Shown one piece after another: positions 1-64,000 of a DNA stretch of 64,000 nucleotides. Under the pieces are notes generated by a model, which saw only the letters and a list, made by a program, of their open reading frames with translations, did no database searches and was not told the DNA's origin. Source of the DNA: an uncultured delta proteobacterium (GTDB lineage: Bacteria > Myxococcota_A > Polyangia > Polyangiales > Polyangiaceae); contig CAWJCS010000005.1 in assembly GCA_963841435.1 (NCBI GenBank), forward strand, positions 544,001 through 608,000, given 5' to 3'. The first letter of the stretch is position 1, and every line of letters begins with the position of its first letter. The position numbers were made by a program, and so were the translations under genes.

Positions 1-50
1 ATCCGTCGGCGGCGGGGCCTTCGGGCGCGAGCAACGCGCCGGACGCTGCA

Positions 51-1344
51 GTGCGGGCGCCGGGCTCGGGCGGTCTGCGCTTCGCGATGGTGACCACGTT
101 CTACCCGCCCTACAATTTCGGAGGGGACGGGCTTTACGTGCGAAGGCTCTGCCACGCCCTCGCGCGGCGCGGCCACAGCGTGCACGTGATCCACGACGTG
201 GACGCGTATCGCGTCGGCGGCGGCAAGGCGGAGGAGCCGTTGCCCGAGCCGCCGGGCGTCGTCACGCACCCGCTCCGGAGCCGTTCGGCAATGCTCGCAA
301 CGCTCGCCACCCACCAAACGGGCCGACCGCTCGTGCACGGTGAGCGCATCCGGCAGATCCTCGCCCAGGGTTTCGACGTCATTCACTTCCACAACGTCTC
401 GCTCGTGGGCGGCCCGGGAGTGCTCGCCTACGGAGACGGCATCAAGCTCTACACGGCGCACGAGCACTGGCTCGTGTGCGAGAGCCACATTCTCTGGAGA
501 CACAATCGCGAGCCCTGCACGGGCCGGGAGTGCCTGCGCTGCGTGCTGCGCGCGAAGCGGCCCCCGCAGGCCTGGCGAGCGACGTCGCTCATCGCCGAGA
601 AGGGCCGGCACGTTCGACGAGTTTCTCGCGCTCAGCGAGTTCAGCGCGCAGAAGCACCGCGAGTTCGGCTTCCCCTTCCCGATGCGCGTGCTCCCGTCGT
701 TCTTACCCGACGACGAGGCCGCTGAGCCCGACGCCGAGACGGCGCTGCCGAGCAGCCGTCGCCCGTACTTCCTGTTCGTCGGGCGGCTCGAGGTCATCAA
801 GGGCCTCGAGGACGTGATTCCCCAATTCGACGACTCGCTCGGGGCAGAGCTCTGGATTGCGGGGACCGGCGCGCACGAGGCCGCGCTCAGAAAGCTCGCC
901 GAGGGGCGCCCCGGGGTGCGCTTCCTGGGCCGCCAGACGCCCACCGCGCTTCGCTTCCTTTACCGCGGGGCCGTGGCCCTCATCGCATCCTCGCGCTGCT
1001 TCGAAGTGTTTCCTCTCGTCGTCCTCGAGGCGTTTCGCGAAGGCACCCCCGTCGTGGGCCGGCGCCTCGGCCCCTACCCCGAGATCCTCGAGCAGGCCGG
1101 CGCCGGCCTCTTGTTCGAATCACGGGAGGAGCTGCGCGGGACGCTCGAGCGTCTCTTGCGCGAGCCCGGTCTGCGTGCGGAGCTGGGCGCGTCCGGTGCC
1201 CGCGCGTTCGCGAGCACGTGGTCGGAGCGGGTGGCGCTCGACGCCTATTTCGGGATCATCCGCGACGTGGCGTCGCGGCGCAGTTTGACGGGCGTGCTCG
1301 CGGCTCTCGACGCGGGTGATTGTGTTCCCCGGCCCGCCGTGTAG
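51..1344 (+). CDS. GT4-family glycosyltransferase, split by a 1-nt insertion at 613-614
   Basis: The N-half is in ORF 51..725 (MVTTFYPPYNFGG, IHFHN, TAHEHWLVC). The C-half is in the frame of 340..1344 (FVGRLEVIKG, EVFPLVVLEA, an ExxxxxxxE motif). Removing one T from cacgTTcgac gives HVDEFLALS and joins the halves. The frame is open to the window start, so the start codon is uncertain. Confidence 0.85.
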
Positions 1345-1383
1345 CATGAACGTGGGGCGAGCAAGATTCACGAGGAGTCAAAG

Positions 1384-2094
1384 ATGAAGGTCGGCCAGGG
1401 TATCGAGGCTGAGAACGCGGGCTGGAGCTTCGGAGGCAAGGTGCCGGACACGTTCGTGGAGCACATCGTGCATTCGGTGCCGCTCTACAACGAAGGGCAC
1501 GACTTGATCTGCCAGATTAGCGATTTCTTCTGTGGGAAGGAGAGCGTCTGCTACGAGCTCGGCGTTTCCACGGGGGAGCTGATTCGAAAGCTCGCCCTCC
1601 ACCACAAGGCGAAGCAGGGCATGCGCTGGGTCGGTCTCGACGTCGAGACGGCCATGGTCGAAAAGGCCCGCACCCATTGTGCCGATCTCGCGAACGTCGA
1701 GCTCCACCTCGAGGACATTCGCCTGTTCCCGTACGAGAAGGCGGACATGTTCGTGTCCTATTACTGCATGCAGTTCGTGCCGCCGCGAGACCGCCAGGAG
1801 ATCATCCAGCGCGTCTACGAGTCCTTGCACTGGGGCGGAGCGTTCATCATGTTCGAGAAGGTGCGCGGCCCCGACGCACGTTTTCAGGACATCCTCACGT
1901 CGCTCTACAACGACTTCAAGGCGAAGAATGGGCTTTCCGCGGACGAGATCCTCGCGAAGACGCGTAGCCTCAAGGGCATCCTCGAGCCGTTCTCGACGGC
2001 GGGCAACATCGGGCTTTTGCAGCGCGCGGGGTTCGCCGACATCCTGACGGTGCAGAAGTACCTCTGCTTCGAGGGCTTCCTCGCCATCAAGTAG
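1384..2094 (+). CDS. CmoA-like class I SAM-dependent methyltransferase
   Basis: WSFGG..F..HI..SVPLY, YELGVSTG SAM motif, MQFV, FEKV and DFK..NG.S..EI match the CmoA layout. GAGGAG RBS upstream. Confidence 0.8.
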   Translation: MKVGQGIEAENAGWSFGGKVPDTFVEHIVHSVPLYNEGHDLICQISDFFCGKESVCYELGVSTGELIRKLALHHKAKQGMRWVGLDVETAMVEKARTHCADLANVELHLEDIRLFPYEKADMFVSYYCMQFVPPRDRQEIIQRVYESLHWGGAFIMFEKVRGPDARFQDILTSLYNDFKAKNGLSADEILAKTRSLKGILEPFSTAGNIGLLQRAGFADILTVQKYLCFEGFLAIK

Positions 2095-3091
2095 CGGATG
2101 CCGGGCGGATCGCCCGCTCGATCACCAGCACCGCCATCGTTGCTGCGCTGTAGGTGAGGTGCACCTGATGAAACGCCCAGCCGGACAACCCGAACAGCGG
2201 CCCCTCGGCACGAGTAAAGAAACGGATCATCGGCAGGTGGAAAAGCAGGCTTGCCGTCACGGGCACGAGGAAGACCGCGGTGACGATCGGCGCGCCGAGC
2301 ACCGCCGCGATGGGCGCGCCCACGAGCCCCACGAGGCAGAACGGCGCGAGCGCCGCCGCGAGACGTTGAGGCCAGGCGAGGTTCAGATCGTTCGGCAGCT
2401 CGCCCGTCGCGAGGATCAAACGCCCCCAGGGGATCGCACGGTTGAAGATGTCGGCGCGAATCACGCCCGCGATCGTCCAATGCTTCAGGTGCGTCACGTG
2501 GAGGGTGGGGTCGAGCACCGTGCGACCCCGCGGCTTGAGGCGCAACGCGAGCTCCACGTCTTCCACCATGGGCGCCGGGAACTGGACGGCGTCGAAGCCG
2601 CCCACCTCGCGGAAGACGCGCGTTCGTACCGCGCCGAGCCCCGCCCAGAAGCTCGCCCCCTCGCGTCGCGCGCGCTGATGCACGAAGTGGTGGCGCAGGT
2701 TCATGTAGAGCGACGCGAAATTCCGTTCGGGCGGCGTGTCGTCGTAAGAGCCGGTAATGCTCACGAGGTTCGGATCCTCCGCGAACGCCTGCTCGACCCG
2801 GTCAACGATGTCGGCGTGCGGCACGCAATCGGAGTCGACGAAGAGCGTCACGTCGGTCGTGACGGTCTCGACGCCGCGATTGCGCGCGAGCGCCGGGCCC
2901 GCGCGGTGGCCGAGGCTCAACACTTCGACGCCGAGCCGACGGGCCACCTCTGCGGTGTCGTCCGACGAGCCGGGATCGACGACCAGCACGCGGCGCCCCT
3001 TGGCCGCGGCCAACGCGGCGGGGAGCACTCGCGGCAAGTGATGGGCCGCGTTGTACGCCGGCATGACGAGGGTGACCGAGCCCGGCTCCAT
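2087..3091 (-). CDS. GT2-family glycosyltransferase with C-terminal TM helices
   Basis: VMPAYN, VVDPGSSD, ARNRG, FVDSD (DxD), GGFD and EDVEL motifs; hydrophobic C-terminus. Confidence 0.9.
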   Translation of the reverse strand: MEPGSVTLVMPAYNAAHHLPRVLPAALAAAKGRRVLVVDPGSSDDTAEVARRLGVEVLSLGHRAGPALARNRGVETVTTDVTLFVDSDCVPHADIVDRVEQAFAEDPNLVSITGSYDDTPPERNFASLYMNLRHHFVHQRARREGASFWAGLGAVRTRVFREVGGFDAVQFPAPMVEDVELALRLKPRGRTVLDPTLHVTHLKHWTIAGVIRADIFNRAIPWGRLILATGELPNDLNLAWPQRLAAALAPFCLVGLVGAPIAAVLGAPIVTAVFLVPVTASLLFHLPMIRFFTRAEGPLFGLSGWAFHQVHLTYSAATMAVLVIERAIRPASAT

Positions 3092-3231
3092 GCGGCCCTC
3101 CTTCTACCACCATGTCAGCGCGGCCTGGCAGCCGGCGCGGCTCGGCCCGCGATTGCGGGCGCTGCGGGCCAGAAACACACCGGGGGGATTGACTTTTCCC
3201 GATCGCTCTTGCAAGGGCATTGCGAAACGTC

Positions 3232-5085
3232 ATGACTAGCGGAGCGCCGACTCAGTCGCCGGGGGAACGCGCCGTCATCATCGGGGCCGGGCCGGCGGGG
3301 CTCACTGCGGCCTGGGAGCTCTGCAAGGCGGGCCACCCCGTGCTCGTGCTCGAGAAGGACGGCATCGTCGGCGGTATCTCACGAACCGAGACGTACAAGG
3401 GCTACCGCTACGACATCGGTGGTCACCGCTTCTTCACGAAGGTGAAGATGGTGGACGACTGGTGGCACGACATTCTGAAGGACGACTTCTTGGCGCGGCC
3501 CCGGCTTTCGCGCATCTACTACAACGATCGCTTCTTCGACTACCCGCTGAAGCCCCTCAACGCGCTCACGAACCTCGGCCTGATCGAGGCGATCCACTGC
3601 TGCTTCAGCTACGTTCAGGCGCAGCTCTTCCCGAGCCCCGAGGAGAAGAACCTCGAGCAGTGGGTGAGCAACCGCTTCGGCAAACGGCTCTTCCAGATCT
3701 TCTTCAAGACCTACACCGAGAAGGTGTGGGGTATGCCCTGCAGCGAGATAAGCGCCGATTGGGCGGCCCAGCGCATCAAGAACCTGAACTTGATGAAGGC
3801 GATCACCAACGCCTTCATCGGCAAGGCGAAGTCCGGCGGCGAGGTGCTGACGACGCTGATCGACAGTTTCCAGTACCCGAAGCTCGGGCCCGGTCAGCTC
3901 TGGGAAAAGGTCGCCGAGCAGCTGGAAGAAAAGGGCTTTGCTCCACTGCTGAAGACCGGCGTGAAAACGCTGCACCACGACGGCACGCGGGTGCTCGCGG
4001 CCACGGTCGTCGGCCCCGACGGCGCCGAGCGGCGCGAGGAGGGCGCTCACTTCATCTCCAGCATGCCGGTCCGCGAGCTCTTGCAGTGCCTCGATCCGAA
4101 GCCACCCTCGGAGGTACTCGAGGCCGCGAAGAAGCTCCGCTACCGCGATTTTTTGACCGTCGGTCTGATCATCGATCAGCCCGATACCTTCCCGGACAAC
4201 TGGATCTACATCCACGCGCCCAACGTGAAGGTCGGCCGCATCCAGAACTTCAAGTCGTGGAGCCCCTACATGCTGCCCGACGAGACGAAGAGCTCGGTGG
4301 GCCTCGAATACTTCGTGCAAGAGAACGACGAGATCTGGAGCGCGAGCGACGCCGACCTCGTCGAGCTCGGCAAGCGCGAGATGCAGACACTCGGCCTCCT
4401 TCGCGCCGAAAAGGTGCTCGACGGATGCGTCATCCGCATGCCGAAGGCGTATCCCGTCTACGACGACATCTACAAGGATTGCCTCGCGACCATTCGTGCC
4501 TGGCTCGAACGGCTGCCCAACTTGCAGCTCGTGGGTCGCAACGGCCAGCATCGCTACAACAATCAAGACCACTCGATGGTCACCGCCATCTACGCCGCGA
4601 AGAACATCCTCGGCGAGCGCTACGATGTCTGGGACGTCAACGTCGAAGCCGACTACCACGAGGAAGTCACGAAGGAGGGCGCGCAGGCCCGCGGTGGGGA
4701 CCGACTGGTGCCGGCGCGGGTCGAGAACGACCCGCTGCTCGACATCGTCGAGCGCTCCTTTGCGCGCTACGACGCCCTGGCACTCGGTACGTCCTTCGGC
4801 ACCGTGCTCGGCAGCGGCCTGTTCGCGGCCACCGCGATTCTCTGCCTGAAGGGCGGGAAGGAAGTGGGCCCCAACCTTGCGCTGCTCGCCAACTACCTGG
4901 TTGGCTATCGCGTGACCTGGAGCGGTGCGTTCATCGGGCTCGTCGAGGGCCTGGTGACGGGTTTCCTGGTGGGGTACGTGCTCGCGTGGCTCATCAATGG
5001 GGTCGTCGCGTGGCACGAGCGTGGCCTCGTGCGGCGCCTCGAGATGAAGGCGGCGCTCGATAGCGCTGCCGGTGACGCCGGTTGA
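3232..5085 (+). CDS. FAD-dependent oxidoreductase (UDP-galactopyranose mutase/PPO-like fold) with a C-terminal membrane domain
   Basis: IIGAGPAGL Rossmann motif, [20 protein letters not shown] and [14 protein letters not shown]; about 100 aa hydrophobic tail. Start placed at ATG 3232. Confidence 0.85.
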
Positions 5086-5135
5086 GGCCGATGACCACGA
5101 TTTTCCGCACTGCGGGTAGGAATTAGGAGCAAGCC

Positions 5136-5477
5136 TTGGACGACAAGCAGTGGCAGATCATCAAACCGGTCATCGCGCGCCTCCGGGCTTCCGTGATGGC
5201 GGTGGCCTTCGGCGCCCTCGCGGGCCTCGGCCTGTTCTTGGCAACGGCCTGGCTCGTCGTGCGCGGCGGCCAGGTCGTCAAGGGAGAGATGGTCGTCGGG
5301 CCCCACCTGGGGCTCTTGTCGAACTTCTATCCGGGGTACGAGGTGACCTGGCTGGGGGCCTTCATCGGGTTCTTCTATGCCGCCGCCACGGGCGCCGTCG
5401 CGGGGTACACCATCGCCTGGGTGTACAATGTGGTGGCCCTGCGCGGTGTGAAGGGCGAAAACGCACGCGACAGCTGA
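5136..5477 (+). CDS. Small 2-TM membrane protein, paralogous to the C-terminal domain of the upstream flavoprotein
   Basis: AGGAG at 5125-5129 precedes a TTG start. VGPHLGLLSNFYPGYEVTWLGAFIG aligns with [25 protein letters not shown] upstream. Confidence 0.8.
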   Translation: MDDKQWQIIKPVIARLRASVMAVAFGALAGLGLFLATAWLVVRGGQVVKGEMVVGPHLGLLSNFYPGYEVTWLGAFIGFFYAAATGAVAGYTIAWVYNVVALRGVKGENARDS

Positions 5478-5547
5478 CGGACTCGTCGGTTGGGCTAGGC
5501 TCAGGCTGCTACCCGAGCGCCGGGGCTCGGGTTTCCGAAACGTTTCG

Positions 5548-6627
5548 ATGCTCGAGACCAAGAATCTACGCGTCGTCAACACCACCGTCCTGAAAAGCCC
5601 GGACGAGGTGGCAGCCGAGTTGCCCGTCGGCGAGCGCGCGCTGGAGACCGTGCTTCGCGCGCGTCGCGAGATCCAGGAGCTGGTAACGGGGCGCGACAAG
5701 CGCCGGCTCGTGATCGTGGGACCTTGCTCGATTCACGACCCCGACGCGGCCATGGACTACGCCGGTCGTCTCTTCGCCCTGCGCGAGCGCGTGGCAGACC
5801 AGCTGCTCGTCGTGATGCGCGTGTACTTCGAGAAGCCGCGCACGACGCTCGGCTGGAAGGGGCTCATCAACGATCCGCATCTCGATGGCAGCTACGACAT
5901 CGCAGCCGGCATCGGCAAGGCACGCTCGCTCTTGCTCCAGATCGCGGAGATGGGCCTGCCGGCGGCCACGGAGATGCTCGATCCGATCATCCCACAGTAC
6001 CTTTCCGATCTCGTGTCGTGGGCGGCCATCGGAGCCCGCACGACGGAGAGCCAAACGCATCGTGAGATGGCGTCGGGGTTGTCGATGCCCATCGGCTTCA
6101 AGAACGGCACCGACGGCGGCCTCAACGTCGCCATCAACGCCATGATTGCGGCTTCGCGTCCGCACAGCTTCCTCGGCATCGACGGCAGGGGCCGGGTCGG
6201 CATCGTGCGGACCCGCGGCAACAAGCACGGCCACCTCGTGCTGCGCGGCGGCAGCCGCGGACCGAACTATCGCTCGGAGGAGGTACGGCGAGCCGTGGAA
6301 GCACTGTCACGCGCCGGCGTGAGCCCGCGCGTCGCCATCGATTGCAGCCACGACAACAGCGAGAAGAAGCCCGAGCGCCAGCCGGAGGTGCTCGCCGACG
6401 TGAGCCTACAGATCCGCGAGGGAGCGCACTACGTCGTGGGGGTCATGCTGGAGAGCAACCTGGTCGCCGGCCGGCAGGACCTCAAGTCACCAGGGAACCT
6501 CAACTACGGGCAGAGCATCACGGACGCGTGCATCGATTTTCCGACGACGGAGCGCGCTCTGCTCGACCTCGCGTCGGCCGTCGCCGCTCGGCGGGGCTCG
6601 CCCCCGAGCAGCCCAACGGCGGGCTGA
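5548..6627 (+). CDS. DAHP synthase class I-alpha (3-deoxy-7-phosphoheptulonate synthase, AroF/G/H type)
   Basis: GPCSIHD, RVYFEKPRTT, IGARTTESQTHRE, GFKNGTDG, DCSH and YGQSITDAC. Which isozyme it is cannot be assigned from sequence. Confidence 0.95.
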   Translation: MLETKNLRVVNTTVLKSPDEVAAELPVGERALETVLRARREIQELVTGRDKRRLVIVGPCSIHDPDAAMDYAGRLFALRERVADQLLVVMRVYFEKPRTTLGWKGLINDPHLDGSYDIAAGIGKARSLLLQIAEMGLPAATEMLDPIIPQYLSDLVSWAAIGARTTESQTHREMASGLSMPIGFKNGTDGGLNVAINAMIAASRPHSFLGIDGRGRVGIVRTRGNKHGHLVLRGGSRGPNYRSEEVRRAVEALSRAGVSPRVAIDCSHDNSEKKPERQPEVLADVSLQIREGAHYVVGVMLESNLVAGRQDLKSPGNLNYGQSITDACIDFPTTERALLDLASAVAARRGSPPSSPTAG

Positions 6628-6674
6628 GCGGTGCCGCCGGGCGAGGCTCCCCGCGCTCGCGCCGTGCCACGACG

Positions 6675-7922
6675 TCAGTTCAGCGGGAAGCTGGTTCCGT
6701 AGCTGAGGGCGATGAGAATCGCTTCGCTCGGCAGGATGTCGGGCCGGCCGCCGTAGCGCTGGTACGCGCCGCGCGCTCCCGCATCGAACGCGAACCCGTG
6801 CCTGAGATCGTAGCTCATGGCCGCCTGCGCGGTGAACGACTGCGAGGAATACGGGTTCGCGGACACCAGCGAGGCAGCAGCCTGAGACCCTAGTGAAAGC
6901 GTCAAGCGGCTGCCGGTCCAACGGACGAGGAGCGATGACGCCACGCGCCAGTCGAGCGTCCCCGTGGCCGCGTCCAGAACGGGGTCGAGATTCGTGGCCA
7001 ACTGCGACCCGAACGTGCCCCTGCCGAGCTGCGTGGTGTAAAGAAGCGAGACTCCGCCCGTAGGCGACAAGCCGTCGTCCGTCGGCTGGCCCGTCTGCAT
7101 GTTGCGGATGTAGCCGGCGCCGCCACCCAGCGTGCCTCGGAAATTCGGAGTGAACTGATGATTGATCGACTCAGTCACCGTCACGCTGTAGCTGCGCGTG
7201 GGAGCGACGCTACGCCCCGCGTTTTGACCGAGCTCGCTCCTGTAGTAGCGCCCAGCGGCAACGCTGGAGACCTCGTCGCGCGGGCTGAGGGTGCTTCGCA
7301 GGGACACTGAGCCGTCGGGACCCTGGATGAGAGGGTACTGGCGGCGGGCCTTGACCCCCAGACCTCCGGAAACGGCGTAGCCGAGCCCCAATGCCGAGCT
7401 GTTGTTGGGCGACAGCAGGTGAGTTGCACTAAAGCTCGTACGCTCCGACCCGTAGCTCACGGCTTCGGCGACCGCACGCGACGTCAACGTGCCAGGCGGT
7501 GGCGTAGTCGGCTGCTGCGGGGTCGCGCCGCCGGGACTGATCGGCTGGTTCGACAGCGCCTCGCGCTGGAAATTGCGCTGGGCCCACGTCACGTTCTGCG
7601 TCAGGGAGTAGGTCGTGCGCGGGGAGCCGAAGTTCACGTCACCCTGCGCGTCAACGGCGTGGAGGAACTCGATTTGCCGATCCGGCGTGGTGCGATAGAG
7701 CCGCTCCCTGGCCGTGGAGTTCTCGAGCGGAGCGACGAGAAACGTCGGCGTGTAGCCCGCCCCGAGGTGCGCCCGGGGCCAGGTGAGCGACAGGCGCGTG
7801 TAGGGCCGCGTTTCGGCTTCGAGATCGAGGCGCGTGCGATTGTGGACGAGGCGCGTCTCGGTGCGATCGCCCATCGACAACGCGATGGTTTGTGCAAGGA
7901 CGGGCACGACCAGCGCGAGCAT
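6675..7922 (-). CDS. Putative outer-membrane beta-barrel protein
   Basis: Signal-like N-terminus, alternating amphipathic strands rich in S/T/G/Y, and an aromatic-containing C-terminal strand (LIALSYGTSF). Confidence 0.55.
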   Translation of the reverse strand: MLALVVPVLAQTIALSMGDRTETRLVHNRTRLDLEAETRPYTRLSLTWPRAHLGAGYTPTFLVAPLENSTARERLYRTTPDRQIEFLHAVDAQGDVNFGSPRTTYSLTQNVTWAQRNFQREALSNQPISPGGATPQQPTTPPPGTLTSRAVAEAVSYGSERTSFSATHLLSPNNSSALGLGYAVSGGLGVKARRQYPLIQGPDGSVSLRSTLSPRDEVSSVAAGRYYRSELGQNAGRSVAPTRSYSVTVTESINHQFTPNFRGTLGGGAGYIRNMQTGQPTDDGLSPTGGVSLLYTTQLGRGTFGSQLATNLDPVLDAATGTLDWRVASSLLVRWTGSRLTLSLGSQAAASLVSANPYSSQSFTAQAAMSYDLRHGFAFDAGARGAYQRYGGRPDILPSEAILIALSYGTSFPLN

Positions 7923-8114
7923 GGTGTCGAAAGCGGAACGCTCGGGTTCGTTACCAGAGTTTCACGCGGGGGCCAACGGCACCCGGCGCGGGCGGAGGGT
8001 GAAGACGTCGCTCGCGCCCCCGGCGACCAGGCAACGCTCGGCACGCGCGAGGGCGCCCGCGTTCGCCACGTCGCGTCGCGTTCGCGACGGCACCGTCCCG
8101 AGCCATACCGAGCC

Positions 8115-9158
8115 CTACGATCGATCGCTTGCGCCAGCAAGCCCCGCGGGCCCACCGGGTGTCGCCGGGGCGGGTGGTGCTGCCATCGCGCCCTCGGCTC
8201 TGGAAGCGGCTCGCGAGCGCTTCGCGAGCAAGAGCCCGATGGTACCGAGCGCTGCGGCCCACGCGAGCTGAACGGCATGAAAAACGACACTTGCGGACAC
8301 CATCGAAGCGGCGGCGACCCCGAGCGCCGGCCCGGCCACCGCGAGCGCGGCGTCGGTGGGGCCAACCTGGCCGGGAATCGCGTCGCCGGCCGCCGACGCC
8401 ATCATCGTGACGGCGAGCGTCATCGCGCCGAGCGCCGGCGAAAACGGGGCGCCGACCGCACGCAGGATGGTCGTGAAGAGAGCGATCTGGAACACCCGAG
8501 CGAGGATCAGTGCGAGCGCCGCCGTCGGAACGATCATGCGCTGCGCGCGCACCGCGCGGCGGTACTCACCGGCCGCGCGCAAGAAGCGCGGGAAGCGCCG
8601 CATCATCAAATCGGGCAGCGTGCTTTTCACGCCGAGCACGATCAAGAGGAACAGCCCCGTGCACACGGCGGCGAACCCGAGCAGCGTGAAGGTGATGGGC
8701 GAGAGACCGAACCGCAAAAGCGCGAACACGAGCGCCGCGATTCCCACGCAGGCGTCGGCGAGGAGGCTATTCGCCTGGCTCGCGCCGGCCACGGCGACGA
8801 CGCGGAGCTTGCCGGCGTGAGGCGCGAGCAATGCGGCCTTGGACACCTCGCCGACGACACGCCCACCCGGAACGACCGTGGCAACCGCATAGAACACTGC
8901 CTGAGCGCGTAGCAGCGCGCCGAGCGGCACGCGCCGCGCCGCCGAGCCGAGGAGCGCATGCGTGGCCAGGCTCTCGAGCGGCAGCCGCGCACCCTCACAC
9001 AGGAGCAAGATGGGAACGAATGGCCCCGCGAGAACTAGCGCGTGCTGGACGCGCCCCGCCCCTGCCCACGTGACGGCGAGCACCACGAGGGCGAGACCCA
9101 AGACCAGAAGCAGCACGCGCCGCGCGTCGAGCCGCATGACTGAACGCCTATTTAGCAT
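8115..9158 (-). CDS. Lysylphosphatidylglycerol-synthase TM domain (UPF0104 flippase-like) membrane protein
   Basis: Multi-TM protein with VPGGRVVGEVSKA and IPGQVGPTDAA motifs. Start trimmed to ATG 9158 (9137 is an alternative). Confidence 0.7.
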   Translation of the reverse strand: MLNRRSVMRLDARRVLLLVLGLALVVLAVTWAGAGRVQHALVLAGPFVPILLLCEGARLPLESLATHALLGSAARRVPLGALLRAQAVFYAVATVVPGGRVVGEVSKAALLAPHAGKLRVVAVAGASQANSLLADACVGIAALVFALLRFGLSPITFTLLGFAAVCTGLFLLIVLGVKSTLPDLMMRRFPRFLRAAGEYRRAVRAQRMIVPTAALALILARVFQIALFTTILRAVGAPFSPALGAMTLAVTMMASAAGDAIPGQVGPTDAALAVAGPALGVAAASMVSASVVFHAVQLAWAAALGTIGLLLAKRSRAASRAEGAMAAPPAPATPGGPAGLAGASDRS

Positions 9159-9283
9159 GCCTTCGTGACGAACGTGAAACCGTCGCGCAAGAACGTCAAG
9201 GCTTCGTGCCAAACGCGACTGCTCGCCGACGCTGGCGACGCCAGGGCTACTTCGCGAGATCGCGCTGGGGCGTCGACGACCTT

Positions 9284-10894
9284 CTAGCGCCGTCTCGGGG
9301 ACGACAGGAGCCAGGTGATGCCGCTCGCGGCAAGACCGACAACGAGCGTGAAGAGCGTCCAGAGCGGGCGCGCCGTGAGCAGCGCGCGCCGCTGAATCAC
9401 GACGAGCAGAAGCTGCACGAACAGCGCCGCGATGCCGTAGGCCGCGGCGCCGTAGAGAACGGTGCCCCGCAAGCGGGCCATGGTTTCTAGGCTCCGCGGC
9501 GTGCTCGGCCACACGACGCGCAAAAGATACCGGAGCCACAGCACGAGCGGCGTGACCAGGGCCGCCGCCACGCCCACGAGCGACAGCACGGCTTCCACCT
9601 GGCTGAGATCGGTCACGTCGTCGCCCGAGTAGCGGATGGCGCTCCCCACGAGCACCGATAAGCTCGCGAGCAACCACAAGAACCCGAGCGAGGTGAACAG
9701 GAGCAGCCCCGGCCGCGCCACCTGCACGCTCTGCTGCGTGCGTTCGAGTGCGTCCCTAAAGGCTTTCGGCGCGAAGCGCCGCACGGCCGTCGTCACCGCG
9801 CCGTCGGGCGTGGGCCCTGGCGGCAAGGAAGGCGGCAATGCCGACGGCCGGCTCGCGAGGTCCGGATCGAAGCCCGCGAGCTCGCGGTCTAGCTCGGCCA
9901 TGCTCTGGTAGCGGTCGCGTGGCTCCTTCGCCATGGCACGCTGCACGACGAGCTCGAGCGAAAGCGGCAGCCCGGGAAGCAAAGTCGTCGGGCGATCAGG
10001 CTCCTGCACGAGCACCGCCGTGAGCGTCGCCATGGGGTCGAGACCCTCGAAGGGCTTTCTACCCGTGAGCGCGCGGTAGAGGATCGCTCCAACGGCGTAG
10101 ACGTCGGCACGAGTGTCGACCTTGTCGCCCCGCGCCTGCTCGGGAGCCATGTAGTCGGGCGTGCCCATGACCATGCCGGTCTTGGTGAGCGACTCGCCAC
10201 CCGCCGTCGCGACCTTCGAGATGCCAAAGTCCAGGACCTTGACGTGCGTGTTCTCGAGGCGCGTCACGTCACCCGTCAAGAACACGTTCTCTGGCTTCAC
10301 GTCGCGGTGCACGACACCCTTCTCGTGTGCCGCGGTGAGTGCCTTGCAGATTTGCCGCACGATGCGCACCGCGTCGGCCGGGGCGACCTTGCCGACGCGA
10401 TCGAGATACTGGCCGAGCTCCTCGCCCGACAGGAGCTCCGCCACGATGAATGGCTGGCCGTCGTTCGTGACGTTCACGTCGTGAACGCCGAGCACGTTCG
10501 GATGCGAGATGGCGCTCGCCGCCTCGGCCTCTCGCTGGAAGCGCGTCACCACCTCGGGCTGCCGCGCCAGATCGGCATGCAGGAGCTTCACGGCGAAGCG
10601 CTTGCCCGGCAGACGCAAGTGCCGCGCCTCGTAGACGCGCCCCATCCCCCCCTCGGCGAGCAGCCGCGTCACCTCGTACGAATCGCCGAGCAGCTGCCCG
10701 ACGAGCGGATCTTCGCCCTCGGGAGCATCTTCGAGCGGCACGGCGTCGCGCGGGCACACCCGAAAGTCGCTAGGGAAACGCCCGCCGCAAATCGGGCAGC
10801 GGCGCGACTGAAGAGCGTGCGACGACGACCTCGCCGACGGCGGCGCGGGCGAGGCAGCTGCCGCGAGCGGCCCGGGGGCCGAGGGGTCCGGCAT
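9284..10894 (-). CDS. Hanks-type Ser/Thr kinase with an N-terminal CxxC..CPxD knuckle and about 4 C-terminal TM helices
   Basis: [31 protein letters not shown] and DVYAVG. Confidence 0.92.
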
Positions 10895-10949
10895 GGGTTC
10901 TTCATATTACCCTAGCTCACGCGGCTTCACAGCGGGGCCGCCCGGCGCC

Positions 10950-12020
10950 ATGACGAACGAGCCGTTGCTCCGCATCGACGACCTCTCGGTGAGCTTTCGT
11001 ACCGGGGCCGGAGTGGTGCGCGCCGTCAACGGCGTGAGCTTCGTCGTTTACCGCGGGGAGACGCTCGCCGTGGTCGGCGAGTCAGGCTGTGGAAAATCAG
11101 TGACGGCACTTGCCGTGCTCGGGCTCCTGCCGAGCCCTCCGGCGGAGATCACGCGCGGCTCGGTACGCTTCGAGGGTGAAGAGCTCGTCGGCGCGAGCGC
11201 CGAGCGTCTGCGCAAACTGCGCGGCAACGAGATCTCGATGATCTTCCAGGAGCCGATGACGAGCCTGAACCCAGTGTTCAGCATCGGCGATCAGATCGGC
11301 GAAGGCCTCGTGCTTCACCGCGGCCTCTCCGAGGAGCAGGCTCGAGTGGAAGCCGCACGCCTGCTCGACCTCGTGCGCATCCCCGCGCCCGAGCGCCGCC
11401 TCGACGAATACCCGCACCAGCTTTCGGGTGGCATGCGCCAGCGCGTGATGATCGCGATCGCGCTCGCCTGTCGGCCGAAGCTGCTCATCGCCGACGAGCC
11501 CACGACGGCGCTCGACGTGACCGTCCAGGCGCAAATCCTCGAGCTCTTGCTGGACCTGCAGAAAAAGCTCGAAATGGCCATCGTGCTCATCACGCACGAC
11601 CTCGGCGTCGTCGCGGAGACGGCCGAGCGCGTCGCCGTGATGTACTCGGGGCGGGTCGTCGAGAGCGCGACCACCCGCGAGCTTTTCGCGCACCCGCGCC
11701 ATCCGTACACGGCGGGGCTCTTCCTCTCGCTGCCGCGCGTCGATCGCGAGGGGGCCCCGCTCCGGCCCATCGAAGGTAGCGTGCCCGACCCGATGCATTC
11801 ACCGTCCGGCTGTCGGTTCCACCCGCGCTGCCCGTTCCAGATGCCCGTGTGCAGCGAGCGCGAGCCGCCGCTCGAGACGCGCGGCTCGTCTTCCGAAAGC
11901 ACGCACCGCTCGGCATGCTTCTACGTAGACCAGCATCCCGACGCCGATCTGGTCGCCGAGACGCTCGGCCGCGATCACGTGGCCGCCGCTGCCGCCGCTG
12001 CCGCCGCGGAGGAAGCGTGA
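10950..12020 (+). CDS. oppD: Oligopeptide/dipeptide ABC ATPase, OppD-like (copy 1)
   Basis: [44 protein letters not shown] and a C-terminal Cys cluster. Confidence 0.9.
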
Positions 12021-13556
12021 GCTCGGAGCCGCTGCTCTCGGTCGAGGGGCTCACCAAACATTTTCCGGTGACGAGCGGCCTGTTCGGCAAGGTGAGCGGC
12101 TGGGTGCGCGCTGTCGACGACGTGAGCTTCGAGCTCGGGCGCGGTGAGACGCTCGGCCTGGTAGGCGAATCGGGGTCGGGCAAGACGACCGTCGGGCGCT
12201 CGCTGCTCCGGCTCATCGAGCCGACCTCGGGCCGCATCGTCTTCGACGGCACCGACGTGCGCGCCGCCGGCGCCTCGGACCTGCGCCGCCTCAGGCGCTC
12301 GATGCAGATCGTGTTCCAGGACCCGTACAGCTCGCTCAATCCGCGGCTTCGCGTGCTCGACATCGTGGGCGAGGCGCTCGAGGTGCACGGCCTGACACGG
12401 GGCGCCGAGACCGAGCGCCGCGTCGCGGAGCTGCTCGCGAAGGTGGGGCTCTCGCCGGGCTGGATCAACCGCTATCCTCACGAATTCTCCGGCGGCCAGC
12501 GGCAGCGCATCGGCGTGGCGCGCGCCATCGCGCTCGATCCGAAGCTCGTCGTGCTCGACGAGCCGGTCTCGGCGCTCGACGTGTCGATTCAAGCTCAGGT
12601 CGTGAACTTGCTCGCAGAGCTGCGCCGCGACATGGGTCTCGCCTACCTCTTCATCGCGCACGACCTCTCCGTCGTCCGGCACTTGTCGCACCGCGTCGCC
12701 GTGATGTACCTCGGCGAGCTCGTCGAGCTGGCGACGACGACGCGCCTGTTCACCGCACCGTCGCACCCGTACACGCGGGCGCTGCTTTCCGCGATCCCGA
12801 TTCCCGATCCCACCGAGCGCCGCAAGCGCCTCGTGCTCGTGGGGGACATTCCGAGCCCGCTCGACCCGCCCTCCGGCTGTCGCTTCCACACGCGCTGCCC
12901 CGCCGTCATGGAGCGCTGCAGGAGCGAGCCGCCCCCGAGCTACGAGCCCGAGCCGGGGCACCTGATCCGCTGCTTTCACGCCGAGGGGCTTTCGGGCACC
13001 GGCTACTTTGCCGAGCTCGAGAGTCGCATCGAAAGCCGACAGGAGAAGAACGCGTGTGCGGCGCCGCCATCACGCTCTGCCTCCCTCGGCGAGCTCATCG
13101 AGCCGAGCGAGCCCGTCCCGAGCCGGGCGGGCGAGGGCGATGCCGAGGCCCGCGCATCGCCACCCCGCCCGCGACGCAAGGCCCTCGCGTGGGTGAGCGA
13201 GCGGCCAGCGCGCCGCAACGCGCTCGCCATGGCGCTCGTCCTTTTGCTCATCGTCGGCACGAGCGTCTGGCGCTCGACCGTGCGCCGCGAGCGCGCCGAG
13301 CGCGTGCTCAATCGCCTCACCGCTGAAATCGTCGACCGCGAGCGCGTGACGGGCACGCTTCCCGACACGCTCGCCAATCTCGGCTGGCGCCTGCCGCCCA
13401 TCGTCGAACGGGACGAACGCCACGGATCCGTGGGGGCACTCCATCGATTTTCGGGTGCTCCCCGCGGCGCCCGCGAGCGCGCCGCGTTTCGAGGTGCGAA
13501 GCCTCGGACCCGACGGCAAACCGAGCGCCGACGACCTCGTACGACAGGGTCGCTGA
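12017..13556 (+). CDS. oppF: OppF-like ABC ATPase fused to a TM helix and a GspG-like pseudopilin domain (1-nt insertion at 13407-13408)
   Basis: GTGA overlap with opp[27 protein letters not shown] and LDEPVSALD. After the corrected shift the frame reads [10 protein letters not shown]...[17 protein letters not shown] and stops at TGA 13554-13556. Confidence 0.8.
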
Positions 13557-13580
13557 GCGTCGCGTGCCGTTCGCCGCGGA

Positions 13581-15341
13581 CTACTCGGCTTCGAACGCGC
13601 CGATATCCGGGTCGCCGTCGTCCGGGCGCGGCCGCCCGGACGCGGGCTCGACGTACTCGAACGACACGGGGTGCCCGCTCGCGGCCGAGGGCAGCGCGCC
13701 CGCCACACCGATGCACGGCGAGCCCGGAGCCAGCGAAAAGTCCTGTGCGGCGGCGTCGGCGAAGCCCGGATCGCTGCCCTCGAGGTTGCCGCCGTCGCCA
13801 ACGGAGCCGGTCAGCGTGTCGTGCGTGTCAACCCAGCCCGACGGCAAGAAATTGTCCGCGAGCGAGACGCTCCCCATCCCCGCCGAGACGGCCAATCGAT
13901 CGCCCCCCGCCGTCGCGTAAAACACGTTGTCACGCGCGTCAACGCTTTCGTCCTCGCTCGAGAGCCGAAAGAGCGTGGTGTTTCCGTTGCGCGTCGAGAC
14001 CACGGTGTTGAAGTAAAAATAGAGCGTGCCCTTGCGGTACTTCGATTCGTCACCGCCGTCGCCGCCGTAGTGCGCGATCTGACTGTTGCCGGCGCCGTCG
14101 GGCTCGAGGAGCAGATTGCCGTAGACGAACGTCTCGCGGTAGCGCGGGTCGCCGATGAGCTCGTCGTAGTCGCTCTCGACGAGGTCGAGCTGCCGGTTAC
14201 CGGATTCGATGAAATTGTAGCGAATGACGGTGCCCGCCGAGCGATCTTTGAGGTTGTTGCCGTCGCAGCCGTCGCAGAGCGGACCGTAGTGGTTGTATTC
14301 GAAGGTGATCGCCGTGCTCTCGGTGTAGCTATTGTGCTCGTAGATGCTACCGGCGTTGCCGTTGTCGTAGACGTGGTTACCCGAGATCAGCACGTTGGAC
14401 GTGCCGCTCGACGCGAAGATGCCGTTGCCGCAGCCGTGGATCTCGTTGTTCACGACGCGGATGTCGTCGCCCTCTTCGAGGTAGACGCAGGCGGCGTTGT
14501 CCGCGTACTCGGCGCTCGAGCCGCCGCTGTCCGAAAAGGAGATCCCCGGGCGCGCCGCCTGGATGTCGAGGCAGGCCACCACGACGTGCGCCGCGCCCGC
14601 GTCGGGTACGTTGGCGCCGCCGATCTTCACGATGCCGCGCTCTTCGTTCCAAAAATCGAGCACCGAGCGCGTGCGCGCCCCATCGCCCGAGATCACGGGC
14701 AACACGCCGTTTTCCGGCACACCGAGCACCACGATGGGCTCGCTCGCCGTCCCGGCGGCGTTCAGCACCCACTTGTCGGCGTAGGGCGTGGGCCGCGCGT
14801 GGATGCGCACGAGCGTGCCGGCGGCGAGCAACTCCCACGCGACGTCGGAGGGTGTCTCGACGTCGAGGCCGGGGCCCACCTCGATGACGGTCGCGAAGTC
14901 GCCGGGCTGCCACGGCGGGTCGGCGCAGCCGGGCGGCGCGGTCGCCCCGCCCCCGGTGCCCGCGCCCGCGCTCCCGCCCGACGCGGGTGCGCCACCCTCG
15001 CCCGCAGCGCCCGCCGTGCTCGTGCCGCTTGCTCCACTCCCGCCTCCGGTACCGCCGCCCGCTCCGCCGCCCGAGGCCCCACCGCCGCGCCCCGAGGCGC
15101 CGGCTCCGCCCGAGGTGCCCGCCATGGTGCCCCCGGACGCCACGGTTCCCCCGGCCGGCACGCCGCCGCCTCCCCCGGTGCCGGCACCAGCACGACCGGC
15201 GCCCGGCGCCCCACCGCTCGAGCCACCGCCCGTCTCCGACGACGAGCTACACCCAAACGCCCACCCGACGACCACGACCACGAGCACGACGGCACCACGA
15301 GCAAGCGAGCGGCGACGGACCCCGAGAACGCGACGAACCAC
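13581..15341 (-). CDS. Lipoprotein with a Gly-rich linker and a right-handed beta-helix (pectin-lyase-like) domain
   Basis: Lipobox-like AFGC, a long GG repeat linker, and Asn-ladder repeats ([30 protein letters not shown]). Start uncertain. Confidence 0.75.
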
Positions 15342-15475
15342 AATCTCGCATTTTACTCCTTCGACCCCCGGAACGCGAGAGCTCCCGTGTGAACGCGCGC
15401 TCTTTCGCGGCCCATGTCCGGCGCCGAGCACGGCACGCTGCCCCGAGGCGTGGGCTAGGCTAGGCGCGCCGAATC

Positions 15476-17494
15476 ATGTACCGGACGCTCCTCGGCATCG
15501 TCGGCGTGCTCCTCGCGGCACTGTCCGTCGCCGCGCTGACTTTCTCGACGACGCTGGATCGACCGGCGGATCTCAGGATCGTCAACGGGACCGAACCCCA
15601 GTCGCTCGATCCACAGCTCACGAGCGGCGAGCCCGAGGCGCGCGTCGAGGAGGCGCTCTTCGAGGGGCTCACACGCTTCGACCCCGAGACACTGCGGCCC
15701 GCGCCCGGCGTCGCCGAGTCGTGGGAAATCTCCGCCGACGCGACCACCTACACTTTCCACATCAGAAAGAACGCACGCTGGAGCGATGGCCGCCCCGTGA
15801 CCGCGAAAGACTTCGTCAAATCGTGGCAGCGCGTGCTCGACCCAGCGATCGGCGCGGAGGTCGCGTACATGCTGTACCCGGTCCGGCTCGCCGAGGCGCT
15901 CAACACCTTCGATGCGCATGCGGCGACGCTCCGCGGCCACGTGCTCCCGGCGCTCGCACGCCTGAAGGAGCAAGCACCCGTCGTCGCCGAGGCGTTCCAG
16001 CGCTTTCTCGTGGACGAACAGGTCGCCGATCCACTGCGCGCCGCCTCGGACGACGGGCCACACGAGCTCCTCGAGCGACGCGCGGGCAGCGTCTCGCGAC
16101 GCGAGCTCGAGGGCTTCGAACGAGAGCTCGCCGGGGCAGCCGAACGGCTCTCGAGCGCGGCTCGAGATGCGAAGCGGCGCTTCGGGCGAGACGCGGGCGT
16201 CATCGCCGTGGACGACCACACGCTCGTCGTCGAGCTCCGCGCGCCCACGCCTTACTTCCTCGAGCTCATGGCCCATCACGCGAGCTACCCGGTGCCACAC
16301 TGGCTCACCGCCGACCCCGTCGTCGGCAGCCGCTGGTTCCTCCCGGAAACGCTGGTCGGCAACGGCCCGTTTCGGCTCACGCGCTGGGTCGTCAACGATC
16401 ACATCCGTCTCGAGCGCAGCGACACGTATTGGGGCAAGGACCAGGTACGCCTCGAGCGCATCGATCTGCTCTCCACCGAGAGCCTGACGACGAACCTGAA
16501 CCTCTATCTGACGGGAGCCGCCGACTGGCTGCCGAAGTACTTTCCGCAGGAGCTTGCGCCCGTGCTGAAACAGCGCGCGGATTTCTACGGAGAGCCGGGC
16601 CTGGTCGTCTATTTTTATCGCCTCAACACGCGAAAGCCGCCGCTCGACGATCGGAGGGTACGAAAGGCGCTGAACCTCGCCATCGATCGCGATCTCATCA
16701 CGAAACAGGTGCTCGGGCTCGGGCAGCTACCGGCGACGACGTTCGTGCCCCCGGGCCTGCCCGGCTACAAGCCCCCGCCGAGCGCCATCAAGACGGACGT
16801 CGCCGAGGCCCGCCGCTTGCTCGCGCAGGCGGGCTACCCCGGGGGCAAGGGGTTCCCGCGCATCGGCGTGCTCTACAACACGAGCGAGGACCACAAGCGT
16901 CTCGCCGACGTCGTCGCGGACCAGCTCCGGCGCGCGCTCGGCATCGACATTTCCGCCTACAACCAGGAATGGCAGTCGTACCTAACGACGACGCGCGCCG
17001 GTGACTTCGAGATCGCACGCGCCGGGTGGATCGGCGATTACGTCGATCCGAACACGTTTCTCGACATGTGGGTGACGAACGGCGCCAACAACTACACGGG
17101 CTTCAGCTCGCCGCTCTACGATCGACTGATCGAGCTCGCGGGCAATCCGGCGGCGCTCGCGCGCGATCCCGAGCCCACGCTCCGAGAGGTTCGCGAGCCC
17201 GAGCCGCTTCGAAAGGCGCTCGCCGAGGCAGGGGCCGGGTCGCCGAGCGAACGCGCGGCCGCCGAGGAGCGCATCCGCATGCTGCTCTTCCGCGAGGCGG
17301 AGGCTATCCTCGTCGACGACGAATTCCCCATCATTCCCGTGTATTTCTACGTCAACGCCGGGCTCATCCGAAAGCACGTGCACGGCTTCTCGATGGCGCG
17401 CGTGCTGCCGACCGGGGAGCGCGCCATCAACTCGCAGGACCTTCACCCGTTTCGCGACCTCTGGGTGGACCGACCGAACGCGGTGGCCCCGTGA
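15476..17494 (+). CDS. oppA: Peptide ABC transporter substrate-binding protein (family 5) with two helical insertions
   Basis: EPQSLDP, LFEGL, PGVAESWE, YTFHIR..ARWSDG.PVTA.DF, VGNGPF, RVRKALNLAIDR and AGWIGDY.DP. Confidence 0.92.
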   Translation: MYRTLLGIVGVLLAALSVAALTFSTTLDRPADLRIVNGTEPQSLDPQLTSGEPEARVEEALFEGLTRFDPETLRPAPGVAESWEISADATTYTFHIRKNARWSDGRPVTAKDFVKSWQRVLDPAIGAEVAYMLYPVRLAEALNTFDAHAATLRGHVLPALARLKEQAPVVAEAFQRFLVDEQVADPLRAASDDGPHELLERRAGSVSRRELEGFERELAGAAERLSSAARDAKRRFGRDAGVIAVDDHTLVVELRAPTPYFLELMAHHASYPVPHWLTADPVVGSRWFLPETLVGNGPFRLTRWVVNDHIRLERSDTYWGKDQVRLERIDLLSTESLTTNLNLYLTGAADWLPKYFPQELAPVLKQRADFYGEPGLVVYFYRLNTRKPPLDDRRVRKALNLAIDRDLITKQVLGLGQLPATTFVPPGLPGYKPPPSAIKTDVAEARRLLAQAGYPGGKGFPRIGVLYNTSEDHKRLADVVADQLRRALGIDISAYNQEWQSYLTTTRAGDFEIARAGWIGDYVDPNTFLDMWVTNGANNYTGFSSPLYDRLIELAGNPAALARDPEPTLREVREPEPLRKALAEAGAGSPSERAAAEERIRMLLFREAEAILVDDEFPIIPVYFYVNAGLIRKHVHGFSMARVLPTGERAINSQDLHPFRDLWVDRPNAVAP

Positions 17495-18678
17495 GCGGCG
17501 GTCGAAGGCTCGCCCTCGGGCTCGTGTTGCTGACGTTCGCCGGGCTCTCGGCGCTCGTGGGGGTGCTGTCGGCGGGCGTCGTGCTGGCAGGGCTCGGTGT
17601 GCTCGCGGGCACGGCGTGGCTCGGGCCGCGTGCCGTTCGCATCACGGGCGGCCTCGCGATCGGCGTCGTCGCCTTCGGCGTCGGCCGGGCCATGGGCGGC
17701 CTGCCCGTCGGCGTGGCGCTCGCCGTCGCCGCGGGCGCGCTCGGCGGGTGGCGTGCGCCGAGCGTCGTGCTCAGGCGCGTGACCTTTCTCGTGCCGTCGC
17801 TCGTGCTGCTCGCGTTCGTGACGACGCTTCTCATGTACCACGCGCCGGGCAACCCCTTCGCCCACGAACGGGCGACGACGCCACAGATCGAGGCGGCGCT
17901 GCGCGCGCATTTCGGGGTGCCGAAGACCGCGACGGAATTCTTCGTCGTCTACATGCGCCGGTTGATCGTCGAGGGGTCGCTCGGGCCGTCGATCAAAGTG
18001 CAGGGGCGCACGGTGGAGTCGCTGCTCGCGCCGGCGCTACCCGTGAGCATCACGCTCGGCCTATTCGCGCTGTGCCTCGCCTGCGCGACGGGCCTCTTGC
18101 TCGGCGTGCGCGCCGGGTTGAAACCGCGCTCGCTGTCGGACTACGCGAGCATGGGCGTTTCGATGATCGGCCTCTCGTTGCCGAGCTTCGTCATCGGCGC
18201 GTCGCTCGTCATCGTGTTCGCGCTCGGCCTGGGCTGGCTGCCCGTGGCGGGGTGGGGCGGCTTTCGGCACCTGATCCTGCCGGCGGTCACGCTTTCCCTG
18301 CCGTACACGGCGTACATCGCGCGCCTCGCGCGCAGCGGCACCATCGAGGTCATGCAGCAAGACTTCGTGCGCACGGCGCGCGCGAAGGGTGTCCCCTCTT
18401 CGGCGATCGTGCTGAAGCACGCGCTCAAGGGGGCCATCTTGCCGGTCGTCTCGTACCTCGGGCCGGCGGCCGCCGGGATCATGACCGGTTCGTTCGTCGT
18501 CGAGACGCTGTTCTCGGTGCCCGGCATGGGGCAGTGGTTCGTGAAGGGCGCCATCAACCGCGACTACTCGCTCGTGCTCGGCACGGCGCTCGTCTACGCG
18601 AGCCTCGTCACGGTCTTCAACCTGCTCGTCAACCTCGCGTACGCATGGCTCGACCCCCGCCTCCGGACGGAGCTTTGA
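17491..18678 (+). CDS. oppB: Peptide ABC permease OppB-like with an extra N-terminal hydrophobic segment
   Basis: GTGA overlap; APGNPF, LGPS, SLPSF, DFVRTARAKG, ETLFSVPGMG, NRDY and DPRLR. Confidence 0.9.
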   Translation: MSGGRRLALGLVLLTFAGLSALVGVLSAGVVLAGLGVLAGTAWLGPRAVRITGGLAIGVVAFGVGRAMGGLPVGVALAVAAGALGGWRAPSVVLRRVTFLVPSLVLLAFVTTLLMYHAPGNPFAHERATTPQIEAALRAHFGVPKTATEFFVVYMRRLIVEGSLGPSIKVQGRTVESLLAPALPVSITLGLFALCLACATGLLLGVRAGLKPRSLSDYASMGVSMIGLSLPSFVIGASLVIVFALGLGWLPVAGWGGFRHLILPAVTLSLPYTAYIARLARSGTIEVMQQDFVRTARAKGVPSSAIVLKHALKGAILPVVSYLGPAAAGIMTGSFVVETLFSVPGMGQWFVKGAINRDYSLVLGTALVYASLVTVFNLLVNLAYAWLDPRLRTEL

Positions 18679-19559
18679 TGAACGCCCCGGCCGCCTCACG
18701 CACGGTCCCCCGAAGCCCGCGCGCCCGCGCCCTGCACAGGCTACGCAGAAACCGCTTCGCGCTGGTCGGCGCCGTGCTGCTCGCCCTGGTCGCGCTCTCC
18801 TGCTTCCTGTTGCCGGTCCTGCTCGGCCTCGACCCGCTCACCACGCACCCCGCGCTACGGCATCAGCCTCCCTCGGCCGCGCACTGGTTCGGCACCGACG
18901 GCCTCGGGCGCGACTACTTCGCCCGCGTGCTCGCCGGCGGCCAAACGTCCCTGCTCGTCGGCCTCGTCGCGACGATCACCTGCGTCGTCGTGGGCGTGCT
19001 TTACGGCGCGCTCGCGGGCTACTACGGCGGCCGCGTCGACGAGGTGATGATGCGCTTCGTCGATTTTTTGTACGGCATCCCTTACATGTTCCTCGTGATC
19101 CTCATCATGCTCCTGTTCTCGGAGTCCGCGCGGGGCGACCCGGTGCCCGTCTTCGTCGCGCTCGGGCTCGTGGAGTGGCTCACGATGGCGCGCGTCGTGC
19201 GGGGGCAGGTCATCGCGCTCCGTCGCCGCGAGTTCGTCTTGGCCGCGCGGCTACTCGGGGCGAGCGATCTGCGCGTCATCTTGCGGCACATCGTGCCGAA
19301 CGTGCTCGCCGTCGTGATGGTCTACGCAACGCTCACCGTCCCGACGGTGATCATCCTCGAATCGTTTCTGTCGTTTCTCGGGCTCGGCCTCAAGCTTTCC
19401 TGGGGCCAGCTCGTCTCCGAGGCCGTGGGGGTCGTGAACCCGCTCGCCTTCTACTGGTGGCTTCTCCTGTTTCCGAGCGGCCTGCTCGCCACGACGCTGC
19501 TCTCCCTGAACTACCTCGGCGATGGCCTGCGCGACGCCGTCGACCCACGCACCTCATGA
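18678..19559 (+). CDS. oppC: Peptide ABC permease OppC-like
   Basis: TGATG coupling; HWFGTDGLGRD, EFVLAARLLGAS, RHIVPN, ESFLSFLGLG and GDGLRDAVDP. Confidence 0.92.
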   Translation: MNAPAASRTVPRSPRARALHRLRRNRFALVGAVLLALVALSCFLLPVLLGLDPLTTHPALRHQPPSAAHWFGTDGLGRDYFARVLAGGQTSLLVGLVATITCVVVGVLYGALAGYYGGRVDEVMMRFVDFLYGIPYMFLVILIMLLFSESARGDPVPVFVALGLVEWLTMARVVRGQVIALRRREFVLAARLLGASDLRVILRHIVPNVLAVVMVYATLTVPTVIILESFLSFLGLGLKLSWGQLVSEAVGVVNPLAFYWWLLLFPSGLLATTLLSLNYLGDGLRDAVDPRTS

Positions 19560-20581
19560 GGCCCCAAAACGAAGCCGTTGGCCCCGCGCCGCCGCTGCTC
19601 GAGGTGTCGCACCTCACCACGGAGTTTTCTACCGAGGCCGGTACGGTGCGCGCGGTCGAGGACGTGAGCTTCGAGCTTTCACCCGGTGAAATGCTCGGCA
19701 TCGTCGGCGAGTCCGGCTCGGGCAAGAGCGTCACGAGCCTCAGCATCATGGGGCTCTTGCCGCCGCGCGGACGCGTCGTCCGCGGCAGCGTGCGCTTTGC
19801 GGGGCGCGAGCTCTTGGGCCTTTCCGAGCGCGAGCTCAACAGGCTGCGCGGCGGGCGCATCGCCATGATCTTCCAGGACCCGATGACCTCGCTGAACCCG
19901 TACTTGCGCGTGCGCGAGCAGCTCGAAGAGAGCGTCCACCTCCACGCCCGCGTCACTCGCGCCGAGGCTCGCGAGCGCTCACTCGCGCTGCTCGAGCGCG
20001 TGCGCATCCCCGATGCCCGGGCCCGGCTGGAAAGCTACCCGCACGAGCTCAGCGGTGGCATGCGCCAGCGGGTGATGATCGCGATGGCGCTGCTCGGCAA
20101 CCCCGACGTGCTCATCGCCGACGAGCCCACGACGGCCCTCGACGTGACGATCCAGGCGCAAATTCTCGATCTTTTGTCCGAGCTCCAGCGCGAGCGCGGC
20201 CTAGCCGTCGTGCTCATCACGCACGACCTCGGCATCGTGAAGGCCACGTGCGATCGAGCGCTCGTCTTCTACGCCGGGCGTATCGTCGAGACCGCGCCCA
20301 CCCTGGCGCTCTTCGACCGACCCCTGCACCCCTACAGCGCCGCCCTCATCCGGAGCCTGCCGCGCCTCCACGAAAAGAAACTCCCCGAGCCGATTCCCGG
20401 CCTGCCGCCACGGCTCGATCAGGAATCGTTCACGGCCTGCACCTTCCTGCCGCGCTGCCGCTACGCTCACGATGCCTGCCGGCACGGCGACCCCGAGCTC
20501 GTCGAAGCGGAGCCCGGCCGGTTGCGACGCTGCGTGCTTCCCGTCGAGCGGCTCACCGCGACGGGGCCGCCCGTCGCGTGA
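19556..20581 (+). CDS. oppD: OppD-like ABC ATPase (copy 2)
   Basis: ATGA overlap; [26 protein letters not shown] and ADEPTTALD. Confidence 0.9.
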   Translation: MRPQNEAVGPAPPLLEVSHLTTEFSTEAGTVRAVEDVSFELSPGEMLGIVGESGSGKSVTSLSIMGLLPPRGRVVRGSVRFAGRELLGLSERELNRLRGGRIAMIFQDPMTSLNPYLRVREQLEESVHLHARVTRAEARERSLALLERVRIPDARARLESYPHELSGGMRQRVMIAMALLGNPDVLIADEPTTALDVTIQAQILDLLSELQRERGLAVVLITHDLGIVKATCDRALVFYAGRIVETAPTLALFDRPLHPYSAALIRSLPRLHEKKLPEPIPGLPPRLDQESFTACTFLPRCRYAHDACRHGDPELVEAEPGRLRRCVLPVERLTATGPPVA

Positions 20582-20642
20582 AGCGCTGCGGCGCGTGGCC
20601 TCGACGCCGACGTCGAGCGACCACACGCCGCACCGGCCGCCG

Positions 20643-21596
20643 TCACATGTCTTTGACGCTGACGAGGGCGATGGTGAATGCCGCTGCCGCTGCTCCCCCG
20701 GGGACGATGAGCTGTACGGCATCGATCGGCTGCATCGCATACGCAGTCCCCATGCCACCTTCCCAGCATTCCGTGTTGAACATGGTGTAGGGGATGGTCG
20801 CGGGGCTGCTCGTGAGCGGCGCGCACCAGCGCGTCGAGCCTGCGGCGATCTGAACGCGAACGGCCGGGCCGGTGCTCGTGTAATTCACGACCAGGCTGGT
20901 TCCGGCCGGCGTTACCGTAGACGTCGTCCCTCCGCCTGCGGCCTGGTTCAGGTTGAAGCCCAACCAAATCGTGCCGGCATAGTCGGGGGCCACCGCGGGG
21001 CCCACCGTGCCCATCGCCGTCAACATGCAGCCAGCACCGCACGCGGCGAAGTCCTTCGGCGTCACGGTGCTCGCCGTGTCACCACCGACGGAAGAGTAGC
21101 CGTGCCAGCATCCACCACCGGCGGCAGGCGCTCTGACGAACCCGTCGGGATCCACCACGAACGCGGCGTCGCAGGCGACCGCCGAGGTTCCCGCTCCGCT
21201 ACCTGACGCACCGCTCGCGCCGGCGCCCGACGCTCCACCCGTTGCGACACCGGCGCTGCCGCCCGCGCCCGCGACGGCACCGCCCGTACCCGCGACGGCA
21301 CCACCGGTACCTGCAACGGATCCGCCGGCGCCGCTGAGCGTCCCGCCCGTCCCTGCGACGGCACCACCGACGCCACCGGCTCCGCCGACGCTCGTCACGC
21401 CACCCGTGGCACCGACGCCGCCGCCCACACCGCCGACGCCGCTGCCAGAGGTGCCACCCGCCCCGGTGTTACCGGTTCCACCCGAGCCAGGCGGAGGCGC
21501 GGAGTCCGGGACCTCGAGCGGGGCAGGCCCGCAGGCGACCACGGCAGCGACAGCTAGTGTTAGGTAGGAAGCAAAGGAAATGGCGGAACGGTGCAT
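20643..21596 (-). CDS. Lipoprotein with a Gly-rich linker and a Cys/Trp-containing beta-sandwich-like C-terminal domain
   Basis: ATG at 21596, lipobox VVAC, GGAVAGT repeats, then a compact domain (CWHGY, GFNLNQ, RWCA, FNTECW). Confidence 0.7.
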   Translation of the reverse strand: MHRSAISFASYLTLAVAAVVACGPAPLEVPDSAPPPGSGGTGNTGAGGTSGSGVGGVGGGVGATGGVTSVGGAGGVGGAVAGTGGTLSGAGGSVAGTGGAVAGTGGAVAGAGGSAGVATGGASGAGASGASGSGAGTSAVACDAAFVVDPDGFVRAPAAGGGCWHGYSSVGGDTASTVTPKDFAACGAGCMLTAMGTVGPAVAPDYAGTIWLGFNLNQAAGGGTTSTVTPAGTSLVVNYTSTGPAVRVQIAAGSTRWCAPLTSSPATIPYTMFNTECWEGGMGTAYAMQPIDAVQLIVPGGAAAAAFTIALVSVKDM

Positions 21597-21734
21597 TTCG
21601 GGACCTCGACTCGTCTTTGCTACTCCCCGAAACGGGGCTCGCCAAGACGCATTTCCCATGGTGTGCGCAACTCGCAAATTTGGTGCGGCGAGCGCGCACC
21701 CCGGCTTTGAACGTTGCTGGAAGATTTGGACATA

Positions 21735-22730
21735 ATGGTCACTTCGGACCCCGGGGTCCCGGCGCCCCTCCTGGTCGTGGAGGACCTGGCCGTGCACTAC
21801 GCGGCCACCCAAGGGCCCATCCGTGCCGTCGACGGCGTGAGCTTCGATCTCGCCGAGGGTGAGACCCTCGCGCTCGTCGGTGAGTCGGGCTGCGGGAAGT
21901 CGACCCTGGCCCGCGCCATCGTCGGGCTCGAGACGCCGACGCGCGGGCGGGTGCGTCTCGCGGGCGAGCCGCTCCTGCCATTTCCCGCCGCCACGCGCCG
22001 CGCGCAAAGCAAGACCATCCAGATGGTCTTTCAGGATCCCGACGCGAGCCTCAACCCGCGGCTCCCGATCTTCGCCGCCGTGAGCGAGGCACTCGAGCTC
22101 CACGCCGAGCTCGACCGCGACGAGAGCACGCGGCAAGTGGAGCGACTGCTCGAGAACGTCGGTCTCGATCGCGCGCTCGGCGATCGTTACCCGCACGAGC
22201 TTTCGGGCGGCCAGAAGCAACGCGTCTGCATCGCGCGCGCGCTCGCGGTCGGTCCGAGGTTGCTCGTGTGCGACGAGGCCGTGTCGGCCCTCGATGTCTC
22301 CGTCCAGGCGCAAATCATCGGTTTGCTGGTCGAGCTCCGGCAGCGCCTCGGCCTCTCGTATCTCTTCATCACGCACGATCTCAGGGTGGTACGCCAGATA
22401 GCCGACCGCGTTCTCGTGATGTACCTCGGCAAGCTCGTGGAGCTCGCGAGCGCCGACGACCTCTACGGCGCGCCCGAGCATCCCTACACGAGCGCCCTGC
22501 TCGAGGCGGTGCCCACCCTCGACCGCGGCGCGCCGCCGCGCGCGGCCCTCGGCGAGGTGCCGTCACCCTCCAATCCTCCGGCAGGGTGCCACTTTCACCC
22601 TCGCTGTCCCAGCGTGATGGACCGCTGCCGCCGTGAGCCCCCGCCGCTCTACCGCCTCGGCACGCGACGCTCGCGCTGCTTCCTGTCGGAGCCGAAAAGC
22701 ATTTCCGAAAACCAGAGCTCAGCCTCTTGA
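21735..22730 (+). CDS. oppF: OppF-like ABC ATPase (copy 2)
   Basis: [40 protein letters not shown] and GCHFHPRC. Confidence 0.9.
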   Translation: MVTSDPGVPAPLLVVEDLAVHYAATQGPIRAVDGVSFDLAEGETLALVGESGCGKSTLARAIVGLETPTRGRVRLAGEPLLPFPAATRRAQSKTIQMVFQDPDASLNPRLPIFAAVSEALELHAELDRDESTRQVERLLENVGLDRALGDRYPHELSGGQKQRVCIARALAVGPRLLVCDEAVSALDVSVQAQIIGLLVELRQRLGLSYLFITHDLRVVRQIADRVLVMYLGKLVELASADDLYGAPEHPYTSALLEAVPTLDRGAPPRAALGEVPSPSNPPAGCHFHPRCPSVMDRCRREPPPLYRLGTRRSRCFLSEPKSISENQSSAS

Positions 22731-22876
22731 AGATCGGAATGTCGGTCTTAAGTTATTGGTTGAATCACTGAGAGCGAGAAGCCCTCTTCGGCTTTCCGCT
22801 CCCGCCGAGAGCCGCGCGATGCGGCGTCGCGCGCTCGAATACGGCGCAGATCTCTCCGCCGAGAAAGGAGCCCTCC

Positions 22877-23221
22877 ATGTACCAGTCTTGGGTAGCAGCG
22901 GCGGCCCTGGCGGCAGGCACGGGCGTTTTCGCCTACGCCATGACGCTCGAGCGGACGCCCGACATGCCGTCCCTCAGGCCTATGCCGGATTCGGTGCACG
23001 TCGTGCCGCCCCCCGCGGCAACGGCGGTGCCGGAACCAAAAAGCAACGTCGTCGAGGTGCCGCCGATCACCGTGAAGGCTCACCCGCGCGAAGCGCGCTT
23101 GGAGCCGAAGCCCGAACCCGTCGCGACGCGCCCCTGTTCCACTTGGCGCGAAATCGGGCCGGCGCACGTGATCCGCGGCCAGCCCAGCGGCGCGGTCAGC
23201 GTACGCGAGCTCTGCCTCTGA
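22877..23221 (+). CDS. Small secreted or membrane-anchored hypothetical protein
   Basis: AAAGGAG RBS, N-terminal hydrophobic helix, Pro-rich middle and two C-terminal Cys. Confidence 0.6.
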   Translation: MYQSWVAAAALAAGTGVFAYAMTLERTPDMPSLRPMPDSVHVVPPPAATAVPEPKSNVVEVPPITVKAHPREARLEPKPEPVATRPCSTWREIGPAHVIRGQPSGAVSVRELCL

Positions 23222-23266
23222 GCCCCGGGTGCCCGGCAGGCCCTCGACTGCGCCGGCGCGGTGCTA

Positions 23267-24532
23267 ATGTCGCGCCCCCGCGTGTCGAAACCCACCGAGC
23301 CCCGTAGCACCTTCCGCCCCGTGCCCCGCACCGGGGTCATCTACGTCACCGTGGAGGCGCAACGTGCCGGCTTCCGGGCGGAAGATCCCGAGTGGTGCAA
23401 CCTCGGACAGGGTCAGCCGGAAACCGGCGAGCTCGACGGCGCGCCACCGCGCGTCACGAACGTGTCCATCGCCACGGCGGACCAGGAGTACGCTCCCGTC
23501 GCCGGGCTCTGGGAAGCGCGAGAGGCCGTAGCGAGCCTGTACAACGACCTCTTCCGGCGCGGCATGCCGTCGCGGTACTCGGCCGAGAACGTGGCGCTCT
23601 CGGGCGGCGGTCGCGTCTCCATCATGCGCGCGTGTGCTGCCATCGGGCAGATCCACCTCGGCCACTTCTTGCCGGACTACACCGCGTACGCGGAGCTGCT
23701 CGATATCTTCCGGCGCTTCACGCCGATCCCCATTTTGCTCGACCCCGAGCGTGGCTACGACTTCTCGCTGGGCGAGCTCAGGCGCGAGATCTCCGGGCGC
23801 GGGCTGGGTGCCCTTTTGCTCTCGAACCCTTGCAACCCCACGGGCAAGGCCATCCTCGGCCCCGAGCTCGAAGCATGGGTCGCCACGGCGCGCGAGCTCG
23901 ACTGCACGCTGCTGCTCGACGAGTTCTACTCGCACTACATCTGGCGCGGCGCCGAGCCGCTGATGAGCGCTGCGGCGTTCGTGGAAGACGTCGAGCGCGA
24001 TCCCGTCGTGATCTTCGACGGACTCACGAAGAACTGGCGCTACCCCGGTTGGCGCACCACCTGGACGGTCGGACCGCGCCGCGTCATCGAATCACTGGCG
24101 AGCGCGGGGTCGTTTCTCGACGGCGGCGGCTCGCGCCCGCTGCAGCACGCCGCGCTGGAAGTGCTCACGGCCGAGCACGCCCGCCGCGAGGCCGAGGCCA
24201 TCAAAAAAACGTTCGGCAGGAAGCGCGCGAGGCTGCTCGACGGACTGCGCGCGCTCGGCGTCCGCTTCGAGCGCGAGCCCGACGGCACCTTCTACGCGTG
24301 GGGGAACCTCGAGTCCTTGCCCCCCCCGCTCGATACGGGTGAGGGGCTCTTTCGGGCCGCGCTCGAGCAGAAGGTCATCGTCGTGCCCGGCAGCTTCTTC
24401 GACGTGGACCCCGGCCAGCGCCGCGTGGGCCGCGCCTCGCGCTTTTTGCATCACGCGCGGTTCAGTTTCGGACCAGGGGAAAGCGTGGTCGAGGTCGCGC
24501 TGGGGAGGCTCGAGAAGCTCGTGCGGGGCTGA
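23267..24532 (+). CDS. PLP-dependent aminotransferase class I/II
   Basis: NLGQGQPE, SNPCNPTG, DEFY, GLTKNWRYPGWR (PLP Lys), GTFY and RFSF. Confidence 0.92.
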   Translation: MSRPRVSKPTEPRSTFRPVPRTGVIYVTVEAQRAGFRAEDPEWCNLGQGQPETGELDGAPPRVTNVSIATADQEYAPVAGLWEAREAVASLYNDLFRRGMPSRYSAENVALSGGGRVSIMRACAAIGQIHLGHFLPDYTAYAELLDIFRRFTPIPILLDPERGYDFSLGELRREISGRGLGALLLSNPCNPTGKAILGPELEAWVATARELDCTLLLDEFYSHYIWRGAEPLMSAAAFVEDVERDPVVIFDGLTKNWRYPGWRTTWTVGPRRVIESLASAGSFLDGGGSRPLQHAALEVLTAEHARREAEAIKKTFGRKRARLLDGLRALGVRFEREPDGTFYAWGNLESLPPPLDTGEGLFRAALEQKVIVVPGSFFDVDPGQRRVGRASRFLHHARFSFGPGESVVEVALGRLEKLVRG

Positions 24533-24572
24533 CCCCCTTGTCCCCGCGGCCAGCCTCCTCAAGGATGGCCGC

Positions 24573-26897
24573 ATGAGATTTTCGCACGGCATCTGGAGAA
24601 TGAGGGACGGCGTGCAGCCGTACTGGGCGGCGCGTGTGACGCGGCACTACGTCGAGCACGGCGAGCTCGTGCTCCGCTGCGTGCACAAGGGCGAGCCCAA
24701 GAACAATCTCAACAACTACGGCATGACCGTGCGGCTGAGCTCTCCCATGCCGGGGGTCGTCCGCCTGCGCGTGCAGCACCAGACCGGTCACAAGAAACTG
24801 GGACCGAACTTCGAGGTCACCGAAGATCGCAAGGACGGCGTCGCCGTGTCCGAGGATGCCGATGCGATCGTCTTCGACGCCGGCGGCGTCTCGGTGCGGA
24901 TCGGCAAGCTCCCCTTTTCGCTCACGTTCCTCGACGGGAAAAAGAAGCTCACGTTCACGCGCGACAACTCCGTCGGCGTGATGGACGTGGCCGGCGACCG
25001 CCCGCACGTGATGGCGCGCTTCTCGCTGGGTGTCGGCTCGCACGTTTACGGCGGAGGTGAGCGTTTCGGACCCCTGGTGCGCGACGGCCAAACCGTGAAT
25101 ATCTGGAACGAAGATCCCGGAACCGAGACCGACCAAGCCTACAAGAACATCTCATTTCTGCTGACGAATCAGGGGTTCGGGCTGTTTGCCCGCGACCCGG
25201 GCCGCGTGGACTTCGAGGTCATGACGGAGCGCGTCTCGGCCATCCAGCTGAGCGTCCCTGGCAGCGAGCTCGACGCGTACGTGATCGCCGGGCACACGCC
25301 CAAGCAGATCCTCGAGCGTTACACGGCGCTCACGGGTCGCCCGCCCTTGCCGCCGCAGTGGAGCTTTGGTCTGTGGCTGAGCACGTCGTTCTTGACTGAC
25401 TACGACGAAACGATCGTCGGTGGCCTCATCGACGGCATGTTCGAGCGCAAGATCCCGCTGAGTGTCTTCCACTTCGACTGCCTGTGGATGAAGGAGCACC
25501 ACTGGTGCGACTTCGAATGGGACGAAGCAAAGTTCCCCGATCCGAAGGCGATGCTCGACCGCCTCAAGCAGCGCGGCGTCAAGATCTGCGTCTGGATCAA
25601 CAGCTACGTCTCGGAGTTCTCGAAACTGTTCGACGAAGGTCGCGACCGTGGCTACTTTTTGAAGACGAAAGACGGCGACGTCTACCAGCGCAACGATTGG
25701 CAGCCGCAGATCGCCATCGTCGACTTCACGAATCCGGACGCCGTCGAGTGGTACCAGAGCAAGCTATTTTCCCTGATGGAACAGGGGGTCGACTGCTTCA
25801 AGACCGACTTCGGCGAGCGCATCCCGCCCGACGCCGTGCACGCCGACGGCTCGGACCCGGAGCGCATGCACAACTACTACCCGTTCCTCTACAACCAGGC
25901 CGTCTTCTCGCTGCTCGAGGAGAAGCGCGGCAAGGGCGAGGCCATCGTGTTCGCGCGCTCGGCCACGGCGGGCTGCCAGCGCTTTCCCGTGCACTGGGGC
26001 GGCGATTGCGACGCGCGCTTCGAGGCCATGGCGGAGACGCTGCGCGGCGGTCTCTCGTTCGGACTATCGGGTGGCGCATTCTGGAGCCACGACATCAGCG
26101 GCTTCAACATGACGGCGCCCCCCGCGCTCTACAAGCGCTGGGTCGCGTTCGGACTCTTGTCGAGCCACAGCCGACTGCACGGAGCGACGAGCTTACGGGT
26201 GCCCTGGGCGTTCGACGAAGAGTCCGTCGACGTGCTGCGCCACTTCACGAACCTGAAGCTCAAGCTGATGCCGTACGTCTGGGCCTGCGCCGTCGAAGCG
26301 CACGACCGTGGCCTGCCGCTCCTGCGCGCGATGCTGCTCGAATTTCCCGAAGATCCCGTCGCCGAGCTGCTCGACACGCAGTACACGTTCGGCCCGTCGC
26401 TGCTCGTCGCGCCCGTCTTCGACGAAGGCGGGAGCGTCCGCTACTACCTGCCGCCCGGCGAGTGGACGGATTTTTTCACGTCGGAGCTCGTCGCGGGGGG
26501 CCGCTTCGTGACCGAAACCGACGTGAGCTACTTTCGCATCCCGCTGTTCGTACGACAAAACACGCTGCTCACCGTCGGCGCCCGCGACGACCGCCCGGAC
26601 TACGACTTCATGGACGGGCTCGAGCTCGAGCTGTTCTCGCTCGCGGACGGCGCGGAGGCGAGCGCCGTCGTGCACGCCGTGAGCGGCGCCGAACGGGCGC
26701 GCTTCACGGCGACGCGCCACGGCTCGAGCGTCGAGGTCCGCGGGACGGCCGGCAAGGACCTCCACGTCCGCTTCCGGCAGAGTCAGCAGGCGCGTGTCAC
26801 GACGGGCGGCGCCGTGGTGGAAAGCGATGCGCACGGGACGCGCGTCGCCTGGGCGGACGCGACAAAACCATTGCAGGTCGTGCTCGCTTCCGGCTGA
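24573..26897 (+). CDS. yicI: GH31 alpha-xylosidase
   Basis: MRFSHGIW, AYKNI, WSFGLWLSTSF, FHFDC.WM, FKTDFGE (nucleophile), HWGGDC (acid/base), WSHDI.GF and HSRLHG. Confidence 0.92.
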   Translation: MRFSHGIWRMRDGVQPYWAARVTRHYVEHGELVLRCVHKGEPKNNLNNYGMTVRLSSPMPGVVRLRVQHQTGHKKLGPNFEVTEDRKDGVAVSEDADAIVFDAGGVSVRIGKLPFSLTFLDGKKKLTFTRDNSVGVMDVAGDRPHVMARFSLGVGSHVYGGGERFGPLVRDGQTVNIWNEDPGTETDQAYKNISFLLTNQGFGLFARDPGRVDFEVMTERVSAIQLSVPGSELDAYVIAGHTPKQILERYTALTGRPPLPPQWSFGLWLSTSFLTDYDETIVGGLIDGMFERKIPLSVFHFDCLWMKEHHWCDFEWDEAKFPDPKAMLDRLKQRGVKICVWINSYVSEFSKLFDEGRDRGYFLKTKDGDVYQRNDWQPQIAIVDFTNPDAVEWYQSKLFSLMEQGVDCFKTDFGERIPPDAVHADGSDPERMHNYYPFLYNQAVFSLLEEKRGKGEAIVFARSATAGCQRFPVHWGGDCDARFEAMAETLRGGLSFGLSGGAFWSHDISGFNMTAPPALYKRWVAFGLLSSHSRLHGATSLRVPWAFDEESVDVLRHFTNLKLKLMPYVWACAVEAHDRGLPLLRAMLLEFPEDPVAELLDTQYTFGPSLLVAPVFDEGGSVRYYLPPGEWTDFFTSELVAGGRFVTETDVSYFRIPLFVRQNTLLTVGARDDRPDYDFMDGLELELFSLADGAEASAVVHAVSGAERARFTATRHGSSVEVRGTAGKDLHVRFRQSQQARVTTGGAVVESDAHGTRVAWADATKPLQVVLASG

Positions 26898-27138
26898 TTT
26901 CCTGACGGCGCGTTCCGGCACACGCTTCGACGACGCCATCAGCTCGCCGCCGCACTTGGGCGAGCAAAGCGCCTTCACGAGCAACCGCATCGCCGGGGTG
27001 CTGGCCCGAGCGGATCCGGTGCTCGACCGGATGCGCGTCTTTTCGCGCGAGCTCGGACCCGCCTGCCCCGGTACCGGGGCGCGCCAAAATTGCGTTTTTC
27101 TGCGCCCACCGTCGTTTTCGGGCTATCTCACCCGACAC

Positions 27139-28419
27139 TTGGGCCTCAGAGATCGCATCCGCGACCCGAACGTCTTCCGCGTCTACTGGGCGACGCTGCT
27201 GCTCGGCATCGCCTACGGCATGGCGCTGTCACGCTTCGCGTTGCTGCTCGGCTCGCGCGGCTTCGACGAAAGCGCCATCGGCACGCTCGGCGCATGGTTC
27301 GCCGGCGGCATCCTTGCGCTTTCGCTGCCGATGGGCGCGCTCATCCAGCGCTTCTCGGCCAAGGCGACGCTCGTCACGGCGCTCGCAGGGTACGCCGTCA
27401 GCGTCAGCGTGTTTCCGTTCCTGCCGTCGTACGCGGCCATCGCCCTCGTGCGCGTTTTCGATGGCGCGTGCTCCGTCGGCGTCTGGGTGAGCTCCGAGAC
27501 GATCCTTCTGTCTCGCTCGAGCAAGGACAACAAGGCGTTCGTCACGAGCCTTTATACGAACACGATCGCCGTCGGGTACATTCTCGGACCGCTCGCCGCG
27601 TACGGCCTCTTGAACCTCGCGCCACCGTGGGCTCCCTTCGTAGTGGCCGGGTTCATTGCGCTCGCGAGTAGCGCCTACGTCGCGCTCCGACTCGACGCCG
27701 AGCTGCCGGCGGGCACGCTGCACGATGTGCCATCGCCGGGCCCAGCGCGTGACGCTGCGCCCGTGAGCGCGCCGGAAGGCGAGGCCCCGACGTTGAGCGG
27801 CACGATCCTCGGGCGCATCAAGAACTCCTGCTACGGGACTTTCGCGTACGGCTATTTCCAGTCGAGCGTCGTGCTCTTCTTGCCGCTCTACATGAGCGTC
27901 GAAAAGGCCATTCCCGAGCAGAAGACGACGCTGAACCCCGCTTTCTTCGCCGCAGGCATGCTGCTCTTCGCAAACCCCTTCGGTCGCATCGGCGATCGCC
28001 ACGGTCATCTCAAGCTGATGCGTATCCTCGCGGTCATCGGCATGTCGATGATCCTCGGCTTCGTGTTCCTCGACCACTACGAGCCGATGGCCTTCGCCGT
28101 CTTCGTCGCGGGGGCTTCGCTCGCGAGCATTTCGCCACTCAGCCTTGCGCTGCAGGGCGTCGTCGTGTCGCGACGCGACTACCCACGGGCGAACGCGCTC
28201 TACAATGCGTTTTACGGCGCCGGCATGTTGCTCGGCCCGCCGATCTCGGGCCTGCTTTACGCGCGGTACGGCGGCGCGGCGATGCTCTATCACCTCGCGG
28301 CGCTCTGGCTGGGCTTCGTCCTGTTCTCGATCGTCTTTTACCGCGACGATCCGGCAGCACGCCCCGCCGTTGCTTCCCTCGAGGCCGGACGGAAAGATCC
28401 CGCGGTGACGGACGCCTGA
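27139..28419 (+). CDS. MFS transporter
   Basis: About 12 hydrophobic segments and a GRIGDRHG motif A in the second half. Start placed at TTG 27139 (uncertain). Confidence 0.85.
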   Translation: MGLRDRIRDPNVFRVYWATLLLGIAYGMALSRFALLLGSRGFDESAIGTLGAWFAGGILALSLPMGALIQRFSAKATLVTALAGYAVSVSVFPFLPSYAAIALVRVFDGACSVGVWVSSETILLSRSSKDNKAFVTSLYTNTIAVGYILGPLAAYGLLNLAPPWAPFVVAGFIALASSAYVALRLDAELPAGTLHDVPSPGPARDAAPVSAPEGEAPTLSGTILGRIKNSCYGTFAYGYFQSSVVLFLPLYMSVEKAIPEQKTTLNPAFFAAGMLLFANPFGRIGDRHGHLKLMRILAVIGMSMILGFVFLDHYEPMAFAVFVAGASLASISPLSLALQGVVVSRRDYPRANALYNAFYGAGMLLGPPISGLLYARYGGAAMLYHLAALWLGFVLFSIVFYRDDPAARPAVASLEAGRKDPAVTDA

Positions 28420-28502
28420 GCACGCGGTGCGGCTGGCGCCCACCTGAACCTGGTAGACCGGACTCCAGAGCGCGCGCGGCTGAGCTAGAATGATGGTTCG
28501 TC

Positions 28503-30341
28503 GTGAGCGAACGAGGGCGCTTCTTTCCAACGGTCTCCGTGTCGCGGCAGCGCCTGTCTGGCGCGCTCGTGGCGTCGCTCGTCTGCACCGCGCTCGGTTG
28601 CTCGGGATCGATCGATGCGCCCGCAACCGGTAACGGCGTCACGTCGTCGGGCTCCGGCGCCACGAATGGCAACGGCTCCGGCGGCTCAGGCGCGACCGGC
28701 GGCAGCGCCGCGAGCGGCTCGGGCGCCACGGGCGGCTCCTCGGCCGCGACGGGCGGCTCCACCGGCACGACGGGCGGCTCCTCGGGGAGCGGCGGCTCCA
28801 CGACCGGCGGCTCGGCCGGCACGACGCCCGACCCCGCCTGCCAGACGGCCGCACCCGACACGGACGCCACCGTGCTGCGCCGCCTTTCGGCGCTCGAGTA
28901 CCAGCGCACCGTGCAGAGCCTCTTCCAACTCGGCGATCCGCCGAACGTCAACGGCATCCCACAGGACACCGAGCGCCTCGGCTTCAGGACGTACGCCGAG
29001 TTCCAGACCATGTCGTCGTCGAACCTCCGCGCGTATCTCGACGCGGCGACCGAGCTCGCCGACGCCCTGCTCGCCGACAGTCCGCGGCGCACGGCCGTCA
29101 TCGGCTGCCAGCCGAGCGCCGCGGGCTGCCTCGCGTCGTTCGTCGCGGATTTCGGCCGCCTCGCGTATCGCCGCGCCCTCGAGCAGACGGAAATCGACGC
29201 CATCGTGAGTGACGCCACGGCGAACGCCCTCGATGCCGACGATCAGATCCGCTTCGCCATCGAGGTGCTGCTCTCGTCGCCGAGCTTCCTTTTTCGCGTC
29301 GAAGTGGGCAACGCCCCCGAAGGTCTCTCGACGCTCACGGCCCCCGAGGTTGCCTCGCGCCTCAGCTTCGCCCTGCTCGGTCGCTCGCCTAGCGCCGAGC
29401 TGCTCGACGAGGCCGGCACGGGCGCGCTCGACACGCCCGAGGGGCTGAGCGCGGCCGCTACCGCCATGCTCGGTGATGCCGACGCCCAGAGCTTCTTCGC
29501 GTCGTTCTTCCGTCAGTGGCTGGGGTTCGGCACGCTGCGCGCCCCGGCCACGCCGCCCGCCGGTTGGTCCAACGCCCTCATGCCCGACATGCAGGCCGAG
29601 ACGGACGCGGTCGCGCGTGACTACGCCTGGGGCGGCCAGCGCTTCCTCGACGTGCTCACGACGAGCACGACGCACCTCACGCCCGCCCTCGCCACCTACT
29701 ACGGCCTGCCGGCGCCCGACACGAACGGCCTCGTCGCGATTCCCGCGGGCGACGTGCGCTACGGCTCGGGCCTCCTGACGCACATGAGCCTGCTCAGCGC
29801 CAAGAGCGACGGGGATCTCATCGCGATCCGCGGCAACTGGCTGCGCCGCACCTTCCTGTGCGAGGAGCTCTCCCCGCCCGCCGACCTTGCCGATCAGATT
29901 GGCGACCTCTTGGTCGGTCTCACGCGCACCGAGATCGTCACGACGCGAAACTCAATGGCCGAATGCCGCGGCTGCCATGCCGCCATCGATCCCATCGGCG
30001 TCGGCTTCGCCAAGTTCGATGCAACGGGCCGCTACGACGACACGATCGACGCGTCGGTCTTCGGGATACAGGCCGCGCTACCCGACGCCGACGACGCGCC
30101 GTTTTCGACGATCGCCGAGCTTTCCGCAAAGCTTCGCGCCATGCCCACGGTGCCCGAGTGCCTCACGAAGCGGGCGTTTCTCTACGTGAACGGCCGCGAG
30201 CCGACGGCGCTCGACGCGTGCACCGTAGCGGCCGCGTCCCAGGCGTTCGTCGCCGGCTCGGAAACCTTCCCCGCCCTGCTCGAAGGGCTCGTCGAGGCGC
30301 CGGCCTTCCGGCTCAGGAGGGCTCCCGCGGCGACGCCGTGA
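28503..30341 (+). CDS. DUF1587/1595/1592/1588/1585 multidomain lipoprotein with one CxxCH
   Basis: Lipobox ALGC, Gly linker, LRRLSALEYQRTV, FGRLAYRR, LLSSPSFLFRVE, ASRLSF, RG.W....LC and CRGCH..IDP.G. Confidence 0.85.
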   Translation: MSERGRFFPTVSVSRQRLSGALVASLVCTALGCSGSIDAPATGNGVTSSGSGATNGNGSGGSGATGGSAASGSGATGGSSAATGGSTGTTGGSSGSGGSTTGGSAGTTPDPACQTAAPDTDATVLRRLSALEYQRTVQSLFQLGDPPNVNGIPQDTERLGFRTYAEFQTMSSSNLRAYLDAATELADALLADSPRRTAVIGCQPSAAGCLASFVADFGRLAYRRALEQTEIDAIVSDATANALDADDQIRFAIEVLLSSPSFLFRVEVGNAPEGLSTLTAPEVASRLSFALLGRSPSAELLDEAGTGALDTPEGLSAAATAMLGDADAQSFFASFFRQWLGFGTLRAPATPPAGWSNALMPDMQAETDAVARDYAWGGQRFLDVLTTSTTHLTPALATYYGLPAPDTNGLVAIPAGDVRYGSGLLTHMSLLSAKSDGDLIAIRGNWLRRTFLCEELSPPADLADQIGDLLVGLTRTEIVTTRNSMAECRGCHAAIDPIGVGFAKFDATGRYDDTIDASVFGIQAALPDADDAPFSTIAELSAKLRAMPTVPECLTKRAFLYVNGREPTALDACTVAAASQAFVAGSETFPALLEGLVEAPAFRLRRAPAATP

Positions 30342-30352
30342 GAACGACCACC

Positions 30353-31723
30353 ATGCGGATCCGACCTCTTTCCCGTCGCGCCATGCTCCGAGGCGCCGGT
30401 GCGTGCCTCGCGCTGCCGTTCCTCGACGCCATGCGGCCCGAACGCGCGAGCGCGCAGAGCGCCACGGTGCAGCGCTTCTTCGGCTTCTTCTACCCGAACG
30501 GCACCGATCCTTCGCGCTGGGATCCCACGCCCGGCGCGCTCAGCGCCTCGAATCTCACCGAGTGCCTCGTCAACCTCGGAGGCTTCGACGCCGAGGGCAT
30601 CTGGCCGGCCGGCAACGCCATCGTCAACGACGTGACGGTCGTCACGGGCATCGACCACTCGGGCGTCGCGGCGGACATCCACATCCCGTCGATGGCGTTC
30701 TCCGCGCACAAGGGCGCCGGCAACAACTACACGCCGTCGGCGCCGACGCTCGACCAGTACCTCGCCGACGATCTGCGCGGCGAAACCCCTTATCGGAACC
30801 TCGTGCTCTCGGCGACGTCGAGTTCGGACATCGCGCAGGGCACGCTCTCGTTCAAGGCCGGCGGCCAGCCCGACAGCGTCGTCCGCAACCCCAAGCAGCT
30901 CTTCGACACGCTGTTCAGCGGCGGCAGCGTCGGCACCATGAACGACCCGGCGGCCGACGCCGCCCGTAAGCGCCAGCAAAGCGTGCTCGACCTCGTGCGC
31001 GGCGACGCCCAGCGCCTGAGCGCGCGCCTCGGCGGCGCCGACAAGCAGCGCCTCGACCAGTACCTCGAGTCCGTCTACGAGCTCGAAGGCCAGGTGAACG
31101 CCACGCCGACGGTCTCCTGCACGGTGCCGAGCCAGCCCGCCTCGGGCGGCAACTGGCACAGCAAGGCCAAGCTCTTCATCGATCTTGCCGTGACGGCCAT
31201 GGCCTGCGACCTCACACGCGTCGTCATCCTGCAATACAGCGACAGCTGGGGCGTCAACTACAGCGATTACCCGCTCGGCTCGGGGACGGACGCGCTCAAG
31301 GACTGGAGCGACCACTTCATCTCCCACAAGCTCGACGACACGGATCGCGCGACCGACCTCGACGGCCTCGACCGCACGCAGGCCATGGCGATCGCCAACG
31401 CACGCGTCGTCACCACGTCACGCTTCAAAGTGCGCCGCTACGCCTACCTCGTGAACGCGCTGAAAAGCGTCCCCACGGCCAACGGCACGCTGCTCGACGA
31501 AAGCCTCGTCCTTTACGCCTCGGAGAACGGCGACGGCGACAGCCACGCCCGCAAGCGCATGCCGACGCTCATCGCGGGCCACGCGGGCGGTTTCGAAACG
31601 GGCCGCACCGTCAACGCCGCGAACAAGACGACGGGCGCCCTGCACGCCTCGCTCATCTCGCGCTACGGCCTCTCCGTTTCGAGCTATGGCGACCCGGCGG
31701 GAACGCCCATCGCCGAGCTCTAG
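30353..31723 (+). CDS. DUF1552 domain protein with a Tat-like signal
   Basis: LSRRAMLRGAG..LALPFLDAM, YPNG, QSVLD, D..RLD.YL and AMACDLTRV. Confidence 0.88.
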   Translation: MRIRPLSRRAMLRGAGACLALPFLDAMRPERASAQSATVQRFFGFFYPNGTDPSRWDPTPGALSASNLTECLVNLGGFDAEGIWPAGNAIVNDVTVVTGIDHSGVAADIHIPSMAFSAHKGAGNNYTPSAPTLDQYLADDLRGETPYRNLVLSATSSSDIAQGTLSFKAGGQPDSVVRNPKQLFDTLFSGGSVGTMNDPAADAARKRQQSVLDLVRGDAQRLSARLGGADKQRLDQYLESVYELEGQVNATPTVSCTVPSQPASGGNWHSKAKLFIDLAVTAMACDLTRVVILQYSDSWGVNYSDYPLGSGTDALKDWSDHFISHKLDDTDRATDLDGLDRTQAMAIANARVVTTSRFKVRRYAYLVNALKSVPTANGTLLDESLVLYASENGDGDSHARKRMPTLIAGHAGGFETGRTVNAANKTTGALHASLISRYGLSVSSYGDPAGTPIAEL

Positions 31724-31880
31724 GCGGAGCCTCGACGCGCCTTGCCGCGTTCCGACGCTCGCCCGACCTGAACGACCTCTTGGCGCAAAAAGACGTGGCC
31801 GGGTCCTGCTCGAAGCGTTCGTGCCACACGACGCGCGTCGGGTAGCGCGGCAGGGGCAGCGGGACGCGGTGGACGATCTC

Positions 31881-32876
31881 TCACTCCACGTTCACGTCGA
31901 AGCTCCGGAACACCGCGCCCCCGCGCTGATCATTGACGGTGACCCACAGCCGCACGACGCCGACCGGGCTCGCGGGAGCGCGGAACGAGCCTGAATAGTC
32001 ACCCACCTGGCCGAGCGACTTGTCGCTCACGAGCTGCGTGTCGGCGGTGAATTCGCCCGCCGTCGCGTAGTAGCTCGCCCAGAGGATTTCGCTGCCGCCG
32101 GGGATGGCCTCGATGCTGCCGGCCGTCACGTGGGGGGCGACCCGGTGGACGGGACATTTCCCGCGGTCCGCGCTGACGCACGGCGAGACGCGCGGCAGGC
32201 AACCCGGATCGTCGACGCAGTCGAGATCGGGAACGTCCGTGCCGTCGAACGTGAGCGCATCGAGCTCGGGGTTCTGATTCACGTCGCCGTCGTAGCTGTA
32301 GAGCGTCGTGAAGCCCACGACGAAGTCGCTCGCACCCCGCGACGCCCCCGTGTTCGGATCGACGCAGTCGATGGGCAGCCGATCGGTGAAGTCGGGGCGC
32401 AGCACGAGCTTGCCGGCGCACACGGCGAAGAACGCGTACGAGACGCCGAAATGGATCGGATCCATCTCGAGCTGGGGCGCAGCGCTCAGGATGTCGTCGG
32501 GGAGGTCGAAGCTTGCCCTAGGTCCGAAGGCGACGGTACCCGGCGGCAGCTCGTCGAGCGACGAGACGCTCGCCGCGAGCTCACGAAGGGGCGGGATGCA
32601 GGCGTAGTAGAGGCGCGAGGGGGGATTGTGGCAGCCGAAGAGCCAGGCCATCTCGAGCGGTCGGGGCGGCTCGCCCGGCCCCGTTTTCCCGTCGGCGACG
32701 AGCATGTCGAGCGAGATCGTCGCTCCCGGCGACCCGGAGGCAGGCTCGGGTCGCACGGCGAGCACGCGCAGGCCGTGGACCTCCGACTGCGGGTCGAACC
32801 CCGCGTCGCAGCCGAGAGCGGCGACCGCCAAGGCGACCGCCACCAGATGGAAGCTCCGGGGCCACTCGCTCGTCAT
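31881..32876 (-). CDS. Lipoprotein partner of the TonB-dependent receptor
   Basis: Lipobox ALGC, LRVLAVRPEP, NQNP and V.DQRGG; overlaps the receptor stop codon (TGATG). Confidence 0.75.
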   Translation of the reverse strand: MTSEWPRSFHLVAVALAVAALGCDAGFDPQSEVHGLRVLAVRPEPASGSPGATISLDMLVADGKTGPGEPPRPLEMAWLFGCHNPPSRLYYACIPPLRELAASVSSLDELPPGTVAFGPRASFDLPDDILSAAPQLEMDPIHFGVSYAFFAVCAGKLVLRPDFTDRLPIDCVDPNTGASRGASDFVVGFTTLYSYDGDVNQNPELDALTFDGTDVPDLDCVDDPGCLPRVSPCVSADRGKCPVHRVAPHVTAGSIEAIPGGSEILWASYYATAGEFTADTQLVSDKSLGQVGDYSGSFRAPASPVGVVRLWVTVNDQRGGAVFRSFDVNVE

Positions 32877-35458
32877 CAGAACTCTCCTCGCAAGCCGAGG
32901 CTCGGCACGATTGGCAGGCTCGCGGTCGCGGGTTTGCGTTGGCTGTAGTCGAAGTTGTACCCCATGAAGTCGGGATTCGTACGGTTGTACGCGTTGATGA
33001 GGTCGAGGTAAGCGCCGAGCGTGAAGCTCGAGAAGACCCAGCGCTTGTCGACGCGCACGTCGAGCTGATGAAACGGTGGGAGCCTGTCGCTATTCGTGGG
33101 GCCCTGCAAGCAGAGGTACTGCGTCGCGATGCTGCTGTAGAGACCTCCGTTGCACGGCGTGTAGAGGTTGCCGGAAACGAACCGGAAGCGCGCACCGAGC
33201 TCCCAACCCGCGCCGAGCGTGTAGCTGCCGAGTACGGTCAAGATGTGCGGCTGATCGAGGTCGAAGAGCTCCGAAGGCTCGCCCGGCGACCAGGTGCGCT
33301 CCGAGCGCGACAACGTGTAGGAAATCCAGCCGAAAAAGCGCTCGTCGGCACGGTAGCGCAGCATGAGCTCCGCCCCGAAGATGCGCCCCTTGGCGAGGTT
33401 GTTGTAGCGGATGACGCCGCTTTCGTCCGGCGCCCGACCGATCACGTCGTCGAGCAAGTTGTAGAAGCCCTCGAGCGACGCTTCGACGTGATCGCCGATC
33501 TCCTGCTCTATGCCGAGCGAGTTCTGCCACGAGCGCGTCGAGCGAAGGTGCGTCTCGCGATCGGAGAGCACCGTTTCCCCGAGGCCGGGCGCCTGGAAGA
33601 ACAGGCCGGAGCCACCCTTGAGCGTCGTCCGGGGAGAACCGGGCACGAGATCGTAGCGCGCCGTCATGCGCGGGCTCACGTTGACGTTTCGCCCCTCGTG
33701 CGTGTAGTCGAGGCGCACGCCCGAGACGAGCTCAGAACGCTTCGAAGGCCTCACGGCGAGCTCTCCGTACACCGCCGGCAAGAAGAACAGCGCCGAGTGG
33801 TCGAAGCTCCGCGTCGGCACGGTGATGAACGGACCGAGATCCTGCCCGCCACCCGGATCCTCCGGCAGCTGACCCTTCAGATTGTAGGGGGCGAGCAGGA
33901 TATCGTAGCCCGTGCGAAGCGTAGTATTCGGCAGGATCTTCGTCACTAGCTCGCCGCGCGCGAGCACGCCGAGCGCCTCGGTGTCGGCCAAGATGGTGCT
34001 GATGGCGATGCGCTGCCGCGAGCGTGCAATCGACGTCGTGAACTCGACGTCCGAATCCTCCGAGAGATGCACCTTGTAGATGGCGCCGACGCCGAAGGAC
34101 GCGTTGCTCGACGCGAGCGCGCCCCCGCTGGCCGAGCTTTCGTTGACGAGACGGATGCGGTCGTCGTAGCCCAGCATGCCGATGCGGAGGTAACTGTTCT
34201 TGGTGGGGCGGCGGTCGAGGATGAGCTGCCAGTCGTAGTAGACGGGAGCGCCCTCGATCTGGGTATCCTCGTTTTCGATGAGCGGCACGAGCCACGCATC
34301 GACGTGGCTTCGACGAAAGCCGCCGATGAAGTTCCAGCCCGAGGCGAGCGGCACGGGCCCCTCGGCGAGCGCGCGCACGTCGATGAGGTCGAGCTGCAAA
34401 AGGCCATGGTAGCGCCCGTCGTTGCGCGTTTCTCGGAGGTGCGCGTCGACGACGCCCGCGAGTGCGCGCCCGTACTTCACGCCGAAATTGCCGGGGTAGA
34501 AGTTGACCTCGTCGAGCATCTCCGTCGGCACGACGCTCGAAAGTCCGCCGAAGTGATAGATGGTCGGCACCCAGAGACCGTCGACGAAAACGGGCGTGGT
34601 CTGATCGGCGTTGCCTCGCACGACCAGCAACCCGGAAAGCGCGGGGGGACGCGCAACACCCGGCAGGTTCTGGATCGCGCGCAGCGCGTCGCCCGACGTG
34701 CCGGGGACGCGTTCGAGCTCGCGGCGCGAGATGCTGCGCCGCGTGACCTCGCGGTGCGGACGGGCACCTTGGACCACGACTTCTTCGCCGTCGGCAGGTG
34801 CGGTCGGCGCCACGTCGTAGCGAACGCTCACGCGCTCGGACGGCAGAAGCTCCTCGGAGCTCGCGAACGGCTCGTACCCTTCCGCTTCCACCTTCACCGT
34901 GTAGCGTCCTGCGGGGAGCCCGGGCGACTCGAAGCTGCCGTCCGCGCCGGTCACGAGCGTCGAGACTGGCGCGCCGTCGCGGCTGATCTCGACCGCTGCT
35001 CCGGCAAGCGGTGTCCTGGTCCCGGCGATGAGCACGCGCCCGCCGAGAAGCGACGGCGAAGGGCTGCCCTCGACGGGCTTTTCAGGGGTAAAATGGAACG
35101 AGTAGCGATAGACGATGCGCGACTTCACGGGGCGCCCGTCGAGCGTCGCGGGCTCGAAGACGAACTTCAGCGCAGCGGCCTGTGCGGCCTCGTCGAAGCC
35201 GTGCCCCGCGGGCGAGAGCACCTCCGCCTTCTCGACGTGGCCCTCGCGGTCGATCTCGAGCATGAGGTCCACCTCGCCTTCGAGCTCCTGGTGCTTCGCC
35301 TGCTCCGGATAGGGCGCCGGCACGAAGGTCAAGAGCTCGGGCTCGGTGACCTTCGACGACCCCGCGGGCGTGGACGGCTCCTCTGCGAGCGCCGGACGCA
35401 CCACCCCCAGGGCGACACACACCAAGCCCCCAAACAAGAGCCGCCACCGGCCGAGCAC
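32876..35458 (-). CDS. TonB-dependent receptor with an N-terminal TonB-C domain and a carboxypeptidase-regulatory-like domain
   Basis: YPEQA..G.V.L.L.ID..G.V...GFDEAA..A...F.PA (TonB_C), a plug (DALRAIQNLPGV) and a barrel ending in GLRGEF. Confidence 0.88.
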   Translation of the reverse strand: MLGRWRLLFGGLVCVALGVVRPALAEEPSTPAGSSKVTEPELLTFVPAPYPEQAKHQELEGEVDLMLEIDREGHVEKAEVLSPAGHGFDEAAQAAALKFVFEPATLDGRPVKSRIVYRYSFHFTPEKPVEGSPSPSLLGGRVLIAGTRTPLAGAAVEISRDGAPVSTLVTGADGSFESPGLPAGRYTVKVEAEGYEPFASSEELLPSERVSVRYDVAPTAPADGEEVVVQGARPHREVTRRSISRRELERVPGTSGDALRAIQNLPGVARPPALSGLLVVRGNADQTTPVFVDGLWVPTIYHFGGLSSVVPTEMLDEVNFYPGNFGVKYGRALAGVVDAHLRETRNDGRYHGLLQLDLIDVRALAEGPVPLASGWNFIGGFRRSHVDAWLVPLIENEDTQIEGAPVYYDWQLILDRRPTKNSYLRIGMLGYDDRIRLVNESSASGGALASSNASFGVGAIYKVHLSEDSDVEFTTSIARSRQRIAISTILADTEALGVLARGELVTKILPNTTLRTGYDILLAPYNLKGQLPEDPGGGQDLGPFITVPTRSFDHSALFFLPAVYGELAVRPSKRSELVSGVRLDYTHEGRNVNVSPRMTARYDLVPGSPRTTLKGGSGLFFQAPGLGETVLSDRETHLRSTRSWQNSLGIEQEIGDHVEASLEGFYNLLDDVIGRAPDESGVIRYNNLAKGRIFGAELMLRYRADERFFGWISYTLSRSERTWSPGEPSELFDLDQPHILTVLGSYTLGAGWELGARFRFVSGNLYTPCNGGLYSSIATQYLCLQGPTNSDRLPPFHQLDVRVDKRWVFSSFTLGAYLDLINAYNRTNPDFMGYNFDYSQRKPATASLPIVPSLGLRGEF

Positions 35459-35473
35459 CCCGACCCCCGGTGC

Positions 35474-35665
35474 TCAGCCGATGACGCTGATGGCCTGAGT
35501 GGGACAGTCCGCCATGGCCTGCTCCACCTTGGCGCGTAACGCCTCGGGTGGCTCTTCCTCTAGAATGTAGAGGAAGCCGTCCTCACGCACCTCGAACACT
35601 TCGGGGCAAGCCTTCATGCAGCGGGCGTTGCTACCGCACTTGTCGAAGTCCACCACGATCTTCAT
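35474..35665 (-). CDS. Small ferredoxin, [3Fe-4S]-type (CxxNxxC..CP)
   Basis: MKIVVDFDKCGSNARCMKACPEVF...ADCPTQAIS. Confidence 0.88.
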   Translation of the reverse strand: MKIVVDFDKCGSNARCMKACPEVFEVREDGFLYILEEEPPEALRAKVEQAMADCPTQAISVIG

Positions 35666-35750
35666 GCGCCGGACCGTACATGAGCGATGCCGCGGCGCCA
35701 ATCCGATCCGCAGCCTTTCTTTAGGTCGGATCTGCCCCGGCACGATGGGC

Positions 35751-36602
35751 TCAGCCGAAACGTCCCGTGATGTAGTCCTCGGTGCGGCGCTCCTTGGGCC
35801 GCGTGAACACGACCTCGGTGCGGTCGTACTCGATGAGCTCGCCGAGGTAAAAAAATGCGGTGTGGTTCGCGACGCGCGCCGCCTGCTGCATGTTGTGGGT
35901 CACGACGACGATCGCGTACGCCTGGCGGAGCTCGTGAATCAGCTCTTCCACGCGCGCCGTGGCAATGGGGTCGAGCGCCGAGCACGGCTCGTCCATCAGC
36001 AAGACTTCCGGCTCGAGCGCGAGGGCGCGCGCGATGCACAACCGCTGTTGCTGGCCGCCCGACAGGCCGACGCCGGAGCCGTCGAGCCGGTCCTTGACCT
36101 CGTCCCAGAGCGCGGCCTTGCGCAACGCCTTCTCGACGAGTGCTTCGGAGTCGGGACCGACCGATCCGTTGAGGAGCAGGCCCGCGAGCACGTTGTCGCG
36201 GATGGACAGCGTGGGAAACGGATTCGGCTTCTGGAACACCATGCCGACGCGGCGCCTGACGACGACCGGATCGACCCCACGCGCGTAGATGTCGGCTTCG
36301 TCGAGGAGCACCTGGCCCCCGATGCGGGCCCCCGGCACGACCTCGTGCATGCGATTGAGCGAGCGCACGAAGGTCGATTTGCCGCACCCTGACGGGCCGA
36401 TCACCGCCGTGACCTGGCGGTCGAGGAGCGGCAAATCGATGCCCTTCAAGACCTCGAGCTCGCCGTAGTACGCGCGGAGCCCGACGGTCCGCATCTTCGC
36501 GTGCGCCGTGAGCTCCGCGGCGCGCGGCTCGGACCCGAACGCGCTGTCGTCCTCGAGGCCCGTCGGCGTGCGCAGGCGCGGAGCAGAAGCGCGCTCGGTC
36601 AC
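35751..36602 (-). CDS. pstB: Phosphate ABC transporter ATPase
   Basis: [47 protein letters not shown] and [12 protein letters not shown] overlap with pstA. Confidence 0.97.
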
Positions 36603-37441
36603 GTCGCGCGTAGCCTTCGCCGCGACAGGAAGTGAGCGCCAACGTTCAAAAGCAGTACCATGCCGAGCAGCACGAGCGCCGCGGCCCAGGCTTGCTGGTG
36701 CCACTCGGGATAAGGCGACACGGCGTACGTATAGATGCCGACGGGCAGCGAGGCGGTCGGCTCCGTCCAGCCCCAGGACCAGAAGCGGTTGTTGAACGCG
36801 GTAAACAGCAGGGGCGCAGTTTCGCCCATGGCCCGCGCGATGGCCAGCATCACGCCCGTGACGATACCGGGCGCCGCCGTCGGCAAGACCACTCGCAGCG
36901 TCGCGCGCCATTTGGCCACTCCGAGCCCGAGGGCCGCTTCGCGCAGCGACCCCGGCACGAGGCGCACCAGCTCCTCGGTTGACCGGGCGATGCCCGGCAG
37001 CATCAGCACCGCGAGGGATAGCGCCCCCGCGAGCGCCGAAAAGCCGCCCATGCGCGTCACGAGCAGCTGGTAAACGAAGAGCCCGACGACAATCGACGGC
37101 ACCCCAGCCATCACGTCGGCCCCGAAGCGCACGAACTTGGCGAAGCGGGTTTCGCCGAACTCCGCGAGGTGCACCCCCGCGAGGATACCCGCCGGAACGC
37201 CGACGAGCGCGGCCAGACCGACGATACGAAGCGTGCCGAGGATGGCTTGACCCATGCCGCCGCCCGACTCGCCCACGGGACGCGGCAGCTCCGTGAAGAA
37301 CGCGAGACTGAGACCTCCGAGCCCGCGCACGAGCAAGAAGCCGAGCACGCTGAACAGTGGCACGAGCGCCAGCAGCGTCGCGAAAAGGCACGCCCCGCGC
37401 GCCAAGCGATCGAACAACCTCCGCTTGAGCGCCCGGTCCAT
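36599..37441 (-). CDS. pstA: Phosphate ABC permease
   Basis: [29 protein letters not shown] and [11 protein letters not shown]. Confidence 0.95.
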
Positions 37442-38409
37442 CAGCGTTGCCTCAAGAGGCCGTTGTTGCCGACGACACGCGAGACGAGCAGGCGCGCGAA
37501 CGCGTTGAGCAGCACCGTCACGATCAAAAGCACGAGACCGAGCTCGGCTAGCGCGGCGAGGTGAAGCTCGCTCGTCGCCTCGGCGAACTCGTTGGCGATA
37601 CCGCTCGCCATGGTGTAGGAGGGCGCGAAGAGCGAAGCGCTGATCTCGGCACGGTTGCCGATCACCATGGCGACGGCCATCGTCTCACCGAGCGCGCGAC
37701 CGAGCCCGAGCAACGTCGCCCCGAGGAGTCCCGAGCGCGCGAACGGCAGCACCGAAAGAGCGAGCATCTCGCTCTGCGTGGCCCCGAGCGCCAGGGCTCC
37801 CTCGCGCAGCGACGACGGCACGGCGCGCAGGACCTCGCGCGATACGGAGGCGATTGTCGGCAAGATCATGATGGCGAGCACGATGCCGCCGGTGAGCATC
37901 CCGAAGCCCTGGTAGGGACCGCTGAAAAACGGAAGAAACCCGAACGTCCCGGCCAACCACGGCTCGATGAAGCGCCGCAGCCACGGCGCCAGCGCCAGCG
38001 CGCCCCACAAGCCGTAGACGACGCTCGGCACGGCGGCGAGCAGATCGATCAGGAAGCCGAGCGGCGCGCGCTGCCAATCGGGTGCGAGCTCCGAAAGGTA
38101 GATCGCGGCGCCGAGCGCGATGGGCACGGCCATGAGCAGTGCGAGCGCGGAGGAGACCAGCGTGCCGTACACGAAAGGCAGCGCGCCGAACACCGAGTGC
38201 ACGGGATCCCACACACGGCCCACGACGAAGCCCAGGCCGAACTCCCGCAAGGAGGGCCACGATGCACGCGCAAGCTCCGCGGCCATGGCCGAGAGCCCGA
38301 GCACGACCACCAACGCGAACGCCGCCGTGACGGCGTAAAACACCCGATCCGCGTTGTTCTTACCCGCGGGCACCGAGAGCGGGTAAGAAGGAGCCGCCGG
38401 AGGGCTCAC
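37441..38409 (-). CDS. pstC: Phosphate ABC permease
   Basis: WDP...[33 protein letters not shown] and IANEFAEA. Confidence 0.95.
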
Positions 38410-39698
38410 GCCACGGCCCGCGTGCTCGCGGGCTCCGCCTTCTTGAGGCTCACGCTGAAGCTCGTGCCCTCACCGGGCGCGCTCACGACGCCGACGGTGC
38501 CCCCCATTGCTTCCGACAGGTGCTTCACGATGGAGAGTCCGAGCCCCGTGCCACCAAGCTCACGTGAGCGACCCGCGTCGACGCGGTAGAAACGCTCGAA
38601 CAGCCGCGGCAGGTGCCGCTCCTCGATACCAGGGCCGTCGTCCGACACCACGATCTGGATATCCGGCCCGGTGTCGACGGCGCCGAGCGAAACTCGGCAC
38701 CCGTCCGGGCAATACTTCACGGCGTTGTCGACCAGATTCGTGAGAACGTGCTCGAGCGCCCGGCGGTCGGCAAGGACGCGCGCGAGGCTGACGGGCGCGT
38801 CGTTCACGAGCTCGACGTGCTTCTTGTCGGCTCGCTCGCGAAACAGGCTCAGGACCTGCGCGAATATCGCGCGCGGCTCGAGGGGCTCGGGCACGAGCTT
38901 GAGCTTTTGCGACTCGATGCGCGAAAGGTCCAAGAGGTCCTCGACCAGGCCGTGGAGCCGCTCGGCGTTCCTCGCCATGATGCCAATGAACTGGTTCGAC
39001 ACGGTCTCGTCCTCGATGCCGGCCTGCAGCGTTTCGGCGGCCGAGCGAATCGCCGTCACGGGCGTGCGAAGCTCGTGCGAGACGTTCGCCACGAAATCGC
39101 GCCGCAGCGACTCGAGCTTTCGGACCTCGGTCACGTCAACGAACACCGCAAACACCTGCCCCTCTCGCCCGGGCAGCCGCGCCGCACGCACCAGGAGGCG
39201 CCGAGGCTTGAGCCCTTCGAGCTCGATCTCGCCGACGATCGCCTCGCCTTCGCGGGCGTGCTCGATGAGCTCCTTGAGCTCGGCGTGGCGGATGGCTTCG
39301 AGCTGCGTCTTGCCGACGGCATCGGCTCCGAGCAAAAGCATTTCGCGCAGGGCGCTGTTGATTAGCGTGATGTGGCCCTGCTCGTCGAGCAGCAAAACGC
39401 CTTCCTCCATGCCCGCGAGAATGCCGCGCAGGCGATCGCGCTCGTCGGTGAGCTCGGTGAGCGCCGTGGCGAGTGCCTGACCGGCGCGCGCCTCGGCCGC
39501 CGCCCTGTGGTCCTGGTCCCCGTGCGACACGCGGCGCAGCGCGAGCAGCGCGGTGCCACCCGCGGCAATCACGCCGAAAAGCGCGAGGGCGGGCAGGTGC
39601 TGACGCTGCTCCGGAACGAAGACGTAGGCGAATGCGAGGAGTGCTGCGACGACGCCAAGCGCCCTGAGAAAGAGCCAGGGACCGAGGCCCGGCCTCAC
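38406..39698 (-). CDS. phoR: Phosphate-regulon sensor kinase (2 TM, PAS, HisKA, HATPase)
   Basis: RRDFVANVSHELRTP, NLVDNAVKY, DDGPGI and FERFYRVDAGRSRELGGTGLGLSIVKH; directly upstream of pstC. Confidence 0.9.
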   Translation of the reverse strand: MRPGLGPWLFLRALGVVAALLAFAYVFVPEQRQHLPALALFGVIAAGGTALLALRRVSHGDQDHRAAAEARAGQALATALTELTDERDRLRGILAGMEEGVLLLDEQGHITLINSALREMLLLGADAVGKTQLEAIRHAELKELIEHAREGEAIVGEIELEGLKPRRLLVRAARLPGREGQVFAVFVDVTEVRKLESLRRDFVANVSHELRTPVTAIRSAAETLQAGIEDETVSNQFIGIMARNAERLHGLVEDLLDLSRIESQKLKLVPEPLEPRAIFAQVLSLFRERADKKHVELVNDAPVSLARVLADRRALEHVLTNLVDNAVKYCPDGCRVSLGAVDTGPDIQIVVSDDGPGIEERHLPRLFERFYRVDAGRSRELGGTGLGLSIVKHLSEAMGGTVGVVSAPGEGTSFSVSLKKAEPASTRAVA

Positions 39699-40396
39699 GG
39701 CACCGCCTCTTCGGGGGTCGCGACGAATCGGTAGCCGACACCACGAACCGTCTCCACGTACTCGCGTGCCCCCTCGAGCTTTTCACGCAGACGCTTGACG
39801 TGCGTGTCCACCGTGCGCGTCGTGATGTCCGCCTGGATGCCCCACACGTCGTCGAGCAGCGCCGAACGCGTCTGCACGCGGTTGCGACGATCGTAGAGCG
39901 TCACTAGCAGCTTGAACTCGAGAGCCGTCAGCTCCACCTCGGTGCCGTCCACCCAGATGCGGTGTGCGCCGCGGTCAATCTTGAGCCTACCGAACTCGAT
40001 CGTGAGATCGCCCCCGCGCGAATCGGGGCGGCCCCGGCGGAGAATCGCCTGAATGCGCAGCATCAGCTCGCGCACGCTGAACGGCTTCACGACGTAGTCG
40101 TCGGCGCCGAGCTCGAAGCCCACGACCCGGTCGATCTCCTCGCCGCGCGCCGTCAGCATGATCACGGGCAGGCCGCGCGTCGCGGCGCCGTTCTTCAGCT
40201 GCTTGCAAACCTCGGTGCCCGAGATGTCGGGCAGCATGAGATCGAGGAGCACCAGATCGGGACTCAGCTCGCGCGCCAGCTTCAGGCCGTCGGCGCCGAG
40301 CTGGGTGACGGTCACCTCGTGGCCTGCCTGGCGCAGGTTGTAATCCAGCACCTGCTGCAGGTCCTGCTCATCTTCGACGACTAGAATGCGGCTCAT
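39695..40396 (-). CDS. phoB: OmpR/PhoB-family response regulator (copy 2)
   Basis: ILVVEDE, LLDLMLP, LTARGEEIDRV, GADDYVVKPFS, TRTVDTHVKRLREK and TVRGVGYRF. Confidence 0.88.
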   Translation of the reverse strand: MSRILVVEDEQDLQQVLDYNLRQAGHEVTVTQLGADGLKLARELSPDLVLLDLMLPDISGTEVCKQLKNGAATRGLPVIMLTARGEEIDRVVGFELGADDYVVKPFSVRELMLRIQAILRRGRPDSRGGDLTIEFGRLKIDRGAHRIWVDGTEVELTALEFKLLVTLYDRRNRVQTRSALLDDVWGIQADITTRTVDTHVKRLREKLEGAREYVETVRGVGYRFVATPEEAVP

Positions 40397-40417
40397 ACAC
40401 CTCGGTAGCCCGATCAA

Positions 40418-40433
40418 GTGACGGGATTGTGAC
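40418..40433 (-). promoter_or_regulatory. Pho-box-like direct repeat upstream of phoB copy 2
   Basis: The minus strand reads GTCACaatcccGTCAC, with the two half-sites 11 bp apart. Confidence 0.7.
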
Positions 40434-40451
40434 ACCCCCCGCTCCTCACCG

Positions 40452-41159
40452 CTACGTCCCGTCCCCGACCGCGGACAATGGGGTCTCGGCGAACCGATAG
40501 CCCACCCCACGCACGGTCTCGATGTAATCCCGGGCAGCCCCCATCTTTTCCCGCAGACGCTTGACGTGGGCGTCGACCGTGCGGGTTGCGATCTTCGTGT
40601 CCATCCCCCAGACGTGGTCGAGGAGCGCGCCCCGCGACTGAACACGGTTTCGCCGATCATAGAGAGTGACGAGCAGCTTGAACTCGAGCGCCGTGAGCTC
40701 GACCTCCGCCCCTTGCACCCAAACCCGGTGGGCGTCGCGATCCATCCTGAGGGTTCCGAAATCGATCACGCTCGACTCGGGCGGCCTCACCTCGTTACGG
40801 CGCAAGGTCGCGCGGATGCGGAGCACGAGCTCGCGGACGCTGAAAGGTTTCGTAACGTAGTCGTCGGCCCCCAGCTCGAACCCGACGACGCGGTCTATTT
40901 CCTCCCCCCGTGCCGTGAGCATGATGATGGGGGTGGCGCGCATCGACACATCGTCCTTGATGGCGCGGCACACCTCGGTCCCCGAAATGTCGGGAAGCAT
41001 CAGATCCAAAAGCACGAGATCGGGCCTCTCCTGCCGCGCCAACCTGAGGCCGTCCTGGCCACGCCCGGCGGAAACCACCTCGTGACCGGCCGTCCTCAAA
41101 TTGTGGTCGAGGATCTGCCGAATGTCCGATTCGTCTTCGATCACGAGAATGCGGGCCAT
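40452..41159 (-). CDS. phoB: OmpR/PhoB-family response regulator (copy 1)
   Basis: ILVIEDE, LLDLMLP, GADDYVTKPFS and TRTVDAHVKRLREK; GGAGG RBS. Confidence 0.88.
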   Translation of the reverse strand: MARILVIEDESDIRQILDHNLRTAGHEVVSAGRGQDGLRLARQERPDLVLLDLMLPDISGTEVCRAIKDDVSMRATPIIMLTARGEEIDRVVGFELGADDYVTKPFSVRELVLRIRATLRRNEVRPPESSVIDFGTLRMDRDAHRVWVQGAEVELTALEFKLLVTLYDRRNRVQSRGALLDHVWGMDTKIATRTVDAHVKRLREKMGAARDYIETVRGVGYRFAETPLSAVGDGT

Positions 41160-41184
41160 CCGCCCGCCTCGATATCGTTCGGCT

Positions 41185-41211
41185 GTGACCGCCCGGTGAC
41201 GACTTAGTGCC
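41185..41211 (-). promoter_or_regulatory. Pho-box-like repeat upstream of phoB copy 1
   Basis: The plus strand has GTGAC at 41185 and 41196 and GTGCC at 41207, i.e. GGCAC/GTCAC/GTCAC at an 11-bp period on the minus strand. Confidence 0.7.
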
Positions 41212-41263
41212 AGTCAACGAACTCTCTTCACACGGAAAAGCCGCTCTGTTGCCGTGGCGTTGC

Positions 41264-41334
41264 GTCATCGATCCATCACGGAGCCGCCATGTGACAGTCA
41301 TGGTGTTTTTGCCGGCGAGTCACCGAACCGTCAC
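41264..41334 (+). promoter_or_regulatory. Extended Pho-box-like array upstream of tonB
   Basis: GTCAT 41264, ATCAC 41275, GCCAT 41286, GTCAT 41297, (TTTGC 41308), GTCAC 41319 and GTCAC 41330, all in one 11-bp register. Confidence 0.75.
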
Positions 41335-41366
41335 GGATCACCCCCATGCTCCCGTCCGGCTCGCCC

Positions 41367-42085
41367 ATGGACTTCGATACCTGGACCGTCCACCGCGTTG
41401 ACACGCTCCGCCTCCGACGACTGCTCGTCGGCTCCGTGCTGGGATCGTTCATGGTGGTCGCGGGGCTCGCCTTCGTGATCCTTACGAGCAAGGGCGCGGC
41501 CGCGGAAGAAGAAGAGGACGAGGGTCCGATCGAGGTCGCGCTCGCCGAGGCGCCCGAGCCGGAGCCGCCGCCGCCTCCTCCGCCCCCCGCCGCCGACAAG
41601 CCGAAGCCCGCACCGAAGCCGCGCATGGCCTCTCCCATGGCCGTGCCCGACGACAAGCCGGCCGAGAAGATCCGACGCCCGCCCAGATGCTCCCCGAGGT
41701 CGAGGAGGATGAGCACGAAGCGGCGCCCGCCGTCGCGAGCAGCGCACCGCCTCCGCCGCCTCCTCCACCCAGGCCGAAGCCCAAGCCGCAGATCAAGAAG
41801 CCCGTGCGGCTGACCGAGGACATGCCGCGTCCGGTGCAGACGCTGATGAAGACGCCGGAGTACCCGCCATCCGCCAAGGCGGCCGGCATCGAGGGCGTCG
41901 TGATCGTCAAGTACGTCGTGGGCGAGGACGGCTCCGTGCGCGACGCCAAGGTGCTCAAAGGCCCGGACGAGCTCAGGGAAGCCTGCCTCGTCGCCGTCCG
42001 GAGCTGGCATTTCCAGCCCATGATCGTCGATGGCGCACCGATCGCCTTCGTGAAGATCGCGCGTTTCCCGTTCCGCATCCGCTGA
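41367..42085 (+). CDS. tonB: Energy transducer TonB, split by a 1-nt deletion near 41669
   Basis: N-terminal TM and Pro/Glu/Lys-rich linker (frame of 41346..41813). TonB_C domain YPPSAKAAGIEGVV..W.FQP lies in frame 41687..42085. Adding one G to gagaagatccg gives EKDPTPAQMLPE and joins them. Confidence 0.85.
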
Positions 42086-42112
42086 GACAAGAGAGCAACA
42101 GGAGAGCCTAGA

Positions 42113-42814
42113 ATGTCGTTCAATCTCGTTCACATTTTTTCGACGATGTCCCCTCTCAGCAAGGGCATCTTCGTCATCCTGCTCTTGATGGCGGTGCTGT
42201 GCATCGGCGTCACCGTCGAGCGCTGGATCTCGTTCCGCAAGTCGGCCAAAGAATCTCGGCTCTTCGCGCAGGGCGCCTCGCCGCTCATCGACGAGTGGAA
42301 GGTCGACGAGGTCGAGGCGCTCGCCAGGAAGTACCAGGGCTCGGCGCTCGCGCGTCTGTTTCAGGCCACCATCGAGCGCTACATCCGGGGCTTCGAAGGT
42401 CTCGAGGGGGCGCTCACGCCGGTCGAGCTCGCGCGCAACGAGTCCGAGCGCAAGAAGGAGCAGCTTGCCGCCGAGCTTCGCCGCGGCATGAGCATCGTCG
42501 CGACGGTCGGTTCGATCGCGCCGTTCGTCGGTCTGCTCGGAACGGTGGTCGGCATCATCGCCGCGTTCCAGGGCATCGGGGCCTCGGGCTCGGGCGGCAT
42601 CGGTGCGGTGTCGGCCGGCATCGCCGAGGCGCTCGTCGAAACCGCGTTCGGCCTCATGGTCGCCATCCCCGCCGTCATCATGTTCAACTACCTGACCGGT
42701 CGTGTGGCCGGCATCGAGCTCGCGCTCGGCCGTTCGATCGGCGAGCTGCTCGACGAGATGGAGACCCACCAAGGTCGGTCGGCGAAGAAGGAAGGCAAGG
42801 CCGCCGCCGCGTGA
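42113..42814 (+). CDS. exbB: MotA/TolQ/ExbB proton channel protein
   Basis: ATVGSIAPFVGLLGTVVGII, GIAEALVETAFGL and AIPAV; GGAG RBS. Confidence 0.9.
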   Translation: MSFNLVHIFSTMSPLSKGIFVILLLMAVLCIGVTVERWISFRKSAKESRLFAQGASPLIDEWKVDEVEALARKYQGSALARLFQATIERYIRGFEGLEGALTPVELARNESERKKEQLAAELRRGMSIVATVGSIAPFVGLLGTVVGIIAAFQGIGASGSGGIGAVSAGIAEALVETAFGLMVAIPAVIMFNYLTGRVAGIELALGRSIGELLDEMETHQGRSAKKEGKAAAA

Positions 42815-42850
42815 GGCGCCGGCACGCCCCTCTTCGAAACGAGAAGCAGC

Positions 42851-43270
42851 ATGGCAGGCGCTAGGGTCTCACCGTCCAAGGTCGTCTCGAACCCGGAGAT
42901 CAACATCACGCCCCTCGTGGACGTGTGCCTGGTGCTGCTCATCATCTTCATGGTGATTGCCCCCGCACTGAGCGAGGGCGCTATGCTGGAGCTGCCGAAG
43001 TCGGTCACCGCGGATCCGAAGCCCAAGGACGTAAACCCGATCGAGCTCGCGATCGGCACGGACGGGGTCATCGTGCTCGACAAGCAGCACGTTCAGCGCG
43101 CGGAGCTAAAGCCCAGGGTCCAGACGATGCACGACGCCGAACCCAAGCGCGCGTTGATGCTGAAGCTCGACCACAACGCCCCGTACAAGCAAGTGCGCGA
43201 GCTCTTCGGCATGCTGCAAGAGGTCGGATTTCAAGGCATTTTGCTCAAAGTAAGCGACAAGAAGGAGTAG
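42851..43270 (+). CDS. exbD: ExbD/TolR family protein (copy 1)
   Basis: EINITPLVDVCLVLLIIFMV, which retains the conserved TM Asp. Confidence 0.9.
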   Translation: MAGARVSPSKVVSNPEINITPLVDVCLVLLIIFMVIAPALSEGAMLELPKSVTADPKPKDVNPIELAIGTDGVIVLDKQHVQRAELKPRVQTMHDAEPKRALMLKLDHNAPYKQVRELFGMLQEVGFQGILLKVSDKKE

Positions 43271-43277
43271 TGGCGCC

Positions 43278-43706
43278 ATGGCGATGACCCCGGCCGATTC
43301 CGGCGGCCCGAAGAAGCGGCCGAATCCCGTGATCAACATCACGCCGCTCGTCAACGTGGTGCTCGTCGTGCTCATCATCTTCATGATTGTCACCACGATG
43401 ATGACCCGCACGCTCTCGCTGCACATTCCGAAGTCCGAGAAGAAGGAAGACCCGAGCGAGATCGACGTGAAGCCCGTGGTCCTCACGATCGACAAGAAGG
43501 GCGTCATCCGCGCGAACCAGACCGTGCTCACGAAGCAAGAGGTCAAGGAGCGCGTGATCCGCATGATGGCCGCCAAGGATCAGCGGACGCTCTTCTTCGA
43601 TGCCCACGACGAAGCGACCTATGCCCAGGCCGTCGAGGTCATCGACCTCGTGCGCGCGGGCGGCGTGAAGTCGATCGCGATGCTCACCGAGAACGTCGCC
43701 AAATAG
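43278..43706 (+). CDS. exbD: ExbD/TolR family protein (copy 2; TM Asp replaced by Asn)
   Basis: INITPLVNVVLVVLIIFMI; AAGGAG RBS. Confidence 0.88.
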   Translation: MAMTPADSGGPKKRPNPVINITPLVNVVLVVLIIFMIVTTMMTRTLSLHIPKSEKKEDPSEIDVKPVVLTIDKKGVIRANQTVLTKQEVKERVIRMMAAKDQRTLFFDAHDEATYAQAVEVIDLVRAGGVKSIAMLTENVAK

Positions 43707-43747
43707 GGCGACCGGCCGTTCGGGAGCGAGCGGCGGCGGGACGCTCA

Positions 43748-43796
43748 GGCATCAGGTCGCCACCGGCAATTTGCGTGTCCTTCACAGGGACGTCAC
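43748..43796 (+). promoter_or_regulatory. Pho-box-like array upstream of the TonB-dependent receptor
   Basis: GGCAT 43748, GCCAC 43759, (TTTGC 43770), TTCAC 43781 and GTCAC 43792 in an 11-bp register. Confidence 0.6.
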
Positions 43797-43826
43797 GAAA
43801 CCTTTGCACGGTGCGGGCGCCGCGCC

Positions 43827-46800
43827 ATGCATACCTTCCGACGCTTCCGCATTACTTTCGGCGTTCTCGCCGTCGTCGTTCCCCTTCGTCCCGCGTTCGC
43901 CCAGGCGCCCGCCGCACCGAAAGCACCCGCTCCCGCAGCGCCTTCGACGCCCTCACCGCCGAGCGCACCTGCAGCGCCGGCGCCGTCCCCTGCGCCCGCT
44001 CCGAGCGCACCCGCTGCGCCGGCAGCACCGTCCGACGACGACGACATGGACGAGGGCGACGAAGGCGACGAGGTCGCGCCCGAGGGCAGCGCCGCGCCGG
44101 ACGAAGCGACCGAAAGCGCAGGCACCGAGGCCGGAGCCGACGAAGGCGACGACCTCGGCGACGAGGATCTCGGCGAAGAGAACCCGGGCCGCCCGCCACC
44201 CAAGGGCAAGGGTGTCGTGTGGGGTAACGTCAAGGACACCGAGGGCGAGCTCATCGAAGCGCCGGTGCAGGTGCTGGGCACCAAGACGACGGTGGTCACC
44301 GATCTCGAAGGCCGCTACCGCCTCGAGCTTCCGCCCGGCACCTACAGCCTGCGCATCTCGTACGAGCTTCACAAGTCGGTGCGTTTCGACAAGGTCGTCG
44401 TCAAGGCCGGCAAGGTGCAGCGGCTCGACACCCAGCTACTCTCCGACGAAGAAGCCGTCGACGTCATCGAGGTCGTGGTGGACGCCGATCGCAGCACCGT
44501 CGAAGGGACGCTCCTCGCGCGCCAGAAGGCGACCGCCGTGGGTGACAGCGTGGGCCGCGCGGAGATTTCGAAGACGCCCGCGGCGAACGCCGCGCAGGCG
44601 GCCGAGCGCGTGCCGGGTGCCACGATCATCGGCAACCGCTTCGTCTACGTGCGCGGCCTCGGCGAGCGCTACACGAACTCGCTGTTGAACGGCGCACCGC
44701 TGCCGAGCCCCGAGCCCGACCGCGCCGCCATCCCGCTCGACGTGTTCCCGTCGCTCATCATCGACAGCCTGTCGATCGTGAAGACCTTCACGCCCGACGT
44801 GCCTGGCGACTTCGCGGGCGGCTCCGTGCGCATCCAGACGCGCGAGCTGCCGACCAAGCCCTTGCTGCAAGCTTCCGTCGGCCTCGGCTACGACGACAAG
44901 GCGACGTTCCGACGCCGCCTCGCCCAGCGCGGCAGCGGCACCGACTGGCTCGGCTTCGACGATGGCACGCGCGACCTGCCGGAGGGTCTCAAGGGTAAGG
45001 CCGGTCTCAGCGAAGCGCAGTTGGAGGCGAACGCGCAGGGGATCAACTCCTACATGTCGGCGCTCCGTCAGGCATCACCGCCCAACTATTCGCTGAGCGC
45101 TGTCGCCGGTAATGGCTGGGCGTTCCCGAACGACCAACGGGTCGGTGCGCTCGTCACCGCGAACTACGGTCGGAGCTTCACCAACATCAACGATGCCATC
45201 ATTCGCTCGTACATTCCGCAAAACGGCATCGACTACGGCGTGCAATACGGCGCCGACAAGGTGAGCTGGGGAAGCCTCGCGAGCGTCAGCTACTGGCCCT
45301 CGGCAAACCATCGGCTATCGCTGCTCGGGCTGCACACGCAACTCGCCGACTCGACGGCGCAGATCGTCCAAGGGTACAGCGAAGAACGATCTGGCATCAT
45401 TGCTGACGCGGGCTTGCGCTACGTCAGCCGTGCTCTCAATTTCGGCCAGCTTCGAGGAGAGCACGACTTCCCCGCGCTAGCGAGAGCACGCTTGGAGTGG
45501 AACGGCGCACTCTCGCGCGCGGATCGAAACGAGCCAGACACTCGCCACGCGGTCGTGCAAAAAGATGCGAGCGACCCGACATCCCTCTTCGCCAACGTCA
45601 CGACCCCGGAAAGCGGATCCCACCTGCACGCGGAACAATACGAGGTGAGCCGAGGCGCGGGCCTCGACTGGACGCAGCCGTTCTCCAGAGATCCGGAAGC
45701 CTCGAAGGCCAAGTTCGGCGGTATCATCAGCGTCAAGTCTCGCAGGTTCGAGCAGAAACGATTTCACCTCGAGCCGAACGGCCTGCCTTTTCTTTGCGGG
45801 GTCAACTACGCCCGGAACTGCCCGGATACGATCTACACGCCCGAAAACATCGACAACCAGCGACTCCTGCTGTCCGAAGACACCCGCCCGGAAGACGCCT
45901 ACAGGGCATCCCTCAACGTCTATGGTGCCTACGCGATGGTGGATGTGCCATTGGCGAAGGACTTACGCGCGATCGGCGGCGCCAGGCTCGAAGTGACGGA
46001 TCAACGGCTGGAGCCCTATACGCAGTTCGACACGGGGCCGAATCCGCCGGGAGTCACCCTCAAGCAAAACAACTGGTTGCCCGCGATCTCCCTCGTCTTT
46101 TCACCCACCAAGAAGACCAAGGTCCGTGTGGCGGCAGCGCGCACGCTCGCCCGGCCCCAGCTGCGAGAGCTCGCACCGTACGCGTTCGCGCAGTTCGTCG
46201 GCGCCATGCCTTTTGCCGGCAACCCCAACCTGCAGATCACCCGCATCAACAACTTCGATACCCGATTCGAGTTTTATCCGAGCCTGCGTGAGGTGCTCGC
46301 GTTCAGCTTCTTTTACAAGACCTTCAAAGACCCGATCGAGTACGTCGTGTTTCCTTCGGGTCGCGGCATCCTGAAGCCTGAAAATTCGCCGGGCGCGACG
46401 CTCGCCGGGGTCGAGTTCGAGGCGAGGAAATCACTCGGAGACTTGGCTCCCGTGCTGAAAGACTTCAGCGCGATCGCGAATTTGACCCTCGCGAGGTCCG
46501 CGATCCGAATCCAACGCCAGATCGAGGGTGATCTGAACAACCAGGTGACGAGCCTCGACCGACCGATGGTCAACCAGGCCCCCTTCGTCGTGAACTTCGC
46601 CGTCGATTACGCGAACGAGGCGAGCGGTTTCGGCGTGAGAGCACTCTACAACGTCGTCGGCAGGCGAATCGTCGAGGTCGGAAGCAACGGTTTCCCCGAC
46701 GCATACCAGCAACCGCGGCATGTGCTCGATCTCACCCTGAGCGAAGACTTCGCCAAGCACTGGCAGGTAAAGCTCAATGCCACCAACCTTTTCGGATCGG

Positions 46801-46937
46801 ACACGCGCGTGACGTACGGTCCGGAGAACAACGATGAGCACATCGCAAGGCTGCACAACGTCGCCCAGACCGGCGGCGAAACCGGCTTCTTTGCGGACAG
46901 CCGCGTGTTTACTCTGTCAGGAGCCTTCACGTACTGA
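43827..46937 (+). CDS. TonB-dependent receptor with a Pro/Ala-rich then acidic N-terminal extension and a carboxypeptidase-regulatory-like domain
   Basis: Signal peptide ending AFA|Q. Plug RVPGATI...FVYVRGLGERY..LLNG.PLPSPEPDR. Barrel motifs TLARPQLRELAP, GNPNL and FYK.FKDPIE, ending in GAFTY. Confidence 0.92.
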   Translation: MHTFRRFRITFGVLAVVVPLRPAFAQAPAAPKAPAPAAPSTPSPPSAPAAPAPSPAPAPSAPAAPAAPSDDDDMDEGDEGDEVAPEGSAAPDEATESAGTEAGADEGDDLGDEDLGEENPGRPPPKGKGVVWGNVKDTEGELIEAPVQVLGTKTTVVTDLEGRYRLELPPGTYSLRISYELHKSVRFDKVVVKAGKVQRLDTQLLSDEEAVDVIEVVVDADRSTVEGTLLARQKATAVGDSVGRAEISKTPAANAAQAAERVPGATIIGNRFVYVRGLGERYTNSLLNGAPLPSPEPDRAAIPLDVFPSLIIDSLSIVKTFTPDVPGDFAGGSVRIQTRELPTKPLLQASVGLGYDDKATFRRRLAQRGSGTDWLGFDDGTRDLPEGLKGKAGLSEAQLEANAQGINSYMSALRQASPPNYSLSAVAGNGWAFPNDQRVGALVTANYGRSFTNINDAIIRSYIPQNGIDYGVQYGADKVSWGSLASVSYWPSANHRLSLLGLHTQLADSTAQIVQGYSEERSGIIADAGLRYVSRALNFGQLRGEHDFPALARARLEWNGALSRADRNEPDTRHAVVQKDASDPTSLFANVTTPESGSHLHAEQYEVSRGAGLDWTQPFSRDPEASKAKFGGIISVKSRRFEQKRFHLEPNGLPFLCGVNYARNCPDTIYTPENIDNQRLLLSEDTRPEDAYRASLNVYGAYAMVDVPLAKDLRAIGGARLEVTDQRLEPYTQFDTGPNPPGVTLKQNNWLPAISLVFSPTKKTKVRVAAARTLARPQLRELAPYAFAQFVGAMPFAGNPNLQITRINNFDTRFEFYPSLREVLAFSFFYKTFKDPIEYVVFPSGRGILKPENSPGATLAGVEFEARKSLGDLAPVLKDFSAIANLTLARSAIRIQRQIEGDLNNQVTSLDRPMVNQAPFVVNFAVDYANEASGFGVRALYNVVGRRIVEVGSNGFPDAYQQPRHVLDLTLSEDFAKHWQVKLNATNLFGSDTRVTYGPENNDEHIARLHNVAQTGGETGFFADSRVFTLSGAFTY

Positions 46938-46998
46938 TGCAACGCCGGCCACGGGTTGAGGCGTTCCTCACCAATTGGGCGTGAAATCGTCGAACGCC

Positions 46999-47047
46999 GA
47001 CATCGATTAGTCATGGAAAAGTTACCGATGATGCACTCGGAGTCCAT
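46999..47047 (+). promoter_or_regulatory. Pho-box-like array upstream of the beta-helix lipoprotein
   Basis: GACAT 46999, GTCAT 47010, GTTAC 47021, TGCAC 47032 and TCCAT 47043 in an 11-bp register; strong AAGGAGG RBS at 47094-47100. Confidence 0.6.
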
Positions 47048-47108
47048 GAGTGAGCCGCTATGGTCCCCCGGTTCCAAGGATCCCTTGATCCCCAAGGAGG
47101 AAATATAG

Positions 47109-48791
47109 ATGACCAAGCTTCGTTCTAGTGCGCTGATGGCGTGCCTCTTAGGATTCGCAGCAGCAACGGCATGCGGAGGCGACGACAGCCCGCCCGCAAA
47201 CACCGCTGGCAAGGGCGGCACCGGCGGTTCGACCGGCGGCAAGGGCGGCTCGGGCGGTTCGACCGGCGGCAAAGGCGGCACGAGCGGCGCGGGCGGTTCG
47301 ACGGGCGGCACCTCCAGCGGCGGCAAGGGCGGCTCGACGGGCGGCACCTCCAGCGGCGGCAAGGGCGGCTCGGGCACCGGTGGTTCGACCGGCGGAACGG
47401 GCACCGGCGGCTCTGGTAACGAAGGTGGCATGCCGGAAGGCGGCACTGGCAACGAGGGCGGCGGGGGCAACGTCAGCGGCTGCACCATCTACGACTCCGC
47501 CCGCGAGGTCATGGACATCCCGACCGACGTCGATAGCAACGTGGACTTCGGCAGCGCGGACGAGATGACACTGACCAGCGACAAGACCTGGCGCATCAGC
47601 GGCCGCATTTACGTGCCCGATGGCAAGACGCTCAACATCGACGCCTGCACGCTGATCGTGGCGACGGGCAAACCGAACGCGGGTTCCCTCTTCGTCATGC
47701 GCGGCGGGAAGCTCAACGCCGTGGGCACGCCCGATGAGCCGATCGTGTTTTCGAGTGAGGACTACCATTACCACTCGAACGCCCGCTGGGGCGGCGTCGT
47801 CCTGCTCGGCAAGGCGCCGATCGCTCCGACGCCGACGGACATCACCAATGCGACCACGCCTCAGCGCGTCTTCGAAGGTATCGAGGATACGCGTGCTACC
47901 TACGGCGGTGATGACCCCGAGGACGACAGCGGCACTCTGCAATACGCCCGGATCGAGTACGGCGGTGACATCATCGTGGCCGACAAGGAGGTCAATGGCC
48001 TGACGCTCGGTGGCGTGGGGCGCGGTACCACGGTCAACCACGTGATGATCAAGCGCCAAGGTGACGACTGCATCGAGTTCTTCGGCGGCACCGCGGACGT
48101 CGACCATCTCATCTGCGAGAACACCGGCGACGACATGTTCGACACGGATGAAGGGTACACGGGCCACCTCCAGTTCCTGTTCGGTCGCCTCACGACGACC
48201 GGCACGTCCAGTGACCCCAACGGCTTCGAATGGGACGGCAACCAGCAGTGGGGGACGTTCACCCCGGCAGGCGTGGATGCACACGGAGGTACGCCGCACG
48301 CCTCGAACGCCACGCTCTGTGGCCTGGGCTCGTCGGCCGGCGTTTCGGCCCACGGTGCGGTCCTCCGACGGAACTTCGATTCCGCCGGTGGGACCTTGGT
48401 CCGCAACACCATCATCACCGGCTTCGACGACGGCTACGACGTTCGCGACGATGAGGGGGCAACCACGGCCGCGTACTTCGGTTTGGATCACAGCCTGTTC
48501 TTCGACAACTTCAAGAGCAACGTCGCGCCCGTGGAAGTCGACCCCGGGAACGATTTCGGCTTCGATGAGCTGGCCTTCTTCGCCGATGCAGCCAACAGCA
48601 ACGATACGACGAAGCCGGCTGGGTTCGACTGCTACACCAATCCGCCCCATCCCTTCCCGGACACTACCGTTGACGGCGCAGCGGCGGGAGACGGGTTCAA
48701 GACACCGACGGCCGACTACGTGGGCGCGTTCAAGGACGCCAGCGACAACTGGATGACCGGCGCCTGGGTGGACTGGTCGAGCGGCAGCTGA
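47109..48791 (+). CDS. Acidic beta-helix lipoprotein of a family typically encoded beside TonB-dependent receptors
   Basis: Lipobox ATAC and a Gly linker, followed by WGGVVLLGKAP, YGG....DDSGTLQYARIEYGG, NGLTLGGVG.GT, DDCIEFFGGT, DDMFDTDEGY.G..QF and a W..GW tail. Confidence 0.8.
   Translation: MTKLRSSALMACLLGFAAATACGGDDSPPANTAGKGGTGGSTGGKGGSGGSTGGKGGTSGAGGSTGGTSSGGKGGSTGGTSSGGKGGSGTGGSTGGTGTGGSGNEGGMPEGGTGNEGGGGNVSGCTIYDSAREVMDIPTDVDSNVDFGSADEMTLTSDKTWRISGRIYVPDGKTLNIDACTLIVATGKPNAGSLFVMRGGKLNAVGTPDEPIVFSSEDYHYHSNARWGGVVLLGKAPIAPTPTDITNATTPQRVFEGIEDTRATYGGDDPEDDSGTLQYARIEYGGDIIVADKEVNGLTLGGVGRGTTVNHVMIKRQGDDCIEFFGGTADVDHLICENTGDDMFDTDEGYTGHLQFLFGRLTTTGTSSDPNGFEWDGNQQWGTFTPAGVDAHGGTPHASNATLCGLGSSAGVSAHGAVLRRNFDSAGGTLVRNTIITGFDDGYDVRDDEGATTAAYFGLDHSLFFDNFKSNVAPVEVDPGNDFGFDELAFFADAANSNDTTKPAGFDCYTNPPHPFPDTTVDGAAAGDGFKTPTADYVGAFKDASDNWMTGAWVDWSSGS
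47298..47372 (+). repeat. Perfect 36-bp tandem duplication in the Gly-rich linker
   Basis: tcgacgggcggcacctccagcggcggcaagggcggc occurs twice (STGGTSSGGKGG). Confidence 0.85.
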
Positions 48792-48833
48792 TTCCAGTCA
48801 CTGCCAAGCGCCCCTGATTCCAGCAGGGGCTGG

Positions 48834-48872
48834 AACGGGGCGGTCTTCACGGACCGCCCCGTTTCGCATTTT
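48834..48872 (+). terminator. Rho-independent terminator closing the tonB-TBDR-lipoprotein unit
   Basis: 12-bp stem aacggggcggtc / gaccgccccgtt with a 6-nt loop, followed by tcgcatttt. A second small hairpin lies at 48810-48830. Confidence 0.7.
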
Positions 48873-48999
48873 GTCGGCGAGCCGCTAAGCGCGGGGGCGG
48901 TCGGACCGCCCGCCCGCGAAATCCCGAGCCGGGTACGGCCGACTCCCGTCGCCGCTTTACACCGCCGAGCCGATCCTCGAAGGTCGGGGTCCTTCGCCA

Positions 49000-49884
49000 A
49001 TGCTATCTCGCCTCTGGAGGTTCGGTTCCGTGGCTCGTGCTCTCTCGTTTTTCCTGGTTTCGCTCGTGCTGCTTGCCTGCGGTCACTCCGAGGAGGAGTG
49101 GCAGGCCGAGCTCGCGAAGTACAACAACCTCGTCGCTCAGCATCAGCGGGAGATGGCGACGCGCCAGGCGACCGAGGAATCACTCGGCCAGGCCCAGGCG
49201 CGGGTGGCGGCGCTCAAGGGCGAGCTCGAGAAGATGGGCGTGAGCATGGAGTCGCTCAACGAGCAGGTGCAGCAGACTGGCACGCAGAACGAGGCGCTCG
49301 CCAAGAGCGTTCAGGACATGCAGCGCGCGCTCGACGAGTACAAGACGCGCGCGGCGCAGCTCGAGCGCATCAAGCAACGCTTCGAGCTCCTGCAGCAGAA
49401 GCTCAAGAAGCTGACGGAGCTCGGCCTCAAGGTGGAGATCCGCAGGAACCGCATGGTGATCCGCCTGCCGGGCGACGTGCTGTTCGCTTCGGGGCAGGCC
49501 AAGCTCCGCCCCGAAGGCAAGCAGGTGCTCGACCAGGTGGCGGAGGTGATCCGCAACGACAAGCAGCTGGAGGCTCGCTACTTCCAGGTGGCGGGCCATA
49601 CCGACAACAAGCCGCTCGTCGGGGGGCGGTTCCTCGACAACTGGGGGCTCTCCGTGATGCGGGCCCGAGAGGTGCTCGTGTACCTGGTGACGCCTTTCGA
49701 CCCGAAGGACCCGAAGAAGAGCGGCGGGGGTCTGTCGCCGACCCGCCTACATGCCGCCGGCTACGGGGAGACCGACCCCGTGGTGAAGAACGACACCGAC
49801 GAGGGCAGGCAGCAAAATCGGCGTGTCGAGCTCGTGCTGATGCCGGATGTCGAGGAAATGCTTGATCTTAGGTCGCTGCTTTGA
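49000..49884 (+). CDS. OmpA/MotB-family peptidoglycan-binding lipoprotein with a coiled coil
   Basis: Lipobox LLAC, heptad region, VLFASG, VAGHTDN, NWGLS..RA and NRRVE. Confidence 0.88.
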   Translation: MLSRLWRFGSVARALSFFLVSLVLLACGHSEEEWQAELAKYNNLVAQHQREMATRQATEESLGQAQARVAALKGELEKMGVSMESLNEQVQQTGTQNEALAKSVQDMQRALDEYKTRAAQLERIKQRFELLQQKLKKLTELGLKVEIRRNRMVIRLPGDVLFASGQAKLRPEGKQVLDQVAEVIRNDKQLEARYFQVAGHTDNKPLVGGRFLDNWGLSVMRAREVLVYLVTPFDPKDPKKSGGGLSPTRLHAAGYGETDPVVKNDTDEGRQQNRRVELVLMPDVEEMLDLRSLL

Positions 49885-49977
49885 AAGGTGAAACTCCGGC
49901 CGGTCAGCTGGCGTAGCAGTACCGTCATGCTGTCCGTCGCTGGCACACCCGCTTGGGGCGGTCTAGGGATCGGCGGT

Positions 49978-50535
49978 GTGGACACGCGAGCGGACGTCGC
50001 GACGCTCGAAGAGCTCATGGAGCGGTACGTCGAGGGGAGCCCCAAGGCGTTCGACGAGCTCTATCGCCGCGTTTCCCCGAACTTGATGGGATACCTCCTG
50101 CGCCTGACGCGCGACAGGGGGCGCGCCGAGGATCTGTTGCAGGTGACCTTCTCGAAGGTGCACCGCGCGCGCGCGAGCTACCTGCGCGGTGCCCCGATCT
50201 TGCCGTGGCTGTTCGCCATCGCGCGGCGATCATTTCTGGACGAGCGCCGCTCGGCACGTTCGCGCAGCGAGGATCTTTCCCCCGACGGCACGCTGCCCGA
50301 GCCGCGGCCGGAGCCTGAAGGTGTTTCGAACAACGTCTCGGACGCCATCGAGCGCGCGGTCGACGCGTTGCCCGAAGCGTACCGTGAGGCGATCCAGCTC
50401 ACCAAAATTTCTGGCCTCAGCATCGCCGAGGCCGCATCCGTGCTCGACTCCAGCGAAACGGCGGTAAAGCTCCGGGTGCACCGGGGCTACAACCTGCTGC
50501 GCAAAGAGCTCGAGCGTTTCTCGAGGAGCCGATGA
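49978..50535 (+). CDS. ECF sigma-70 factor
   Basis: AFDELY, AEDLLQVTF and WLFAIAR; region 4 LPEAYREA..GLS..EAA...AVKLRVHRG. Start uncertain. Confidence 0.9.
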   Translation: MDTRADVATLEELMERYVEGSPKAFDELYRRVSPNLMGYLLRLTRDRGRAEDLLQVTFSKVHRARASYLRGAPILPWLFAIARRSFLDERRSARSRSEDLSPDGTLPEPRPEPEGVSNNVSDAIERAVDALPEAYREAIQLTKISGLSIAEAASVLDSSETAVKLRVHRGYNLLRKELERFSRSR

Positions 50536-51230
50536 GCGAAAAAGAGCCGCTCGACGATCTTCCGTGGCCGAAGCCGGTGGAGCCGGGCGTGGCAGTGAGC
50601 GACACGATCCGGCACCAGTGCACGCACCGCCTGAGCGGTCAGCGTTGCGCGCGGGCGCACCAGCGCGCGGCGCTGTCGCTGCTGTTGCCCACGCTCGTGA
50701 TTGGTCTTTTGAGCTGGTTCGGCGCCACGCACTCCGAGTCCGAGGCCACGCTGCGCACGGCGCTGTTCGGGGTCGCGGGCTGGGCCGTCGTGCTCGTGGC
50801 CGTGCTCGCCGCGGGCCTCGCCACGCCGCCCGGGCGCCGTCCGGCGCGAGCCGTGCGGCTCGTGATCGCCGTGATGGTGCCGGTTCTGTTCGTGCTCTAC
50901 ATCACGGCGACGGCACAGGCGCACGAGACGTTCGGCGCGTTCTCACACGGGGCGACGGCGGAGCACGCCGTCCGCTGTGGCGCGTTCTGCCTCGCGCTCG
51001 GCGCGATCGTTTCGGGAGGCGTGCTCTTGCTCTGGCGTGGTACGGATCCGCTGTCGCCGGGGCTTTCGGGTGCGTTCGCCGGGCTCGTCGGGGGGCTGAG
51101 CAGTGCGCTCGCGGTGGGGGTCGCCTGTCCGAGCCACGAGGCGTGGCACGTCGGGCTTTCACATGGGCTCGTGGTGGTGGCGATGGTGGGGTTGGGTGCT
51201 GCGGTGGGGCGACGACTGCTCGCACCGTGA
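50532..51230 (+). CDS. NrsF/DUF1109-like membrane anti-sigma factor
   Basis: ATGA overlap with the sigma gene, about 6 TM helices, Cys in VRCGAFC and ACP, and a downstream H...H. Confidence 0.65.
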   Translation: MSEKEPLDDLPWPKPVEPGVAVSDTIRHQCTHRLSGQRCARAHQRAALSLLLPTLVIGLLSWFGATHSESEATLRTALFGVAGWAVVLVAVLAAGLATPPGRRPARAVRLVIAVMVPVLFVLYITATAQAHETFGAFSHGATAEHAVRCGAFCLALGAIVSGGVLLLWRGTDPLSPGLSGAFAGLVGGLSSALAVGVACPSHEAWHVGLSHGLVVVAMVGLGAAVGRRLLAP

Positions 51231-51730
51231 AGAAAAGCCACCGTCTGCTCGACATCTTGATCTGGACCGCGCTCGCGGCTTCCGTCGTCGTGCTCGTGCG
51301 CCGGCGTTCGTCCGGCCCCGACGAAGGCACCGAGGCGGCGCCCATCAGGCTGGCGCTGCTGGGAGAGGACGGCCATTTCGACCTCGCGAGCCAACGGGGC
51401 AAGCCCGTCGTGCTCGAGGTATTCGCGAGCTGGTGCGGCACCTGCCGCCGTGCGACACCCGTGCTCGCTCAGGCGTACCGCGACCACGGCAGCGAAAAGG
51501 CGACGTTCCTCGGTGTGAGCGTCAACGACTCACCCGCGGCGGCCCTGCGCGCGCAAAAGGAGTGGGACATCCCCTATCCGGTGGCGCTCGACGACGGACA
51601 GGTGGCGCGCGCGTACCACGTGTCGCTCTTGCCGACGGTCGTGCTCATCGATCGCGACGGCAAGGTGCGGCGCGCCTCGGCGGGCGTGCCCACGCGCGAC
51701 GAGCTCGATCGGTTCATCGCCGGGGAGTGA
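51227..51730 (+). CDS. TlpA/ResA-like thiol-disulfide oxidoreductase
   Basis: GTGA overlap; N-terminal anchor, GKPVVLEVFASWCGTC and LPTVVLIDRDG. Confidence 0.88.
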   Translation: MKKSHRLLDILIWTALAASVVVLVRRRSSGPDEGTEAAPIRLALLGEDGHFDLASQRGKPVVLEVFASWCGTCRRATPVLAQAYRDHGSEKATFLGVSVNDSPAAALRAQKEWDIPYPVALDDGQVARAYHVSLLPTVVLIDRDGKVRRASAGVPTRDELDRFIAGE

Positions 51731-51853
51731 CGTGCCGGCGCGCAGGGCAGCGGCGTGCGACGCCCTGGCGCCTCCCAGAGCGGCTCGAGCGCGGCGCCCG
51801 ACGTGGGCCCGCTGACGCAGGCGGAACCGTCGGCGTGCCGCCGCCGTGAACGG

Positions 51854-52666
51854 CTACGGGCTCGAGGCGGGGGCCGGCGCGGGCGGCACGGGCGGGTGGC
51901 CCGGCGGCGGCTTGAGCATGACGGTGTGGCGGCTCGAGCCGCTCGTGAGGGGGATGGGCACCGCGGAGCCGAGCGGCACGACGGAGCCGCTCGGGGCTCC
52001 CGAGAGGCTCGGAGGGGGCATGAGCTGCGACCCGAAGGCACCCTCGGCGCCAGAAGGCGTGGCGTGGAAGGTGCCGTCATCGGGCTCGCGCGACATGACC
52101 TTCCAGAGCGAGCCCGAGCGCTCGAGCTTGAGCAGGCTCACATCCTTCTTGCCGCCGGGCATCTCGGTGGTCACTCGCACGACGGCGCTCGTGGCCTGAC
52201 GCTCGAGCAGGGCCGGCGTGCTGGCGACACCCTTTTCCATGTGCTTGCGCTCCATGGCGCATTCCTGGCTCTTCGCGTCACAGTCGGCCTTCGCCTTCTG
52301 CACGGCCACGAGGGCGGAGCCGCTCGCTAGCTCGGCGGCGCCGTCGAAATCGAGCTGCAACAGTCGCTGCTGCATTTCGAGCGCGGCGTCCTTCGGCTCG
52401 CGTGCCAGCTCCTCGGTCTTGACGGCGCGCGGGCGGCGCGTTTCACGCGGCGGGTGGTAGTTGCACCCGCCCCGCGCAAACCCCCAAAGGACGAGCGTCA
52501 CGACGCCCATGAAGCCGAGCACGACGAGCGTCAGCTTGTCGGGCGCGTCGATCTGGTCTTCGTTCTCGGGCAGCGGGGGCCTCGGGCGCTTGATCTTCTT
52601 CGACCGCGCGCCGGTCCGCCTGGCACTCTTCGTGTCCGTCGCGCCTTCGTCCGCCTCGCTCACCAT
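51854..52666 (-). CDS. Single-TM hypothetical protein with a Pro-rich tail
   Basis: Basic N-terminus, one TM helix and a globular region; the best coding-like frame in this interval. Confidence 0.6.
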   Translation of the reverse strand: MVSEADEGATDTKSARRTGARSKKIKRPRPPLPENEDQIDAPDKLTLVVLGFMGVVTLVLWGFARGGCNYHPPRETRRPRAVKTEELAREPKDAALEMQQRLLQLDFDGAAELASGSALVAVQKAKADCDAKSQECAMERKHMEKGVASTPALLERQATSAVVRVTTEMPGGKKDVSLLKLERSGSLWKVMSREPDDGTFHATPSGAEGAFGSQLMPPPSLSGAPSGSVVPLGSAVPIPLTSGSSRHTVMLKPPPGHPPVPPAPAPASSP

Positions 52667-52771
52667 GGGGGCTCTTGAAACCACGCGGACGGGGGCCGCG
52701 CAACAACGATCGGCAGGGTTTTACCCCCAAAACCGGGAAACCGCCCACCGCGGGCGACCGACTGGCCCGCC

Positions 52772-53680
52772 ATGCGCCATCTCGTGCCCTCCTTGCTCGT
52801 CATCGGCTGCTCGGCCGGGGCCCCGCTCCCGCCCCCGGCGGCCGCCCTGAACCGTGCCGGCATCGAAGCGCTGGCCCAAGGCGACCTCGAGACGGCCGAC
52901 GCCCGGTTCAGCGTGGCCCTCGAATACAGCCCGCGGTTCGTCGACGCGCTCGTGAACCTCGGCACCGTCGAGCTCGAGCGGGGCAACTTCGGCCGGGCGA
53001 GTGTGCTCTTCGAGCGGGCACGGCGCCTCAATCCCAACGTCGCGGAGCCGCACCACGCGCTCGGTGTGCTCGCCGAACGCGAGCGCCGGCCCGATCGAGC
53101 CTCCGAGCACTACTACGAGGCGCTGCGCGTCGACCCGGGCTTCGCGCCCGCGCGCCACAACCTCGCGCGCTTGCTCTTCCAAGCGGGCGACCTGGAGGAA
53201 GCGCTCGTTCAATACCAGCGTCTCGTCGAGATCGCACCCGACGATCCGGCCGCCGCCGCCGGCATCGTCGAAACGCTCACGCGGCTCGGCCGCACGCACG
53301 AGGCCGAGGCGCGGCTCGCCCCCGCGCTCGCTCGCCATCCGGACGATCCCTCGCTCCTCGTGCTCGCCGCGCGCGCCGAGCTGCGAGCGCATCACATCGA
53401 GTCGGCCATCGCGCGACTCCGTCCCCTCGGCGCGCGGCACGACGAGCACGGCGCGACCGCGCTCGCCTGGCTCGCCCTGGCCGAGCTCCTACGAGAAAAG
53501 CCGCGCGCCGCGGTCGACGCCGCGAGCCGCTCACTCGCGCTCGACGGCGAGCAGGAGGTGGCGACCTTCGCCCTCGCCGTCGCGCTCACCAACCTCGGCG
53601 CGCCCGAGGCCGCGAGCTGGGTCGCGCGAGCGCGTCAAATCGCCCCCCACGACCCGCTGCTCGCGCGACTCGCACGCTGA
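52772..53680 (+). CDS. TPR-repeat lipoprotein
   Basis: Lipobox VIGC and repeated A..NLG / A...P units. Confidence 0.82.
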   Translation: MRHLVPSLLVIGCSAGAPLPPPAAALNRAGIEALAQGDLETADARFSVALEYSPRFVDALVNLGTVELERGNFGRASVLFERARRLNPNVAEPHHALGVLAERERRPDRASEHYYEALRVDPGFAPARHNLARLLFQAGDLEEALVQYQRLVEIAPDDPAAAAGIVETLTRLGRTHEAEARLAPALARHPDDPSLLVLAARAELRAHHIESAIARLRPLGARHDEHGATALAWLALAELLREKPRAAVDAASRSLALDGEQEVATFALAVALTNLGAPEAASWVARARQIAPHDPLLARLAR

Positions 53681-53705
53681 ATGCTATGAACCGGGCGTGC
53701 ACCGC

Positions 53706-54356
53706 GTGAGCCCGTCCGCGCGCGACCGCGAGCGTTTCATTGCGCTCGTGGGCGTCTGCGATCGACGGCTCGGCCACACCTTCCTCGCCAAGGGCGCGCG
53801 TCTGTACGGATTCGGCATCGCGGCAAGCTACGCCATCCTGCTCTTGTTCGACCCCGCCGACCCGCTGCCGATCCTCCGCCGCGCCCTCGGCACGCTCGCG
53901 TGGATCGTCGGAGGGCTCGTGAGCCTCGCCGCGGCGAAGGACGCCGGCGCCGACACCACGAGCGGGCTCGCGTTGCTAGCCCGCCAGCGTGGCGTGACCC
54001 GGCACGAACTCGAAGCGGCCCGCTGGGTCGGCAGCGCGCTGCGCATCGCGCGGCTCACCGGTGTGCCGGCGCTCGCGCTCGCCGCGATCGCCGCGGCGCA
54101 CGCACCGGCAAGCGTGGGCCTCGCCGAGCCGCTGCACTGGGCCCTCGGCTCGGCGGGGTTCGCGATCGCGCTCGGCGTCGGCCTCGCGACGCTCGCGCGG
54201 GGGGCAGCGTGGCTCTCGCCCGAGCGCGGGCGCATCGCGCTCGTCTGCCTCGTGGTTCTGCCCGTTTTGGCGGCCGAGCTCTGGCCCGCGGCGCCGCGGC
54301 TCGATGCCGCCTACGGGCGACTGCTCGCACTGACGCTCGGGCGGGGGGCGGCGTGA
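53706..54356 (+). CDS. Multi-TM hypothetical protein (ABC-2 permease-like)
   Basis: About 5 hydrophobic segments; GTGA overlap with the next gene. Start uncertain. Confidence 0.6.
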   Translation: MSPSARDRERFIALVGVCDRRLGHTFLAKGARLYGFGIAASYAILLLFDPADPLPILRRALGTLAWIVGGLVSLAAAKDAGADTTSGLALLARQRGVTRHELEAARWVGSALRIARLTGVPALALAAIAAAHAPASVGLAEPLHWALGSAGFAIALGVGLATLARGAAWLSPERGRIALVCLVVLPVLAAELWPAAPRLDAAYGRLLALTLGRGAA

Positions 54357-55414
54357 GCGAGCTCGTGCTGGAGCGCGTGGGCCAGGGCGCACTCGTGCTC
54401 GCCGACGCGCGGTTCGGGCCGGGGCTGCACGTCGTGGTGGGCGACGCCGCCGCCGCCCTTTCAACACTCGTCAACCTCGTCGCGGGCACGTCGTCGCCCC
54501 GTCGCGGCCGTGTCCTGTGTGACGGCAAGAACCCGCACGCCTCACCCGAAGCGCGCGCGGGTATCGCGGCGCTGCTCGCCACCGAAACGCTACCGATGGC
54601 GACGACGGTCGCCGCCGCCGTGGAGCGGGTGCTCCTCGCGCGGGGCCAGGCACCGTCGCCAACGGCCCTGCTCGCCGAGCAAGGCCTCGAGGCTTGGGCC
54701 CGACGCCGGCCCGCCGATCTCGACGCCGCCGAGCGCCGGAGGGTCGCGCTGGCGCTCGCCCTCGCGCACCCGCGCCCCGCGGTGATGGCGCTGTTCGAGC
54801 CGTTCCAGGCGAACGGCGCTGCTTCGTCGGAGCCGCTCCGCGCCGCGTTGCTCGGCCGCGCGGCGGGCGGCGCCGTCGTGCTCGTCGCGACGACCAATCC
54901 GACGGCGCTCCGCGCGGTACCCGCCGCTCGGCTGTCGCTCCAGGGCGGAACGCTCGTACCGGCTCGACCCGAGGCGCTTCTCGCGCCCGGCCTCGCGTCG
55001 CTTCGTGTGCAGAGCGACGCGCCCCAGCGCCTCGTCCACGCGCTCTCGGCCGACGAGAGCGTGAGCGGCGTTCACTGGCACGAGGGGGCAGAGCCGGGCG
55101 TCGTCGTCGCGTTCGGGCCCGAGCTCGAAGCGCTCGCGGCGAGCGTCGCGCGCGCCGCCGAGACGTCGGGCGCGTCGCTCGAGCGTCTCTTCCCCGCGAC
55201 GGCGCCGCGCCCGCCGGCACCCGGCGCGCCGCCGCCCGCGGCGGCGCAAGCAATGGCGCCCGGCGCGCCGCCCCTGCCCTGGCCGTCGACGCCGAGCGGT
55301 GCGCCGCCTGCGGCACCCGACGCGACGAGCTCGAGAGCTCCCGACCAGTCCGTCCGCATGCCAACGTCCTTTGCGGATCCCACGCGGCCGAGCGGCGAAA
55401 ACGGTGACCGATGA
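54353..55414 (+). CDS. Degenerate ABC ATPase-like protein (catalytic motifs eroded)
   Basis: ABC scaffold is retained (STLVNLVAG...P..GRV..DG; ERRRVALALAL; GAVVLVAT), but Walker A reads GDAAAALST, the signature LDAAE and Walker B MALFEP. Confidence 0.7.
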   Translation: MSELVLERVGQGALVLADARFGPGLHVVVGDAAAALSTLVNLVAGTSSPRRGRVLCDGKNPHASPEARAGIAALLATETLPMATTVAAAVERVLLARGQAPSPTALLAEQGLEAWARRRPADLDAAERRRVALALALAHPRPAVMALFEPFQANGAASSEPLRAALLGRAAGGAVVLVATTNPTALRAVPAARLSLQGGTLVPARPEALLAPGLASLRVQSDAPQRLVHALSADESVSGVHWHEGAEPGVVVAFGPELEALAASVARAAETSGASLERLFPATAPRPPAPGAPPPAAAQAMAPGAPPLPWPSTPSGAPPAAPDATSSRAPDQSVRMPTSFADPTRPSGENGDR

Positions 55415-56088
55415 GCGTCTGGCTCGGCACCCGCATCACCCTCGACGCGCTCCGACGCCCCGCGGTGTGGGTCCTCGCGGCGCTCGGTGCGCTCTTCGTC
55501 GTCGGGCTCGGGCTCGTCGAGCGTACCCAGGAGCCCGTGCATGCCGCGGATCGCACGCTGCTCGGCGTAGCGTTCGGCTTCGTCGCTCCGCTCTGGTGCT
55601 ACGTCGCGTTCGAGGCGGTGCACCAGCGGCAGAGGACGCGCGCGCTCACCTTCCCCGTCGCGCGCCACGGACGCAGTCGGCGCGCCGTAGCGCTCGGGCT
55701 GCTCGGCGCGCTCGGCGCCGTTTGCGCCACGACGGGCGGCGTTCTCGGGCTGCTCGCGATCTTGGCCTCGCGGCCCGTCGTCGCAGCTGGCTTCGCCGCC
55801 GACCTCTACGCCTCACTGTGGGGTGGAGCGGCCATCGGGGCAGCGTATGCCGGGCTCTTCGCGGTGGGGTCGCTCTTCGGCCGCCCGGGACGCCTCGTGG
55901 CCCTTGCAGCGGACTTTCTCCTCGGGTCGGGCGCCGGCTACCTGGCGCTGCCGTTTCCGCGCGCGAGCGCCCGCGATTTGCTCGGGGGGGAGCCCGTGCT
56001 CGGTCTGCCGCAACTGACGGCGCTCTTTTGCCTGTTCGCGCTGAGTCTCGCGGGTCCCCTGATTGCCGCGGCGCGCGAGCCACGTTGA
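55411..56088 (+). CDS. Multi-TM protein (ABC-2 permease-like)
   Basis: ATGA overlap, about 6 TM helices and a PVARHGRSR loop. Confidence 0.62.
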   Translation: MSVWLGTRITLDALRRPAVWVLAALGALFVVGLGLVERTQEPVHAADRTLLGVAFGFVAPLWCYVAFEAVHQRQRTRALTFPVARHGRSRRAVALGLLGALGAVCATTGGVLGLLAILASRPVVAAGFAADLYASLWGGAAIGAAYAGLFAVGSLFGRPGRLVALAADFLLGSGAGYLALPFPRASARDLLGGEPVLGLPQLTALFCLFALSLAGPLIAAAREPR

Positions 56089-56102
56089 CGTAGGGCGAGA
56101 CG

Positions 56103-56831
56103 GTGGCAAAGTACCCGCGAGTGCGCGGTATCGCCTGCGAATTTCCCGGCTTCCACAGTTTGGAGGCTGCCATCGAACGCGGTGCTGACGAGCACGAGCT
56201 CGACCTGCCGTGCTGTCAGGCGGTGTCGGACGGTGAATGGCTCGTCGTCACGATCGTCGTGGGCGACGCATGCACGGCGGTGGCGAGCCACGCCGAAGAT
56301 CGGGGCACCGGCGTACGCCTCACCTTCGTCGAGCGCGACTGGCAGCGGCTCGTGGCCTTCGCCGCCGACGGCAGCCCTCCGTCACTACCACCGAGCACGC
56401 CCGAGGCCGTCCCCCACCCCGTGCAGGCCGCGCCCGGCACGCGCGTGCTGATCGTCGACGACGATCGGGCGCTGCAGTCGATCGTGAGCCGCATGCTCGA
56501 GGGCTCGGGGATCTCGGCGCTTCACGCGGAGAGTGCCGAAGAGGCCTGGGACCTCATCGCGGGCGATCCGGTCGATCTGATGGTGCTCGACTGGTCGCTG
56601 CCCGGCATGAGTGGGCTCGATCTGTGCAAGAAGGTGCGGGAAGACGAGCGGCTCGGCCCGCTGCCGATCCTGTTTCTTACCTCGCACTCGGGCAGCGACG
56701 ATCTGGTGTCGGCGTTCGACGCGGGCGCCGACGACTTCGTGAGCAAGCCCTTCCGAGCCCCCGAGCTCAAGGCGCGCGTGCTCGGGCTGCTGCGTCGCAC
56801 GCGGTCCGCCATCCCGTTTGCGCCGAGCTGA
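56103..56831 (+). CDS. Response regulator with an N-terminal PilZ-like domain and a C-terminal receiver
   Basis: RVLIVDDD, LDWSLPGMSG, LTS and GADDFVSKPF; no DNA-binding output domain. Confidence 0.8.
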   Translation: MAKYPRVRGIACEFPGFHSLEAAIERGADEHELDLPCCQAVSDGEWLVVTIVVGDACTAVASHAEDRGTGVRLTFVERDWQRLVAFAADGSPPSLPPSTPEAVPHPVQAAPGTRVLIVDDDRALQSIVSRMLEGSGISALHAESAEEAWDLIAGDPVDLMVLDWSLPGMSGLDLCKKVREDERLGPLPILFLTSHSGSDDLVSAFDAGADDFVSKPFRAPELKARVLGLLRRTRSAIPFAPS

Positions 56832-56967
56832 CGCGCTTCTTGCGACGACTCACGAGTCGAAGCCGCGCCCTCGGGATCGTCTCTCCGCCCGAACGGTCTT
56901 GCGACGCTCGTGAGTCGGAGAACAAGGGGCACCAGCCGCGCTGGGCCCCGTTTTCGGTTGGCCCTGG

Positions 56968-58554
56968 CTAGAGATTTTCCCGAAAAGCTTCCGCGGGGCG
57001 AAGCCGCGCGGCGTACTGGGCCGGGCGGAGCGTCGCCACGAGGCACACGAGGATGGCGAACAGCCCGACCATCGCGAAATCGCTCGCGCGCATCAGCACA
57101 GGGAGCTTCGAGATGAAGTAGACCTTCGGATCGAGCGGCAGACCGTACACCGTGAGGAGCTTGCAGATGCCGTAGCCGAGCGCGAGGCCGCACAGCGTGC
57201 CGACGATGCCGATGATGCCGCCCTGGTACAAGAACGCCCGCAGAACGGCGCTGTTCCTCGCGCCCATCGCCTTGAGCACCGCGATCTCGCGCTTCTTGTC
57301 GAGCACCACCATGATGAGCGTCGCGATCACGGTGAACGCCGCCACGACGATGATGAGCGCAAGCACGAGACTCATCAGGATTTGCTGGATGCGAAGCGCC
57401 GTGAAGAGCCCGTGGTTCAGCTCCTCCCAGTCGAGTGTGTGATAGACGCCGTTGGCGAGCTTGGCGTCGACGAGACCCTTGACGTCTCGCGCGTGGTCGA
57501 TGTCGGCCACCTTCATTTCCACGCCGGTCACACTGTCGCCCGAGTCGTAGAACGCCTGCGCCTCGTAGAGGTCGGTGTAGACGAGCTTCGAATCGTACTG
57601 GTCGAACCCCGCATCGAAGATCGCGATCACGCGAAATTGCTTGGCGACGGGCGCGTGCATCGCGCCACGCGCGTAGACGAAGCCGATCGTCGGCGAGGTG
57701 ACCTGGATGCAGGCGCCGAGGTCGGCGTTGAGGTTCTTGGCGAGCGTCGACCCGACGACGATGCCCGGCAGGCGCGCCACCGCGCTCGGGCTCTTGCACG
57801 GATCGGGGTCGAGCTCCTCGGGGATCACGTCGTCCTCCGGGAGCTTCGCGCTGAAGCCGCCGTCCGGCTCGATCGCGCCCACGGGGGCGTCGGGCGGCAG
57901 ATCGGCAAGAATGTCGGGGTCACCCGCGTCGAGCGGCTCGTCCAGATCGGCGAGAGGATCCCCGAGAGCGGGCGCGCCGCCGTCCTTTTTCGCGGGGTCG
58001 CGCGCCATGAGCTCGAGTTCCGTGAGCAGCCCACCGGTCTTGCCCGGTGTCCCCGCGTCGGCGCCCTTCTTGGGCGGCGGCTCGATGCCGATCGAGCTTT
58101 GACGGCGGCGCTCGGGCGGCTTCGCGCTGTCGAGTCGCAGGCCGTGGAGGTTTCCCTTCACGATGTGCCGCGGAAGGTCCAGGACCGACTGGACACGCGC
58201 CGGATCGATGCCCTTGAGCAACACGCCCGTGGCCGTGCGGCTACCGTGCGTCACCATCATGGGGTTGATGACGAAGGGCGCGACGCCGATAACACCGGGC
58301 ACGGTGCGCACCTGGTCCATGACTTTTCGGTACTCGCGAAAGTCGCTCGAGTACTTGAGCACGAGGACGTGGGCGTTCACGCCGAGCACCTTCTCGCGAA
58401 ACTCCGCGCGGAAGCCGCCCGTCACGCTGATCACCGTCGCGAGCGCCGCAACGCCGAGCGCCACACCGAGGATCGCGAAAAGCGTGCCGACCGACACGCT
58501 CGCCTGCTTTTTCGAGCGCATGTATCGGAGGGCGAGCGAGAGGGGGAAACCCAT
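56968..58554 (-). CDS. LolC/E-family lipoprotein-release permease with a large periplasmic insertion
   Basis: ALRYMRSKK, GVALGVAAL..V.SVTGGF, IIVVAAF, KKREIAVLKAMGA and VYFISKLP. Confidence 0.9.
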   Translation of the reverse strand: MGFPLSLALRYMRSKKQASVSVGTLFAILGVALGVAALATVISVTGGFRAEFREKVLGVNAHVLVLKYSSDFREYRKVMDQVRTVPGVIGVAPFVINPMMVTHGSRTATGVLLKGIDPARVQSVLDLPRHIVKGNLHGLRLDSAKPPERRRQSSIGIEPPPKKGADAGTPGKTGGLLTELELMARDPAKKDGGAPALGDPLADLDEPLDAGDPDILADLPPDAPVGAIEPDGGFSAKLPEDDVIPEELDPDPCKSPSAVARLPGIVVGSTLAKNLNADLGACIQVTSPTIGFVYARGAMHAPVAKQFRVIAIFDAGFDQYDSKLVYTDLYEAQAFYDSGDSVTGVEMKVADIDHARDVKGLVDAKLANGVYHTLDWEELNHGLFTALRIQQILMSLVLALIIVVAAFTVIATLIMVVLDKKREIAVLKAMGARNSAVLRAFLYQGGIIGIVGTLCGLALGYGICKLLTVYGLPLDPKVYFISKLPVLMRASDFAMVGLFAILVCLVATLRPAQYAARLRPAEAFRENL

Positions 58555-58771
58555 GGAGGCCGCGCGGATCTACCACCCCCGCCGCCGGGGGCCGTCGACG
58601 CTGGCGGCGAGGCGGTGTGGCGTCAGGACCCGGCGGCGGGGGACGGAGTGACCGGCCCGTGACGCCGGGGTCCGCAACGGTTGCGCACCCTCACCCATTC
58701 GGGTGCCAGCGAACACCCTGAAAACACTGAGAAATTATGGCAGGCCGGACGGCCGAAGCCTGCACTGGACT

Positions 58772-58787
58772 AGGCTCGCCACTTGCA
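58772..58787 (+). promoter_or_regulatory. Candidate sigma-54 (-24/-12) promoter for the kinase gene
   Basis: aGGctcgccacttGCa has GG and GC separated by 10 nt; an AT-rich tract lies at about 58719-58739 upstream. Confidence 0.4.
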
Positions 58788-58875
58788 TCCATGCTTTCGT
58801 TTGTCCCGCGCAAGGAAGACTGAATTTTCTTGCTGAGCGTACTACCGCTCCCAGGGACACGGTGACGAAGACCCA

Positions 58876-60537
<1,662 letters not shown>

Positions 60538-60626
60538 CGCCGACGCGCCGCGGCTGCGGGGCCCGGCGGCCGCCGATCAACGTCTGCTCCTGCCCAAGAC
60601 TGGCGGAGTAGTACTAGGCTCGCGGC

Positions 60627-62021
60627 ATGCGCGACACGGCGCGCCTGAGCGCATCGATTCCCGGGGAGGTGCGGGAGCTCGCCGAGCGACTCCACGAGGC
60701 AGGCCACCGCGCGTGGATCGTGGGCGGCTGCGTGCGCGACGAGCTGCTCGCCGAGCTCCGGGGCACCCCGAGGACGGTAGCGAGCGACTGGGACGTCGCG
60801 ACGGACGCTCGGCCCGAAGCCGTGATGCGGCTGTTTCGTCGTGTGATCCCCACGGGGCTGCAACACGGGACCGTGACGGTGCTGCTCGGCCAAAACACCT
60901 ACGAGGTCACGACCCTGCGTGGCGAGACCAGCTACAGCGACGGGCGTCGACCGGACGCGGTCTATTTCGTCGACGACATCAAGGACGATCTTTCACGACG
61001 CGACTTCACGATCAACGCCATCGCGTACGACCCACTCGCCGATCGCCTCATCGATCCATTCGACGGCCTCGGCGATCTCGAACGCCACGTGCTCCGAGCC
61101 GTCGGTGACCCGGCCGCTCGCTTCGCCGAGGACGGCCTGCGCGTGCTCCGGGCCGCCCGCTTCGTCGCGACGCTCGGCGTCGAGCTCGACCCCGAAACCG
61201 AACGCGCGATCGAGCCGTCGCTCGACAGCTATCGGAAGGTGAGCGCCGAGCGCATCCGCGACGAGTGGCTAAAGACGATGAGGGCGCCCGCACCGAGCCG
61301 CGCTTTTCGCGTCATGCAGACACACGGCCTGCTCGCCATCACGGCGCCCGAGCTCATCGAATCGGTCGATTGCGAACAGAACCGCTTCCACGCCTACGAC
61401 GTGTGGAACCACGCGCTCGCCTGCCTCGACGCCTGCCCGGCCGACGCCGTGCTGCGCGTGGCGGGCCTGCTGCACGACATCGGCAAGCCGCGCTCACGCG
61501 CCTTCAGCGAGAAGAACCAAGACTATACGTTTTACGACCACGATCGCATCGGGGCCGAGCTCGCGGACCCGCTGCTATCGCGCTTGCGCTTCTCGAACGA
61601 CGAGCGCGCCCGCATCGTGGCGCTCGTTCGTCACCACATCCTCTGCTACGACGAGACCTGGTCGGATGCCGCCGTACGACGCTGGCTCAGGCGCGTCACG
61701 CCGGAGCTTGCGCCCGCGCTCTACGTGCTCGGTCGCGCCGACGTGCTGGCCAAGGGCCGCGACGCCCCGCAAGACCTCGAGCGTCTCGTCGCGCTCGAGG
61801 AGCACGCGAAGCGCGTGCTCGAAGCGGGCACCGCTCTCGCCGTACGCGACCTCGCGATCGACGGCCATGCCCTCATGGGCGAGCTCGGCCTCGCACCCGG
61901 CCGCGTGCTCGGTGACCTCTTGAAGGCACTTCTCGACGCCGTCATCGAGGGCAAGGTCGAAAACGAGCGCGAGGCCCTGATCGCGCACGCGAAAATGCTC
62001 CTGTCCGAGCGAAAAATCTGA
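60627..62021 (+). CDS. cca: tRNA nucleotidyltransferase (CCA- or A-adding type) with an HD domain
   Basis: VGGCVRD, DWDVAT, DLSRRDFTINA, EDGLRVLRAARF, SAERI and LLHDIGKP. Confidence 0.88.
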   Translation: MRDTARLSASIPGEVRELAERLHEAGHRAWIVGGCVRDELLAELRGTPRTVASDWDVATDARPEAVMRLFRRVIPTGLQHGTVTVLLGQNTYEVTTLRGETSYSDGRRPDAVYFVDDIKDDLSRRDFTINAIAYDPLADRLIDPFDGLGDLERHVLRAVGDPAARFAEDGLRVLRAARFVATLGVELDPETERAIEPSLDSYRKVSAERIRDEWLKTMRAPAPSRAFRVMQTHGLLAITAPELIESVDCEQNRFHAYDVWNHALACLDACPADAVLRVAGLLHDIGKPRSRAFSEKNQDYTFYDHDRIGAELADPLLSRLRFSNDERARIVALVRHHILCYDETWSDAAVRRWLRRVTPELAPALYVLGRADVLAKGRDAPQDLERLVALEEHAKRVLEAGTALAVRDLAIDGHALMGELGLAPGRVLGDLLKALLDAVIEGKVENEREALIAHAKMLLSERKI

Positions 62022-62072
62022 CCACATCTGCCCACACATCGGCGCCACTGAAACCGGCTTTCCCCGCACATT

Positions 62073-63255
62073 CCTTGCGGCGTCAACGGCGTCTGCAACT
62101 CCGATCGCTCCACCTCGTCGGTGATCGTGCCGCGCGGCGCCTATCACCTCACGAGCACTCGCCCCGTCGCGGCGTACCAGTTCAATCCCCTCGAATTTCA
62201 GGCCCAGGGCGGGCTCCCGGCAAGGTGTGGAGCTGCGATCCGAACGCCATCTGCACCTGCAACACCTACGCGAACGACGCGTCGCTGCTGTTGCCGAAGA
62301 ATGCTCTCACGCCGAACTACTTCGCGTTCGCCGTCCGCGACTCGGGGGCGAGCTCGAAACCCTCGTACGTCGCCGTCACGGCCATCGAGGACGGCACGGA
62401 GGTCGTCGTCAAAGTCGGCCCCACCGGCACGATCCAGGCCGGACCGCCCGGCTCGACGCTCGTCGAGGCGGGGCCGGGCACGGTGTTCACGCTCGCCATG
62501 AACGCGCTCGACGTCGTCGAGCTCATGGCGGTGCCGGGCACGGACTGAGCGGCACGCAGGTCCAGTCAACCAGCGACAAGCCGCTCCAGGTGATGAGCGG
62601 CAACCCGGCGGCGTACGTGCCGGATTCGAGCACGCCGTCCGCCGACCACCTCGAGGAGATCGTCTTCCCGGCCGAAGCCGTCGGGCACGACTACGTCGTC
62701 ACGGTGCCGACGGGCCCCCACGGCGCACCGGTGGAGCACGTCGTGCGCCTGTTCGGCCACGCGGCGGCGAGCGCGCTCAGCTACTACCCCGCAAAGCCCG
62801 TCGGAGCCCCGGACAGTATCGCACCCGGCGCCGTCGCGGAGTTTCGCGTCGCCGATCCCCGCGACAGCACGGGTGACCCATCGCAGAGCCTCACGACGGG
62901 CAGCGCCCAGTTCCGCGAGCGCTACGTGTTCCTCGCGCTGCCCGACTACCCGAAGAGCTACGTCAACATCGTGGCGTTCGCCGGCACGGTCGTGAGGCTC
63001 GACGGAGCGACCCTCGACGCTGCTTCGGCGACGACGCTCCTGGGGCGCGCCGCCGACGGTATGACGCCCCAGGCGCACGAAATCTACCGCGAGGAGCTCG
63101 CAGCGGCGCGCGCCGGCCAGCACGAGCTTTCGGCGACCGAGCCGGTCGGCATCCAGGTCGTCGGCTACGGGCGCTTCACGAGCTACCAGTATCCGGGCGG
63201 GCTCAACTTGAATCTCGTGAGCGACCCGCCCCCGCTACCGCCCGTGCCGAAATGA
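62073..63255 (+). pseudogene. 5'-truncated, frameshifted IgGFc-binding-domain protein
   Basis: Three frames join into AYHLTSTRPVAAYQFNPL / NDASLLLP / DHLEE.V.P..A.G..Y / GDPS / VVGYG...SYQYPGG. Shifts lie near 62214 and 62545. An in-frame stop at 62049-62051 leaves no signal peptide or N-terminal region. Confidence 0.75.
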
Positions 63256-63280
63256 GCGTCTCGGCGGCGACCGCCGCCGC

Positions 63281-64000
63281 TCAGGGCAAGAGTGGCTCGA
63301 TCGCCTGGTACCAGACAGCGGCCATGCGCGCGTAGCCCTGCGTGTTCGGGTGGACCCCGTCGGCGAGCTCCGACGTGGGAAACCCGGTGTTCTGGTCGAT
63401 CAAGACGACGTGCTTGCCCTCCTGAGCACGCATCGAAACGACGCCGGGCAGGGCGTCGTTGTAGGTCTTGATTTGTGTGGTGTTCGAGCTCATCGGCGTG
63501 AGCTTCGCGACGACGACGAGAGCGTCCGGTGCGGCGCTGACGATCATATCGAGCAGGGTGCCGAGCCGCGTGGGCGCCTGCGCCAGATTGTCGTTCTGGT
63601 TGATGTCGTTGGTGCCGATCATGAGCAGGACGATGTGCGGCTTCGTGTTGAACGCGGGAGTCGGGGTCAGATCGAACAGCTGCGCGATCTTCCAACCGCT
63701 GTGACCCTCGTGACGCTGGGGGAACATCACGCCGTCGACCATCGTGGGGCCGTTCATCTGCGAGCCGACGAACGTGATCGCGTGGCCGTCGGCGTGGGCG
63801 CTGCGAAAAAGCTCGATGCGGTAGCCGCCCGCGATGTTGTAGCCGTCGGTGATCGAGTCGCCGAACGGCAGGATGATACAATCGCCGGTCATCGGGCAGG
63901 GCTGGTACCCGCCCGCACCGCCCATCCCCCCCGTGCCGGCATTGCCGCCCATGCCGCCACCGGCCGCCCCACCCGCTCCCGCTCCGCCCTGGGCCAGCCG
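63281..64000 (-). CDS. SGNH/GDSL hydrolase with a Gly-rich linker (partial; 5' end outside the window)
   Basis: Blocks GDSIT, EGHSG, GTND and DGVHP; the frame is open to the window edge. Confidence 0.9.
   Translation of the reverse strand, partial: RLAQGGAGAGGAAGGGMGGNAGTGGMGGAGGYQPCPMTGDCIILPFGDSITDGYNIAGGYRIELFRSAHADGHAITFVGSQMNGPTMVDGVMFPQRHEGHSGWKIAQLFDLTPTPAFNTKPHIVLLMIGTNDINQNDNLAQAPTRLGTLLDMIVSAAPDALVVVAKLTPMSSNTTQIKTYNDALPGVVSMRAQEGKHVVLIDQNTGFPTSELADGVHPNTQGYARMAAVWYQAIEPLLP

Follow-up and report, generated by a model that had tools for sequence, protein, structure and literature searches.

A gene cluster in a myxobacterial stretch of DNA (64,000 nt, the whole of which we call the window) is probably the Polyangia version of an ElpS-type phosphate-starvation uptake module, in which a TonB-dependent transporter (TBDT) is encoded beside a lipoprotein. 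This reading is based on the gene content and gene order, the fold of the lipoprotein, conserved boxes in front of the genes and the fact that both partners have homologues paired in other phyla. The myxobacterial cluster is new; the kind of TBDT-lipoprotein pair it contains is already known from Caulobacter, Flavobacterium and Bacteroides, where it is biochemically unsolved.

We propose that at low phosphate phosphorylated PhoB, here encoded as a tandem duplicate, would bind GTCAC-N6-GTCAC boxes and so activate its own genes, phoR-pstCAB, tonB-exbB-exbD-exbD and the genes of the TBDT-lipoprotein pair. The lipoprotein would be lipid-anchored and held outward by a tether of about 100 residues, and the row of Asp/Glu and Arg residues on its beta-helix may form a metal-assisted site, probably for Ca2+, where an anionic, phosphorus-containing compound or polymer would be captured at the cell surface and possibly cut. 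That ligand would then be handed to the cognate TBDT, with import powered by the co-encoded TonB-ExbB-ExbD motor, after which periplasmic enzymes encoded elsewhere may free phosphate for Pst. Judged from its sequence, the cluster appears to be induced by phosphate limitation, while phosphate-starvation induction, PhoB dependence and surface exposure would each be expected by analogy with published homologues. We infer that the two proteins of the pair bind each other and that metal is needed, as well as what kind of cargo is carried and how it reaches Pst, and the lipoprotein may likewise serve as the lid or hydrolase, with hand-over to PstCAB, that the original prediction put forward.

Gene content and the interrupted tonB

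The unit (Table 1) is closed, as had been predicted, by a terminator with a stem and a T-rich tail, confirmed at 48831-48866, the fold of which (-47.8 kcal/mol, z = -4.7) was equalled by none of 200 shuffles. Pfam confirms the expected 1036-aa receptor as a TBDT, and Pfam and NCBIfam together confirm the minus-strand neighbours from which the unit was said to diverge, namely phoB-phoB-phoR-pstCAB. With PhoB (TIGR02154), the top NCBIfam match of phoB1, the two regulators reach 253.1 bits (phoB1) and 254.4 bits (phoB2), both short of the cut-off of 296.2; in a tree, phoB1 clusters with the regulator that precedes pstS in the related locus L039. The phoR-like kinase scores best with the NCBIfam models PnpS (339 bits, cut-off 400) and PhoR TIGR02966 (282.5 bits, cut-off 334.2), and for exbB the top models are tolQ and exbB, each under its curated cut-off. 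No pstS is present in the 64,000 nt of the window, and no phosphatase, nuclease or phytase gene was found in the cluster. A second TBDT, with an MxcH-like N-terminus, lies beyond pstB (Pfam, NCBIfam).

Table 1. Positions of genes, repeats and terminator in the window
Feature	Position	Strand	Basis or detail
pstB	35751..about 36494	-	NCBIfam PstB 359 > cut-off 343.2
pstA	36599..37441	-	NCBIfam PstA 288.9 > cut-off 193.45
pstC	37441..38409	-	NCBIfam PstC 311.9 > cut-off 196.45
phoR-like histidine kinase	38406..39698	-	Pfam PAS, HisKA, HATPase_c
phoB2, second PhoB-like response regulator, adjoins phoR	39695..40396	-	Pfam, NCBIfam, tree
Pho-box-like repeat GTCACAATCCCGTCAC before phoB2, head of phoB2-phoR-pstCAB	40418..40433	-	exact
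phoB1, PhoB-like response regulator adjoining tonB	40452..41159	-	Pfam Response_reg + Trans_reg_C
GGCAC-N6-GTCAC-N6-GTCAC, three consecutive half-sites before phoB1	41185..41211	-	
GTCAC-N6-GTCAC repeat GTCACCGAACCGTCAC, 32 nt before tonB start	41319..41334	+	exact
tonB, interrupted	41367..42085	+	Pfam TonB_C 4.8e-17
exbB (MotA/TolQ/ExbB proton channel)	42113..42814	+	Pfam MotA_ExbB 1e-29
exbD, first copy	42851..43270	+	Pfam ExbD 1.5e-23
exbD, second copy	43278..43706	+	Pfam ExbD 2.1e-21
Pho-box-like repeat TTCACAGGGACGTCAC, 30 nt before TBDT start	43781..43796	+	one mismatch
TBDT, 1036 aa	43827..46937	+	Pfam PF13620, PF13715, PF07715, PF00593, PF14905
Degenerate Pho-box-like repeat GTCATGGAAAAGTTAC, 83 nt before lipoprotein start	47010..47025	+	two mismatches
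Lipoprotein, 560 aa	47109..48791	+	translation, alignment, PF28492 (Beta_helix_4), AlphaFold model
Intrinsic terminator ending unit	48831..48875	+	16-bp stem then T-rich tail CATTTTG

The "complete energising set" of the original prediction holds for exbB and both copies of exbD, which are intact, but not for tonB, which is split across two frames. Its N-terminus (a membrane helix and a Pro-rich part) is read in one frame from a conserved M-D-F..W start, and the TonB_C domain in a different one (ORF 41687-42085), the switch being located between 41667 and 41696. In the relatives L035 and L007 tonB is a single ORF, and tblastn with their TonB proteins returns two HSPs that differ in frame. A real shift would mean a broken dedicated energiser, and the cluster could be decaying, the unit then being non-functional or dependent on another TonB. 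We consider this rather unlikely, as the remaining genes of the unit are all intact and keep their conserved motifs, and a single-base assembly error would look identical to a real shift.

Pho-box-like repeats and their conservation

Across the whole window GTCAC-N6-GTCAC has nine matches against 5.1 expected, a total of nine being reached by 9 of 100 shuffles and not significant alone. It is their placement that stands out, with five of the nine matches, and three of the four exact ones, in the few intergenic gaps of Table 1, each of the five pointing toward its downstream gene. Before phoB1 the repeat is exact at 41185-41200 and has one mismatch at 41196-41211 (both on the minus strand). Pho-like arrays had been claimed before tonB, the TBDT and the lipoprotein; the first is exact and the second has one mismatch, but the lipoprotein has a two-mismatch copy only.

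The comparison set consisted of 77 related Polyangia loci (1.32 Mb), with 223 repeat matches. Before PhoB-like genes the repeat occurs in 28 of 29 loci (46 matches, 0.6 expected), and before tonB, with at most one mismatch, in 26 of 41 (31 matches, 1.4 expected). Conservation in the gap between exbD and the TBDT gene is weak (4/40 loci), and a TBDT box is found where the TBDT stands away from the tonB genes (for example L003, L004, L005, L026 and L059). When up to two mismatches are allowed, the gap between the TBDT and lipoprotein genes has a same-strand match in all 50 of 50 loci, with 82 such matches (11.5 expected) compared with 12 on the opposite strand; with at most one mismatch, 12 of the 50 loci have one. 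L039 has an exact repeat 57-72 nt ahead of a pstS whose score is 378 bits (cut-off 205). Because the same placements recur in related loci and a bona fide pstS is preceded by the repeat in L039, we conclude that GTCAC-N6-GTCAC is the predicted Pho box of this Polyangia lineage.

Where at least 3.5 kb of upstream sequence is available, a TBDT gene lies directly upstream of the lipoprotein gene, on the same strand, in 51 of 66 related loci, and where 7.5 kb or more is available, 37 of 54 loci also hold exbB. In 26 of these 37 exbB-holding loci there is also a PhoB-like regulator of 230 bits or more; in the other 11 complete loci there is no PhoB-like neighbour of at least 230 bits within reach. 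The co-occurrence with pho genes that the original prediction had suggested looking at is therefore seen, linkage and Pho-box-like repeats both being conserved across related Polyangia loci.

The lipoprotein and its transporter

The lipoprotein had been described as a beta-helix protein with a strong ribosome-binding site, and both parts of this description stand. A Shine-Dalgarno sequence, AAGGAGG, is found at 47094-47100 with the ATG 8 nt downstream, and the lipobox Cys22, which follows a hydrophobic stretch, is kept in 90% or more of the 43 homologues aligned. In the AlphaFold model residues 1-122 are a disordered Gly-rich linker, a Gly/Ser/Thr-rich tether of about 100 aa, and residues 125-560 form a parallel beta-helix, mostly with pLDDT above 90, the family of which is PF28492 (Beta_helix_4; precomputed PF28492.1). 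Residues invariant across phyla are E256, E294, D319, D320, E323, D341, D342, D345, D347, Q355 and R420; an invariant row of Asp/Glu residues and one Arg runs along successive rungs of the helix.

Pectate and alginate lyases, epimerases and tailspikes belong to this fold class, and the invariant acidic cluster with its Arg may resemble Ca2+-assisted lyase sites. These likenesses would suit a carbon-acquisition locus, in which the beta-helix protein would act on an acidic glycan as a lyase or hydrolase, with uptake of the oligosaccharides through the TBDT, the pho link being incidental or serving only to release phosphate trapped in acidic glycans. Such a role is improbable, however, since PDB fold matches are weak ones only, to pectin-lyase-like proteins, with none at E <= 0.001 and none close enough to name a chemistry; local Pfam and NCBIfam gave no lyase or hydrolase match; CAZyme, sugar transporter and sugar regulator are all absent from the unit; the Pho-box-like repeats are conserved; and homologues are reported to respond to phosphate and to show repression when N or Fe is limiting (PMC8115612).

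The TBDT consists of a signal peptide, an acidic Pro/Ala-rich stretch, a CarboxypepD_reg domain (131-218), a plug (235-322) and a barrel, with the Pfam domains CarboxypepD_reg, Plug, TonB_dep_Rec_b-barrel and OMP_b-brl_3. With the NCBIfam model TIGR01782 it scores 225.9 bits, under the cut-off of 310. As in SusC/SusD systems, an outer-membrane TBDT and a surface lipoprotein are encoded alongside each other, but the lipoprotein is a beta-helix and does not have the SusD fold, as had been predicted, and the TBDT reaches only 32.7 bits with the SusC/RagA model TIGR04056 (NCBIfam cut-off 368). The Myxococcus TBDT Oar also has a CarboxypepD_reg domain and is required for PopC secretion, and by this likeness the pair could be a protein-export or surface-display device, the TBDT releasing or exposing the lipoprotein with no import of a nutrient. 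The type II-independent route by which the Caulobacter lipoprotein ElpS reaches the surface was indeed left unexplained (PMC2996285); nevertheless, like TBDT-lipoprotein pairings are reported in Bacteroidota and Proteobacteria with an import role proposed there, and we regard export as very improbable.

Homologous pairs in other phyla

Neighbouring TBDT and lipoprotein genes of a Sphingomonas, located upstream of the type II secretion genes gspN/D/E, are homologous to the pair in the window (TBDT 2e-65; lipoprotein hhalign probability 100, E = 3.6e-38), and a Bacteroides finegoldii pair, in the order TBDT then lipoprotein, is homologous to both proteins (TBDT 3e-53). Because both partners are homologous to neighbouring pairs elsewhere, we group the lipoprotein with ElpS, Fjoh_0546 (lipoprotein FII) and BT4056, of which, through these two pairs and the published descriptions, it is a predicted relative. 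To present it as an unplaced novelty was thus overstated, this type being already published, whereas the accompanying statement that phosphate-starvation-induced TBDT systems exist in Caulobacter and Flavobacterium agrees with the available text of reports on such pairs (PMC2996285, PMC8115612).

ElpS (CC0170 / CCNA_00169) of Caulobacter crescentus is described, in the available text, as a surface-exposed lipoprotein of about 50 kDa made under phosphate starvation only, with no domain assigned at publication and no phosphatase activity in the purified protein (PMC2996285). Its gene adjoins the TBDT gene cc0171 (CC0171), reported as constitutive, and type II secretion genes, a like layout being reported in a Sphingomonas (PMC2996285), and induction of the elpS promoter is reported to be PhoB-dependent (PMC5172544). 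The window likewise encodes a lipoprotein beside a TBDT, a link drawn via the Sphingomonas pair with its elpS layout. However, the order is reversed, with the TBDT first, type II secretion genes are absent from the vicinity, the neighbourhood adds its own tonB-exbB-exbD-exbD and phoB-phoR-pst, and the tether of the lipoprotein is long and Gly-rich.

Dedicated TonB-ExbBD sets with TBDTs are classically iron systems, and the other TBDT, beyond pstB, has its MxcH-like N-terminus, which would fit uptake of iron or another metal by a siderophore-type TBDT served by a TonB complex of its own, the pho locus being a mere neighbour. This is highly doubtful, as the NCBIfam siderophore and haem TBDT models stay far under their cut-offs (siderophore 26.5 bits, cut-off 223.5; haem 30.9 bits, cut-off 316.85), the unit has no siderophore-binding protein, reductase or ABC importer, the boxes are of Pho type, elpS is reported not to be induced by iron depletion (PMC2996285) and the Flavobacterium homologues are reported to be repressed under Fe limitation (PMC8115612).

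The phosphate-uptake reading finds a parallel in Flavobacterium johnsoniae, where the TBDT Fjoh_0545 and the lipoprotein Fjoh_0546, together 'PUSIV', are reported to lie in the phoBR operon and to rise 8-10 log2-fold on phosphate depletion (PMC8115612). Fjoh_0545 has the domains pf07715, pf13715 and pf14905, and Fjoh_0546 a pectin-lyase fold, IPR011050 (PMC8115612). All three domains are common to the TBDT of the window, the pair is again near phoB and phoR, and the lipoprotein is of the pectin-lyase fold class; the window differs in phylum, and has in addition a TonB complex of its own and PhoB duplicated in tandem.

In Bacteroides thetaiotaomicron BT4055/BT4056 are proposed to be a non-SusC TBDT and its putative lid, a role based on an AlphaFold-Multimer model with few high-confidence contacts; homologues of the two remain neighbours in 621 genera, and BT4056, assigned to the pectin-lyase superfamily, is reported to be homologous to ElpS (10.1101/2023.03.17.533168). 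The order TBDT then lipoprotein is that of the window, although the available text of that report gives no phosphate link for the Bacteroides pair itself. Finally, 13 related Polyangia loci hold a lipoprotein homologue with no TBDT, a situation paralleled by the reported orphan paralogue FIII of Flavobacterium.

Genes of the pho-tonB region

The window has a high GC content (about 0.63-0.76). The energiser domains TonB_C, MotA_ExbB and ExbD are all encoded side by side (Pfam) and are followed by a TonB-dependent transporter (TBDT) and a lipoprotein gene, after which the unit closes with a terminator whose stability was reached by none of 200 shuffles. The original prediction had read this gene content, the terminator and the divergent pho/pst genes from the sequence, and as an observation it was largely right.

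Features of the pho-tonB region and of other genes in the window (window coordinates)
Feature	Position	Strand	Evidence or description
TonB_C-containing ORF	41687-42085	+	Pfam, NCBIfam
exbB (MotA_ExbB)	42113-42814	+	Pfam, NCBIfam
exbD copy 1	42851-43270	+	Pfam, NCBIfam
exbD copy 2	43278-43706	+	Pfam, NCBIfam
TBDT, 1036 aa	43827-46937	+	CarboxypepD_reg, plug, barrel; Pfam, NCBIfam
Lipoprotein ORF, 560 aa	47109-48791	+	no match in local Pfam/NCBIfam
Terminator, end of unit	48831-48866		16-bp stem, T-rich tail; z = -4.7
Two PhoB-like regulators (tandem pair)	39695-41159	-	divergent from tonB; own Pho-box-like repeat per copy
PhoR-like kinase, pstC, pstA, pstB		-	divergent from tonB
OmpA/MotB-like coiled-coil protein, ECF sigma factor, redoxin-domain protein	49000-51730	+	after terminator
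FtsX/MacB-like permease gene	56968-58569	-	
Exact repeat outside the pho-tonB region	58648-58663	-	GTCAC-N6-GTCAC
Ser/Thr kinase gene	58837-60537	+	
Second TBDT-lipoprotein pair	31881-35750	-	just past pstB
Second TBDT, 860 aa	32876-35458	-	N-terminal TonB_C-like domain, MxcH-like N-terminus
Second lipoprotein (P0122), 331 aa	31881-32876	-	no Pfam family
DUF1587/1592/1595/1588/1585 gene, then DUF1552 (HXXSHH) gene	28503-31723	+	gene pair
Further beta-helix protein, 630 aa	13581-15473	-	Beta_helix / NosD matches

The energising set had been called complete, which holds for its domains but not for tonB itself, as this gene is not a single ORF. Its membrane helix and first Pro-rich stretch lie in one frame, starting at a conserved M-D-F..W at 41367, and TonB_C lies in another, with the switch between 41667 and 41696: TonB from two relatives (loci L035 and L007), in which tonB is intact in one ORF, matches the window in two segments, each in its own frame. 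The split may be a true frame shift or a one-base assembly error.

PstC, PstA and PstB all exceed their NCBIfam curated cut-offs (311.9 vs 196.45, 288.9 vs 193.45 and 359 vs 343.2 bits, respectively). The best NCBIfam match of both regulators is PhoB, at 253.1 and 254.4 bits and thus under the cut-off of 296.2, and the kinase is under the cut-offs for both PhoR (282.5 vs 334.2 bits) and PnpS (339 vs 400); the PhoB/PhoR assignment is supported by context, namely pstCAB in the window and pstS in a related locus, L039. Domain searches found no pstS in the window, whereas in L039 this gene (1771-2865) separates phoB from pstC, a place taken in the window by phoB2-phoR (we call the phoR-proximal regulator phoB2 and the tonB-proximal one phoB1). 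A sigma-70 promoter scan returned 0 sites and an Rfam scan of 40300-49100 no match. The OmpA-like and ECF genes that follow the terminator have counterparts near the lipoprotein in eight related loci, in varying position and orientation, and for this reason are taken as a separate unit.

Conserved gene order and a Pho-box-like repeat

With one genome scanned per species, 77 loci with a homologue of the lipoprotein were obtained, all 77 in Polyangia or in metagenome-assembled genomes that carry the label Myxococcales, Proteobacteria or delta proteobacterium. The same unit is present in cultured Sorangium and Polyangium strains, among them Sorangium cellulosum So ce56 (locus L041, NC_010162.1, about 7.10-7.12 Mb) and Polyangium fumosum DSM 14668 (locus L074). 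Gene neighbours were counted by tblastn with the window's proteins. The TBDT lies immediately 5' of the lipoprotein, on the same strand, in 51 of the 66 loci with at least 3.5 kb upstream; exbB plus TBDT are found in 37 of the 54 loci with at least 7.5 kb upstream, and a PhoB-like regulator (at least 230 bits) in 26 of the 37 complete loci. The 15 loci without a TBDT immediately upstream comprise one with the TBDT downstream, one that is rearranged and 13 without any TBDT, which are paralogues, several of their genomes also holding a linked copy (for example So ce56, with loci L041 and L042). PhoR-like genes (at least 250 bits) were seen in six loci and pst genes in L039 only, the window's own pst genes being 10-11 kb from the lipoprotein, past the flank examined for most loci.

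The region also carries a direct repeat, GTCAC-N6-GTCAC, with 11-bp spacing. Its number in the window (nine with at most one mismatch, against 5.1 expected) is by itself unremarkable, since 9 of 100 shuffles reach nine. Five of these nine, and three of the four exact ones, are found in the short gaps before phoB2, phoB1, tonB and the TBDT, all oriented toward the downstream gene and with three consecutive half-sites before phoB1; these sites start at 40418, 41185, 41319 and 43781, respectively. The boxes end 21-32 nt 5' of the four starts, which suggests very short or absent leaders. Over the 77 loci there are 223 repeats in 1.32 Mb, piled up at the same places. Counting those with at most one mismatch on the strand of the gene, they stand before PhoB-like genes in 28 of 29 loci (46 observed vs 0.6 expected), before tonB in 26 of 41 (31 vs 1.4), in the TBDT-to-lipoprotein gap in 12 of 50 (14 vs 1.8) and in the exbD-to-TBDT gap in 4 of 40 (5 vs 1.2), a TBDT-specific box being present mainly where the TBDT is apart from the tonB genes. 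With up to two mismatches, the TBDT-to-lipoprotein gap has same-strand repeats in 50 of 50 loci (82 vs 11.5 expected); the other strand of this gap has 12 at this threshold and three with at most one mismatch. The window's repeat in this gap is GTCATGGAAAAGTTAC, at 47010.

The repeat is linked to phosphate by L039, in which the tonB-adjacent regulator is followed by pstS (378 bits vs a cut-off of 205), pstC and pstA, with an exact box 57-72 nt 5' of the pstS start. Promoters of pstS are textbook PhoB targets, and in its core and spacing the repeat resembles the Pho box of Escherichia coli. As judged from sequence and placement, the reading of this repeat as the Pho box of the lineage is well supported. 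The one exact repeat outside the pho-tonB region, between the permease and Ser/Thr kinase genes, is probably due to chance.

At least seven related loci (L004, L007, L015, L030, L031, L032 and L035) also have the tandem PhoB pair. In a tree of 43 PhoB-like sequences there is a tonB-proximal type, which includes phoB1 and the L039 gene before pstS, and a tonB-distal type, to which phoB2 (next to phoR) and the only regulator in Sorangium and Polyangium belong, so that both types are found with pho genes somewhere. Support for this division is only 90/87, with several long branches, and we therefore claim no split of roles between the paralogues.

The lipoprotein and its relatives in other phyla

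The lipoprotein gene has a ribosome site, AAGGAGG, 8 nt 5' of its ATG, and the protein begins with a hydrophobic stretch up to Cys22, a cysteine conserved in at least 90% of the 43 homologues in an alignment. In an AlphaFold model made with a homologue alignment, residues 1-122 are disordered and Gly-rich (pLDDT <50) and residues 125-560 form a parallel beta-helix, mostly at pLDDT >90; as signs of possible surface exposure the protein shows only its lipobox and this long tether. The family name rests on precomputed labels and the Atlas only, local Pfam/NCBIfam searches giving no match: PF28492.1 is the label on 120 of 120 homologues among the matches listed, and the Atlas names PF28492 Beta_helix_4, a 'pectate-lyase like beta helix'.

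Given the pectin-lyase fold, the protein might be taken for a polysaccharide lyase or hydrolase. No significant match to a characterised enzyme family supports this: there was no Pfam/NCBIfam match, and Foldseek returned 0 structures at E <= 0.001 (best 3.7e-3, TM 0.24/0.31); the weak Foldseek neighbours, YbhC, AlgG, PL6 alginate lyase, P22 tailspike and NosD, are all of pectin-lyase fold. A SusC/SusD identity was rejected, since TIGR04056 gives 32.7 vs 368, there is no SusD Pfam match and the lipoprotein is a beta-helix. Searches of the PDB gave two matches for the lipoprotein profile, both at chance level, and no match for the TBDT.

When the 43 Polyangia sequences are used as a profile, 11,773 representative proteins match at E <= 0.001 and 4,232 at E <= 1e-30, many of them with two to five tandem copies of the PF28492 domain. 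Such multi-copy proteins (P0123-P0266 from our searches) are 800-2400 aa long, 4 of the 11 scanned have a type IX secretion sorting domain at the C-terminal end, and one protein of 4910 aa joins a PF28492 domain to 14 Beta_helix/NosD repeats. Residues E256, E294, D319, D320, E323, D341, D342, D345, D347, Q355 and R420 are invariant in a 22-member alignment of Polyangia, Alpha- and Gammaproteobacteria, Bacteroidota and related phyla. They are spaced about 22-28 positions apart on successive strands of the model and would line one face of the helix.

Comparable pairs have been described in other bacteria. The Caulobacter lipoprotein ElpS (CC0170), of about 50 kDa and lacking any recognised domain, is made under phosphate starvation only, exposed at the surface and then released; elpS adjoins the TBDT gene CC0171, directly 5' of type II secretion genes, a layout shared with a Sphingomonas (PMC2996285), and its promoter requires PhoB (PMC5172544). 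In Flavobacterium johnsoniae, the TBDT Fjoh_0545 (pf07715, pf13715, pf14905) and the lipoprotein Fjoh_0546 ('FII', pectin-lyase fold IPR011050) are encoded within the phoBR operon, and phosphate depletion raises them 8-10 log2-fold; homology with ElpS is reported there (PMC8115612). Lipoproteins of the ElpS type are also reported to rank with the most abundant proteins that Flavobacterium releases when phosphate is depleted. The Bacteroides pair BT4055/BT4056 is a proposed TBDT and lid, whose gene proximity is kept in 621 genera, BT4056 being of the pectin-lyase superfamily and reportedly homologous to ElpS and Fjoh_0546 (10.1101/2023.03.17.533168).

Our tie to ElpS, Fjoh_0546 and BT4056 was made through counterparts defined by synteny together with these published descriptions. 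A search of shorter Bacteroidota proteins with residues 46-427 of P0146, a protein from our searches, matched 6,807 of 8,000 candidates, and among the best 120 none could be identified as Fjoh_0546 or BT4056. By tblastn against a plasmid and chromid collection, the window lipoprotein hit 23 records from Gamma- and Alphaproteobacteria and Bacteroidota. The hit in Sphingomonas parapaucimobilis is to a hypothetical protein whose gene is followed by one for a TBDT and, beyond it, by gspN, gspD and gspE, which is the published elpS layout; hhalign of the Polyangia profile against this protein gave a probability of 100 (E = 3.6e-38), and the two TBDTs align over 840 residues (2e-65). The Bacteroides finegoldii TBDT has the same domain order as that of the window (3e-53 over 895 residues) and precedes a lipoprotein gene with the family motifs DDxxExFGG and DDDMFD. 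This homologue (5821-7074 of its record) reads as two ORFs of 201 and 212 aa, with no gene listed in the collection's table. In Pseudoalteromonas a multi-domain PF28492 member lies between an exbB-exbB-exbD-tonB set and a TBDT. Both partners are thus homologous across phyla and travel together.

The window lipoprotein shares with the ElpS/FII/BT4056 type a lipoprotein signal ahead of a parallel beta-helix of the pectin-lyase kind, and its TBDT, like their partners, is of the CarboxypepD_reg, Plug and OMP_b-brl_3 type and travels with the lipoprotein. On this sequence evidence we place the system, as a myxobacterial member, in the ElpS-type module of TBDT and lipoprotein. The original prediction of a PhoB-controlled phosphorus importer with a beta-helix lipoprotein was right in outline, although not new in kind, since this module was already known.

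Proposed mechanism, significance and other genes

We propose, as the most likely mechanism, that at low phosphate PhoB would activate the whole neighbourhood from its boxes; induction, PhoB dependence and surface exposure of the lipoprotein are here borrowed from the homologues and would hold by analogy. Held on its tether away from the membrane, the lipoprotein would capture a phosphorus-bearing anion or polymer on a presumed acidic face of the beta-helix, probably with the help of Ca2+ or another bound metal, and may also cut it. The TBDT, to which the lipoprotein would bind, would import the product, powered by the co-encoded TonB complex, and phosphate freed by enzymes encoded elsewhere would be taken up by Pst. 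Points that weaken this model or leave it undecided are the interruption of tonB, the absence of a PhoB-like neighbour from 11 of 37 complete loci and the lack of any phosphatase gene within the unit. Others come from the literature, in which purified ElpS is reported to lack phosphatase activity and cc0171 to be constitutively expressed (PMC2996285), and the model of the Bacteroides complex shows few confident contacts (10.1101/2023.03.17.533168).

A bolder reading, which we think rather unlikely, is that the PF28492 beta-helix does more than act as a passive lid and is a metal-dependent enzyme that captures or cleaves one defined class of phosphorus-bearing polymer. The pair of TBDT and lipoprotein would then be a widespread way of acquiring phosphorus that has gone unrecognised. 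Wall polymers of prey cells with phosphodiester links, polyphosphate or metal-phytate could, just as doubtfully, serve as examples of such a polymer. If this were true, the 11,773 representative protein clusters that match the profile would give the breadth of the route, and its Polyangia version would be under the direct control of a duplicated PhoB and have its own TonB motor.

What is new here is modest, as a known module reaches another phylum and no new module is revealed: the extension of the ElpS-type module to Polyangia, a Pho box for the lineage that is well supported by sequence, the link to a dedicated TonB set and duplicated PhoB, and the list of invariant residues. Literature searches found no paper on PF28492 or Beta_helix_4, and, with many subscription journals and supplements outside their scope, none on a myxobacterial phosphate-regulated TBDT and no biochemical characterisation of Fjoh_0546, Fjoh_3856, Fjoh_4889, BT4056 or CCNA_00169. 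For the ElpS-type lipoproteins, neither substrate nor activity is given in the available parts of PMC8115612, 10.1101/2023.03.17.533168 and PMC2996285. To the question of their function the myxobacterial loci bring a clean box before each part of the system, physical linkage to phoB-phoR-pst and to their own TonB complex, and a short list of acidic residues, invariant across phyla, for mutation; the predictions are testable because cultured strains carry the unit.

Past pstB, a 290-nt gap with a small ferredoxin-like ORF (read from sequence) separates the pst genes from the second TBDT. No Pho-like box with up to two mismatches was found upstream of this second TBDT, which is therefore not counted in the unit. 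For its lipoprotein, P0122, there are 190 homologues, each either without a name or assigned to a Myxococcota, Polyangiaceae or Pseudomonadota metagenome bin; the protein is modelled (pLDDT 92.8) as tandem beta-sandwich domains with generic Ig-like matches only. Elsewhere in the window, the DUF1587/DUF1552 gene pair adjoins an MFS transporter and a GH31 glycosidase, and the 630-aa beta-helix protein, which as far as tested is unrelated to PF28492, adjoins an ABC system of the oligopeptide type that includes an SBP_bac_5 binding protein.
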